Positions 1 to 64,000 of a stretch of 64,000 bases of DNA are shown here, piece after piece. A program made the position numbers and the translations under genes. This DNA is from Antedon mediterranea (taxonomy: Eukaryota; Animalia; Echinodermata). The DNA lies in the NCBI RefSeq assembly GCF_964355755.1, contig NC_092674.1, forward strand, positions 11,904,001 through 11,968,000, given 5' to 3'. The stretch's first letter is position 1, and each line of letters begins with the position of its first letter. Below the pieces are notes generated by a model. It was not told where the DNA came from. It saw only the letters and a program-made list of their open reading frames with translations, and made no database searches.

Positions 1-145
1 TTAGGTAGTGCATTGTTTCTCACTTTTTATCATAATTTACCATAAAACGTACATTTAAGACAAGGAATGACATGGTTTAATGTTTTTAAAGTGATATATA
101 TGTATTATTTTCCAAAAAACGTCCAAAATTGCAGGGAAGGGGTCT
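1..145. mobile_element. Kolobok-type non-autonomous DNA transposon, right end (copy 1, truncated by window)
   Basis: Near-identical to 30271-30415 and 57628-57771; ends ...GCAGGGAAGGGGTCT followed by TTAA (146-149). Confidence 0.8.
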
Positions 146-204
146 TTAAGTATCTATATAATTCAAGTTATTTTTCAGATACGTGTGAAAAAACAAGTAT
201 TTAC

Positions 205-2661
205 CTCTATAATAGGTCAAATCAGTTTGACTAAGTAAAGTTGTTCTTGGGGTTTCTGTAGTAAAGGCAGTGCTCGATCGTCTATTTCCTGAATTAAGAA
301 AAAAAATATAGCTGGTGAGCAATGTACATATTACATGTATATGGCGTGTGGCGCAGTGTTCCGACGTTGAACTATTGATCGTGAGTTCGAATCCAAAGCT
401 CGTCGCATTGCTTGTGTTCTTAAACAAGATACTTTACTTACGTTTACCTCTCTCCACTCAAATGTACAAATAGATATCTGGTATAGGTAAAAACATTATT
501 GGAGTATGTTTCCAGACGTGTTTGATCCAAAAATATGACTGGGGTAATAATGAGGCTGATTAAGGGCCCTACAATGGTATGTTTTCTGATGATAAGGCCT
601 ACTATATTTTACAAACAAACTTAAATTTAAGTAAATAAAATTGGCAAACGATAAAAACCAATCAAGATAATACACAATTATAAAACGTACAATACTGAAA
701 TGTTAGCCTAATTTAAGTAAAGAGGTATTTAAAAGAAACACAAATTGTGTGTTACCAGGTGATGTTTATTTACACAAATGCTATTTAAAAGTTCAGTTCA
801 ACCAGACTTTCTCAGCTTTAATTATGTTTAAGTATGTTTAATTAAAAGTGATTACATATAAAAATACAGGGAAAATATGGCAATAGTTTCCAAAAATTTT
901 GTTTGTTGCTATGGCAATAGTTTCCAAAAAAATGTTTTTAAATTTTTCTGAAAAAAAATCGTTCAGAAAATTACACTTTTTCAGTAATTTAGGGGTTATT
1001 AGTACTTGGCGATTGACGCGTTTTTGTCGCCGGTGAACGCGTTGATGTAAGGATGTCTCCCCATCGGTAAAACTTGTAAGTTATAATGTGTCTATAATTT
1101 TAGGCTATACACACAATTAATGCCATTGTTTAGGCCCAAGTAATATTTCAATTGAAAATATCAGTATAATTTACATGTAACATCATGATTTGCACTCTAC
1201 AACAACAAAATCATAACTAGAATTTAATTCGTCACTTTGACGAATTATAGGTGATCATTTCTATCATTTTAATGAAATTATAATTTTTTAAACATGCACG
1301 TACGTTAACATACGACATGATGCATATATTCTTATAGTGCTGTTGTATCTATTATGTGTCATATATAATATGTACAGTATACTGTATATTCATATACAGT
1401 GTAGCATAGGTGAAATTACGTGACCCACATCATGTTCTAATGTTTTGTTATGATGACGTTGTCAAAAAAACTTGAAGATCACAATTTTGAAAGACAATGA
1501 GCAAAAAATTATAAGATTTGGAAAAAAATTTGGCACATAAAATTTGTATAAATTTGACGAAAGAGAGAAAAAATCTAATTGTTAACTTCAATCCGATAGG
1601 CTTAATTTTTATATGAATTCATATCTACATTTCATCAGCTTTCATAATAAATTATAATCATCAAGGTCACATTTTATTCTGAAGAGCTGTAAGATAGTCA
1701 AAATTATGGTGTAGGTGAAATTACACAACCTACGTTATTCAAGATTTTACGCGTGATGACCTCATCAAAATGAAAATGTTGACAACTCATGAGAAAGACA
1801 ATTAATTGAACATTCATATACTAAAGTTTGAGCGAAAATCAGACACAAAATAACCGAGATGCGCTCTGTTGAATGTGATAACCTATGACGAAAGATAAAA
1901 AAACCTAATTTTTAAATTCAAGTGGCCATTTGATGACGTCACAACATTTTGTACGTCAAATGTGTACATTAATTCATATCTACAACTCAATGGCTTAGTG
2001 TCTATTTACGCAGCATTGCGCAATGTATAGGCGATAAAAGCACCAGAAATAGAAAGATCCGGAAAAATGACATATTTTAAATTGTATTTATTCCCCAACA
2101 AAATCGTACTCATTGAAAAAAAAAAAAAAATTAAGTTAGTCGATTGGCCGTTATTTAGATTAACCTCTTAAGCATGTTAAAACACTGGTATAATTGGTTT
2201 TTAAAACATTAGGAATTGGCTAAACAATAACATATATTTTAAAACTGTGGTATACAAACATACATTTCAACTTAGAATATGCTAATAATTGGCTAAAGGG
2301 GTTTAAAGGTAGTAAAATACTGTAAGAGATAAGATGAATTGGTTTTGAGAATGCTAAAAGTAAACCGTTACTAAGTAATTATATTATTTAAGGTATACAA
2401 ATATACCAAAATTATTGGACAATAATGGCATCACTATAATGAAATGTCTAGGTATGAAAAGTATTTGGTTCATGATAATGACCTACGTCAATTTGGTATG
2501 AGAAGCTAACCATCATCGATACGTTTAGTTTGCAGGTCAAATATTTTTTGTTATACTCTAAAACAACCCCTTATTATCAAACTACATGTAAACTTACCAG
2601 CAGCAAAATATAAAGCACAGCACAACATTGCGCACTTCCAAGCTGACATTAGCATTGTCAT
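205..2661 (-). CDS. 5' exons of a putative secreted/membrane protein; gene continues beyond window start
   Basis: Exon 2661-2598 encodes MTMLMSAWKCAMLCCALYFAA (signal-peptide-like) and ends at a phase-1 GTAAGT donor. Exon 288-205 (pyrimidine tract+AG acceptor, GTAAAT donor, phase 1-1) continues in frame as GNRRSSTAFTTETPRTTLLSQTDLTYYR (S/T-rich). Confidence 0.5.
342..555 (+). mobile_element. tRNA-headed CORE-type SINE (degenerate)
   Basis: A-box-like TGGCGCAGTG and B-box GTTCGAATCC, then TGTGTTCTTAAACAAGATACTTTAC...CTCTCTCCACTCAAATGTACAAAT resembling the CORE domain. CTGGGGTAATAATG recurs in reverse near 43473-43486, next to a SINE/L2-like tail. Confidence 0.55.
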
Positions 2662-3622
2662 CGCACTGAAGAGAAAACTGTCTTAATGCAAAGACATAAT
2701 CAGATAAACATTGCAAAATGAGACTAACTGAATTATGTTGCCACACTCAAGCAAAATGTTAATATGATAAAACATAACAAGTTGAAGATGCTGAAGCTCA
2801 ATAACTGCCATTCTGTGCATGTGCGAAAGCTTCATTGAATTGCCACAATATTTTTAACAATTTAACAAAAAAAAAAAAATTCTGGATTTGTATTATCCTG
2901 TATAAATATACTTATTATTGTAATTAACGTTTCACATTTTTAGTAACGGTACCTCATACTAATAATGAGGTAAAACTGAAGGATTATAAACCCTTAAATA
3001 CATTTTGAAACCCTTTGTTTCTCATTAATTTTCCTAGTAGTCCAGTTTTAATTTAAGACCTAATACCAAATTGGTTCGTTTTTTAGTATTCAAAGTTCAT
3101 CTATACCTCGCTTTGTTATATTTGGATCGATACATTTTTATAATAGTCTAAACTCTAAATTAGGCAGAAGGAGTAGATCATTAATAAAACGTTAACAATA
3201 TGTATCCTTTTTAATTAAAGGAATTATTTTGTTATGTTTACCGCTGCCTAACAACAGTACGAGATAATAGTAGGCCTATAATACATACTGCTGATTCGTT
3301 TGCATAGATCGGGCGGTGATTGCTCTTTTATGGATTACTAGACGAGCTTTCGTTTTCACGCCACGTCAGTAAAGAATAAAACATCCTATCCATTAAAACA
3401 TTATTCTGCGCACACTCGGAAATATTTGATAATTTGCAGAATATAGTTAGACTCAAGTTTAATTATTTAGTCCGTTTTCTTTGTATTCTTAGTATAAAAA
3501 CCTCCAAGGGGCCTTACGACATATTAAACTTAATTTAACCGTAACTACTAAAGCATGTTCCATGGATATACATGCCAGCCCATCTAAGATGTGAACCTCC
3601 ATAATGCCTGTTACATATCATA

Positions 3623-3734
3623 TCTTTCAAATATGTTACACTTGTGATGTGATCCTGATATAAGTTTATGTAGAGTAATCTTTCAAATATGTTACACTTG
3701 TGATGTGATCCTGATATAAGTTTATGTAGAGTAA
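3623..3734. repeat. Perfect 56-bp tandem duplication
   Basis: TCTTTCAAATATGTTACAC...GTAGAGTAA occurs twice head-to-tail. Confidence 0.95.
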
Positions 3735-3888
3735 CATAGACTACTTTAGCGGATGGTAATCATATTATACTTAATAGTAGGCCAATGATCATTTAAAAAT
3801 GGATACCACTTAAATTTAATATTGTTATTGATTTATGTGAAAATCGCACTGAAGTCATCATCAGAATAAATACGTACATTTCCCTTAC

Positions 3889-4151
3889 CTATACCGGTAC
3901 TGTATACTTGTAACGCATCCTCTCTCCCACACGTTTCAGTTGCTTTCCCTGAACACTGGACGCTACAATTGGTGTTGTATAATTTATTCATTGAGTCAAC
4001 ATCAACAGTCGCAGAAAAAGCCAAAAAACAGTGAGGCATATGGCAGAATATATCGATAGCAGTATCCAATGCACGTGTCGATATCCATCTGGTCTTTGCG
4101 TATTAGATATTCAGTAATATATAACAAATCATAGCACCCTTACATAATCCT
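3889..4151 (-). pseudogene. WSC-domain exon with two frameshifts
   Basis: AG acceptor at 4152-53 and GTAAGG donor at 3888 (phase 1-1). Reads DYV/GCYD...MDIDTCIGYCYRYILPYASLFFGFFCDC/...NCSVQCSGKATETCGREDALQVYST, the full WSC cysteine pattern, but needs two frame changes. Confidence 0.7.
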
Positions 4152-6902
4152 CTAGAAATATGATAGATAATAGTTTGTGAAAATAAATAAAGATAATCAT
4201 AAACGGTAGAAGAGCAAAATGACACGTTTGAAAGATGAACCTATCCATTATTTTGCTGAAAAATGTATACACATCAAAGAAGAGAAAAAAGACCAAATAA
4301 TAAATAAAGTTTAGTGGTGGTTTGAGATTTTCCCGACAGAGACTGTATGCGATAAATAAACAAAAACACTAACAAATGCTGCTTTGATAACTTAATAAAC
4401 AAATAGAGGGGTCAGTACCTACATATTTAATGGTACTCAAATGCAAGTAATTATATATAATAAAACGTGTCGTTCTTTAATAAATAAAAATACCTCTATT
4501 ATAACTCAAAGTAGACATGGCAATGCCCGAAGAACTATACAGACCTAGAATTTAATAAGTAGAAGCTTTTGTTAATTTCTCACACTGCTTATTCATCCAT
4601 TTACTTATTTCGGAGTGCACATCCATACAAAACAGAAAATTTACCATTTAACATCTTCACATTATTTTACAGCATAATAATAAAGTCAACACCACCTTAA
4701 TCTTAAAAAATAACTGTTTAATGTAACTTTTTCCAGAACGATAATACTCAGGTGGCGCTATACCGTGTCCAAAATAGCGAAACTGTCCAGTGTGTCACGA
4801 AACCTAAGATCACGAAAGCTAAGACCTCAATAGTTCTCTTTCGCACCTGCCTTGTATTTTAACTCTAAATTTGTTAACCAACTTTATCCTGAATACTACA
4901 CCTTAGAATTAGATGAAGAAGAATCAATAAAATAACTCGTTAACTTTTATAATAAAATCGACAAATTCATCTTATCCCCTTTGGGATGCTGATTTTAAGA
5001 TCAATTAATATTCTTTGAAAATAGAAAAGTATCAGCAGTAACATATTACAGCATTTTTATTGACAAAATATATTGAATAAAATAAACGTGCATTTCATCA
5101 ATTGTTGTGAAACAAAGGAATATATTTACTCAACGGGTGAAAATATGGTGAGCTTAATTTATTTACCTCCAACAACAAAATATAAAATACATAATTCCCT
5201 CGTTGACATTAATAACATTGTTTATAAGTTTTAAAAGGAAATTTCTTAATGTAACAACAGCGCCGGGTAAATATCATAAAATCAGCTTTTCCAATGAATG
5301 ACCAAGTGAAGCGCAATATTCGTGATATTATGAGAAATTGTCACAACTCAAACTTTGTGAGATGTGCCTATGGACACGATGGCGTCATATCACTACCGTA
5401 TTTGGACACGTCACACTTTCTTTTCGTCAAACTAGTTCGATAGCGTAGACACGTTAAATATTATATACTAGAAATAAAAGTGCTGAGTCATTAAAAGTAT
5501 ATGCGCATTACGAAGAAGCTTCACTGGATTGCCACGATACATTGTAATTAAGGTTATTTATTTACGAAAACACATTTTTTAAATAGGAATACAATAAAAA
5601 AAAGACAATTTGATTGCTGTAGGTCTATTTCTATGTATAAATATGTTTATTTTTGTAATTAAAATGTTATAATTTGTGGTGATGGTAACTCATACTAATA
5701 ATGATGTCAAACTAAGAGAAGTCAACAGTCGATAATGATAGTTTTAATTGAAGATAGGCTAGACCTTAAAAAGCAATATTCTTGTTTATTAGTTAAGTAT
5801 AACTCGTACAATACAACACCACTTAGTTATAAATTGGTTCGATACATATAATAAAATTGTCGAAATGAATCAGAAAAAATAAATCATTTAAAACATGAAC
5901 ATATTTGTCATTGAGATGTTCGCTACGTAGCAACAGTCGATAATAGTATACACACAGATTGCTAATACGACTGATTGAGTCTAGCAGACTATTGCAAATC
6001 ATCTAGAAAAGATTCTGAATGTATGGAGTAGTTTTAATCATGAATTAAGGAATAGAAGAATATGCATTGACGGTGACATTAAATGATTTTTCCAACGTGC
6101 TTGCCTATACTAAAGCACTGCTGCCAATCAAACAAACATGCTCATTGAACTCCGTGTCTCTAAACGCGACCCTCTATAGAACGCTGCGAATCAACTGTTA
6201 CATTTTTTGAGAACAAAACGTCGCCATGTAGAAATCGTATGCGTAGTCTGATTGTTCTAGTGACATGTCTGCGTGCGTCAATGATTAACTGACAACAACA
6301 ATATATTGCTGAACAATTCTGTTTTAATGTCATCACAATCGGACTACGAAAAGTTTACTTTCTTACGACCGGTAATTTTAAGTAGTTGGTAATAAAAAAA
6401 AAAAATGCAATTTTTATATTTGAATTATCATATTGGCCTGCCACCTTCTGTCATAAAAAATTGCGTTAATCTATAGAATATTAAATTATGCATTTTACCC
6501 ATGTATGTTGTTACTGTGTCTTGTGGTGTCAAGTACAAAAAACGTATTTTTAATATAATGGCTATAGGCAGTGGTTTCTTCAAAAATCTCCATAATTATC
6601 GATGTGATTATATTTAAATTGTAGTGCCTTGTGATTGGCTAGTGATTATGTCATCCACATCACATCCAATCACCAGGCCTAATCGAATGAAAACTGTGAT
6701 CCATGATCCGGGATTGGCTGGCTATGTATAGTTGCGAAATGTCACCACTGACTCTACTACTCTCTAGCGCTCGTTTTGAAAAGTAGACGCAAGGCAAACT
6801 TAACCATAAACAAATGAAGCATAAAAGTACCTTGTCTATTATTACTGTTGTATTATTATTCCCACAAGAAGTAGACAACAATGAGTATATAGATCATTTT
6901 AT

Positions 6903-6956
6903 GCGAGTCAAATGGCCGAGCGGTTAAGGCAGGGGCGCCGTTTACCGTACCTAAAG
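6903..6956 (+). repeat. Short tRNA-derived (A-box) repeat; second copy at about 46428-46470
   Basis: TGGCCGAGCGGTTAAGGCAGGGGCGCCGTTTACCGTACCTAAAG here versus CCGGGCGGTTAAGGCAGGGGCGCTGTTTGCCGTACCTAAAG. Confidence 0.55.
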
Positions 6957-7082
6957 TATCCTTGCTGATTTTGTAATTTTACTTGTAGACTGAGACAACA
7001 ACTAGTTGTTGTCTCAGATGTGTAGGGCTACTACAGGTCATAAAATGCTACTTTAAGGTCATAAAAACAATAGCGTAGATCA

Positions 7083-7193
7083 ATACGGCTTTACCACGTT
7101 GAAACACCGGTTCTCGTCAGATCACCGAAGTGACGTTGGGCCTGGATAGAGCAGGGAGTTATAACAACTCCCTGGATAGAGCTTGGATGGGGG
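7083..7193 (+). mobile_element. 5S rRNA-derived element head (truncated, interrupted)
   Basis: TACGGCTTTACCACGTTGAAACACCGGTTCTCGTCAGATCACCGAAG...CTTGGATGGG follows 5S rRNA. It has an internal deletion and an insertion at 7152-7181. Confidence 0.8.
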
Positions 7194-7373
7194 GTGTCAC
7201 GAAACCTAAGACCACAAAAGCTAAGACCCCCTAAGACCTAAGATCACGAAAGCATTGTGGCCGATCCGCGCTCTGTCGGTTAGAGTCATGGAAGATTTGA
7301 TCTCAAACTGATACATATCCTTCTATTCCTTAATCCATGTTTAAATACACGAAATCATTGTCACTAGAGTATT

Positions 7374-7854
7374 AGGGAGGTTTCGCAACCTTACGAATAC
7401 GATAACGAAAACGGATACGTCACACATTTGTGAAACTTTTGAGCTGATCCCCATTTCATATTCGTAAAGCGTATTCGTGTTGACGAATATCACCAGTCAT
7501 ATTCGTAACTACAAAACGAGTATAGTTTTTGATCTATTTTGCACATTTTGCATTTGAATCAGGAATGATTCATGATTATAAATAATTATACTTTTATTGA
7601 AAGTAATTTACTAAAGTAATTTACTAAAGTAATTTACTAAAATGCCAGGTCAATTTTGATAAATAGAAGTCCTCACTCGCTTTGATGTTACGCTAGGCAT
7701 AGGCAACCAAGCACCAAGCAACACGTACCTGCGCTTCGCTCAAATTTACCGCAGTCATATTTTGGACGGATTTTTACTGGCTTACGAAAAACGAATACGT
7801 GTGCGTGACGTAACCGTTTTCGTTATCGTATTCGTAAGATTGCGAAAACTTCCT
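7374..7854. mobile_element. MITE with ~55-bp TIRs and ATT flanks (PIF/Harbinger-like)
   Basis: AGGGAGGTTTCGCAACCTTACGAATACGATAACGAAAACGG at the left and its near-perfect reverse complement at the right. ATT on both sides (7371-73, 7855-57). Related TIR pair at 62048-62558. Confidence 0.75.
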
Positions 7855-8329
7855 ATTATGTGAAAACTGCACCAATCAAACAAACACGCTCTTTGAACTC
7901 CGTGACTCTAACCGCGGCCCTCTATAGAACGTTACAGTCAACTGTCAACAGTCAACATTTTAATCAGGATCAACAACAAAAACAAACCAATATGTAGAGA
8001 TCATATGCGCAATTGCTCTCTATGTCTGCGTCATGGATTGACAACAACACAAAATCAGACTACGGAACATTCAATTTTGTACGACCGTGAATTAATTTTT
8101 ATTTTATTCATCCATAAGAAATTAAAAAATTAAAAAGCATAAAAATATAAATATAATAGAGTGGAAAATGGGCAAAAAGGATAGAGAGAAATACAGCTGC
8201 CTATCGAGATCAACTTCCATTTCTTTTAGAAGATATCAAGCAAAGCATGTAAAAAATCAAAGTACATAGTAAGTAGGCCTATATTAATATAATACACAAC
8301 GTGAAATGGTTAAGATAACATAACAATTA

Positions 8330-8700
8330 AAAGTTGATAAGGATTACCGTCACATAATATTCAAATCCGTTGACTTTAGTAGTTTTGAAAGGTTTCCTAT
8401 AATTAATTTCTCGAACATGCTTTGGAATTTCGTTCCATATTTTTGCGCCTATTCTAATGTAACATTGACGAGATAATATGCCTTAGGTTGGTATAAATTT
8501 TCCTTACATTTCTGTCTGTACTGTAACATCTTTGTTTAAATTATGAGTTTAAATTGATCGTGTCACAAATCAAACTTAAATAGCGAAATTCATTTTAAAA
8601 TATATCAAGTAAATTCAGTTGCCTAAATAAAGTCAAATAACTAAAGTTAATTCTCTGGAGTAAAAGATGATAAATAGCATATTGCGATGAACAAATCTTA
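8330..8700 (-). mobile_element. Degenerate LINE (CR1/L2-like) ORF2 3' remnant
   Basis: Minus strand reads IGAKIWNEIPKHVREINYRKPFK, matching the GxxxWNxLP...F motif at CR1/L2 ORF2 C-termini. Boundaries approximate. Confidence 0.5.
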
Positions 8701-9061
8701 TTGTTTGCTTAATTAAAAACATAACTTTAAATGTACCATTTGTTTCCCTAATTGTTTCGATACCCTTCGGTTAACGTTTTCATTAACGCTATTTTTCAGA
8801 AATAAGGTTCTCGATGTAACTAAAGTTTTTCGTCAGAATAGATGGGACTAGGCACTGATAGCATTGTCATTTTTTCAGAAGGCCTAATTGCGTTTGGATT
8901 AAATAAATAGAAATACTATTATAACTCATACAGTGTTTTTCATCCCTCTACATTACCGAAATAGGAATTTAAATATAGAGTGTTTATAAAAACTAAAATT
9001 TGTCAAACTCTGCTTTTACAAATAACTCAAAACAGAATATAATAATATAGGCCTATAAACC

Positions 9062-11310
9062 TTATAAATCAGTGTCTTCAATAGATTCAAGTTTCTTTTT
9101 GTTTGAAACAAATCGTTTTGACTTTGATTTTGTTGGGGAAAGGAGCGATTGCAGAACATCTATGGAAGTTCGTCGAGGGGTTAATATGGGAATAGACTCA
9201 TTTTTTGTCACCAGTAAAAGTGTTACATTTCCATCCGGGTCAGTAGTTTGCAAACGATGAGAACTTATTGGTGAACAAGCATTGGGTAAGTTATCCATAA
9301 GTTTGTCAATATTCCGCACTTTAAACTGCAAAAATGCAGAGTTCAATGGTCGTGGATTAAACCTTTCCGGTGTTTTCTTTACAGCAAATTGAATATCACA
9401 TCCACTTTTTGTATGAACCGTGAAAATGCAGAAATTGTTGTCGCGTTTAAACGTAGGATCTTTATTAAGAATTAACGTATAAAAGTTTATCATTTCCAGG
9501 AACGTATTTGCGGAGGAATATATCATGAATCTGACAAATCTTCTTCCGCAATGCACTTGACGCACAGCCCATAACGGCGTGTCAAGCGCAGAACTATAAA
9601 AGTGCTGCTCATTTGGGTGACACGTCGTGAATTGATGCAACATATCGGATGTATGGTGATGCTGCCATGGAGGTTTTGAAAGGTAGTCTTGCAATTCTGA
9701 TATCAGTTCCGAATCCAGTTTCTCGTCTAGAAGTAGTAAAACACAGAGTGGGGCTACCGCATCTGGTTTTTCAATCGAGTTAAAACATTCGCTCGCTCTA
9801 CTTCGTTCAGCCGCAATGTTAAATAGTTGAAACGAAGGATCACACCATTTTACCAGTGGTGTAGTCAAATTCCGAAAATCATTACTGCCCTCAGGATCCG
9901 TTATAAAATGCATAGTCATTGCAAAAGGATCGGATTTCTGATCGTTTGGAAAATAGTCATCTAAAATTAAAATAAATATTGGCTTAATTAGTTGAGCATT
10001 ATAATACATTTCAGCATTAGGCTAGGGTCTAAATATAGGCTTATATAATAACAGATATCGCCTTTTAAATCGGTAAAATATAAGATTTGACTCGGGAATG
10101 ATATTTCCTCGAACAAAATATCATTCCCTCGGGGATGTCAAATCTTGTATTTAACCTCTAAGCAGGCAATATCTGTATAATATTGCATTTTTATAATATA
10201 ATATCCCCAGGAAACATACTGTACGTGTACCGTGACTATAGTGGGCTCTATTTTTGTTTTTTATTGTTGCTCTGTAGTTATTACTATCTTTAATGAGTTT
10301 TTTATTAATGCTATATTTCAGAAATAAGGTTCTCGACGTAACTAAAGTTGTTCGTAATGCTTGCGCACGCGCAGATCAATATGTTTACAAAGTGGGCGGA
10401 GCTTGCGCGTTTCATGTTGGGAAAATAGCGTTAAAGTTAACGTTTACGTTACGATGTGGGCGCGGTGAGCAGTTTCGGCACAATAGATGGGACGTTTACT
10501 GAAGCCCTTCTATTTATTAGTCTGTAGATCCAGCTAGGCACTGATAGCATTGTCATTTTTCCAGTAGGCCTAATAGGAAACATACTGTACGTGGACCCGA
10601 TTCTGCTACTGTCAATAGGTATGTATCTGTATAACTATATAAAGTGTATGCTGTCGGCAAAAATGCTGTACTTTTAACATAAATATATTATAGAGGGCGC
10701 TATATAGAGTAAATACACACAGCAGAATCGGCTGGTACGTGTCCCGTGACTATAGTGGGGCTCTTTTGTTGTTGTTGTTGCTCTGTAATTATTACTATCT
10801 TTAATAATGAGGGTGGCAGTATCCAGTCCCAGTATTGGAACTGATAATTAAGTGACTCGATAAAACATAACAAAACAAACATTATAAAATAATCATAACA
10901 AGTTAAGAAAATAAAATATCTACATTAAAAGTTAAAATCGTTAATAATTGTTGAAAAATAAGTATCTAGCATTATTGAAATCCTATTACGCACACACCAC
11001 CCAGACATAGTTGTGGAAACGTGTACAAGAGTTAAGATATAGATAACAAATCTTATCCATTCCATTCCTTTTTAATACATTCTTCATATAATTACACATT
11101 ATTGTGTAACACAATGATATACCACCCATTATAATATAGAATCATTACTTGAATCAAAATATAAAATATAATGTATATTCTGTGCTATCTTCAATGGTTA
11201 ACATCAAGTTAATTGAACTATAGCAACTATAATAGCTGCAATTAATGCAAGTAGAAGTCAATTAAATGAAATATATACTTACTACTGCTGTTGATCCATG
11301 CAGCTGTCAT
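9062..11310 (-). CDS. FAM124: FAM124 family protein
   Basis: Main exon 9960-9062 has DPFAMTMHFITDP, PPWQHHHT, TPLWAVRQVHCG, DIQFAVK and LPNACSPISSHRLQTTDPDGN, all recognisable FAM124A/B motifs. A 39-nt upstream exon (11321-11283, AG/GTAAGT, phase 1) splices in frame and has an ATG at 11310. The true start is uncertain. Confidence 0.9.
10051..10176. mobile_element. Hairpin-shaped (foldback) MITE
   Basis: ACAGATATCGCC...AAGATTTGAC...GGGAATGATATTT / AAATATCATTCCC...GTCAAATCTT...GGCAATATCTGT, with ATAATA on both flanks. Confidence 0.65.
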
Positions 11311-12230
11311 TCCAACAGAATCTGAAGAACATGAATGGAAGTGGTAAAACAATATTACTATCTATAATATCTATTTATAAAATAAGCTGTAAATCGGTTA
11401 AAAACATACAAATCACTCACGTAAGATGAGATTTATTTAAGTAGAGAACGTTATGTTCCTTCCATCTATTTTAAGGTTTTCCATCTTAACTGTGCATTTT
11501 TAATTACATTTATTTATGAAAATGTTAACACCAAATGGAAGAATCCACAACTGCTATTCTTTTCATAGTGTTTTTTATTCATAGAATTATATGCGTTTTC
11601 CCCTTGTATATTGGGAATAAAACAACTGCCGAGGGTTACATTTTTTGTCCACCCATCTTAGGTTGTTTTTTCATGTTGGTTATCTTGTCCTTCCACGAGT
11701 TAACAATGACGATCGGTGTCTGGTTATGCATCATGCATGGATTTTATTTACATGTACTGTGTACTGCTCAGTACAGTGGGGGAGCCAGTATACCGACTAT
11801 ACTAAGTACACTTTATATGTCGATTATTCCACACACTCTTCCTCAGGTTCCCAAACATAGCGCTCGAGCTTCCCATTTAGTGAAAGATAGTTTATCATTC
11901 AGCCTATCATTCTATAGAACAGTGCCCTTAAACTTTATTTTTCTGGTCATGATAATTGATAATAAATCGTTGATGGTTGATATAGGATCTGATTTCTTAA
12001 TTCTGAATTTCACTACAGTTATTTTAAATCTTCCACACATTGTGTGCAACTAGAGCATCTGCCGGCGAAGATGACAACAGCACATCTTTACATAAAAATA
12101 ACTTCATGACAAAAATCACCATTATCACAATCAGTCTGTAAAAGATCTCTAAGGTCGACTACTATAAATCTGTCCTTTTCATTCCACCTAGTCGCCTGGA
12201 TATCTAAGGTGATCAAGCTTTAAGCTAACT

Positions 12231-12355
12231 AACTAGTTTGACAAAAAAAAGTGTGATGTGCCCAATTAATATGGTAGTGATAAGACGTCATCGTGTCCAT
12301 ATTGTGGGCACATGGCATTCTTTGTGACATACAGTTTGATAGTGTAGACAGAGCT
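12231..12355. mobile_element. ~150-bp MITE family (AGCTCTGTCTACACTATCAAACT termini); other copies at about 5350-5452 and 61607-61751
   Basis: Shared internal GATGTGCCC..ATATGGTAGTGATA..ACGTCATCGTG. Right end GTTTGATAGTGTAGACAGAGCT. The copy at 61607 shows both termini. Confidence 0.7.
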
Positions 12356-13859
12356 TATGGTTTTTTCAAACACAATCTTAAGCATAGATAATGGTGAGTA
12401 GGCGCCGCACACATCCTTATTTCACCCCGTACTGAAATTCCTGCACCAAACCAATATATCTTATTAGGCCTACAGAAACAATTTACAATACATTCTTTAC
12501 TTATCAACAGGAATAAAATTACTTACATGATGGTGCTGATGATACTGTATGTGGGTATCTTCTAGGCCTAGAATACATCACTTTAACCCTCGGATAGAAT
12601 AGTTTGCAAATGTCTTTGTTGTGACATTTCCACAGTAAAATGTACTAGCACAAACGTTAACGTGTCGAGCTTTGAAGAATAAAATCAATACTGGACACTC
12701 AATCAAAAGGAAAGTAAACATACTGTAATGGTATGCTTTGATGCTACGTAACAAATCCATGTTTTACTATTTTACAAATTTATGTACTGTATTTTCTTAT
12801 TATTTACAAGTTATTTCAAGTAAGTAGAGTATGTTACAAAATGGAAACTAATTGAGGTTTCGACACCATTTTAAAAGTAAAATAGTAGTCCTCAAGTACT
12901 TTCAAACGATTATCTTAATCGACTTTGAAGCCTCTCTCTTATTTGCTTTTATTAATGTTTACCTTTAGATAAAGTAGATATGGACTGTCTATCTCCTAAT
13001 TCAATTGGCGTAACTTGCTTATACAATACTGTTCGATTTTTAGTGTATTAGTACTAAATCCTATTATTCGACGGGACATTGGTGTCATGTTTAGCTTTAA
13101 TTAAACCAACACATAACATTAAGTTACCAAGATAGTCTTTCTTTAATATGGTAAAAATCGATATTTTGAAATGTATGTTTGCTTAAGCACATTATGCTGA
13201 ACCATAGTAAAATGCAAACATTTTATCAACACACAGGGCTTTGATCCAACCAAAAACGCCCAGACGGTTTGTTTTCACTGGCTAAACTAAATCTAGCTCA
13301 ATGATGAAGGGGACAGATCCTTACCCTTCGTGGAAGCTTTCGGAAAAAAATCTAACTTGAAATCTAATTTCAAGTTAGGCGTATTTAATAAAATAATTCT
13401 ATTTTAAAACAAAAGCTTTAAGCTATGAGAAGTCCGAGATGATTTGGCTCAGCCTTACTCGTAACTGATGTTTGTAGGCCTAATCTCGGTGTGCAACTTT
13501 GTGGTTTCTTTTTTTTTATATTCTTCTGTAACTCGTCAATTACATAATGAAACATAATGAACAAACAACTTTATCATTTATCGTGATTATAAACTAAGTA
13601 TCATTTTAGGCTTAAGAGTGGATTTGAAAGAGTCATGAGGCACTCGGTGAGGATTGATATTGATTATTGAGATTGGAAGCCAAGCCACCAAGCTACAGCT
13701 CCACTACAATATGATTTTCAAATGACTATGCCATCACATTATAAGCATGATTTGCCACAAGGCTACTTTTCATCTTCATCTTTGTAAACACGAAATTATT
13801 GGACAGTTTGAACTTACTTCTAATTAAAAAAAACTTCAGATTTTGTTTTTGGCTCATGG

Positions 13860-14210
13860 CCGACGTCTGTATAATTAGTTTTACATTCATCTGAATGATG
13901 GATGAAACTAAGCCAGTACTGTTTAAGCACCTTGATTGGTCCTAACATTGATAAAGGGCTTCTCTCGTCCAGTGCACATCTTGACCAGAGGAAAGGCATA
14001 GGCCAATACGTCTAAGGCAAATAATAGATGCAGTGGCTGCCATGAGAGTCAGCCAGCAGTGCTGATTTCAAATGCCTAATGGGACCCCAGGTCCATATAT
14101 ACCCGATATTCCCAGATGGTCTCCCATCCCAGCTCAAACCAGGCCTAACGAATTGCTTTACTTCGATGAGCTGACGAGAACCGGTGTTTCAACGTGGTAA
14201 AGCCGTATAC
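13860..14210 (-). mobile_element. 5S rRNA-derived SINE (SINE3-type), near-full 5S head plus body
   Basis: 14210-14095 reads GTATACGGCTTTACCACGTTGAAACACCGGTTCTCGTCAG...GGATGGGAGACCATCTGGGAATATCGGGT, i.e. 5S A/C-box regions. There is no T-run terminator after it and the sequence continues into a body. 3' boundary uncertain. Confidence 0.7.
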
Positions 14211-15931
14211 AATGGAATAGCACTCTAAATTAATTGTATTACATTTCGTCAGGAAAATTGTCGCGAGCGAAAGTAAATGAAACGATTTTTAAATTTATTG
14301 AAAAGTTGAAGGTATTTCTCACATTGAGCTGCTGCAGCTGAGTAATCTGCTGGTGTGCTAATAATCCAATGGTTTTTTACAAAACAAGATATAACTTTAC
14401 AGAATAGTTCCGAGTGATATAGAAAATCTGAAGACGCCGTACATCTTCATCATATGGGTAGACAAGGAAGGGGACAGACGATCGGGTCCATTTTGGACAT
14501 CTCATCTCTCACTCTTTCTTCCTGAAATTTCCTCAGTTTATTTAGCATTAGGATGCAATTATATTTCAGGTTCTGTCGACAAATTTACGAGCACTGCCAC
14601 ATGCATATCACCTCAGTACGCAAAGTTATTGATGACTTTGAAACCGGGATCTTGACAAAAGTTACTACTGTGGCCAGGCCATATACAGAAAGGTGAAATA
14701 TATTAATGTATACTAGTTTACTATATCAGCGGTATATCAGTTCATTTTAGGGGTAGTAACATATATTTAATTTAATATCAATTTCGAAGGTTACACATCG
14801 GAATTACCTTTGTCGGTAAAAGCAGTCATGATATGTATAATCTTGATAGGCCTATCATAATAACCAGCAAAGTACAGGTTTAAATAGAGACGAATACTAT
14901 GCTAATGTGTGAGACCAAGTACTTAAGGCCTACTTCAAATACGAACACTTACCTCCACAAGCACTATACAAAACAGTGATTGTTTAAATTCAAAATAAGT
15001 TAAAAACAATATCTTCTGATGGAAATTATTCGCAGAATGAGTAGTCTATACCAAGTTACAACAAAATCAGCTTCGGACAATGTTTTGGCATATTTTTGTA
15101 CCATAATACCGTCTGTGTTGTAGCTTATTGAGAAAAGCATATACTAATGAATAGCGATATAAATACTGTCCTTTCTCTATCAATAATCCAGCGACGTCCT
15201 GATATCAAAGAGCAATGCAATTTGTTCACCTAGCTGGAAAATACGCGAATACAAATATGCCATTACAATGCAACCTGATCCCGACAAAACGTTATTGTTA
15301 TTTCAATAATAAAACTGCTATGAAAAATAAGTGCAATATACAAAGCATCGGTACAATAGGGAATAACCCTTGAATAGCCTATTTTAAACGTCAGTAAACG
15401 TCGCTCTAGGGTTCACTGTTTTGACTAGTTTAGATTTACGTCTTTTAAATAACTTCCCGGTATTAGTACTGGACTAAAACCAAATAACATTTTCTGACCG
15501 GATAGAGTTATATTGTACCGTATACACTATACAGATTAATGCATTATTAAAATTGAATAAATTGCGCTCGAGAGTAGCCGCTTAAGGCACTTTATTTATA
15601 ACAATTATTTATCGTTTTGTCTTGTACCAGGGACTGGTTTTAGCCTACTTATCAAACAATTTAAAATATCACGAAGCCGACATATTATGTTTAAAATAAT
15701 GTTTGTGGGATTCCTCATCGAACTCTTCAGTTTAAAACCCTGAGTAGGCCCTACTAACGATTGAAGTATATGCCACGGCTGACCGTGACGGTAGTTTTCC
15801 AAATATAAAATAACACTAAAACAAATATAAAAACAGATGTCATTTATTTAAAACAACGACGGTAAATGATTTGCACCTCTCCTGCTATTGTAGTATTTGT
15901 ACTCATTATAGAGGGATATAGGGGAGCTTAA

Positions 15932-16265
15932 AGATGCAGTGTCCCCCTGAACAGTCCTGAACTTATTTTTTTTTTTTTAAATATGCTATTTAATGTCACA
16001 TACGGTAAAAGATATCCAATTTTACAAAAAAAATTGGATCGAACAAAATCTATTTACCTGAAAACCCTGTAATTTTAAAGCATAGTCAAATTGGCTGCCA
16101 AATTTGGTTGAATTTAACCAATTATTTTGTCATTTTATAAGTGAAACAATTATTTTTGTTTTTTGTATGGAACTTATTTACTTTATAAAACTAACAAATA
16201 ATCTATTCAAAGTCAGATTTAATATTAATCTTCATTTTTTATGTTTTGGGGGACAATACTAATCT
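15932..16265. mobile_element. Second Kolobok-like MITE family (older); partial copy at about 19490-19705
   Basis: TTAA|AGATGCAGTGTCCCC ... GGGGACAATACTAATCT|TAA. Internal CAAATTGGCTGCCA...CATTTTATAAGTG shared with the 19.5-kb copy. Confidence 0.55.
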
Positions 16266-17301
16266 TAATACAGTAATAATAATAATTTTATTTATAAAAT
16301 ATTAAAACAATAAAACAACTATGTAACCCTTAAATTCGTAAAAGCAAGGTACTGTATTTTGTATTGTACATTATATGTAATATCTATCTTTTTAAATTTA
16401 TTTAAAATAAATATTGGGTACAGAAACAAAAACAGTTTGCTGGCAATTATTCAATATAAAAACTCAAACGATGATATATCCAAGTTCGCTACTAAAATAT
16501 AGTCAAACCATTAAGTAATTTTTTTACAAAAAAAAAAAAGGAAAACAAACCAATGCTTATGTAATAATAACTGTAAAATAATTAGGATAAAAAAATATAA
16601 TTTTTAAAATATAAACTAATATAAACAATCATTGCATACCTCTTGGTGGTTATGGTTAGCACACAGCCTGGATTACTGTATTTAATACTTTCTTTACTTT
16701 TAATACTGTACATGTCATAGGCCAGGGCAGTCAAGGCTATCAACATTCTAACTGATCTATTCTTATTAACAACATTTAATGTGTGTTGTGACTTAAGGTC
16801 TACCAGTACCAGAGAAGAGTAAATGTTTCGTCTTATTTATTGCTGTATAGGTTTTCGATTCTTGCCTATTAAACAATACAGCATGTTACAGACAAACAGC
16901 TTACAGTATTGTGTTAAAAATTACACTATAGAGGGCACTACACATTTCAATTGGCATACAGTATTTAATATAGAAATTTAATATTGAGAATAGTTTTCTG
17001 AACTTTTATATTTGAATGGTATTTGTAAAATGGTTGTGTTTAATTGAAAATCTAAAGTACTTTCTTAATTTAAATAACTATACTCTGTTAATTAACTAAA
17101 CAAGGAAAAACTAATGAAATGTTTAATATGCCAATTGTAATACAGTACCTGAAGTTACAGTAAAGTTTGATTCGTTAATAACTGATTATTCAACCAAAAC
17201 CAATTAAATCAACACATAAAAATGTCCTGTTCCAGTCGTGGGTTTGCAATACTAGATAGGCCTGCATCAACTTGAAATTGAGAAGTTCAACTGTGTAAGA
17301 T

Positions 17302-17799
17302 TTAGAAGTCTGATAGATCTGAGTCTGAATCCCATGCACTTGTTTCAATTCCTCTGTTTTCCATTGCAGGAAATTCAACCTCAACATCATACTGGAAGTC
17401 GGGATCACCCGGCTTTTTCCTGTTCTTCTCGTAGCTATCATTCATTGCAGTTTTCTTTTTTTTAAGATCGTCATCGTCCAACTTGTTCAAGTCCTCTTCG
17501 GGGTCAATCTCATATTGTTTCTTTGCTGTGGCAAGACTCTCCTCCAGACTTGAACCATGTAGAACTGCCTGTATTATTCTCAGTAATTTCTCAATTTGAA
17601 ATTCACTGACATGTTGTAGGTATTGCTTATGTCGAGGGTTGTTCTTAAGTTCTGTTGTAAAGCAAGTGATATTTGTATTCTTGTTAAAGTTTCTAAGCGG
17701 CATTATTCTTTCTCTTAGTTTTTTTGAAGAATTTTCATATTTCAATATAAGCATCGGGGGTTCAACTCTGACCCCACATTTTTTCGGTGTCACTTCCAT
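17302..17799 (-). CDS. CEP19: Centrosomal protein 19
   Basis: KKCGVRVEPPMLILKYE, RIMPLRNF, LKNNPRHK, IDPEEDLNKLDD, DPDFQYDVEVEF and the WD...DF end match CEP19. The CDS sits in one exon; an acceptor at about 17833 implies a 5'UTR intron. Confidence 0.96.
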   Translation of the reverse strand: MEVTPKKCGVRVEPPMLILKYENSSKKLRERIMPLRNFNKNTNITCFTTELKNNPRHKQYLQHVSEFQIEKLLRIIQAVLHGSSLEESLATAKKQYEIDPEEDLNKLDDDDLKKKKTAMNDSYEKNRKKPGDPDFQYDVEVEFPAMENRGIETSAWDSDSDLSDF

Positions 17800-18230
17800 A
17801 TGGAATTAGGTCATCATAAATTTACAAAAAGGCTAAAATAAAAAAAAGTTCGAAGTTGTATTATTTTGGCATAGTATGCACTTGTCAAATTGTATGACCC
17901 ACTATATTACTACCGGGAGAGGTGTATCATTTAAGAATAATTATTGACGCAGGGGTGCATCATAAAACCTAGATGGTACGTCACATCAATGAACAATGGT
18001 GTGTCAATGTCCATCCCTTTACTAACCACCATATCATATAAACAATATGGTCACAGTGCGCCTAAATGGGTGCGCTAAGATATAAAAAATATCGGACAAA
18101 TGACGCACTGTTCCCGGGGGTTGTATAGTGGGTCGTACAATTGACAAGTGCATTATGTTGACATGATAGAGATAGAATGTTAATAATAATTTTATATATA
18201 AAAAAAACATTCTTTCAATAAGTTGGGCTA

Positions 18231-18760
18231 ATTTTGAAAAGTCATAATAAAATAAAATTAGACATACTGTATAACTTGTCAATAAATGCAAAATGATAAA
18301 TAAGTAGCCTATAACACTCATTGTCTTACGCTGTTTGTTTTAACTAATCTATACGAAGGCCTACTACACATTTATACATTATTATATTATCCTAAAAAAT
18401 GAGCTGGTAGGTTCTGAAGAAAGATTCGTAATTGTGGCTCTGGTAACTAATTTTAAAATTTTAAAAATTAAATTAACATTTTCGAAATCAGGGATAATCT
18501 TTTTAGAACTTTCAATAAGGAACTATTTTTCTAATGATTTTCAAAAACCTGTAAAATAAAAATTATAATAATACTAATAGGATAAACATTTTAATGTATA
18601 GGCCTACGACATTTAGCGCGACCCAAGTAACAACGCGATCGATATCAAACGCAACCACTGTTATGATTAAAACAGCTACTACTACTAGCGCTTCATACCG
18701 AAATAAAACCATGGATGGGCGAGTCGGCGACTTTGCGATGGGGCGACTTGACTGGATCCC
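18231..18760. mobile_element. Right part of a Mutator-like element with GGCGACTTTGCGATGG subterminal repeats
   Basis: Direct-repeat match to 31431-32020; ends ...GGGGCGACTTGACTGGATCC. Confidence 0.6.
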
Positions 18761-21700
18761 ATAAAAACTTATTATTATAACTTTATCAAGCTGAAATGTG
18801 AGATTTGTATCTCTCCTCCCTTTGTTTTGGGTTCAACCATAAACTGACCAATCACAGGATATAATACTGAATAATATCTAGGCCTAGGCCTACTGTATGT
18901 GCATCACATCTAGTAGGCTAGCTCTGCCGGATCCAGACTACATATACTAGACTTGAGACTCTAGCTAGTAGGCCTAGGCCTAGCCTAGGCCTAGAGACCT
19001 ATAGGTAGGAGGCCTAGGTCTAGGCCTAGACTAGAGCACTAGTCTAAACCCCTAAAAGAGTTTAAAATGCAGGTCCACCTACATTGTGGTTGGGTTATAT
19101 CATAGAAAACTTAACTTCGTACCTACCTCCTAAAGCCTAGGCCTAGCTATAGACTATGAAAGGGCCGTCCGAGGACGTCGTGTTTGTTGTTGCTCTTTTT
19201 CGACTCGCTATGGAGGGCCATACACGCATTATAACATTGTGTTATAATTATTATACAGTATTATAAAGGATCCCATTATAGATTGGCTATAAATATAAGC
19301 TCTTTGGATAATAACACAGTCAATTCAATTAATAAGCGATGGACTATTTTTATGTTATTGATGAATTTATGTATTCAAAATAAATTTATCTGAATGTTGG
19401 TATATTCCATACAAAATGTATTTATTTAATACAAAGAAAATTTAATTATCTATCAAATAAGACCATTTAAAACAAATGGGGTAAACAGTTACACATGTTA
19501 AAGTTATCCACTTTACCAAAAAATATGATCGAAAAAAAACTTATTTTCCTGAAAAAAACTGCAATTTAAAGCAAAAATAGTCAAATTGGCTGCCAGCCAA
19601 TGGGTTTTTGGTTTAATTTAACCATTTATTTTGTCATTTTATAAGTGTAAATTGTTTTTTTCTTTTTTTTTCTACGAATAAAACTACAAATTAACCTATT
19701 CTGATTATTATTATTATCTATATATTAATGCTATTAATTTTTTCGCGTAATTTTACGTATCTCCTCCAAAACCACTGAAAGGTACGTGCTCACATTTGTC
19801 ACACTGATGTTTATTGAGGGACGCACACGTCGATATGCTATGTCACTTTCCTGAATTTTAAGGATAAACACTAAAAAAATGCAAAAAAATAGCAGTAGAG
19901 TTTGACGTCTCAGCGATCAAGTTACATCACTGATAAACTACGCAACTTCTTCTGTTGTGGCGTTGGGTCCGATAGTCTTTGAAATCGTTGGGTCCGATAG
20001 TATTATTTGGTAACTGTATAATTATCTGTGTCTACTATTGCAATTGTTTGGCAGATAGAGAAATTGAAATTGTCCCTTTTTTAGCCTAAATGAATTATTT
20101 GTTTTATTTTCATTTTATTGTGTTTGGTATTGAAAAAATAATGTCGCGTTAAAATATATAATAATATTTTATGGTGAACAATTATAAATCCAATTCGTTT
20201 TTGTGGTCCCGATCGTCTTCTCTTTATTTTATAATGGACCCGATCGTCGATTTATATTGGGCCTGAACGTCCACCCAGTTGAGCCCAAACGTCCACCAAC
20301 GTTCTAACGCGTTGGTACCCGATCGTCTTTAAAAAAAAGCCCGATCGTCTGTCAATCGCTTTAACACAGAAACGTTCTATCATATACTAGGATAGTTTTG
20401 AGGTATATGGTAGGCCCTACATGCAAAAAAAATGCTGATTTTTTGCTAAAGTGAATCTTTTTTGTTCAATAAAAGCCATTTAGTGAAAATTATTACGCAA
20501 ATCCATATTCTATATAAGATTATCATAATAGCTATCCATCAATAAAATTTTTGATAAAATACGTACAACTTGCATGAACAGTAGTATTCCGGATGATCGA
20601 CAATGTTAAGTTGCATTTATGAGTTTGCTTTAAGGATGGGGCATTGAGGAGAAGAATGATATGTTGTGGACCTGTATATTTTCTTTGTTTGTAAAAACAT
20701 CTCGAACGGAACTATAAAATCGAAAACGGATATGATATACAATATTGATACTTTGTACTTGTACAATTGTTAAGCTTCAATTGCATTTTTTAGGCCTACA
20801 TTAAAACTACAAATCTAATCCCGTCATTATAAAAAAAAAACGCTCGATGTAGCACAAAAAGTCAAAATTAAATAGCACACAATGATTGGTCTCTTGATTG
20901 TATACAGATTCAGTATTGAACACGATATAGTACGTAGCTAGGAGCAGTGTTTACACAGCTTAACTAGTCAAAGAATGTACCAAATCCACGTCAATCTAAC
21001 TGTGAGTGCTTTTGCTGAAGTAGTAGTTAAGTTGGCGATTTAAAAGCGTAGAAAGTACCTTGAAAACAGCTGTTTTAACATACTGTTTGCCAGTAAACAA
21101 TCATGATTTCTAGTATTCTAATTTTGTTACGATTTTTGATGTACATGACGACGTGTAGAACTTGTCGATACATATACAGTTGCAATGCATTATGTTAACA
21201 TGAATATCACGCTATCGTGTTACGATTTCAAATACCGGATACAATCGACAAGTTGTTGGCCATATCTATGTAAAGATTCTTTAACTTCAGTACAATGTTG
21301 TACAATAAAGTATAATTCTCTCATAGAATATTTTATTTTTTCATTTTTATTATTATAGTCGAGTAGCCTACACGTAAGCGAAAACACATCAGTACGAGAA
21401 TCGGCTTTGAAGTCAACGTTGATCCAGAGGTTTTAAATTAGTTTCTATTATTCTACCTTTTCACGAAACTAGAACATACATAATAAAGAAGAAGTACAAT
21501 ATTAACAAGGCCATATACATGACTGCATCGCGTGCTCAAGTCAACCGATTGAAATTGCTGAACATGTTTAGAAATGTTGAAAATGTTTAAAAACATTTAT
21601 ATTTTTTAAATTTATACGTGCGTAGCCTGTAACCTTTGGCGTGCTCGTATAACGAAATTTCGAGTTGGAAAATGAATAAAATATGATGATTATCAAATGT

Positions 21701-22946
21701 TATTTAATTGTGATTCATGCCTGTGAGGATATGACTAACGTGATTTTGTTAAATCGTGCGTAGACCGCGTGATTTTTATTGCGCACCGTGAAAAACATAA
21801 CCAAATCGTGTCCTGGTCATAAGGAATATACTCTGAAAAATTGACTTAGCTAGATGAAACTGATGCACGCGACTAAAACATATATTAATGTAGGCTTACA
21901 TACCCGCAAACGTACTTTCCAGGGGACGAAATATTCTATGAGAGAATAATATTCCTACATTAGGCCCTATTAATACCGTAATTGATAACAATATTAGAAG
22001 GTCTAGTCAAGACAATATACGAGTCGGTGTGCTTATCACTAGATCGAGTGGAAATACTGTTTTGAAGGATCGGAAAAATGTATTATTTCAACGAACTATT
22101 TTGGTATTAAATTCTATTTTTTCAAAGGAACGAAATAATTTTGAAGACAACGAGATAATGTTTCCGAAAAGAACAAAATAAAATTTCAAGAAAACAGAAC
22201 AATATTTCGAGAGAACTAAATGAGGATGGAATAATATTAACCAACTAACGTTCTAAAATATCTTCTACAATGTTCATTTCAACAAAGGTAAACGTACGTA
22301 CCACTGTACAAAAACAATTTAGTTGGAAAATGAATATTTCAAGAAAGTTGGAAGAATCTTAGTTTCTAGTCGATAATACTTTTAAGACTTGGCCGACCCA
22401 TTTGTTGAAATGTAAATAATCCATAATCGCAATTGCACAATAATTCTTAAAGGCAATCTTTAATTAAAATATTTAAGAGCCATTATACTGAATCTATTAT
22501 AAACACATCTTGGGGGAAAATAAAGCTACGTTCATATTGTATATGTTGATACAATTCGGTTGCTGATAGCTAACTACCTCCAAGATACGAGTCAGAAGTC
22601 TGTGAAATTGCAACGCTTCGGTTATATTGACTTTGCCTCGTCGTGGAGGCAGGCAGGCGAAAAATTGGCGAGAAAGGGCTAATCCTTGTCCGGGACGTGA
22701 TCTAGCCTTAATGAAAAATTTCGACCCAATGTCACAGCCTGAGGAACCTCCCGAAGTAACCTTTTAACACTTTAAAAAGAATACATCGTAGTGACAGAGC
22801 ATGGTTATTGGTGATCAGTCAAACTATTTGATAATATATCGATTAGCAACTGTTTAAACAAAGCAGTTTATTTCCTTAAAGGATCGTTCAAATCAAAAAG
22901 CAGCGATGACTGAATGTGATAAACAGTCACTTCAGTATAACTTGGA

Positions 22947-22953
22947 TATAAAG
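22947..22953 (+). promoter_or_regulatory. Candidate TATA box of the nuclear receptor gene
   Basis: TATAAAG about 150 bp upstream of the ATG at 23103, inside a GC-richer patch. Position-based only. Confidence 0.3.
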
Positions 22954-23102
22954 GTGCTGAATATACCACTTCAACTGATATCGGTGAGATGAGAGGAAGG
23001 TACTGGTGCGCATAGCGCTCATTCTTTACTTGAACTAGTAATGACGTTTAGTTGTGTTCGAAATCATTGTTTCTGAAGAAAACAAAAGTGCATTTGAGGA
23101 TA

Positions 23103-26100
23103 ATGGGTAGGTAGAGCTATTATGTTGCATTGCAATTTCAATTAATACTTGCAATGATTATCTTTTTAGTGATATCGACTAATCAGGTTAATCAGTACTT
23201 TTAGCAAATATAAGCTTTACAAATTTAAGGAATTTTTGTGCAGCATGATTGAAAATAAGCCAACATGTTTATAGGCCTATATGATCTGATTGTGAATGTT
23301 TTGCTTGTTTTACCATTTTTATATCGAGAAAAACGAGTTTCCATTTACACATTTTGATATATCGAACAAATAAAGATTTGATTTTATTAAACTGATTTAT
23401 TTCTAACGTTTACATTGATGTTTCTAATTATACATTTCGGAAAGGCGCAAAACATTTTACAATCTTTTAATTAGTTAAAGTCAGCTTTAACGGATTTCTT
23501 CTAGAGTTTTTCTAATTTTTGTCCTTGATTGTTTATTTTTATCATTTTTATTTGTTATTGTGATTACAATTTACACCATTGTTATTTTGGTTAAAATATT
23601 TTCTTTGTTATTAAATTGTACATACAAAAGTATATATAGTTAGGTTTAACGTTTATATAATAGGCCCATTTTTTACATAATTTAAGTTTAATGTAAGTAT
23701 ATTTAGCTAAAGCTTATTTTTAGAAATTCGGAAAGGTCTATCCGAAAATGATTTTCATTGATCGTAAGACATTTTAATGATTAAAATGTAACAAAATATG
23801 TTGAAAACAACACGTTTACAAAAACAGGATTGTGTTGTGTTGCTTTTAACTATAAGACATAGTTTATTTTAAAATCCTTTTTTTCAATCAGGACGGACAT
23901 TACCTCACCCAGTATCATGTCGAGTGTGCGGTGATAAGAGTTTTGGTAAACATTATGGTGTTTATTGCTGTGATGGTTGTAGTTGCTTCTTTAAAAGAAG
24001 TATCAGAAGGAAAATGCAATATACCTGTATCGGAAAAGGAAACTGCGTCGTGGATAAAGCAAGACGCAATTGGTGTCCGCATTGTCGACTTCGTAAATGC
24101 TTTTACGTCAAAATGAATAAAGCAGGTACGTAATAAATTGACCATAGATTAACAAATTAGGCCTATCTAAACTGGATATCGTGTATGTAAGATCAGCTCT
24201 CTTTTACTTTGTCTATTTGTTAAGCTTAAAATTACTTAATATTATGATTTAGGCCTTCTATTATTTTCCAAATGTTAACCTCATTAAAATACTAAATAAT
24301 ATGTAATAGTTATTTTATTCATTTCTAATTGGGGCCACTTATAATTGTACTTATTTAAGTTATTTATATACAAGATTTTTCAAAAAAATAGTTTTTCTTG
24401 CCACCGATACTAATTCATTTTCCAAAGCTTCTTCAGTTTATTTCATTTTATATCCTACTTATGAGTTTACTGAATTACATATTTTTGCCGGTGGATGCAG
24501 TAAAAGAAGTCGTTCTTCATGACAAAACAATATCAATTCTTCAGGACTTTCCTACATTATTCACACGCGAAAATGGTGTAGGCTACACAGTACAATTCAC
24601 GCGTACTATAAACATACCAGGCATCACGTCTACTTACTTTATTCCTCAATTCCGTTAGTGTTTTTATGAAGAAAAGATGAAAATCTCATCCTTCTGATTT
24701 CATTTGTTTCCTTTTTTATTTTTGCAAATACAATCAATTTATTTAACATCACTATTCTTTGTAAAAAACTATATATGTTGATGTTTTCTTCATTAGCTGT
24801 GCAAGAAGAAAGAGGACCACGCAAGAAAAAGGCCACAGTACAGAGCGTAAAGCCAACCAACAGTACCCAAGTTACACCGATTCAAAATAGAACACATCCT
24901 CATACGAAATATTCCGCAGATAGATCTAGAAATGAAGTTAGGTCGTCTGCGTTTGTGCCGTTCCAACCTTGGAAGCGGGCAGAACCGTGCAATCATAGTA
25001 TGGTTTCAAGGTCAATAGTAGGTCTACCAACAATGCTGCCCAATCATTCTAAAAATGTTCAATTCCTACAAGGTGGAATATGTGGAACTTACATGTCTTC
25101 AGTGATGACCCACCCTGACGCAACTCCATTTCCATCTGCAATGGCGTCGTTACTTCATGAGCAATATTATGAACGGCCAGGTAAGGTTTCCACCATTTGG
25201 AATAAATTTAATCGTTACAGTATGATAGAAACACTAGAAACAAGATAAATAATTAGTATTATCACTTATTCATCTACATTGTTTGATTTAATATATTTGA
25301 TAAATTATAAAATTATTTACATTTATCCCGTAATTGGCGAGTTACTCGCTGTTGGTTGCGTATAAAATGAAAATTAGTTACAACAAAAATTACTGGAAAA
25401 CAATATACAAAGTGAAATGTCAATGATTGTCGTCAAAAACAAACTTAATCACGGTTAATACGGAACGTATTCTGTTACAGGAAATTTAACAGAATACATG
25501 GAATGACAATTTCGATTAAAATTATAATGATTAAAGTTATCCCAAATATAAATAATATAAAATAAACAACAGTAGATTCGCACATTGTAGAACGTAAAGT
25601 AGAATTTACAACAATTCTAGTTAAATTTTCTGTGAATGTGTGTAGGGCGTATATGCTAAAACTAGTGCAATTTGAGGATTAAATAGTTACCGACCCGTTA
25701 CACTGTTATTGCATCCATCGTTAAAATCATATTGAAACTTTGTAATTAAAATTGGTCGTTTTTCTTTCCTGAGCTTTTAAAATAATGTAGTTTATTATTG
25801 AATCCATTGATTGTTTATACAACTAATAGAAACAATAAAAAAAAAATACAAAACCTTAATATTAATTTAGGTTATGGTGAGATACAGATGCACCCAACAT
25901 ACCCGGATGTTCATGCAATGCTAGTCAGCAGTACAGAAACCGATCAAGAGGCTCTTCGAGAAACTGCTTCGAAAATCCTTCAAATGTTGGTTGACTCGAC
26001 GTCTTCAATTTATGTGTTTCAAATGTTTGATAGAGATGATAGAATTATTCTTCTTGAAGATTCATGGCCTGAACAGTTTCTTTTTCACATTGCCCTGTGG

Positions 26101-28343
26101 CCGATTATAGACATGCACGCAGCAGTAACAAAGCTTAGTGTGAATGGAAGTTTGGTAAGTCAAGACTCATTAGCTGATAATTAGTAGGCCTATGTATGGT
26201 ATTTGAAACTTACGAAATGAAAGCTTGCAATATCCATACATTGCTTACTAAAATAAGTAGGTGGAATTCATTTTTTGGCTCAATATTACTGTTATTACTA
26301 TGTATGGGCCTATCTAAATATAAATATTAATCATTTTTAATGTGTATTGATTATTTGAGTTTCCTATCCATAACCGTAAGAAAGGAAAGCAAAACAAAAC
26401 CTTATAAATCATTAACTATTTTATATTATTTGTTTACGTTACGCGCACTCTCGATTTTAAACTAAACTCGTATTAAAAGTATTTAAAATACAACTATACT
26501 TGTATCTAACTGAATATACTCAGTTAGTATCTAGAGTGCCAGCTGCATAATCTGGTAATACAACTATACTTGTATCTAACTGAATATACTCAGTTAGTAT
26601 CTAGAGTGCCAGCTGCATAATCTGGTAATACAACTATACTTGTATCTAACTGACTATACTCAGTTAGTATCTAGAGTGCCAGCTGCATAATCTGGTAATA
26701 CAACTATACTTGTATCTAACTGACTATACTCAGTTAGTATCTAGAGTGCCAGCTGCATAATCTGGTAATACAACTATACTTGTATCTAACTGACTATACT
26801 CAGTTAGTATCTAGAGTGCCAGCTGCATAATCTGGTGCCGAATTGAGACCTTAACCGCCGCACAACATAGGCCTATTTATTTGTAATTGTAGTTTTTTAT
26901 AACCACTAGCCATCAGCGCAAGCTCGGTGGTCTAGAGGTATGAACGCCAGGCTAAGTGATCTGAAGGTCGTGGGTTCGAGTCCCACCCGAGAACTAATTG
27001 CGAATTTTTTCGCAAGTATTCTCAAATGTACTTAGTATAAAGTACAAATTACGTCAGAGTAGTACAAAACATCTAATTAATAACATGTTTATTATTATTC
27101 CAATATTGACACACTTAGTGCATATTACAAAGTGTTCTACAACAAACCTAATTTTGTGGATAATTATATTAAAATTTCTATCCCATAATTCCCTATACTG
27201 TTAAGAATATAACAGAACATACGATGCATTAAGAAATACTAATTGTTTTACTTTTAGAAAATACCCTCAAAGTTCATTGACGATGTGCGTGACATTATTT
27301 CAAGAATAAGATCTCTAAACCTGAGTGCGCCAGAGTTTGCTTTTTTAAAGACCATTCTGCTCCTGAAGCCGGGTAGGTCAACTTAATAAAACAACTTAGG
27401 CATACGCTAATCAAAAGTCGACTTTTTGAGTAATAATAATACCATGTATACATAATTTTAAAATATTGTTGATGTTAAAAATGTGTGTAGTTAATTGGAC
27501 GCTTTCTTGTAAAATGTAATTATTATTTTTTTTTATTTCTGTGCACTGTTCTGGGTTGACCAACTAGCATAGGTGTTTAGCGGTCTTTCCTTGCCTTTTA
27601 TATTTCGTTTTGTCATTTTATTTGTGTATTGTATATGGCAGAAATTGAATTTAGGGCAATTAGAAACTAACAAAGTACGTCACCTACATGAATTCAAATC
27701 CAGAGAGAGAAAATGAAATTCTAGTCTACACTCAGTAAAATTGTGTTTGCAAATACCAATTGGCCACTAGAGGCTTTCCACACCCGAGGATGGCTTACTG
27801 CCGTATGATCGGCTTCAGGAAAGATTTCGGTAGGACAACATTCTCGGAGTTTGCTAACAAAAGAAACTTAAGTAGGCCTATAAGACGTCAACCAATCAGA
27901 TTTCGCTATGTCAGCTTCAACGTTGTGGAATTATCTAATCCGACAGTGTGCTAATTTTTAGCTAGCCAGTCACATTTTCCAATAAGTTTTTTTCATTTAT
28001 AAAACTATCCTCCTTTTTAAAATTTATAGTACAGCGACTTGACAGCCTTGTAATTCCCTAGGCTCAACTGAACTATTCATGTGCTTTGTTTTTAGAGTCG
28101 CATGGAAAATTGCGAGAAACCAAAAAGGCAGAAATGCTTCGAGACCAAGCCCAAGTGTTTCTTGCTCAATTTGAACAGGACTTGAACCCACAGTCACCCG
28201 CAAGGTTTGGCAAGCTTCTTCTGGGATTACCGTGTCTAAAACAAGTCGATAAACAGACGCTAGAAGAAGTATTCTTTGGAAGAACTATTGAACGATCTGA
28301 ATTACAGAGATTGATGGGTCCTAGGGATCTTCATAGACCATAA
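23103..28343 (+). CDS. NR2E-family orphan nuclear receptor (HR83/NR2E5-NR2E6 type)
   Basis: Exons 23103-23106, 23892-24125, 24797-25180, 25871-26154, 27258-27372, 28096-28343; all GT-AG and phase-compatible. DBD: [38 protein letters not shown]...[13 protein letters not shown]...[12 protein letters not shown] motifs [23 protein letters not shown] and [12 protein letters not shown]. Confidence 0.92.
26487..26836. repeat. 70-bp tandem repeat x5 (intron 4 of the nuclear receptor)
   Basis: CAACTATACT recurs at 26491, 26561, 26631, 26701 and 26771. Units differ at one position (A in copies 1-2, C in copies 3-5). Confidence 0.97.
26922..26992 (+). pseudogene. tRNA-like sequence (pseudogene or SINE head)
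   Basis: TGGTCTAGAGG A-box, GGTTCGAGTCCC B-box, CTCGG/CCGAG acceptor-type pairing. Anticodon arm is irregular. Confidence 0.6.
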
Positions 28344-29869
28344 CAAGGACATGATTATTACATTTTAATTTAAAAATAGATATAAAATTTGATTCTTCAT
28401 TCATTCTTCTTTTGAGGATTTTATTTGAATATATATACGCGTTTTGCACTTATTTATAAATCGATACGCATAGTTTGTCCATATAATATGAGTAATTTAA
28501 ATAATAGTAAATAATTCGCAATAGACCACTTTGTTAACGTTTTGATTATAGTTTAATTAATGGTAAAGATTAGGTATGTAAGCGTTTATAAAAGGTCTAC
28601 AAAAATATGTAGCTGTAGGTAACAATTGGTTTTACCACATTTTATTCTAACTCCTAACACTTTTCATTACTGTATATCGTGCTGAAATGTATATTGTTTA
28701 AGGAATTTTGGCTCAGGATTGAACTAAATAATGTAATTCATCTCTCAACGAATTCGTATTTGATTAGTGTGTAAGATTAACAATCCAACTGGACCATGTA
28801 ATATAGTGTTGGAACCGTGTTTTTTTTTTATTACGACGGAATTATAGACGTTATGACAACATTTCCTGATGGTCTTATTCATTGTGTTCATCTAAAAAAG
28901 TTAGAATTTTATCTTGTTTGTAGGCCTGATCAATGTAATCACCAGCCATAGAGAAACTCGACGTCGTCTCACCATGTGACTGTTCTTTTCATTTATTATG
29001 CTCTCATTTATTATGATAATTTTATTTTATTATAAACAATTCTGTCGCTGTATTTTGGTACCGCCCGACACAAATCTAAAATCATTTTAATTGTGTTGGC
29101 CTATTATAATTATTGTTTAAAAAAAATGCAAAATGTTGTCAGTGTAGAGGGCGCACTACAAGGTTTACATGTGGAACTTTCACAACACAACAAACTCTCA
29201 GCAGAAGTCGAGTCTTATTCAATAAGAAAATTTTCTTTTTTGTCTACTTTGAATAACTTAAGATGTTTTCTGGACATGCTTTTAATACGTAAGTATAAAG
29301 TGACAGTAGTACTTGCATATAACTATAGTTTAGTGTATTAGCTGTTTGTATAATAAGACATGATACTCTTTTAAGTTTAGGATAGTTACGAGATAAACAG
29401 TACATCCGCTGAACTGACACCGGCAACACTCCGACTCTGATGCTCTGCTAGGAGGGATGGCATGCTAGTCAAGTCGCCCCATCGCAAAGTCGCCCCAAAA
29501 CAAAGTTGCCCCATCGCAAAGTTGCCCCATCGCAAAGTCGCCCCAAAGCGTTAAAGAATAAAATAGTTTACAAGTGCGTAAAATGTGTCGTTGTCGCACT
29601 ACAAACAACGCACCTGAAGAAGGGGAAACCCTGCCGGAGTCACTCCGACTTTTGCGATGATACTTCTTGATAGCGGTCACGTTTAATTTTGGTCGCGATA
29701 AAAAATTGATTTTACCATCTAGATTATTTTTACTTTGGTCGATGAATACTTATTATTATTATATTATTGATTTTTTTTTATTTTACAGATCTAGGCCTAT
29801 TATGATGAGAAAGGTGTGTGCCTTAATGACAATTTGTAAACATACTGTAGTTTAACATTATAGTATTAA

Positions 29870-30415
29870 AGCCCCATTTCCTACGTTTTTTAAATCTAAT
29901 TTAAGATCACAAACTATATTTAATGTAAAAATAATACTATATGGTCCTATTGCGATAACTTTTTTCGTCCTTAAACGGTTAAAAATGTGAAAAATAAATC
30001 GATTTTAATAATTATAGCGGCCCGCTATAAATCCCAAAATGCATTGCGCGCGGATTGATATTGTTGTTTTTCACCTGTCATTCGCCCACTTTTCGATCGA
30101 TCGTGAAGCCAAAACAAATGGAAGACTCCTAACTTTACAACGTCAGGCTAGGTATATAGCTAGCGTACGATGTTCGTACGTTACCGATGTTTACCAGCTA
30201 GGCCTACAAAACTAAGCCTAGCTAGGCTAGGCCTGAGACCGTCCACGAGAGGTCGATCGCCGCGAGCTACTTAGGTAGTGCATTGTTTCTCACTTTTTAT
30301 CATAATTTACCATAAAACGTACATTTAAGACAAGGAATGACATGGATTAATGTTTTTAAAGTGATATATATGTATTATTTTCCAAAAAACGTCCAAAATT
30401 GCAGGGAAGGGGTCT
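29870..30415. mobile_element. Kolobok-type MITE (copy 2, internal deletion)
   Basis: TTAA|AGCCCCATTTCCTAC ... GCAGGGAAGGGGTCT|TTAA. Imperfect TIR, AG..CT termini and TTAA duplication are Kolobok hallmarks. Confidence 0.85.
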
Positions 30416-30662
30416 TTAATTATTCAGCATGTCATTTAGCAATTTTACATAATTATTAAATGTGAAATAGGTTATAGAGAACGTAGGCTACGTCTGTGTC
30501 TTTTATTTTTTATGCAACAAATTACGTAAAACAATTTATTTTCAGTTTACTATTATTAGTATACAATGAACATTTGATTATACCTGTAAAGGCAATCCCA
30601 TCATTATCCATTATAAATTGCATCATATCACCAATATATCGTAAATGATGACGTGCGTGCAT

Positions 30663-31042
30663 AATAGTGGCCAAATCTGGCATAATTTTGACCCATCTGG
30701 CATCTGGCATTTATGCTAGAGGCATAATTTTAAAAAGTCTAGCATAATCTGGCATAATTTGAAAAACACAAGTCTACAGCATATTTACCACTACTTAGCA
30801 TATTATCTAGCATATTTTCTAAAAAAACTAGCATAATTTTTATCAAATCTAGCATAATTTGGTGGAAAAAACCAGAAGACCTTTTTTTTCTGGCTTCCCA
30901 CTTTTGTGGTATAAACATACACCGCCCTCTGATACATTGTTTTTGTGCTATTTAGACCGTAATTGTGCCTAACATAATCTAGCATAATTTTGTGCTGCCA
31001 TCTACGGGTAGCATGATTTAATTTCCATCGCTGGCCACACTG
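30663..31042. mobile_element. hAT-type MITE (inverted, older copy of 59023-59437)
   Basis: ATAGTGGCCAAATCTGGCATAATT ... CGCTGGCCACACTG, with many GCATAATT subterminal repeats. TSD not preserved. Confidence 0.75.
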
Positions 31043-33006
31043 TGTGTTTTCGTCGTATCTCCATGTACGCATTATTCCGTGCCTCTTCACTGTCTTGAAG
31101 ATATTTATTATGTATGATAATTAGAATGTTCTATAAATAAAAGGGTTGAAAGGAATTTTTTCAGTAAAATGATCATTGTGCTGTTGATTAAAAGGCGACT
31201 CACAATCTGAAAGCAATCGGAACTGCGCCTTCTGGCAGCTGTTTCCTCAAAGTTGCTACGTCTTTTTGCTGACCGTCGGGGATTCCTCTTTTAAAAAAAC
31301 ATGCACACGATCACTGTACGATTTTTTTTTCCATTGTCAAAATGTAGCGTTTTAATTTTACTAAAATACCTGCATGTAAAACGATCATATCGGCGTTTAA
31401 ATCCTTTTTTTTAGTATTTTTTATTTCTTCATTTTGAAAAGTCATAATAAAATAAAAATAGACATATATTCTAGTCAATAAATGTAAAATGATCAATAAG
31501 TAGCCTATAACACTCACTCGCTGTTTGTTTTAACTAATCTATACGAAGGCCTACATTTACCATTTTATTATATTATCCTAAAAAATGAGCTGGTATCCAC
31601 TTGCAGGTTGAAGAAAGATTCGTAATTGTGGCTCTGATACTAAAATTTTAAAATCATATTGAATTAACATTTTTCGAAACTATAAATCAGGGATAATCTT
31701 TTTAGAACTTTCAAACAATGAACTATTTTTTTAATGATTTTCCAAAAGCACATTACTCTAATAAAACCTGTAAAATAAAAATTAAAACACAAATTATGTA
31801 TAGGATAAACATTATAATATAATGTAATACAACATTTAGTGCGACCAAAGTAACAATGCGATTGATTAAAAAAGCAAACCACTAGCGGAGGCGCTTCATA
31901 CCGAAATAAAACCGATGGGGCGGAGTTTGCGTTTGGGTGACTTTGCGATAGGGCGACTTTGCGATGGGCAACTGTGCCGGGGCAACTTTGCGATGGGACG
32001 CCTTTGTATGGGGCGACTAGAGCTGTTATTAATCGCCGTGGCTAACGATACCGTACCGTATCTTATTATGTTGGATCGTGACTTTGTGTCATAATAGCGA
32101 AGCACTTTTTAATACTTTTAAGGTTGAATCTCCCTTTTCTCTCTGAAAGGAGGTTATCTCATTGTCTGAAAGGTCTCTCTAACCCTGCCCACTATGCTTG
32201 TTACCAATTAAACGGTAGAAAATCATGAATAATACCACCAAACTTGCGAGTTAGGATGACTATAACGAGGCATTTACATTTTAAGGCAATTTGCCTTTTT
32301 ATTAAATGCCTCGTTATAGTCATCCTAAACGGTAGAAACCTGCGAAACCGTAATTAACATTTCAAGTCTGACTACTCGAACAAAACGATTTTCTAATAGC
32401 CCTATCATGTTTTATATTGACCTCTAACTAGAGTTCAGCATGGGATACCCTCCTCTCAAACTCTTTTCTCAGACTTTTTTTCTGTCTGTTTTTCATATAT
32501 TGTAATGTTTCTGTCTGTGCATGTTTAATTTGAATACGTACAGTACCATTTTAATGTAATTTGTAACTAGCAATTTGGCCTTTGGCCACGAGATGTTACA
32601 TACTGTAGATGTTATTGAATTGAATAAAAGTGATAATAATAAATTCTGTTTCTGTTTGCTATTAGTATTATGTATGGTAAAATTGCATTCCAATATAAAC
32701 TCGTTTTTAAATATAAAACTCATCCTACAGTGCTGTACTGTTAAAACTTGTCCTAAATATTAATAAAAACCTAACCCTCAATCTTTCTTAAATTAAAAAA
32801 ATCTGAAACACACGTACAGTAGATCTCCATGCTTGGCAGTGGAAGTTATTTGCCCTGTTTATTTAAACTTTTCCTCGTTCCCTAAATTCTACAATCATAC
32901 ATAATGACGGTTTCAGAAATATACAAACCTAGTAATATTAATTAATTATTAATATTACTTTCATTACTATTTCTTGTTTTTATTACTATAGTGATTGAAG
33001 TTTTCT

Positions 33007-36000
33007 ATGAAAATGGCATGCTGTAGTTGTTTTGGTGCTATTACTACAAGGTGCTATAGCTGTAGGAAACGGCAACGATACCGCAGGAAGCGCAAACCAA
33101 GCAAGGTATTTTAAATACACAGGAAAATTACTCAGACATGCCAACACTTCCATTTTGGCCGGGAGAATCCCGTATTTTAGACTTTTCTCCAAGCCTAACA
33201 TCATGCTCCTGGTTTTCCACATTTTCTTCCGGATTTCTTCTGAACAAAAAAGCTCACACACAAGTAAATAAAGTAAATAATATCCTTTTGTTAAATAAAA
33301 ACATACAAATGTTTGTGGAAACCACATTATATGTTCCCAATTATGTTATGGAGTGAGTGCAGAATCTGTTTGGGCTTTAGCCTATTCTCATTCCTGGTTA
33401 TTTTTACATTGATGACCGAATAAATATTATTATTATTATTATTATTATTATTAAATTTACGATATTTCAGCTATTGTGCGACCATCTGCGGTCATAATTC
33501 TTAAATTTTTTTCCCGACTGGATTTCCCTCACATAGCCAGCACGCAATACTGCTTGTCACTTCACACACGACACTCCTCACTTCTGTTCTTGAAAATAAA
33601 TATAGTGACTGCTGACCTTAAAAAAACACCACCTCCCGTTTATTGAACTTCAGATGTTGCAGTACTTTACTATAATATTAACTGTAACTTTATAATTATT
33701 AATTAATAACTTTCTTTAAAACTAAGTATACAAACTACAGTAAACACTTTACTATAAAGCAAATTTTATAAATAAATATTTTAAAATGGAATAATCTTGA
33801 AAGTGAGTAAACTCTCCGAATACATACCTTTATGGGCTGGCCTAATATGTCTGGTCCAGAAAGTCTGCTATTCAAAATGTGTTTCCAATGGTACAGCAGT
33901 AAACCTGAATTTGGGATCTTTTGGACCAGACTCTGGTATTAGGAGAATGACTGTAATTATATAATTCTCGTTTATATATAAAAAGTGAAGTGTTTTACTG
34001 TTAACACAATCTTATCTAATTCAGAGCATTTTTATCATTATACCCACAACCCAATTTTGTTTACACAGAAATCTTACTTGCGTGGGAAATTTTGTTGACG
34101 CAGAGGCTGATCAGATGCAGCTCACTAATTATTACATTTTTTGGTCTGCAAGGCTTGAGTAAAATATGCAACTTGTGTTTACGTATTTTATTTGACCTAC
34201 CTACAGTAACTAATTGCAGTAATTCAGATTTGGTGTAATTATTGTTTTTTACCAGTTTTTCTTATTTTTCTTTAGACCAATAAACTTTGCAGACCTTTTT
34301 TACATTGTCTGTCTGTACCATAGAAGATAGAACTGGTACTTGGATATTTAGTGACTCTTAGTCAGAAAAGAAATATGATTCACTATTAATCACAGTATAA
34401 TCCTGTATTAACTATTAAGAACATCTCAGTGTCTGGTCTCAGTATTGATTTTAAGGGTATCCTATAGTAATTGCTAATCTCGCAAACCTTGCACAACTTT
34501 ATTTTTTGGGAAAATTACTGATTTCGCAGAAAAAACCCTGCACAATTAACCACATTTAAACTAATTAACATTGATTAGATCTCAACCTAAATAGTTTAAA
34601 GAGACAATTTATGAACAAATATTTTGCAAAGTTTTCCTTTTTTGGAAGAAAATTACAGATTTCATCAGCGGAAGCCCTCAACTGATTCTAAACAAAAACG
34701 CATCCAAAATAATCCAATCAGCTCACATCTTATTTCATTACATTGGCTGGCGGTTAAACAATGCATAGAATGAAAGATCCTCATGCTCACCTACATATCC
34801 ATTCATAAACAATCACCACCAATCATCTTTCATCGCCTGTCATCTTTAAAAAATGTTTTTTTTTATATTTTTATTTTGTAGTTTGTTGTACGGGTTGCAG
34901 ACACTCATATGTTATGGCGCATTATTGCTGTTGCATGCAACCCCTTGACCGATTGTGTCGAATAAATAAATGAAAATAAAAAATTTAACACGCATAAATC
35001 TTTTTCATGTATATCTTCGCCTCAACTATTCCAACCAAGAACATGCAGTCATACATTTACTCTTCCACATTCAATCAAGAATGACATCTTCAAACATTCA
35101 CTTAGCATATGAGATGATGTAATTTCTACCTAGTTCGACTCGCCGTGTGGACAAAAGACAATTATTATTTTAATATTATTATTAATAAGGATAGGCATGG
35201 TTAAGACATAAGACATACTTTATTATCTCCAACAGAAGAACTTTCAGGAGCTTGCAAAACAACAAGTATCATATAAAAACATATACAAGATCAGACCCAC
35301 CCCCACAAGTTACCTTTTATCATCTTCTTTAAAGAAACCAATGCCCTCAGCTACAAACAAATCACGGTATCTGTTGGTGGCAAAAGCAGGAAATCTCATA
35401 CGTCCACTTCTGGGGATATAATCACTGATAACCACATCATGGAGAGGATGAGGCTCATCAGTCATTATATGATGAAACAAATTTGTAACCCTGACTATAC
35501 AAGAGTCAACTGAAGGCAAACATACACCAGTGATTCTACTAATCTTTCTAATCAAACGATCTATAATTCTTTATCTTTGTAAATTGCAATTCCTTCCCAT
35601 CCCGTTTTGCAATAACCCCACAAATAACTGTTTAAAATATGGTGATTATTTTGTTACAAACATTAAAATTGATTAATTTAAAAAAAGAAATCAAAGTTGA
35701 AATGATGAAACAGTTGACGACCATAGTTATGTCATGGCAATCCACTGTGTGTATGCAGAGATATTGGGACTCCCACCTTGACACAGATTTGATGGTGTCT
35801 AGGTCCAGGTGATGACTGATGATCAAAACATCGATTGACCTCACCTAGGTAGGTCATCGGTCATTACAAATAGAATTCCCTGTATGGTAAAGAGAAACTC
35901 TGCTATTATTCATTTTAAAATCATAGTCATTCTCTATTGCTTACTGTATAACCACACAGCAATTTGTTAAAAATGTGTATTAATGCTATTTAAATCAAAT

Positions 36001-39000
36001 AGTCAAACAAAATGAAAAAGTGTTTCGATAATTTAAATTGGAAATCATGCAATTTATAACTCTTTCCCAGGAAAGGAAAGTGATAATTCTCTTTTTTTTT
36101 ATTAACTGTGCAGTGATTCTGAATGCCGAAATGAATAAAATAATAACCATCACATTCTCTTGAGATAACAGTATATCCTCTATTATCTGTATCATTAAAA
36201 CATAAATTGTTTATTTGGATGATAAATAAATAATACAATCCAAAGCTAATCCCAGTATTTATTATTTGTATATAATTCTGTGGCACTCAACCATGTGTGT
36301 GAATACACAGCAAACTGTAGTCATGGAATGGTGTCAATACTGTACACAATCAAAGTAGTTAATTTATCTGTCCTTTCAAATAAAGGAACTTGTTTCGTAT
36401 ATACAATAAGTTAGACCCGTTCCTATAACAAAAAGCTTTTAACAATTATTTACACTGCATCTGGTGGATACAAAACCGAGATACAAAGACTAAAAAGAGA
36501 ATCAAATGGCCATCTGGTTGAAGCAGTTACTGAAGAACCAACAATATTGGAATGGGTTCAACTCATTCCTAGTTGTTGTGATTGTAATAACAGTAATTGT
36601 TCATGCTTTTCCATCATCTAACTTAAATTATTGCATCTCACTTTATTTTATTATCCGAAGCAACCGTCAAGCGTTTGCAGAAAGTACAGAATGCTGGCAC
36701 TGTTCATATTAATTTTTTTCTATACAGTACACCATGTCGTCATCATCACTCCCACATACTTTATCCTTACAAATCTTCATTCGCTGTATATTCAAATTAC
36801 TTTTGGTGACTTTTAAGTCACTTTATTATTACAATCCAGTATATATGTAATCTCCTCCACACTATGTATCCCTAAGTCAGCTTCGTTCATCCATCTATTG
36901 ACAGTTCCATCTCCTCAGCACAAAACCAAAACATATGGTGGTCAACATGCCTTTTCCCGTTCAATTCTGTTTCCGTTCAATAATTTGGAACTTATTTTCT
37001 GTTTGTAATTCACCAAATCTACTTTCCTTTAAATTATAGTCAACTTAAAAACCCCTTTTTCATAATTTTTTATTGATCTTGCTTTATTCTCACACAGCAA
37101 CTTTTATAAGTTTTTCAATTGGCGCTATATCAATTTAAATGTTATTATTATTTAAAGACTAATAAACCATAGGTTCAGTGTACACAGTTACCTGTGTGCA
37201 TCTAAAAAACTCATTTTAAATATCACGAGTAGGGAGAGTAGTAGAAAATAGATTAGTAGGGAGGCCGGTCAATGGTTCACAAAATAGGATTACTACTGAT
37301 CTGATAGGATAATGATTAACTTACTATGGTAATCATTGGACATGTACTAAAAACATAATTCACATTAAAAAAAGTTACATTGTATAGGTAAACTGAGTAC
37401 TAAACTATTTTTTTTTTAAATGATGATAACTATGATTTATATTACTTTAATAAATGTATACAGGTAGTATCAAACAGATTCAGATTAAATTTTTGTCGTA
37501 CATTGGAACGTACAATGAATAGTATCGGCTTGAAGGTCAATAATAACAAACTATTTTAATTTGTTTTTAATATTTTTAATTTCAGTGTGAGAGAGTATGG
37601 TTTGTGTTTCTGATTTTCACGTTTCTTGTGGCGCTGGTCAACTCTTTCTACCTGTTCTCTGTTTCTAATGATTCAAATGAATTCAACTTGTAAGTATGTT
37701 TTTGATATAATTTTACCACATTCAGTATAGGCACTAGTACACAACTTTAAAGACTGATAATATACTACATCAGATTATATTAATCAACATGCTGCTATTA
37801 TAATTAATGCATTGTAATTCTCACAATCGCACTCATCAAAAGTATTAAATACAGTATTGTACGTAAACACATTATAAAACTGATTCTTGCTGAGCATTTC
37901 ACTACTATTTTACATATAAAAAGTTCATCATACAGTTTTAAAACATTCTGGATTTATTTGGACCCAGCATACACACTGTCTTTAATGACAATTTCCTCCC
38001 CCTTTGATAACATGACTGACGACGCTCACCGCATGTATGTAACTTTGTTGTACAGTAGCATAGTTTAAATTGATGACTTGTTTTCTGGGGAATTGCATAA
38101 GGATGTGGTTTTTTTCTAACTTTAGTTTAAAACTAACAGTCCATCAACAATACTTGTCACAATCCTCTACAAATTATTGACATGGCATTGACTGTGATTC
38201 CTCATTTCTCATTTTTTTGGTTATTAAAGTACTATGGATCTTCAATTATATTAGTTACACAATACGACATATATAAACGGTTTGCTGTACCTTATATTGC
38301 TCAACTCTCAATAAGATGCACTGTTTTTTTATGTTTTAAATAACTTTTTGATGTTTACAGTATAAATATTATCTTTTTTTTAAGGAGCGATTTATAATAT
38401 GTACTACAATAATTTCAGACTTTTTCTGCTTTTTGTAATGTTTTTTATATACCTGAATAAATAAATAAATAAATACTATAATACTAAATAGTTATGGAAA
38501 TACATACAAACAACTATGAAAGTTACGGGAAACTTCTCAGTAAAACAAAATAATTCTGGAAAAATCAATGAACTGACACCAGTAAAATAATAATTTCTTT
38601 AGACAATTTTAATAAAAATATGTGATTTCATGTAATTTTTCGAAATTACTGTGGAAAGACAGAAAATGTTCAGCTGCCACTGTCAAATTATGTTTCAGCT
38701 AATTTAATTGGCTATGTTACTAGTATTTCCGTTGACTTGGGCCACAGTTAGGAAAGGACTGATTACCTGGATATCACTACCAGTTGACCTAAATTTACTC
38801 AATCCTTTCCAGATTTGGTTAAAAACACCAAGGAATATACTTACTACAGAAGTGGTTAATAAAGAAACATGAAAACAGTAAATTAATTAGAAATAAGGTA
38901 CACTAAATACAGTGTTGACTGGACCACTTTGTTCGATATTTAAAACCAACAGTGTGAAACATAATTATTAATAATCACACTGTACAGTACAGTATTTCAA

Positions 39001-42000
39001 AAATAAAAAAAATAACAATTTTGTTAATACATTTGAGTTAATATATTATTAATTATTATCATAGGTATTAACTATTATTATTTAATTGTTATCAAATTAT
39101 TTGTTACTATGTTATAGGAATTGTACAATGTCGAAATTTGAGAGAAAACACAACTTTTACAAACATGATAAATGGTTCGCAGTGCAAATTGTATCAAGAA
39201 TGAACATGCATTTAATTAACAAAAGTTAACTCACATAAACAAAATTGATGATGTAAAAGTTCAATGTAGTTAGTGAATATCATGTGATCCATAGTCCTCC
39301 AATCAAATTACAATAATTTACTTAGGCAGGAATATCTAATGTTGGCTACTTGCCATGCTAAATTTAATTAATTTTACTCCAAAGTTGGAACTCCAGTAGA
39401 CACCTTCTGATCTTGATCTCTGTTTATGAGAAGTTATTTTGCCTGATTTTCTTCTGATTACAGTATGCTAAAAATGTTTATGTTGTCATTTATTTATTGT
39501 AGGTATGTCTGGAAGACATTTGAAGTTTGGTTTCCACTGTACATCATAGTGCTTTCAGTAGCGTGTGTTTTATTTGGCTATGTAGCATTATTACTATTAT
39601 TTGGTATCATTAGTGTTTGTCTTCATCAACGTTTGTGTATGCATGTTATTCATAAGGTAAGCTACCTATGTTGATTTACTTTAGGGTGCTTTTTTGTGCA
39701 ACAACTGATGAGCTATCTAACTGTAGTCAGTCATTGCCTGGACTATAGAAACCAACTTTTGTTCTTATTGAAAATGCCAAGACCATTTTAAAGAACATAA
39801 TTTGATTTTTTTTTCTGCCACGGCAGCGACTCACTTTCCCGTTCCCTTACTTTATTTTCAGGTTCTTATTTGCTTTGTTTTTGTGTATCACGTTGCAATA
39901 CTGACTCTGTTCACATTTTTGGATCCAGTATTGTGGATTCTTGCTAGTCGCTATTTTCAGGTAAGTACCTTTTATGTACAGTAATTATCATGTACAGGTA
40001 CATTTTTCTGTTGATTTTCAGAGAAGCATGTTTGTTTCACCATAAATGGATTATGTGTAAACCAGACCTCCTACCTTTAAATTGTTTTGCTTTAAACATT
40101 ACCATAATGAATATGAACTACTATAATATTTTACAATGAACTCGTGTGATGCAATGCATCCGATGGGTATTTGAACTTGTCCAACCAAGATTCCTCTGTG
40201 GTTTAATGGTTTATATGCTCGCCTTGTCAGTGAGAGGTCACATGTTCAAGTTTCGTCAATAATTATATCGGAATATCAATTGTGTTGAACTATTGTACTG
40301 TATCTCCATGTCCCAGTTAAACATTTATTATTTGTTTATTTCTATCTTAAAATGCAGTCTATTTTTCTTTTCAGTTTTCTGGTCCATTCCTACATCTCAT
40401 AGCTGTTGTTTTTGTTACTATAGTAACTTGGTTTGTTGCAGCAGGTCTAGGTGTGCTTTGTAGTCGAGGTAACTTTTAGTATCTTCTATGTTTAACGATA
40501 TTTTTACAAGGAAAAAAATAGCATGCTGGTTAATTTGTCATAAATCATTCTGATTCGTAGTTGATCACAAATAAGATGTGTCACTATAAAATAATATTGT
40601 GTGAAGATTTACTAATCAGTTTTAATATTCAAGATAAACACAATTGAAATAGCACTTTATAGACCTTATTTTTTTCACATAAATTCTCATTTACACAGCA
40701 CACTTGCTCCTCCACTAAAAGCTTTTATATGTCAAAAAAAAATTCTATTAAATAAATTAAATTCTAATTTGTCTTAAAATATATCTTAAAATATTTGTTT
40801 AGTTTTAAATACTGCAAATAAATAATTAGATAAAGTGTACATATAATCATTTAATAATTACAAAAACTATGTAATAAAAAGTGCTATTCAACTTTGTGTA
40901 TATTTGAATATCTGAAAAAAATTAAAATTAAAATAACATAATTAATACATTTGCACATGGCTAATTGGAAATGTTTTATTTTTAGAATTACATTGTGATT
41001 TTACTAACCTTGCATTTACAAATAACATATTTAGTTGCACATTGTTTTTAATTTCAGACGTACAAGTTCAATATGAACTGGTTGCTGATAAAGACCCATT
41101 AGATGGGAGTGATAACAAAATAAACAAAGAATGTTCATATTTATATAATACAAATAAAATAAGTGAGTGGTTTTATAATTTATAGTAATGGTGTTTTATT
41201 GGTTAATTCAACTCTATCAGTCTATCTCTATCCAGTATTTGAATATTCCCATGGGAAAAACAATTTTAAATAGAATCCACTCAAAAATTATTTATGTCGT
41301 TATTGCTAGATGAGCTAGTAATTTCTTTTCTTTCTTTCTTTCTTTTATTCAATTTTTCACACTTCAAAATAGTACAAGTTATGTGAAACAATGATAACAG
41401 GTATCATAGTAATAAATAAACAATAAGGTAATTAAACTAATTAAAAAAAAATGTATAAAGATACTTGTACTTTAAAAAAAACAAAGAAGTGTGAAAGGAG
41501 GTCAAATAAGTATGATACTTTAAGCTTGACCCCTAACAAGACTACAGGTTACGGTACATGACAAAACAGCACATGAAGTATTGATATTTGCAGTACAAAA
41601 TGCCTAGTAATAATGCATACATGAACTCATAATCATTCTCCCCAGCCAGGATAAGAAACATGAGAAGTGAATTTCCCATTTTCTTGGTCAATAAAGACAT
41701 TTTTTCTTTTAAAAACTCTTTTCTACAGTAAATTAAAAGATTCTTCCAATCTATTGTAAATTTGTAATAAACATTATATTAGGTTTTGTATAAAAGGCCC
41801 ATTAGCAAAATATGATGCTACATGACTATGCCCTATTTCCAATTGTGAAAAAATAAGAAATTTACTTATTTTCAATGACCAACCAGATAAAAATACATTG
41901 AAAAAATAGAGGACAATCCGATGTAAATTTTCTCCTCTTTTATACTTTGGCTTTATACTTGTTCTTTGTTGGTTTTGTTGCTTAATTAATTATCAGACGA

Positions 42001-45000
42001 TAACGTATTGTATCAAAGTAGTATTGAACTGAATGTTGCTAGCTTTATTTCCTTTTTTTAAATGCTTGATTTTTTTTAACATGAGTTTGTTATGTTCTTA
42101 TTTTTTGCTTTTTTTAAAAACTTGGTTTTACATAATGGCAATCACCACTAATAAATTGCTTCATTAATATTTTAAACAGCATGAATAACAATAATTATAT
42201 TAAAAATATCTATAATGTTATCAAATAACTTCTAGTTTAAAAATCCAAATGATGATTCACAAAACAAGACTTTCTGGCTATGTTTAAAACTGTAATAAAA
42301 GATAAAATAAATACATATACATTGCACTTGAATATAACTGGCTGTTTATATAAACACATTGGCATTTTAATGCACTTGCATAAAAGCCACACAGTACAAA
42401 AGCTACTGTACGTTGCCTTTGTAAATGTAACGTTAGATTTTTTTTCTCAAAAATTGTTTGTGCACTTAAACATAAATAAACTATTTTGCTCAGTTTTTGT
42501 GCATTTTCATTTTTTAGGAGTTACGATTCGAGATATGACATTGGTTTACTTGCTGCTTCTTATTGGATTGTATATAACACCGATATTTATCAAATCTCCT
42601 TGTATTATGGATTACAGTGACACACCTGATAAACCACTTATATTTGCACATAAAGGAGCTGAAATGGTAAGTAAGCTAGAATAGTAATTTACTTGATTAT
42701 ATTTTGTTTATATTAATAAATTCACAAGCAAACAGAGATAAAAACAGGCTGAAATAGAACAAAACAAATGGTACAATATCTACAAACTGATATATTTACA
42801 TTCAAGATCTACAGTAAATCTAGCCTACACATTTTATGGCAATTAAACTCAATTTCTAGAGGTTTCTTTACTAATGCAGTCCAGCTGTGGATCACATGAC
42901 CAGACTAGGCTTTAAAGCTAAAACTAACTCACCGTAACTCACCGTATACCACTCTAAATGAGTGGTGCAAGAGGCTGGTGGGCCGGTCGTGGCCCTCTAT
43001 TAAAACTGCAAACTTTAATGTTTTAAAACTTAATTACTGTAAAAAATAACATTGTATACTTTTAATTCTTAATATATTTACATATTTTAATAAATTGTTC
43101 ATGATATTAGAATTCTTTGATTACATTGTTTGTACTTGTACAAACAATAAAGTTAATAATTGATTTAATACTATTTAAAAAATAAAATGTTGCCTTTTTA
43201 TGCCATTTCTATATTTTGTATGACGCTTTCCATTATTAGTACTATACATTCATATTTTTCTTCACATTTTTCACTTTTAAACTTTTTAGCTCGCACCGGA
43301 AAACACAGATATGGCATTTCGTATAGCATTGGATGACTATAAGGTGCATGGTATTGAGTCTGATGTTAGAATAAGGTAGTGATGCAATTTAATTTATATG
43401 TTCTGTACAGTGTATTAAAAATAATAGTTCATTCTTATATAGCGCATATAAGCAAGTTCTCAATGCGCTGAACATTATTACCCCAGACATTGTTTTAATA
43501 TATAGCCTGCTTCATCCATCTGTTAGATCAGCGTTCTGCAAACCTTTTATTTTTCGGCCTAAAATCCTGTCCTCAGGACCAAGCCGCGACCCAACTGCCC
43601 AGATGAAAACTGAGATCATGAGGTAATAAAAAAGAGTCCGCCACAACTCAGCCCCACCATGGTTGGTGAGGTAAGAATATTTTTGGAATATGGACCGTGG
43701 GTTCTAGAAAATTGATCCAATAAAAAAAAATCAGCGCAGGGTTTCCCTTTTTAACATACACGATACATATCACTGTGTCATGTTTCAGTTCATACATCGC
43801 GATCAAAATTTGGCCGCACATATCAATTGCGTTAGGTATGCTTTCAAACATTTTCAGCAAGATCAAACCATAATATTATATATAATAAAGGTTCTTACAA
43901 TCTGAAACTTGTATTGTTGTATTGGTAATGTAATTATTTTTGAAAAAAATGTTTGGCGGACACATGCCAACCATGGAGCTATATAGCTCCATGGTAATAC
44001 AGTGTCAAATTCAAGTTGAAATTGACACAATTTTCATACTGTAGTTTTTTTATCAAATTTTCAGTCGTGACGGCGTGCCATATGTAATGCATGACAACAA
44101 TTTACGACGTACAACAAATGTGAAGGATATTTTTCCAAAACGCTACATGGAGTCTGCAGATAACTTTACTATTGACGAACTAAAGTCCCTCAATGCTGGT
44201 TCCTGGTTTATGACGGTATGTGCAAAAAACAGTTATAGCAATTGTTTATGGGTTTAAGGCTTCCAAAAAAGCTTCCATCATAAGAATGCTTTTTGGAAAG
44301 ACTAGTGTAATATCAAAATTGGATTATTACCAATTGTTAAAAGTGAAAAAAAAAGGAAGTACTGTATGTCATTAAATGTTATATGTCCGTTGTAATATAG
44401 AACTTCAATTTGTCTAAATTATTGTTTCCTCATTATTGTTCAACATTTACAAGTGTGCAAATAGCACATGTAGTTGGAAGGGACTTGTACCTAATGTACA
44501 CATTTTATGGCAAGTAAAATTGTTGATTTAAATTTTACAATAATTTGTAAACATTTATTGGGTCATTTTGCTCATATGAGTGGAAAGAGCGGTATGTTCC
44601 ATGCCTCATGTTGTAGAGAAATTATTCAAGAGAAACTACCAAGGCCTATTAGTGCTCTGATCATAGGCTTCAGTCAGCCATATGGGACAAGCCTTTTGCA
44701 AAATAATGTGTACTCTTTGTAAATGTTTGAAAATGTTGAAAATTGTGAATGGTTCCTTGATATATTGAAATAATTATAATTTTTTACAATATAATACTAT
44801 ACAGTATTATGTTATAATAATCAAATAATTGTTTAATTTTTAATTTCTAAATATTTTATTTTATTTTTTAAATATTTTACCCTCATAGAGAGACCCTTTT
44901 TTAACAGCCGGGATGTTGTCGTCAGAACAGAAAGATCATTACAGATCACAGAAAATACCCACAATGCAAGAGATGATTAGAATGGTTTTGAAACGCAACA

Positions 45001-47701
45001 GGACACTATTATTTGATATTAGACCGCCCCCTAGTGGTCATCCTTACATCGAGTCATGGCTGAACGTGACGCTGAATACAATACGTGATGAGGGTATTGC
45101 TGACCAAGATTTGGTATGTACGAATAATTCTGACTAGTTCTTCTATCTTCTGCTCACATTGTATCACAAATATTTCATTTGTTGAAATATTGAATTTTCT
45201 ATAGACAACACCTTCTGGTCTGAATTTTATTTAATTACTTTGCTTCTACCATCTTGCGTCCTTGAGTTGCACATAATTTTGAACATTGGCATTAAATATC
45301 GCCATTAATATCGCTTTTCTGTTCTGTGAAACTATTACTGAACATGTGATACGTAATTACCCAATCACATTGCAAGAATACACAAGGTTTTATAATACAA
45401 ATTTTATTCATTTTTTATTAATTACATGTCCAAAATACTAATGTTTGCATAAATTAATACAATATGTCATTCAAATATTTACTTATAAATAGTTAAAATG
45501 TGTTGAATCATATTATCACTTATTATTTTTAGGAATTTTGGAAAGCACCAAATGGACCACATTATGTGGTCTTTATTAAAGTCTTTGATAAACGAAAGAT
45601 ACAGAACGTACATCACTCAATACCATTTAAATATATAAGGTAACAAGTTTTATGTTGATTATTCATTTTTCTAAATGGTTTGTACTGGTTGCATATCTAA
45701 TGTGCAGGGCTCGCATTATCACTTTAATAATAATAATTATAATAATAATAACTAAAAATAATAAATATAATAATAACTAAATCCCCATAATTAATGTGAA
45801 CTAAAAAAATACACTTTGCTGCAGTTATAGTTACTTTCGGTTAACAAAAAGGAAAAACTGAGTTTCTAATGCATTTTACACAATATGCCACACTTTGAAA
45901 ATGCCTACTACATCCCATTGTATTGGATGTATAAACAAAATTATAGCACCCTCTATGTTCAGATTTTACTGTCAATACCATACAACTTTTAATCTATCTG
46001 CCTTTAGTGTATTAACATTGCTGAATTTATGATAACAAAAAAGGACAATTTCCATATTTTTGTTTTTGAATTGCATTTTTTTGTTGTGTCCTGGACAGAA
46101 ATATCTATATCATTTCCAGTTAAAAGGGTTCTTTTCATACTTGATAGACAAATAAAACAGTTTAAAATTTAAATCTGTTTATCTCTAGTTCAAATGCAAC
46201 AATGAATATATCTACAAATGTGTGGAATGTCAAAGAGAAGTGGTTATTTTCATTGTTCTGGTGTGTTGGAACATCGTCTGTTACAACATCAGCTTGTCAC
46301 ACATTGCAACAGTTGGATTCTCCATCTTGGCAATTGGTGAGAAAACAAAAACATTAAAAAAAGAGAGAATCATGTTTTGTAGTAGGTACCTGTTTAAGGA
46401 TTACGTTATAGCTACAGTATAACACTTGACCGGGCGGTTAAGGCAGGGGCGCTGTTTGCCGTACCTAAAGAGCCAAAAATATCGGCATGAGATATTATAC
46501 AAATAATGAATTTTTGCCAAGTCGGAGCCTTGTTATTTTAATAAACTTGAAATGAGTTGAAAATAGAGGTAGGGATTATATTTCCAAATAACAAGTAATA
46601 TGCAATTAACCAATCAAATTGCAAGAATTCAATCAGGTGTGTTAAAAAAGGATTAATTATTATCACTTTTTGTTTCTGTAGAGTCATCAGCACTATTTGA
46701 TAATGTGGATATTATTTGATGTTGCGTCTCTTGTTTGGGTGGTTGTTTTGTTCATTATACAAATCAGGTAAGAAACAAAAGTAAGAAGGTATTTTTTATT
46801 TATTGACAATAACAATAAAGTGAAAATATAATGAATTTAAATGTAATTGCATATTTTCTTATTAACCATGATGGAGACAGACCTTGAATTTAGGAAACTA
46901 ACCAAATAGAAAACTATATAACATAACAATTTAAACCCTTCAATTGGAACAGGACACACTCCAAATAAGGAGACTTTTTTGCAGAAAACAAACAAGGGGA
47001 AATATACTATACAAATAATGAATGTTAGTAATATTTTTCATAAAGGTGAAAAGAGAACATTTTTAATAGAAAAAAAAAGAACTATCACCTCATGAAATTA
47101 TTTGGCCTATTGAACGAATTAAAACATTTATTATTTGTACATACATTTACTTTTAATGAGAGGCTCACTGTGTATTACACAACAAGAACATCCACTTTAA
47201 TGGGTTTATAGTATATGTCTATTGAACATCATGTGACCCACAATTGTCAAATGAAATGACAAGAATCTATGTGTTATAATAATATAAAAATATATAAAAT
47301 ATTAATAACACAACTACCCCTTAAGAGCACACTCATATTGATGGGATACTTTGTCAAGTGTTATACTATTGTTAAATGTCTAATTAATAAAGTAATTTAA
47401 TGAATTTTGTAAATGGTGATAACTGTAACAATTGATTTGTTAAATTTAAATAAAAAAAATGATTTTTTTGGATTACCTATTATAATTTATGAAACGTATT
47501 TTGTTTTTTAGTCGGAGACACCAAAGTGCCACAGTAAAAAGTGATCGATACAATTACACTGATTTTATAACCCTTGAAGAAATGACTTCCAACACAGCTT
47601 CAACGACAGTAAACAGTGCCCACATGGATGCAGTGAGTAAGAAACAGACATCGACATCCACGCAAAGTGGCCTGGAACGGGAGTCAAATCACGTACTCTA
47701 G
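33007..47701 (+). CDS. GDPD5: Multi-pass glycerophosphodiester phosphodiesterase, GDPD5/GDPD2/GDPD4 (GDE2/3/6) family
   Basis: Exons 33007-33105, 37586-37689, 39503-39656, 39862-39960, 40375-40468, 41058-41162, 42518-42666, 43290-43375, 44065-44215, 44889-45113, 45533-45639, 46189-46336, 46682-46767, 47512-47701; all phase-compatible. Motifs CERVWF, NDSNEFN, GPFLH, SPCIM, FAHKGAEMLAPENT, GIESDV, MHDNNLRRTTNV, LNAGSWF, PPSGHPY and WLFSLFWC. The symbol is at family level (likely pro-orthologue). Confidence 0.92.
35220..35640 (-). mobile_element. Rex1/Babar-like LINE 3' fragment
   Basis: ORF 35310-35555 has IMTDEPHPLH...SGRMRFPAFATNRYRDLFV, typical of the region after the RT domain in this clade. 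Confidence 0.7.
36730..37152 (+). mobile_element. Degenerate L2-like LINE 3' end
   Basis: Remnants such as NLH..., FKLLLVTFK and TKTYG, ending in GGCGCTATATCAAT...TTATTATTATT. Confidence 0.5.
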
Positions 47702-50700
47702 ATAAAATATGCATTTTCAATAATATTTGAACTATAAAGTATACACTAGACTTTTTGGTAATGTTTACAACAAAAATGAAGTGCAAATACTGTAGCTCAA
47801 ATAGACAACTAAGTTAAGCCTTTTCCTGACAGATCACAGCCATCACCGGTAATATAACAACTATGATGTTCACCGAAACCAGATACTAAAATTGTATTTT
47901 ATTTATTTCCCATTTATATTGAAAGGTGGTAAAGACAGAAATGATTTTAATATGAATATTAAATCATTTAGAGAGAAAAGGGCTTTAGTTTCAGGACACT
48001 GAGCTTGCCTTGATTTGATCTTATGTCTGGCTGCAATAAATACCAACAGTACTGTATGTACATATTCTCCAAGGCGCACGGTATCTGTTAAGGGGTGTGG
48101 AACTGATCGTGTCACAGCCACAGGTAAACCCTTTGATCTCAAGAGCACATCCTGTTGTTAGATTGCTTTAATTTATCTAAGGAAACTGAACTCTGAAAAA
48201 CTAAATTAGCAAACAGAATGGATGATGATGTACTATAATATAGTTGTAGTATAGTCTTCAGGTCACTTATAACACTGTTTTTGTAGCACTTATTTTGAGC
48301 CAAGCAAGCTACAGATGAAGGCCCAGCTTCTTGTTGTGATGTCACAGACACGTTGACGAGCTTATGTTTCAGGATGGCAGACCAATAAGACTGTACATAC
48401 TGTGACAGTGAAAAAGGAATACTCCTCACCAATGTCTGTTAAATTACATATTGTTACTGCAATGAAAGCTTGCCTATTTAATTTGGCTTGTCTTCCCATT
48501 CAAATCATAAACATTATTGTATATTATATTAACACACCTGATTGTATTCTTGCAATTTGATTGGTTAGTACGCATCTTTTAGAATTTTGGAATTTGCCCT
48601 ACCTAAACTAAAAAGTGATATCTATGATAATTAACACGTTCTAATGCATGTTTTAGCTTTTTGTAGAATTTTTGCCATGCAATCAATCATCGCGTTTGAA
48701 AATCAACTTGTTGTGCGCACCATCTATAACTTGGAAAGTTTTGAATGGCCTAGCAATCGTCAATTATTTATGATAATAGAATAAAAGTAGGTGTAGAGAA
48801 TATTTCTTTTGATGAAAAATGCCTCGCCTCCTTTAAAGGTAGAGCAGTTAATTTTTCAACTCATAAAATATTGATTCTCACCATCCAACTCATACACATT
48901 CATTTGTAAGTAAGATGTATTTGTTATGGTTTATAGCAGTTGTAGACTAATTTACACTTACTATTTACACGGATTAATTGTGTTTTTTTAAATATTTTTA
49001 TTTCTTTGTATAATGATAATAATAAGTGTGTGCAGTGATAATATCGCTATTTATATATATTTTATATCCTTTCAGTTTCACTTTAATAACAATAATAATC
49101 CTGTTTTGAATACGGTTTATATTTTATAGTTATTCTTTAAAAAAAAATATTTTATCAATTTACAAAGTAACAAAAGAATTAGTATACAATTTACATACAG
49201 TAATTATGTATTTCTTAAAAGATGATTAAAATAGAAAGTCAGAAATATATGTATATTTGATATGAAATATAACGGTAATATAATCAGTTTATTTTATATA
49301 TATAAAATTGCCATGTTATATATAAGATATTTTAGACTGGGGTTTACTGTTCTTAAATTTAAAATTTATCTCCAATTAATTTTTGACAGTTGTAATGAAA
49401 AATGAGTGCCGTGTAAGCCCCTCCCCTTTTTTTCTTGAAGATGATTAAAATACAAGTCAGAAATATATGTATATTTGGTATAAAATATAATAGTAATAAA
49501 ATCAGTTTCTGTTTATAGGTTAAGATAGGAAATTTAGTTTTTAACTGGGTAACTATTTGTAATAGAAATACTATTTTCTTATGTAAAATTCATTTGAATT
49601 ATATAAGTATATGAGAGTCGATTTTGATAAATTGTTTATCTTTAAAAACTAAAAAAGAGCGGCTTATTTCGCTCGCTCCACTAGAAAATTAAGTGGGGTT
49701 ATTATTGTTATTTTATAATAAACAATAGAATCCTTGAGCTACCCTTTAGGCATGGCTTATTAACTTTCTCTTTTAAGAGGATATAAATGAATAACATTCT
49801 TTGGTAGTGCTTTCATAATGCTATTCATAGATCGTTGTACATTTTTATAACAAGTAAACATTTGAATTACATCATATTCTAAAATTAGTAACATTTAGTT
49901 AATCATTTCAATGCTCCTTATTATTACATAAATGTACATATTTGCTTCTACAGATATGAGTAACCCATGCTTTGAGATTTTAAATTGATAGGAAGTTTCT
50001 GCTATTTTAAAAAGTGGGTTTACTATTACGTGTTGATTTCATTTTCCACTCATTCAGTTCACAGCCTAGCTTCTACTGTTTATTGGCTTCAGGGAAGAGT
50101 GAAATTACAATTAATTTCATTCTTCCCTGGGTTTACTATAGGCAAAATAATGTTTTTTAATTGTTTATTTACACGATTTACCTAAAGATTCTGTAAAATA
50201 ATTCAGTTCAAATTGTTGCCGTGTGTATGTATATATAGTACAATTCCTTGCTACTAACACAGCCATTTATACATTATACATAATACACATGTGCTGATGT
50301 GTGTGTAGGACTACTATTAACACAATGCAAATTAGACTAGCCATAATGCAGCATTACATTTTTGTATTCAGTCTTAATTAAGAATTTCAATGAAAAGTCT
50401 AGATAAAACAGAAATGTTGGAAATAAATATGATTATTTTTAATAACTGTTTGTATATTTTAATTCATATACATTATACTTGAACTGTCAAAACAAAGGAA
50501 CTAAGGATGTGGTTTTTACTCCAGTTGTCTTTTTCATTCTTAGTATGATAGTTTCATCAAACACAAACAAATTATGCTTTATAGACAGAAATTAGTCTTT
50601 CATCACTTATGAATTCAAACACATTTTAGACCACAAGTTATGTTTGCATTTGAAGTTGAAAATTTCAAGCTTTTGATAAATTAATTTCCTTGTTTGTACA

Positions 50701-51681
50701 GTATTCACAATATTAGTCACTTTTTTAAAATGCTGTTTTTTTTAACTTTCATACTTTCCTATGTATTACATTACTACTAATAAAGTGATATAGTATAGGA
50801 GTAAATATATATAAAGTAAATAATATAGAATGATAAATACAATAATTTGTTTTATTATTTTATTTTGTATTTGTTTAAAAAGCTAGGCTATACAAACAAT
50901 TCCAGTTGAAATACAGTAGGAAGAAACACAGTAAAAGAACAGACATCATTTTTAGAACTCTAATTTTATTTTACTAAAAACTATTGTATTATTAATTATT
51001 ACCACTCCATATGAAATTTATTTATAATGATATCTTTATCTATCACACTCACAGTAAAAATTATCAAATTAAAAACAATTTATAACTTTAAAAAGAAAAC
51101 TGGAGACATACAGTAGTTGTAAATGTCAATACAAAATTAGATTATTATAATATTCTGTATAAAAAATATAGCTTATTTTCGTTGCATCAATAAATTCTAA
51201 TTTCTTTGTATTTAATTGGTTTTTTTCATCATTGCATTAAACTGAATTGCAATATATGTACGATATAAAAAATATATTTTCACACACAAAGAAAGACTTA
51301 AAAACGATTGAGATTTTACAGGGTTAATATATTAAAAACGACATTTTAAATTTGATTACTTTGCTGAATGTTCAGTTATTACATATCCGCCTGCCAATTA
51401 CTAATCGAACTCATTATGTATGGGCCTGTAAAACAGATCCGTTAACTGGTCTGTTATAGCCATTCAATTAAATTTGAACAGTTTCCCTCCTGATGTTTTA
51501 CCTATTGTTTATGATATACTGCTGTTGTATACTAAGGTTCAGGTAACGGTATTTATATTATCCCATTCATTTATCAGACTCCTGAAAATCACACATTTTC
51601 TTATAACTATTATAAATATTAATCTCTCCAGTAAAGCAGACTAATTTTTTTTTCCCAACAGAAAACATTTTCTTTAAGGCT

Positions 51682-51800
51682 CAAAAGGTCCCAAGGGGTA
51701 GTGCCGAATGTTTACTCTAGCTATCTAACCGTTTCAAAGGTCCCAAGGGGTAGTGCCGAATGTTTAAGATACAGTACTCTAGCTATCTAACCGTTTCAAA
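51682..51800. repeat. Tandem duplication (~52 bp) with a small insertion in copy 2
   Basis: AAAGGTCCCAAGGGGTAGTGCCGAATGTTTA...CTCTAGCTATCTAACCGTTTCAAA occurs twice. Confidence 0.9.
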
Positions 51801-51909
51801 ATACATTGCCAATCTATAGTATATTGCTCTTCTACTAACATTTTTGTTTGAGGCCTAATATGACTACCTGTACTTTACTACATATACTGTATACGTATTT
51901 TCAAGTAAT

Positions 51910-54900
51910 TTATCGTGGTTTAACTATTTTAAGGAATGCTCCTGGAACGTTCTTTGATGGGTCTTCTGATTGAATTAGTGTCGCATCGCCATTCTCTATC
52001 GCAAGATAAGTATCTATGCAAAAAAGAAATAATAATCCTGATGTAAAATCAACAATTAGTTTTCATTAATGTAAATTTGAGATTGCATTTCATCAGCTAG
52101 TGACAAAAGGAGAAGATTTTAGTAGCCATGAAGGCTAATTTATACAGACGAGATGTATCAGCAGGCGGAAAACAAACAATATAGAATCTATGTCTTCATA
52201 TGACCATTTACACAAAATGCAGAGTGGACCACCGGTGTCTGTTTAAATTGGCCTGAATAGTTATAACACCCATTTGAATCATTAATTTGTATCATGAGCT
52301 GTGCAATATCTTCTCCCATTTCAATGCATTTTGTGTGCTATTGCATGGTCAGCTTTTTGCAAACTGTAATGGCTATGCCTAACATATCACTACTAGATGA
52401 GTATTAATATAATAAGTAATATTTTATGTATAATTTTCTTACACTATTTTTAATACAGTTATGGTAAAAACAGCTTCTTCGGGAGAACATTTAAATTAAT
52501 TTGACATACCTGGTTTATTGACAGCTTGAAACAGCCAACTGTTTGTGTTACTCTCAGAAATTAAGTAAAAGAACCGATTATCATCAGGCTTCAACTCGAT
52601 CACCTGATTATTTAAAAGGTCACTACCATTCTTTAAAAAAAAAAAATTCAAAATCATGTTCGACATTAAACTCCACACATATTAACATTTTGGTTTTTAC
52701 TGTTCCGCATTAAATGCGTACTACCATTTTATAACATGTTTTGGAGTGAATACTACAGATCACGTGGTCTCCAGGAGAAACGTAGCTCGCATTATTCAGA
52801 ATTTAGATGCAAATAATCATCACATATATCATGAATTGCGATGGCACATACATACTACTACTACTACAACCATGGCAATTTCAGTCAGATAAAGATGAAG
52901 AGGTGAAGCCGAGTGAAAATAGAACCTTATCTCATCAAATTATTTGTACCATTGCACTAATACTTGCACAATATTTGTATATTTTAGTGAAATATAGAAT
53001 TATTATGAATGAGAACAGCAAACAAAATACATTTAAACAAAATAAAATAGGATGTTTATAAACTTTAAAACAAAAGATATCAGACAATCAATCTAACAAT
53101 ATATACTGTAAAGTGTAAACCATATTACCTTTAGCTCTATATTCTGACCACTGGAACTGGATGTGATGCACGATTCAGAATCCTTGTGTACTACTGCACA
53201 TACCTGCTTTCTCTCATCATTTAAAAACTTATTGACAACAAAAAGTCCTGAAAAGAATAACATAATAGAACCGTTTTTAATATTGTGATATGATTGTTAT
53301 TTGTAAAAATAATTATTAAAACCAAATTATAATAATTTCAATTTCTTTTTATAACAACATTGTTATTCAAACCATAAATTCTATACAAATATTTACATTA
53401 TTTTATGTTTTGAGATACACCCCTATTAAGAAGAAATTTGTCTGTGAAACCTAGGGGAGCAATATTTGTTTTAACTTTACTGACAACCATTTAGGGGACA
53501 CACCAAGAGAACACTTTGTTGGGTTCTACACTAACTGTGCATTTTATACGTCATGAGGTAATTTCCCGATTGATCGTAATCAAAACGGTACTGGGTTTGG
53601 TCTACTAGCGTTCCTGCTCCCAACCAGTACATCCATTCATAGAAGCCTTAATGAAGTATCGTAAGCCTACCTGGTGGTGGCCATAGAACGGTCCCGAGAT
53701 AACGACTATACTTCGGCTTTAGTCGATAGAAGATTGAATAAATTGTTAGAGATAGAGTATACGATGTTATGATTATGTGTAGATATGTGATTTGTTCTTT
53801 ATATTCCAATGATGTTATGTATTTAATAAATTTGTTATATCAATTAATTAAATTATCGTAGATTGCATATTATGCGATGAATATTATTTAATAAATTTTT
53901 GATATTATTATTATTATTATTATTCTTTTATTTCATATAAAACATCAAAAAAACATTAGACACCACCATGCCACAAGTTACCACTAGTGGCCAAAGGCCA
54001 GATTGTGGGTAACTTTTACATGCATGTACCAAGACCAATAAAAATATACAAAATAGAAACATACAAAATAATAAATTATACAAAAATGAGTGAAAATCAG
54101 GCGTTAAGCAGGCGGATAAAATAAGGGATTGGGCTGTTACTGAAATATTATTTATTAGATATTATTAGATATATTATTATTATTATATTAATAAAAAAGA
54201 TATTTGTTAGTATAAATTAAAAAATATAGATATAAGGAAGAAAAGCAAAGAGATTATGGAGCGGCTGTACCAGAATATACAACACTAAGTATTGTAAAGT
54301 TAATATATTAAAAATTTAGGCGATCTTGTCAAAGATTATAATCTGTAAAACTTTATGGTCCAACAAATTACCCCAATAAACCACACCACCAATAATGAAC
54401 CACAGCAAACCCCAATGAACCACTGTACAACGAATTACCCCAATGAACCACAGGGTATCCCACCAATAATGAACCACAGCAAACCCCAATGAATCAGTGT
54501 CCGACGAATAACCCAATGAACCACAGCGTATCCCACCAATAATGAACCACAGCAAACCAAAATGAATCAGTGTCCAACGAATTACCCCAATCAACCACCA
54601 CAGTGAACCAAAATGAACCACAGCGTATCCCACCAATAATGAATCACAGCGTATCCCACCAATAATGAACCACAGCAAACCCCAATGAATCAGTATCCAA
54701 CGAATTACCCCAATGATCTACAGCGTATCCTACCAATAATGAACCACAGCAAACCCCAATGAATCAGTGTCCGACGAATTACCCCAATGAACCACAGTGA
54801 ACCCCAATGAAGCACAGCAAACCCCAATGAATCAGTGTCCGACGAATTACCCCAATCAACCACAGCGTACCCAAATGAACCATGACGTACCCCACCAATA

Positions 54901-55371
54901 ATGAACCACAGCAAACCCCAATGAATCAGTGTCCGACGAATTACCCCAATGAACCACAGTGAACCCCAATGAAGCACAGTGTATCCCACCAATAATGAAC
55001 CAACAGCAAACCTCAATGAACCAGTGTCCGACGAATTAGCCCAATCTAATCAACTGCATCGGATCCCAGACTTATCTCAAAAAGCATGGGATGGTGATCA
55101 TTAAACGTGACTTAGTCTCTTAGGCCTATGTCTTGAAATGGTCACTGGTTCATTCGCATCGGTTCATTAGGATTCGCTGTGGTTCGTTGGGGTAATTCGT
55201 TGGACCACAACTTATATAAGCTTCTGACAAATTGAATGTTCACAAACCATCTTGTCCTTCAATACTCTTGGTTGCACATAACTTGTTTGCATTGTTCACT
55301 TTTAAATACTCAGCTTTTGTTCCTGGTCTGTAAATCATTAGATGTTGTGAATCCACTTTTAATAGGGACAT
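51910..55371 (-). CDS. Leaderless 155-aa beta-trefoil cytokine-like protein (interleukin-1 family-like)
   Basis: Exons 55371-55248, 53247-53129, 52630-52510, 52013-51910; canonical AG/GT sites, intron phases 1,0,1, no stops. Protein: MSLLKVDSQHLMIYRPGTKAEYLKVNNANKLCATKSIEGQDGLFVVNKFLNDERKQVCAVVHKDSESCITSSSSGQNIELKNGSDLLNNQVIELKPDDNRFFYLISESNTNSWLFQAVNKPDTYLAIENGDATLIQSEDPSKNVPGAFLKIVKPR. The gene model is strong; the family call is from by-eye alignment. Confidence 0.75.
53900..54140 (-). mobile_element. LINE 3' terminus
   Basis: Minus strand encodes NSPIPYFIRLLN (conserved LINE ORF2 C-terminal motif), then AATAAA and an (AAT)n tail. Confidence 0.6.
54357..55206. mobile_element. TIR element whose left arm is expanded into a complex minisatellite
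   Basis: Starts GGTCCAACAAATTACCCCAAT and ends TTGGGGTAATTCGTTGGACC. 54360-55050 is built from AATGAACCACAG / CGAATTACCCC / ATCCCACCAAT modules. Confidence 0.75.
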
Positions 55372-55409
55372 GTTTCCTAACTGCAAATATAAAAAAAAAA
55401 CAAAGTTTA

Positions 55410-56870
55410 GGATCAGGTGCCGTTTTCGGCCACCTCGACTTGTATGGACTATACCATTATTATGATAGGGGTGTGGTGTATTATGTTTTATGTAGAGAAG
55501 GGTGTCTATTGAATGGGAAGACAATACAATTGTTCTGTTATGTAACCTACAATACAGAACATCAAAAACTAGCAAGCATGTAATTTTTATAAGGCATGTT
55601 ATTATTAGGTACTGTGTTACGGAATGCCAAGATTTTGTAACAATATTAACTATATAAGTAGGTAACTTACTTACTATATTTATATAAAAACTAAACTAAA
55701 CACTACAGTATAATCAAAATTAAAACATATTAAATACTATGTTAATATGCCTATCTGGATTTAAACACAATAAATTTTAGTACATATCACAATCGGAAAT
55801 AAAAAATCTTAAATACTACAGTACAATCGATATTAAAATATCCTAAATACTACATTACAATCGGTTAAATTACCAAAACTCTATAATGTTGTGAAATATG
55901 TAAAAGAATGTTGGCAAATCGGCCCAATCCTATCGGTAGATAAATCATATTTTTTATTTGCAAGGGATAAATCCAAACAACATGGATTTGAACCTAAGAA
56001 CCTGGAATCGGTAGACGAGTATAATTGAAGATTCATTGACATATAATTTAATGTTTTTTGTTTGTTTTACTGATCACCTGATACATTTACATTTAATGCT
56101 AATGTAAAACGAATAGTAGATACAGAAACTATGGAGGAATTCCTCCATGCAGAAACAAACTAATAACAAATTCATTGACATAATTTTATGTTTATTTGTT
56201 CTACTGATTACCTGATACATTTAATGTTAAATGTAAATAAATGAAACGATTGTAGATACAGAAACAAAATGGTAACAGATTCATGGACGACTTAATTATA
56301 TGTATTTTTGTTTTACGATGACTCGACAATAGTTGGACTTATAACAATGATTATTCTCTGTACCTTTCTGAGATTATTCGATTTACCGATTATGGCAACA
56401 ATTTTCTTGAACTAAACATAAATAAAACGAAAGAAATAAGGATTGATTTTCGAAAACAAAATTGGTCTGACAGTATACTAATATTAATTAAAGGAAAGGA
56501 AGTAGAGATTGTTAACAATTATAAGTATCTGGGAGTAGTGTTTGACTAAAGTTCAATATCCACCTTAGGGAATCCACCTAATATATCCATATTATTAGGG
56601 AAGGATACCTACAAATTATATAGAAAAGTGCCATAATACGGGCCATAATATACTGTATTAACTTGAAAACTGAAATTAATTCTACAGCGTGTAGGGCGTA
56701 GTTGTTTTCCCTTTGTTGCTGAAACATAATGCACTAAACAAAAGAACAAAAGCAGCAGTATTTTAACACATTAGCACACTAAATTAATAAATGGGACACC
56801 CCTATTTTCCCATCTTTTTATAATGGTATAGTCCATACAAGTCAAGGTGCCCGAAAACGGCACCTGATCC
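55410..56870. mobile_element. Mutator-like (MULE) non-autonomous element with perfect 9-bp TSD
   Basis: TIR GGATCAGGTGCCGTTTTCGG.CACCT.GACTTGTATGGACTATACCATTAT at both ends. CAAAGTTTA at 55401-55409 and 56871-56879. Confidence 0.9.
56300..56548 (+). mobile_element. LINE reverse-transcriptase fragment (Rex1/Babar-like)
   Basis: YDDSTIVGLI, then NNFLELNINKTKEIRIDFRK...VEIVNNYKYLGVVFD* (decayed YADD motif and the following RT region). Confidence 0.75.
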
Positions 56871-57142
56871 CAAAGTTTATATCTATAGAAAATGTTGATC
56901 AATATAAATAATGATATAAAAAAGTGATTAAAAAAACACTTTTTCTTAATTGAATGAAAAAGAATTCCATTCCACATTTAATACTTAATTTAATATTAAA
57001 CAGGTTTATTGTCCAGTCTTGTATTGTATTTTGTATACAAAATAAACTGTCATTTTTAGTTCCTGCTGGTTGACAGATAAATCAGGCAGTTGTTAAAAGA
57101 TACATCAGGGAGTTGTTAAAACATACATCAGGGAGTTGTTAA

Positions 57143-57771
57143 AGCCCCATTCCCTACGTTTTTCAGATCTAATTTAAGATCACAAACTATATTTAATGTA
57201 AAAATAATACTATAATATGGTCCTATTGCGATAACTTTTTTCGTCTTTAAACGGTTAAAAATGTGAAAAATAAATTGATTCTAATAATTATAGCGGCCCG
57301 CTATAAATCCCAAAATGCATTACGCGCGGATTGATATTTTTGTTTTTCACCTGTAATTCGCCCACTTTTCGATCGATCGTGAAGCCAAAACAAATGGAAG
57401 ACTCCTAACTTTTCAGCGAAAATACCGGGTTTTCCCCAATTTGTATCAACGGAGTCTGGCAAAAATAGAAAGACAATTAATGCAGCAATTATACAACGTC
57501 AGGCTAGGTATATAGCTAGCGTACGATGTTCGTACGTTATCGATGTTTACCAGCTAGGCCTACAAAACTAAGCCTAGCTGGGCTAGGCCTAAGACCGTCC
57601 ACGAGAGGTCGATCGCCGCGAGCTACTTAGGTAGTGCATTGTTTCTCACTTTTTATCATAATTTACCATAAAACGTACATTTAAGACAAGGAATGACATG
57701 GTTTAATGTTTTTAAAGTGATATATATGTATTAATTTCCAAAAAACGTCCAAAATTGCAGGGAAGGGGTCT
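57143..57771. mobile_element. Kolobok-type MITE (copy 3, longest)
   Basis: TTAA|AGCCCCATTCCCTAC ... GCAGGGAAGGGGTCT|TTAA. Carries about 80 bp (about 57413-57493) missing from copy 2. Confidence 0.88.
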
Positions 57772-58431
57772 TTAAATCCTGTGGTTGATACTGAGTTAAC
57801 TGTCATAAGTACAGTACCTATCTGTCAACCCTTTACACATTTAAATTATAATACTTAGAGGTCTAGATACTAACTATCTATGTACTATTATTTAATTAGT
57901 AATTTAGATTGGCTAGTTTATGCCATGCACTATTATCATCGCCAGCGTTAGAACTACTACTACTAGGCCTAGGTAGAAGTAGTAGTACTCGGTCAGTACT
58001 AGTACTCTAGGCTAGTTAGTAGGCCTCTACCCAGCTAGAGAAGTACAGAACAGTACTGACTGAGTACTACCAACTCCCTAGCTCGCATTTTACTATCATC
58101 TACTAGGCGCCTAGCCTAGTCCAATTGGCAGGCAGACATGCCCTTTCAGATAGACTACTACTACTAGTGAGGAGTACTATACTACTACTACTAGCAGAGA
58201 GAGGCCTAGTAGGCCTAGGCCTAGATAGGCCTTCCTTGGCCTGCCTAACCCAGCGTTAGCTGATCACTTCGGCCGCCAGAAGTTAATCATGTTACTTGTT
58301 AGGCTAGGCCTAGTATAGGGGGCCTAAGTAGAAAAAAAAACATAACAACATACATTATTGATACTATTGGATCAGGTGCCGTTTTATTATTATTACTGTC
58401 AAGATTCTTCTACTGCTGTTCGTCTGATTAC

Positions 58432-58535
58432 CAATGCGAATCTCCACATTTTTAGTTGACAAAAGTAATATTTATAGTTTTAATTCCTTTTGTGATGTAC
58501 ACACACGTGCGTGGGGATGATATGCGTCACGTGAC
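58432..58535 (-). promoter_or_regulatory. Candidate promoter/first exon of the IL-1-like gene
   Basis: Palindromic GTCACGTGAC (58526-35), a second CACGTG, TATAAATA on the minus strand (58476-69) and a GTAATC donor at 58431. Confidence 0.35.
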
Positions 58536-59022
58536 TCCTCAGTAAAATCAAAGATAGTGTACACTATCTTTTGGTAACGTCATAGGTTATTTTTAATTCA
58601 TGATGATCAATGCTAAATGATTCAATATTTCGAAAAGTTGCCATATAGATAATTAAAAATATTGAGAACATTTTAATTTTGAACCGTACAAAATGTGGAT
58701 CTAAATCTATTATCTAACTTACAATGTAGGCCTATAGGCCTAAGTCGTACCAAAGTATCTCGTAGTAGAGTCAAAGGGCGGCGACATCAAGGGTTAGGCC
58801 TATAGTCACTATTAAAAATGAACCATTCAACCGAAATCATACACTGCACACAGAAATCATTGGGGCCTATTTCTATATTAAGTTTGCCACTACACGATGG
58901 GCCTATATTCACAGTTTGATTTTATTCATGACTCGGGACTCAGTAGCCTATTTCATGAAATTGTAAGTTAAAATTAGGCCTAAGAAAAAATCAAATAGAC
59001 CTATAGTGGCCTCATCAATAAG

Positions 59023-59176
59023 CAGTGTGGCCAGCGAGCGAAATGAAATTATGCTAGGTGGCAGCACAAAATTATGCCAGATTATGCCAGACACAATTAA
59101 GGCTAAAAGTGCACCAAAACAGTGAATAAGAGGGCGGTTTATGTGTATGTTTTATGTACCACAAGGTGGGAAGCCA

Positions 59177-59207
<31 letters not shown>

Positions 59208-59437
59208 CTTCGGGTTTTCAGCCAAATTATGCTAGATTGTGTACAAATTATGCCAGATTTTTTCGCAATTATGCCAGATAATATGCTAATTCGTGGTGAA
59301 TATGTTGTATGTTTGCGTTTTTCAAATTATGCCAGATTATGCCAGATTTCCTAAAATTATGCCTAGCATAAATGCCAGATGCCAGATGGGTCAAAATTAT
59401 GCCAGACGGCATAATTATGCCAGATTTGGCCACTATG
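59023..59437. mobile_element. hAT-type MITE with perfect 8-bp TSD
   Basis: CAGTGTGGCCA ... TGGCCACTATG, flanked by TCAATAAG at 59015-22 and 59438-45. Many AATTATGCCAGA subterminal repeats. Confidence 0.9.
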
Positions 59438-61042
59438 TCAATAAGTCGTATCCAAGCAGACTATGTAACTATATTCATTATTAATGTAAATGTTATTATA
59501 CTTTCTGGGTTTTTGCCTCTTAATTTTTTATATTTAAATTGTTATTTTGTATACTTCAAAGATAAGAAATAAATGTAATTATGAATGAATTATATAGGTT
59601 ACAAAATAAAAAATCAATAGGCCTACTTCAAGTAAATTTAGGAAAGGCCTACTATTTGTTTTAGGAACCTAACTGCACACCATATATGTATACCGGTAAA
59701 TAGTTCCAGCCTACTCACAGGTCCGTATTGCTCACTACCGAACATAAGTCTAAATTGACGTCATTAAAATGTATGACGTGAAAAAGTAGGCCCGGATAAG
59801 GCCATGAGGAAATTGTCGCCTGTTCTCTCCCTCTGACATAATAAATGTCTTAGGCCTATAGGCCCCGCTATAGGCTGAATAATTTCGTTGAATCACAGTA
59901 AGAACAGAAAAAAAAAAAATAAACATGCGTTCGACCGTCTTATAACAAAAGTTAATTCTCTGCACTGAAATGCGAAGTTGTTATTGTAGATCTATTCATT
60001 TTAAAGGTATAGCCTATTTGGAGGATTTATAAAGATAGAGGCATTAGCAATCGGTGTGATCTATTCAATAATGATGCACCCGCGTGTCACGATGTACGTA
60101 AGATGATAAAGTGGGACTTATACTATTGGGACACACCGACCGCGGTTGATAGACTTTTTCATTCTTTATAAGCATATTGCGTAATGATGAAAACGAAAGT
60201 AGGTCTAACAAGAATTGGGGTGTTATACTCCCACGAAAAGATTATCTGTTATACAACACAACTTTAACATTAAACAAAAAAAACAAAAGCAAATACGACT
60301 TAACTTAACGATATAATATGAAAGATTAAGAAGAAATTACAATTTAATATGAACGTCATTTTTCATATTAACACGTTAATAAGAAAAATGATACGGATTC
60401 TGATACTCGGGCTTATTTGAGTATCAATCAAAGCATTGATTGCGTACGTCCGGGTTATTTACAGTTTACGAATCTGATCGCGTAAATAAGATAAGTTAAT
60501 TCACTAATAAAATATCAGGAGACGTAATCAAAAGATACGTCTATAGGCCTATGTATAGCATTTTAATTGGATGGTGCATATTTTGAATATAATTCCAGGA
60601 CAAAAACGTGGGAGGAAGGGTAGGCCTATAACATCACGGATTATATTTTTTAGGAAAATCAATTGTTGCACAAGGATTAGGTGTACTGATGGAAGATCAA
60701 AGCCCACCTTCCAAAAATATTGCACAAAATCATGAAACCGCTGTTTATTTAGGCCGCTATTATGTTGAAAGTTCGAATTATGCGGAAGGCATACTAGGCC
60801 TACACCAAGACAATCTAACAATTACAGAACACTGAGCTCGCCTTGCCAAGATAGGAACTCGTAACAGTATGTTGATCTTATGACTGGCTCCGACAAATAC
60901 AAACAGTAGGCCTATAGTACTATATATATTCTCCTCCTCGGCGCGCGAAGGGGTGTGGAACTTATCGTTCCGCAGCCACAGATAAACCATTTAATTCTCG
61001 GAGCTCAGTTGCTTGTTGTTATATTGCATTGATTTCCGAGAA

Positions 61043-61400
61043 CATTATTATTATTATTATTTATTGCCAAAAACTAGTTACAAACAAACAAGAACACAGA
61101 AACTAAGGGAGTAGGCAGGAACCTAAAAGTGAACCTAATCACTATAACAAGAGTTCAGGTTCCGAACTCCCAAAGTAACAACATGTCGCTATGAGTCTGC
61201 TACTCCAGTTGCTCTCCTGTAATTTGATAATTAACCGTGTCGAGAATTTTCCCATGTTTGAACGGCCAAAATGAGGTTTGTCCTGCAAATTTCGACATGT
61301 GCTGGTGGAAAAAAAAGAAGATTGAACACTTTCCTTATTTTCACCGCCGGAGCTGAACGTGTGTTGAGAGTGAAACCAAAGGCACGACGAATACTTTTCC
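61043..61400 (-). mobile_element. Probable LINE 3' end remnant
   Basis: HFGRSNMGKFS-like coding remnant, a GGAACCT/AGGTTCC hairpin, and AATAAA followed by an (AAT)n tail on the minus strand. Confidence 0.45.
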
Positions 61401-62047
61401 TGCATAAAGATTTCCGAATTGGCTTTACGTACGTCGTTACGTCAACAAACCTTCTGGGGGGATTTGCACGCATAATGAATGTGTATTATTAAGAAATTGC
61501 GTTTCGATTGACTTATTCGACAGATTAGTTGGCACACACGATGTAAATTTGTTGATCGGTGTTCTTAGTTTGAATCTTCCGTGCCACTATTTATTGTAAT
61601 TTCGAAAGCTCTGTCTAGACTATCAAACTTTTATGTGACAAACAATTTGATATGCCCAAATATGGTAGTAATATGATGTCATCGTGAACGTAACATGGGC
61701 ACATCACATTTTGTCACATTAATTGTGATAGTCTATTCTTTAGAGAGAGCTTTGGTTGGTGATAATAAGAACACAACAAATTTATTTGTCGAACAAAATA
61801 TCACGGTATGAAAAGGTGTGCTTGTGTAGAGGGTCAAACACGGTAAGTGTAGGCCTTGGTGAAAAATGCAGATCAACTAAATTCAATGAACAAGTCAGAC
61901 AGTGTGTAGTACTAAAATTGTAAATGATGATTATATTGATAACAATATCATGACGAGATCGTTGATTTCGTTGTGTCTTGAATAATGAATGACTGTATCA
62001 TCACAAACTAACTTTACATAATGTTAAACTCACTGGCATTCAAGAGG

Positions 62048-62558
62048 CAGGTTTTGCAACATTACGAACACGATAACGAACAATCCGACCAAACGAGAAC
62101 CTAAAACTGCTATTTATTCAAATTTTCGTCAATTTAACAATAATATTATATTGTTTGAAGGTTTTTTGCATGGCGAATCAAATGTTAATATACATTTTGC
62201 GGTACACCACGTATATGAGGACGATCAAAGGATATTGATCGAAACGTCGAGAAACTCAACAGTTCTTCAGAACTAATATACATGGTGTACTGCAAAATTG
62301 ATATCAACAATAATAATATTAATAATAATATCCTTGATTTATAAAACGCCTAATGTTGTAAAACGTCTAAGCGCTGTACATATTATTAGCCGAATCATAC
62401 TGCCATAATGCAGCCAGTAATGTGTGTCTTACCAGGTACCAATTTGTTATCTCTTACTAAATACCATTGCTGATATTAAAAAATAGTTAAAAAGTTTAAG
62501 AAAAAGTATGACATCGTACCCGTTTTTATTACCGTTTTCGTAAAGGTTGCAAAACCTG
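62048..62558. mobile_element. MITE related to 7374-7854, with an internal SINE tail
   Basis: CAGGTTTTGCAACATTACGAACACGATAA ... TTACCGTTTTCGTAAAGGTTGCAAAACCTG. Confidence 0.6.
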
Positions 62559-63232
62559 AATATTGATTATTTCGAAAATATTACTAAATTAATTTCATAT
62601 AGAATAATATGTATTTTACACATTTTCATAAATTAATTATACTGTGTGATACTGTGTGCTTGGACACTCGACTTTTAGAAGCTGTTTTCTAATAACATGA
62701 TTGTATACAGTAGAACCTATTGAGGGGACTCATTCGGTACCCAAACTGTCCCTTAATAGGGGCTGAAAATGATTGGCCCTCATTCATTTCACAGTGAAGG
62801 TGTCCCCTTATTAGGCGTGTCCCAAAGGAATGGTCCTACTAGTATTTAGAATAGATACATTCATAATATACTAAATTTTAGTCACAAGAATAGTACTTCA
62901 AAATACTGGCCACTATTTTTTAATGTCCTGTATGCATTATTTTTTCCTAAAATGTTCAGGCATAAATCATGATTTCTGCCTTTTAACATGTTGAGAGAAA
63001 AAGAAAGCTCAACATTATTCCATTCAGTAAAACATCTATGCCTCTATAAGGTCTTAATTTATGCCGTAATGTAATGCATTATTTTTTATTTATGTCATAC
63101 ATTATCTATGATTTCTGCCTTTTTTGTTGAGAAAAAATAAGCTCAACACTATTCAATTTAGTTTACAAAGCACCTTTTAACATGTCGAGAAAAAAATGCA
63201 TCCCTGCATCCTGTTTTCGTAGCCATTTTTGA

Positions 63233-63391
63233 TCATCGTTCTTGGACAAAGACAGTTTCACGTGGTACAAGACCAGCCTCTTCTAATGTTTTATCTGCAT
63301 CCATGTAAGATAGTTGACGCCTAGGATAATTGGTAACAAGCTCATACCTTTCACTGGAAAATCCATCCTTTGCCACACGTGTAATTAAATC
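63233..63391 (-). CDS. UBXN7: UBX domain-containing protein 7, last coding exon (rest of gene beyond window end)
   Basis: After a TTTTAG acceptor: DLITRVAKDGFSSERYELVTNYPRRQLSYMDADKTLEEAGLVPRETVFVQER*. Matches the recalled UBXN7 C-terminus (ERFELLTNFPRRKLS...TLQEAGLCPQETVFVQER). Not in the ORF track. Confidence 0.9.
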   Translation of the reverse strand, partial: DLITRVAKDGFSSERYELVTNYPRRQLSYMDADKTLEEAGLVPRETVFVQER

Positions 63392-63609
63392 CTAAAATCA
63401 AGTTATATTCAATTATTTAGTTACATTATATTGGCAATATGTTACAACTTAAAAAACTCAAAAAAGTCAAATTTCAACTATTTTCCTATATTAGTGAGTT
63501 CATTTTGTTTATCAGCTGTTAATGTGCCTCTCAAAGTACTTTCTTTGTACGACCACATAAGCGAATTCATCGCAGTCTAATAAGCGCCTCACCAACTTAA
63601 GCCGATAGA

Positions 63610-64000
63610 GATGTCTGTATACTAGAGGCGTCCGCATACAAAAAATATCCGTATATGAGAGGTGTCCACATGAGAGGTGCCTGATATGAGAGGAGTCATC
63701 ATATGGGAGGTGTCCGCATACGTGACGTGTCCGCATTCGTGAGGTGTCCACATAGGAGATGAGTCATCATATGGGAGGTGTCCACATACGTGATGTTTCC
63801 GCATATGTGAGGTGTTTGCATGTGAGGTGTTTGCATGAGAGGTGTCCGCATGAGAGGTGACTGCATATGAGAAGTGTGTGCATATGAGAGGTGTCTGCAT
63901 ATGACGTGTAGCATATGAGGACGGTGTTCGCATACAAGGTGTTTGCATATGAGGTATCCCCATACATGTAGTGTCCGCATATGAGAGGTTCCCAGATTTC
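63610..64000. repeat. ~17-bp minisatellite (CATATGAGAGGTGTCCG)
   Basis: Degenerate tandem copies run to the window end, inside the last intron of UBXN7. Confidence 0.9.

What the first reader, a model, noticed from the sequence alone, without database searches (positions are those of the whole stretch)
51910..55371. Hidden 4-exon gene encoding a candidate invertebrate interleukin-1-family cytokine
Seen: four short exons with canonical splice sites and compatible phases (1,0,1) join into an open 155-aa frame with no signal peptide; the ORF track shows only fragments. Recalled knowledge: mature IL-1beta is about 153 aa and aligns by eye along the whole length. Pairs: KLCATKSIEGQD / ELKALHLQGQD; LFVVNKF...QVCAVVHKDSESCIT...NIELK / VFSMSF...PVALGLKEKNLYLSC...TLQLE; DNRFFYL...WLFQAVNKPDTYLAI / EKRFVFN...LEFESAQFPNWYIST (IL-1 signature region). 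The phase-1 intron before the LFVV strand and the phase-0 intron after IELK sit where the last two IL-1beta introns lie; the third intron is extra. Inference: a beta-trefoil IL-1-like cytokine in an invertebrate, a group where such ligands are largely missed by sequence search. Structure-based work may already cover homologues, so novelty must be checked.
Basis: partly seen in the sequence, partly recalled or inferred. Interest (0 to 1): 0.95.

Follow-up and report, generated by a model that had tools for sequence, protein, structure and literature searches.

The report
Unlisted feather-star interleukin-1-like gene
This is a real four-exon feather-star gene, shared with a second feather-star species, whose small protein is predicted to fold like interleukin-1 and likely acts as an immune alarm signal; invertebrate interleukin-1 relatives were published in 2025-26, so it adds a member missing from that catalogue rather than a new family.

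Summary
Four minus-strand exons with GT-AG introns of phase 1, 0, 1 give an open 155-aa frame, identical to an existing database model that its source names 'uncharacterized protein [Antedon mediterranea]'. An orthologue in Anneissia japonica (LOC117100764, 55% identical) conserves all four exon segments. Both proteins are predicted beta-trefoils. IL-1-family proteins mostly rank first in feature and structure searches, but FGF is close for this protein and my own models are weak (pLDDT 42-48). The novelty claim fails: invertebrate IL-1s (IL-1anc), including a PDZ-less crinoid one, were published in 2025-26 (PMC13736523), and this scan noted such genes on other DNA. What is new is small. LOC117100764 is not among the three Anneissia IL-1s in that paper, so this is a fourth, bare-trefoil crinoid member, with FQA/FKA in place of FES and none of the published marker genes recognised in the window. 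The intron phases do not separate IL-1 from FGF, since elephant FGF5 also has phases 1, 0. Splice junctions were not shown directly. Immune induction, release and receptor binding are untested.

The parts
55248..55371 (-). First coding exon, codons 1-41 plus 1 nt; GT donor, phase 1
   Evidence: 27/41 identical to the orthologue
55372..55380 (-). Nine bases before the ATG, preceded by a pyrimidine-rich acceptor (first exon base 55380, alternative 55376). An upstream exon is likely; it was not located
   Evidence: sequence only; upstream exon inferred
53248..55247 (-). Intron 1, 2000 nt, phase 1; holds a 68-74-nt tandem array and dispersed repeats
53129..53247 (-). Second coding exon, 119 nt (codons 42-81)
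   Evidence: 21/40 identical to the orthologue
52631..53128 (-). Intron 2, 498 nt, phase 0; an alternative in-frame acceptor lies at 52603
52510..52630 (-). Third coding exon, 121 nt; carries the DNRFF motif (residues 98-102) and FQA (115-117) at the FES position
   Evidence: 18/40 identical to the orthologue
52014..52509 (-). Intron 3, 496 nt, phase 1; lies inside the IL-1 signature region
   Evidence: an X1 contig ends at 52013
51910..52013 (-). Last coding exon, codons 122-155 and TAA
   Evidence: 19/34 identical to the orthologue
50123..51909 (-). Possible 3' untranslated region; five AATAAA hexamers at 51022, 50970, 50864, 50856 and 50169; ATTTA not enriched
   Evidence: covered by X1 contigs, whose strand and end are unknown; counts; extent inferred

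Best explanation
This four-exon gene encodes a 155-residue protein with no signal-peptide-like stretch, conserved in two feather stars, that is predicted to be an interleukin-1-family beta-trefoil and likely works as a ready-made alarm cytokine. Shown: gene model, orthologue, absence of a PDZ domain or pro-piece in the annotated protein. Predicted: beta-trefoil fold nearest to IL-1/IL-18/IL-33. Inferred by analogy with IL-1anc and vertebrate IL-1: the protein would be made on free ribosomes and stay in the cytosol. With the predicted trefoil starting within about 10 residues of the N-terminus it would need little or no caspase processing. It would leave the cell when the membrane is breached (damage or gasdermin-type pores) and would bind an Ig-TIR (IL-1R-like) receptor on coelomocytes or epithelia to switch on NF-kB/AP-1 immune genes. 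It most likely arose by loss of the PDZ-containing front half from a duplicated IL-1anc gene. Odds: IL-1-family descent about 0.8; this agonist mechanism about 0.5.
For: Atlas features: the two best clusters are IL-18 (PF00340 on 79-82% of members), score 0.93, 178 and 176 of 256 features shared; for the orthologue ranks 2-3 are IL-18 (0.92; 168 and 170). Atlas models (pTM 0.84, pLDDT 0.81): best row IL-1, TM 0.79 over 145 residues; orthologue rows 1-3 are IL-1alpha, IL-18, IL-33 (TM 0.74, 0.75, 0.68), with no FGF among the 10 rows shown. Own two-sequence model against 48,161 PDB representatives: ranks 1-6 are all IL-1 family (Z 6.5-5.5, rmsd 3.2-3.7, 98-106 aligned), first FGF at rank 12 (Z 5.0, rmsd 3.8, 98 aligned). 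In the second look, ranks 1-31 of 50 are IL-1 family (top Z 7.1, rmsd 3.6, 104 aligned), first FGF at rank 40 (Z 5.2). Best sequence hit in the PDB is IL-33 (E 0.028; E 0.04 with the profile). 7 of 9 positions of the IL-1 signature are met from F115; 9 of 5000 shuffles reach that. The DNRFF motif recurs as D-x-R-F-F in several listed IL-1anc proteins (SparIL-1.2, PclaIL-1.2, PvanIL-1.2, PmaxIL-1.2, MtroIL-1.1; by eye). Four trefoil exons fit the 'three to five' of PMC13736523, and phases 1, 0 match the last two IL-1beta introns (PMC4880838). That paper shows immune induction for some IL-1anc genes and allows that some need no processing.
Against: No Pfam IL1 (PF00340) hit at E up to 1; IL33_bt scores 14.7 bits against a cut-off of 27; the orthologue hits no trefoil family. 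The [FL]ES motif is absent in both proteins, and the orthologue meets only 5 of 9 signature positions, which 1780 of 5000 shuffles reach. In the Atlas structure search FGF4A is row 2 (TM 0.74 over 133) and its family score (506) is above the best IL-1 score (499). The orthologue's top feature hit is an unnamed bacterial cluster. My models are poor (pLDDT 41.7 and 48.1); no Foldseek match reaches E 0.001 and its rank 1 is PURA; no Z reaches 8 and the nearest non-IL-1 trefoils lie about 1 unit below the best IL-1 row. The intron phases are shared with FGF5. None of the published marker neighbours (GCC2, EIF2A, ESD, IL-1R) was recognised among the ORFs scanned. ATTTA is not enriched downstream (10 against 9.9 expected) and the only kB-like site within 8 kb upstream lies next to a repeat. 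Some sea-urchin IL-1anc paralogues are not induced by infection. Ligand-receptor binding has not been shown for any IL-1anc.
Confidence: 0.5

Rival explanations
1. It is an IL-1-family protein but a brake or an intracellular regulator. It would occupy the Ig-TIR receptor without recruiting the co-receptor, like IL-1Ra, IL-36Ra or IL-38, or act inside the cell.
For: In mammals the bare, pro-piece-free members of about 150-160 residues include IL-36Ra, IL-38 and intracellular IL-1Ra (recalled); IL-1Ra, IL-36Ra and IL-38 are among the fold matches. PMC13736523 raises an antagonist role for PDZ-less cyclostome IL-1.1. The conserved change of FES to FQA/FKA could mark a changed surface. No ATTTA excess downstream.
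Against: Best matches are IL-18, IL-1alpha, IL-1beta and IL-33, all agonists, though the differences in Z are within the tie margin. IL-36 agonists are also short (recalled). Fold cannot separate agonist from antagonist.
Confidence: 0.2
2. It is a non-cytokine beta-trefoil (lectin-like, protease-inhibitor-like or actin-binding module) that resembles IL-1 only through the shared fold.
For: Ricin-type, fungal inhibitor and bacterial trefoil clusters score 0.89-0.93 by features and TM 0.63-0.76 by structure. RicinB_lectin_2 gives E 0.13. A ricin-like repeat protein, P0003, is one of only three non-self hits among 1.84 billion representatives (E 8.9e-05).
Against: No Q-x-W/F motif and one Trp in each protein, whereas ricin-B trefoils repeat QxW (recalled). 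Ricin-type and fungal clusters share only 104-114 of 256 features against 165-178 for IL-18. Aligned lengths are shorter (86-93 against 98-106). Fascin-1 ranks 29th (Z 4.4, rmsd 3.5, 88 aligned).
Confidence: 0.12
3. It is a highly diverged, leaderless FGF (FGF1/2- or FGF11-14-like) rather than an IL-1.
For: FGF4A is row 2 in the Atlas structure search with the highest family score (506). Ancestral Fgf genes have two core introns (PMC11733497), and FGF5 has phases 1, 0 with a 104-nt middle exon, close to the 119-nt exon here. FGF1 and FGF2 are leaderless and about 155 aa (recalled).
Against: No Pfam FGF hit at E up to 1 for either protein, although FGF cores are usually easy to detect (recalled). 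No FGF cluster among the 10 feature rows shown for either protein, nor among the 10 structure rows of the orthologue. FGFs rank below all six IL-1 representatives listed. Both proteins are net neutral or acidic (K+R 18 against D+E 19; 17 against 22), unlike heparin-binding FGFs (recalled).
Confidence: 0.08
4. The 155-aa model is only the C-terminal part of a longer IL-1anc. One or more upstream coding exons (pro-piece, PDZ or signal peptide) would splice onto the acceptor 9 nt before the ATG.
For: A strong acceptor lies just before the ATG and the frame is open across it. Most IL-1anc proteins have an N-terminal PDZ, and several original annotations in Table S2 lacked their 5' end. A TATA-like box (58476), an ATG (58449) and a donor-like site (58432) would add 6 codons in frame.
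Against: The Anneissia model starts at the equivalent Met. No longer relative scored among 3127 candidates of 287-2000 aa (weak evidence by the tool's own note). The next gene's last exon (UBX domain, 63236-63391) limits the space to about 7.8 kb, much of it repeats; no PDZ hit was seen, but short exons there were not scanned.
Confidence: 0.1

Closest known systems
Anneissia japonica LOC117100764 (P0005; RefSeq 'uncharacterized protein')
   Same: 55% identity over 97% of the length, same start, same FxA variant of the FES position, same predicted fold. Very likely the orthologue.
   Different: Eight residues longer, mostly a C-terminal tail; weaker signature match (5 of 9). Not named, and not found in any held paper or in the supplements of PMC13736523. 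Its gene structure and neighbours were not examined.
IL-1anc family, above all PDZ-less AjapIL-1.1 (LOC117117896, 170 aa; Fontenla-Iglesias et al. 2026, PMC13736523, Table S2)
   Same: Crinoid, leaderless, trefoil only, similar length; by eye the same order of motifs (strand-8 FF, FES-position strand, P-x-x-Y-L-A). Trefoil in four exons, within the published three to five.
   Different: A different gene: AjapIL-1.1 did not score in the homologue search whereas LOC117100764 did. AjapIL-1.1 keeps FES; this gene has FQA. Most IL-1anc carry a PDZ domain. No GCC2, EIF2A, ESD or IL-1R recognised in the window. No computed alignment to AjapIL-1.1 was made.
Vertebrate IL-18, IL-33, IL-1alpha/beta, IL-36/37/38 (Pfam PF00340, PF15095)
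   Same: Best feature, structure and weak sequence matches; no signal peptide; intron phases 1, 0.
   Different: 8-15% identity in structural alignments; no Pfam call; no pro-piece; a third, phase-1 intron inside the signature region. The lean towards IL-18/IL-33 lies within tie margins and shows no orthology.
FGF family (Pfam PF00167)
   Same: Beta-trefoil; two core introns with phases 1, 0 in FGF5; TM 0.74 to FGF4A.
   Different: No Pfam or feature match, shorter structural alignments, no basic excess.

Membership tests
IL-1 superfamily / IL-1anc | Beta-trefoil fold | tested here: met
   Atlas models pTM 0.84; all 10 structure rows shown for the window protein are trefoil-containing clusters or unnamed parts of them, TM 0.72-0.79; same picture for the orthologue. 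Predicted, not solved.
IL-1 superfamily / IL-1anc | Twelve strands in IL-1 order | tested here: inconclusive
   Own best model shows 9 strands of 3 or more residues; residues 1-32 and 139-155 are under pLDDT 50. The Atlas model's strands were not shown.
IL-1 superfamily / IL-1anc | Structurally closer to IL-1 than to FGF, ricin-B or fascin trefoils | tested here: inconclusive
   IL-1 ranks first, but margins are small (TM 0.79 against 0.74; Z 6.5 against 5.4 and 5.0) and the FGF family score is higher. Leans towards met.
IL-1 superfamily / IL-1anc | (F/L)ES motif in strand 9 (described as 'largely' or 'often' conserved) | tested here: not met
   FQA in the window protein, FKA in the orthologue; the position aligns to IL-33 FES. 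Several listed IL-1anc proteins also lack it by eye (PclaIL-1.2, ArubIL-1.2), so it is typical, not obligatory.
IL-1 superfamily / IL-1anc | IL-1 family signature (pattern as printed in PMC4880838) | tested here: inconclusive
   No full match. 7 of 9 positions in the window protein (9 of 5000 shuffles), 5 of 9 in the orthologue (1780 of 5000).
IL-1 superfamily / IL-1anc | Trefoil in 3-5 exons with two central introns of conserved phase and position | tested here: inconclusive
   Four exons, phases 1, 0, 1; IL-1beta ends 1, 0. The paper's figure with positions is not held, position equivalence is recalled, and FGF5 shares the phases.
IL-1 superfamily / IL-1anc | No signal peptide | tested here: met
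   Highest N-terminal hydropathy 0.65; simple scan only; conditional on the 5' end being complete.
IL-1anc (strict architecture) | N-terminal PDZ domain | tested here: not met
   No PDZ in the 155-aa or 163-aa proteins. The paper counts PDZ-less members in the family, so this places it only in that subset.
IL-1anc | Microsynteny with GCC2, EIF2A, ESD or an IL-1R gene | tested here: inconclusive
   Neighbours recognised in the window are FAM124, CEP19, a nuclear receptor, a GDPD and a UBX-domain gene (15 window segments scanned, out of 96 ORFs listed plus one added exon). No genome was held to look further. The paper notes IL-1 genes outside the conserved loci.
IL-1 superfamily | Induced by immune challenge, released, and signals through an Ig-TIR receptor | not testable with these tools
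   No challenge data or receptor sequence was available.
FGF family | Pfam FGF core similarity | tested here: not met
   No PF00167 hit at E up to 1 for either protein.
Ricin-B lectin trefoils | Repeated QxW motifs (recalled definition) | tested here: not met
   No Q-x-W/F in either protein; one Trp each.

The most novel reading that the evidence does not exclude
Crinoids keep a separate, conserved IL-1 lineage that is born mature: trefoil only, no PDZ, pro-piece or signal peptide, FES replaced by FxA, at a locus of its own. It would be an invertebrate counterpart of the processing-independent alarmins or of the natural receptor antagonists, showing that invertebrates had already split IL-1 into gated and ungated (or agonist and antagonist) forms. 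It would also show that PDZ-anchored surveys miss a whole layer of such genes even in genomes they screened.
Probability: 0.3. Interest if true: 0.55.

Novelty: new member of a known kind. Interest (0 to 1): 0.3.

Why it matters
The big claim, that invertebrates have IL-1, is already in print. This gene matters in two smaller ways. It shows the published catalogue is incomplete even for a genome it screened: the Anneissia orthologue LOC117100764 is missing, as one would expect from a search that started from PDZ domains and the FES motif. And a bare 17-kDa trefoil needs no guess about a cleavage site, so it is a convenient reagent for the open step that the paper names, a direct ligand-receptor test in an invertebrate, here in an echinoderm class used in regeneration research.

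Tried and rejected
Whole-genome work (paralogues, receptors, wider synteny): no genome is held for this window. RNA: no holder on record as RNA was listed, which is no evidence either way. Contig depths (309.8 for the contig ending at 52013; 3.6-6.6 for two intronic contigs) are flat per contig and were not used to claim an expression level; bin depths fit exon cover only loosely. phmmer over 1.84 billion representatives gave three non-self hits (P0002-P0004), all short matches to repeat proteins, rejected as relatives. Search for longer, fused relatives: none among 3127 candidates (weak). Single-sequence AlphaFold2 failed (pLDDT 41.7) and was not used for fold searches. Nanobody hits in the PDB sequence search (E above 0.08) are treated as chance. 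No second copy in the window by tblastn (other hits E above 1). AU-rich pentamers and kB-like sites: no signal. The 146-aa splice form was considered and ranked second. Literature: no paper on an Antedon interleukin among the 5 listed (listing only); LOC117100764 in 0 papers; one search for FGF/IL-1 intron comparisons gave nothing useful and one for crinoid FGFs was not followed up. No complex prediction was run: no receptor sequence of this animal was in hand. No tree or computed alignment with the published IL-1anc proteins was made, so placement within that family is open.
Full report
The observation. Reading 50500-57000 and listing splice-like sites gives four coding exons on the minus strand: 55371-55248, 53247-53129, 52630-52510 and 52013-51910. 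The introns are 2000, 498 and 496 nt, all GT...AG, with phases 1, 0, 1 after codons 41, 81 and 121. The frame is 155 codons plus TAA. A search with the first exon returned one protein among one candidate, P0001, which its sources call 'uncharacterized protein [Antedon mediterranea]'; it is identical to the joined frame. The gene is therefore hidden from an ORF track but already annotated. A second acceptor at 52603 would remove 9 residues.

Is it a real gene? A full-length search gave 2 hits among 13 candidates: itself and P0005, 'uncharacterized protein LOC117100764 [Anneissia japonica]', 163 aa, 55% identical, E 2.5e-42. All four exon segments are conserved (27/41, 21/40, 18/40, 19/34), both models start at the same Met, and the orthologue has residues opposite all 9 positions of the long form. 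Conservation across two crinoid genera is the strongest evidence for a functional protein. Read evidence is indirect. Five runs hold the region and none is on record as RNA. In X1, guessed to be RNA, a 535-letter contig fits 51737-52013 and stops at the intron-3 acceptor with 241 letters unplaced, whereas contigs of X2 and X3 continue unspliced to 53410 and 53507. 241 equals exon 3 (121) plus exon 2 (119) plus the one base that exon 1 and intron 1 share, and a separate X1 contig starts at 53219, exactly 30 bases before that branch point. This is what a spliced transcript of the long form would leave in an assembly graph. The three junctions remain to be shown.

What is the protein? Sequence alone says little. 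Pfam gives no family over its cut-off; IL33_bt scores E 0.03 and RicinB_lectin_2 E 0.13, and the orthologue hits no trefoil family. The best PDB sequence hit is IL-33 (E 0.028; residues 93-143), which puts FQA on FES (E 0.04 with the two-sequence profile). HMMER over 1.84 billion representatives found three other proteins, all short matches to repeats. The ESM Atlas holds confident models of both proteins (pTM 0.84). By features the window protein's two best clusters are IL-18 (0.93; 178 and 176 of 256 shared); by structure the best row is IL-1 (TM 0.79, 145 aligned), followed by FGF4A (0.74, 133 aligned, with the higher family score, 506 against 499) and ricin-type clusters (0.72-0.76). For the orthologue the first feature hit is an unnamed bacterial cluster, then IL-18; by structure rows 1-3 are IL-1alpha, IL-18 and IL-33, and no FGF is among the 10 rows. 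My AlphaFold2 models are weak (pLDDT 41.7 alone, 48.1 with the orthologue). With the better one, Foldseek has no match at E 0.001 and ranks PURA first, but every match with probability above 0.9 and an interleukin title is IL-18, IL-33 or IL-36. VIA-align over 48,161 representatives ranks six IL-1-family chains first (Z 6.5-5.5, rmsd 3.2-3.7, 98-106 aligned), then a bacterial trefoil (5.4), with FGF8b at 5.0 and fascin at 4.4; the second look ranks IL-1-family chains 1-31 of 50. No Z reaches 8, so each result alone is weak; they agree in direction. The IL-1 signature printed in PMC4880838 is met at 7 of 9 positions (9 of 5000 shuffles), but only at 5 of 9 in the orthologue (1780 of 5000). Neither protein has [FL]ES or a QxW motif, and neither is basic. 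I put IL-1-family descent at about 0.8.

The intron argument. IL-1beta genes end in phases 1, 1, 0 (PMC4880838, passages), and PMC13736523 reports two central trefoil introns of conserved phase. The first two introns here fit; that they sit at the same strands is my recall, as the figure is not held. But ancestral Fgf genes also have two core introns (PMC11733497, passages), and elephant FGF5 has 364 coding bases in exon 1 and a 104-nt exon 2 (PMC2754481, passages), which is phase 1 then phase 0. The phases support a trefoil of the IL-1/FGF group, not IL-1 in particular.

Surroundings. Pfam calls in the window are FAM124 (9062-10021), CEP19 (17302-17805), a nuclear receptor (23873-28343), a GDPD-family gene (hit at 44045-44257) that converges on this gene, and the last exon of a UBX-domain gene upstream (63236-63391). 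No second trefoil copy lies in the window. GCC2, EIF2A, ESD and IL-1R, the published marker neighbours, were not recognised, but only 15 segments were scanned and no genome was held. An unchecked scan note places a PDZ-type IL-1 gene 6.68 Mb away on the same piece of this genome.

Mechanism. Shown: a conserved, leaderless, trefoil-sized protein with no PDZ. Inferred: it is made in the cytosol in nearly mature form, is released when membranes are breached, and binds an Ig-TIR receptor to drive NF-kB/AP-1 genes (0.5). PMC13736523 shows induction of several IL-1anc genes in lamprey, sea urchin and anemone, caspase cleavage of one sea-urchin protein, and states that ligand-receptor binding remains to be demonstrated. 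Nothing here tests induction: ATTTA counts are at background and the one kB-like site upstream lies next to a repeat. Rivals are an antagonist or intracellular IL-1 (0.2), a non-cytokine trefoil (0.12), an incomplete 5' end (0.1) and a diverged FGF (0.08).

What is known. Fontenla-Iglesias et al. (Nat Ecol Evol 2026, PMC13736523: abstract, sections 4, 6, 7, 9, 11, 20, part 1 of 2 of section 12, and parts 2-5 of 7 of supplementary file 4; preprint PMC12338702: passages) describe IL-1anc across Eumetazoa. They started from PDZ-domain proteins and the (F/L)ES motif and say very divergent members may have been missed. They list three Anneissia genes: LOC117117896 (PDZ-less), LOC117117911 and LOC117106586. 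'Antedon' occurs 0 times in the main text and in the 7 supplementary files held; LOC117100764 occurs 0 times in those files and in 0 papers of the library. Figures are not held and subscription papers are not searched. PMC12108812 (passages) names 'F-F' and 'FES-PG-WF' as family motifs; this protein has the first and a degenerate second. PMC7144542 was read in passages and gave no phase values. Earlier notes of this scan report similar PDZ-less or unlisted genes in other invertebrate genomes; they are unchecked, I had the paper before reading them, and no note matched this sequence or place.

Verdict. A real gene and a good catch from raw sequence; most likely a PDZ-less member of the published invertebrate IL-1 family, and a fourth crinoid member that the catalogue lacks. 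New member of a known kind; interest 0.3.

Noticed in passing
window 58560-58430 (minus strand): A cluster of promoter-like motifs about 3.1 kb upstream of the ATG: E-boxes at 58533 and 58509, a CRE-like site at 58529, a TATA-like box at 58476, an ATG at 58449 and a donor-like site at 58432. It could be the gene's first exon; spliced to 55380 it would add 6 codons plus 3 in frame. Motif names are recalled; no read support was seen.
   Followed up: partly
window 54386-55205: A 68-74-nt tandem array in intron 1, with one inverted partial copy at 55161-55205 only about 45 nt from the exon-1 donor; it could pair with several array copies in the pre-mRNA. It explains two spurious ORFs (54316-54717, 54705-55049).
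   Followed up: partly
window 55402-55471 and 56809-56878: A 70-nt inverted pair (87% complementary, 1337 nt apart) whose inner arm ends about 20 nt from the exon-1 acceptor; possibly the ends of a non-autonomous DNA element.
   Followed up: no
window 23873-28343 (plus strand): A nuclear receptor gene (zf-C4 E 1.5e-24, two weak ligand-binding-domain hits) with an unusual DGCSC P-box; from recall this points to the NR2E group (HR83/NR2E5-like), not tested.
   Followed up: no
window 17302-17805 and 63236-63391: CEP19 and a UBX-domain gene whose end resembles UBXN7 lie 46 kb apart. From recall the human genes are both on 3q29, a few Mb from IL1RAP on 3q28; if so the linkage is old. Not tested.
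   Followed up: no
ESM Atlas cluster: A Bacteroidota cluster of 51 proteins (218 aa, automatic name 'UpxY family', no common Pfam) scores 0.92-0.93 by features against both crinoid proteins; perhaps an unrecognised bacterial beta-trefoil family.
   Followed up: no
window 9062-10021 and 17302-17805 (minus strand): FAM124 and CEP19 homologues each have almost the whole Pfam domain in one open frame.
   Followed up: no
window 51684-51800: A short direct duplication (31-nt identical cores 52 nt apart) just downstream of the stop codon; all listed contigs break here and one X1 contig carries 17 gap letters in the adjacent stretch.
   Followed up: no
window 56800-58000 and 63648-63989: A very high-copy repeat (highest contig depth in all four runs) and a 15-17-nt tandem array near the window's end.
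   Followed up: no
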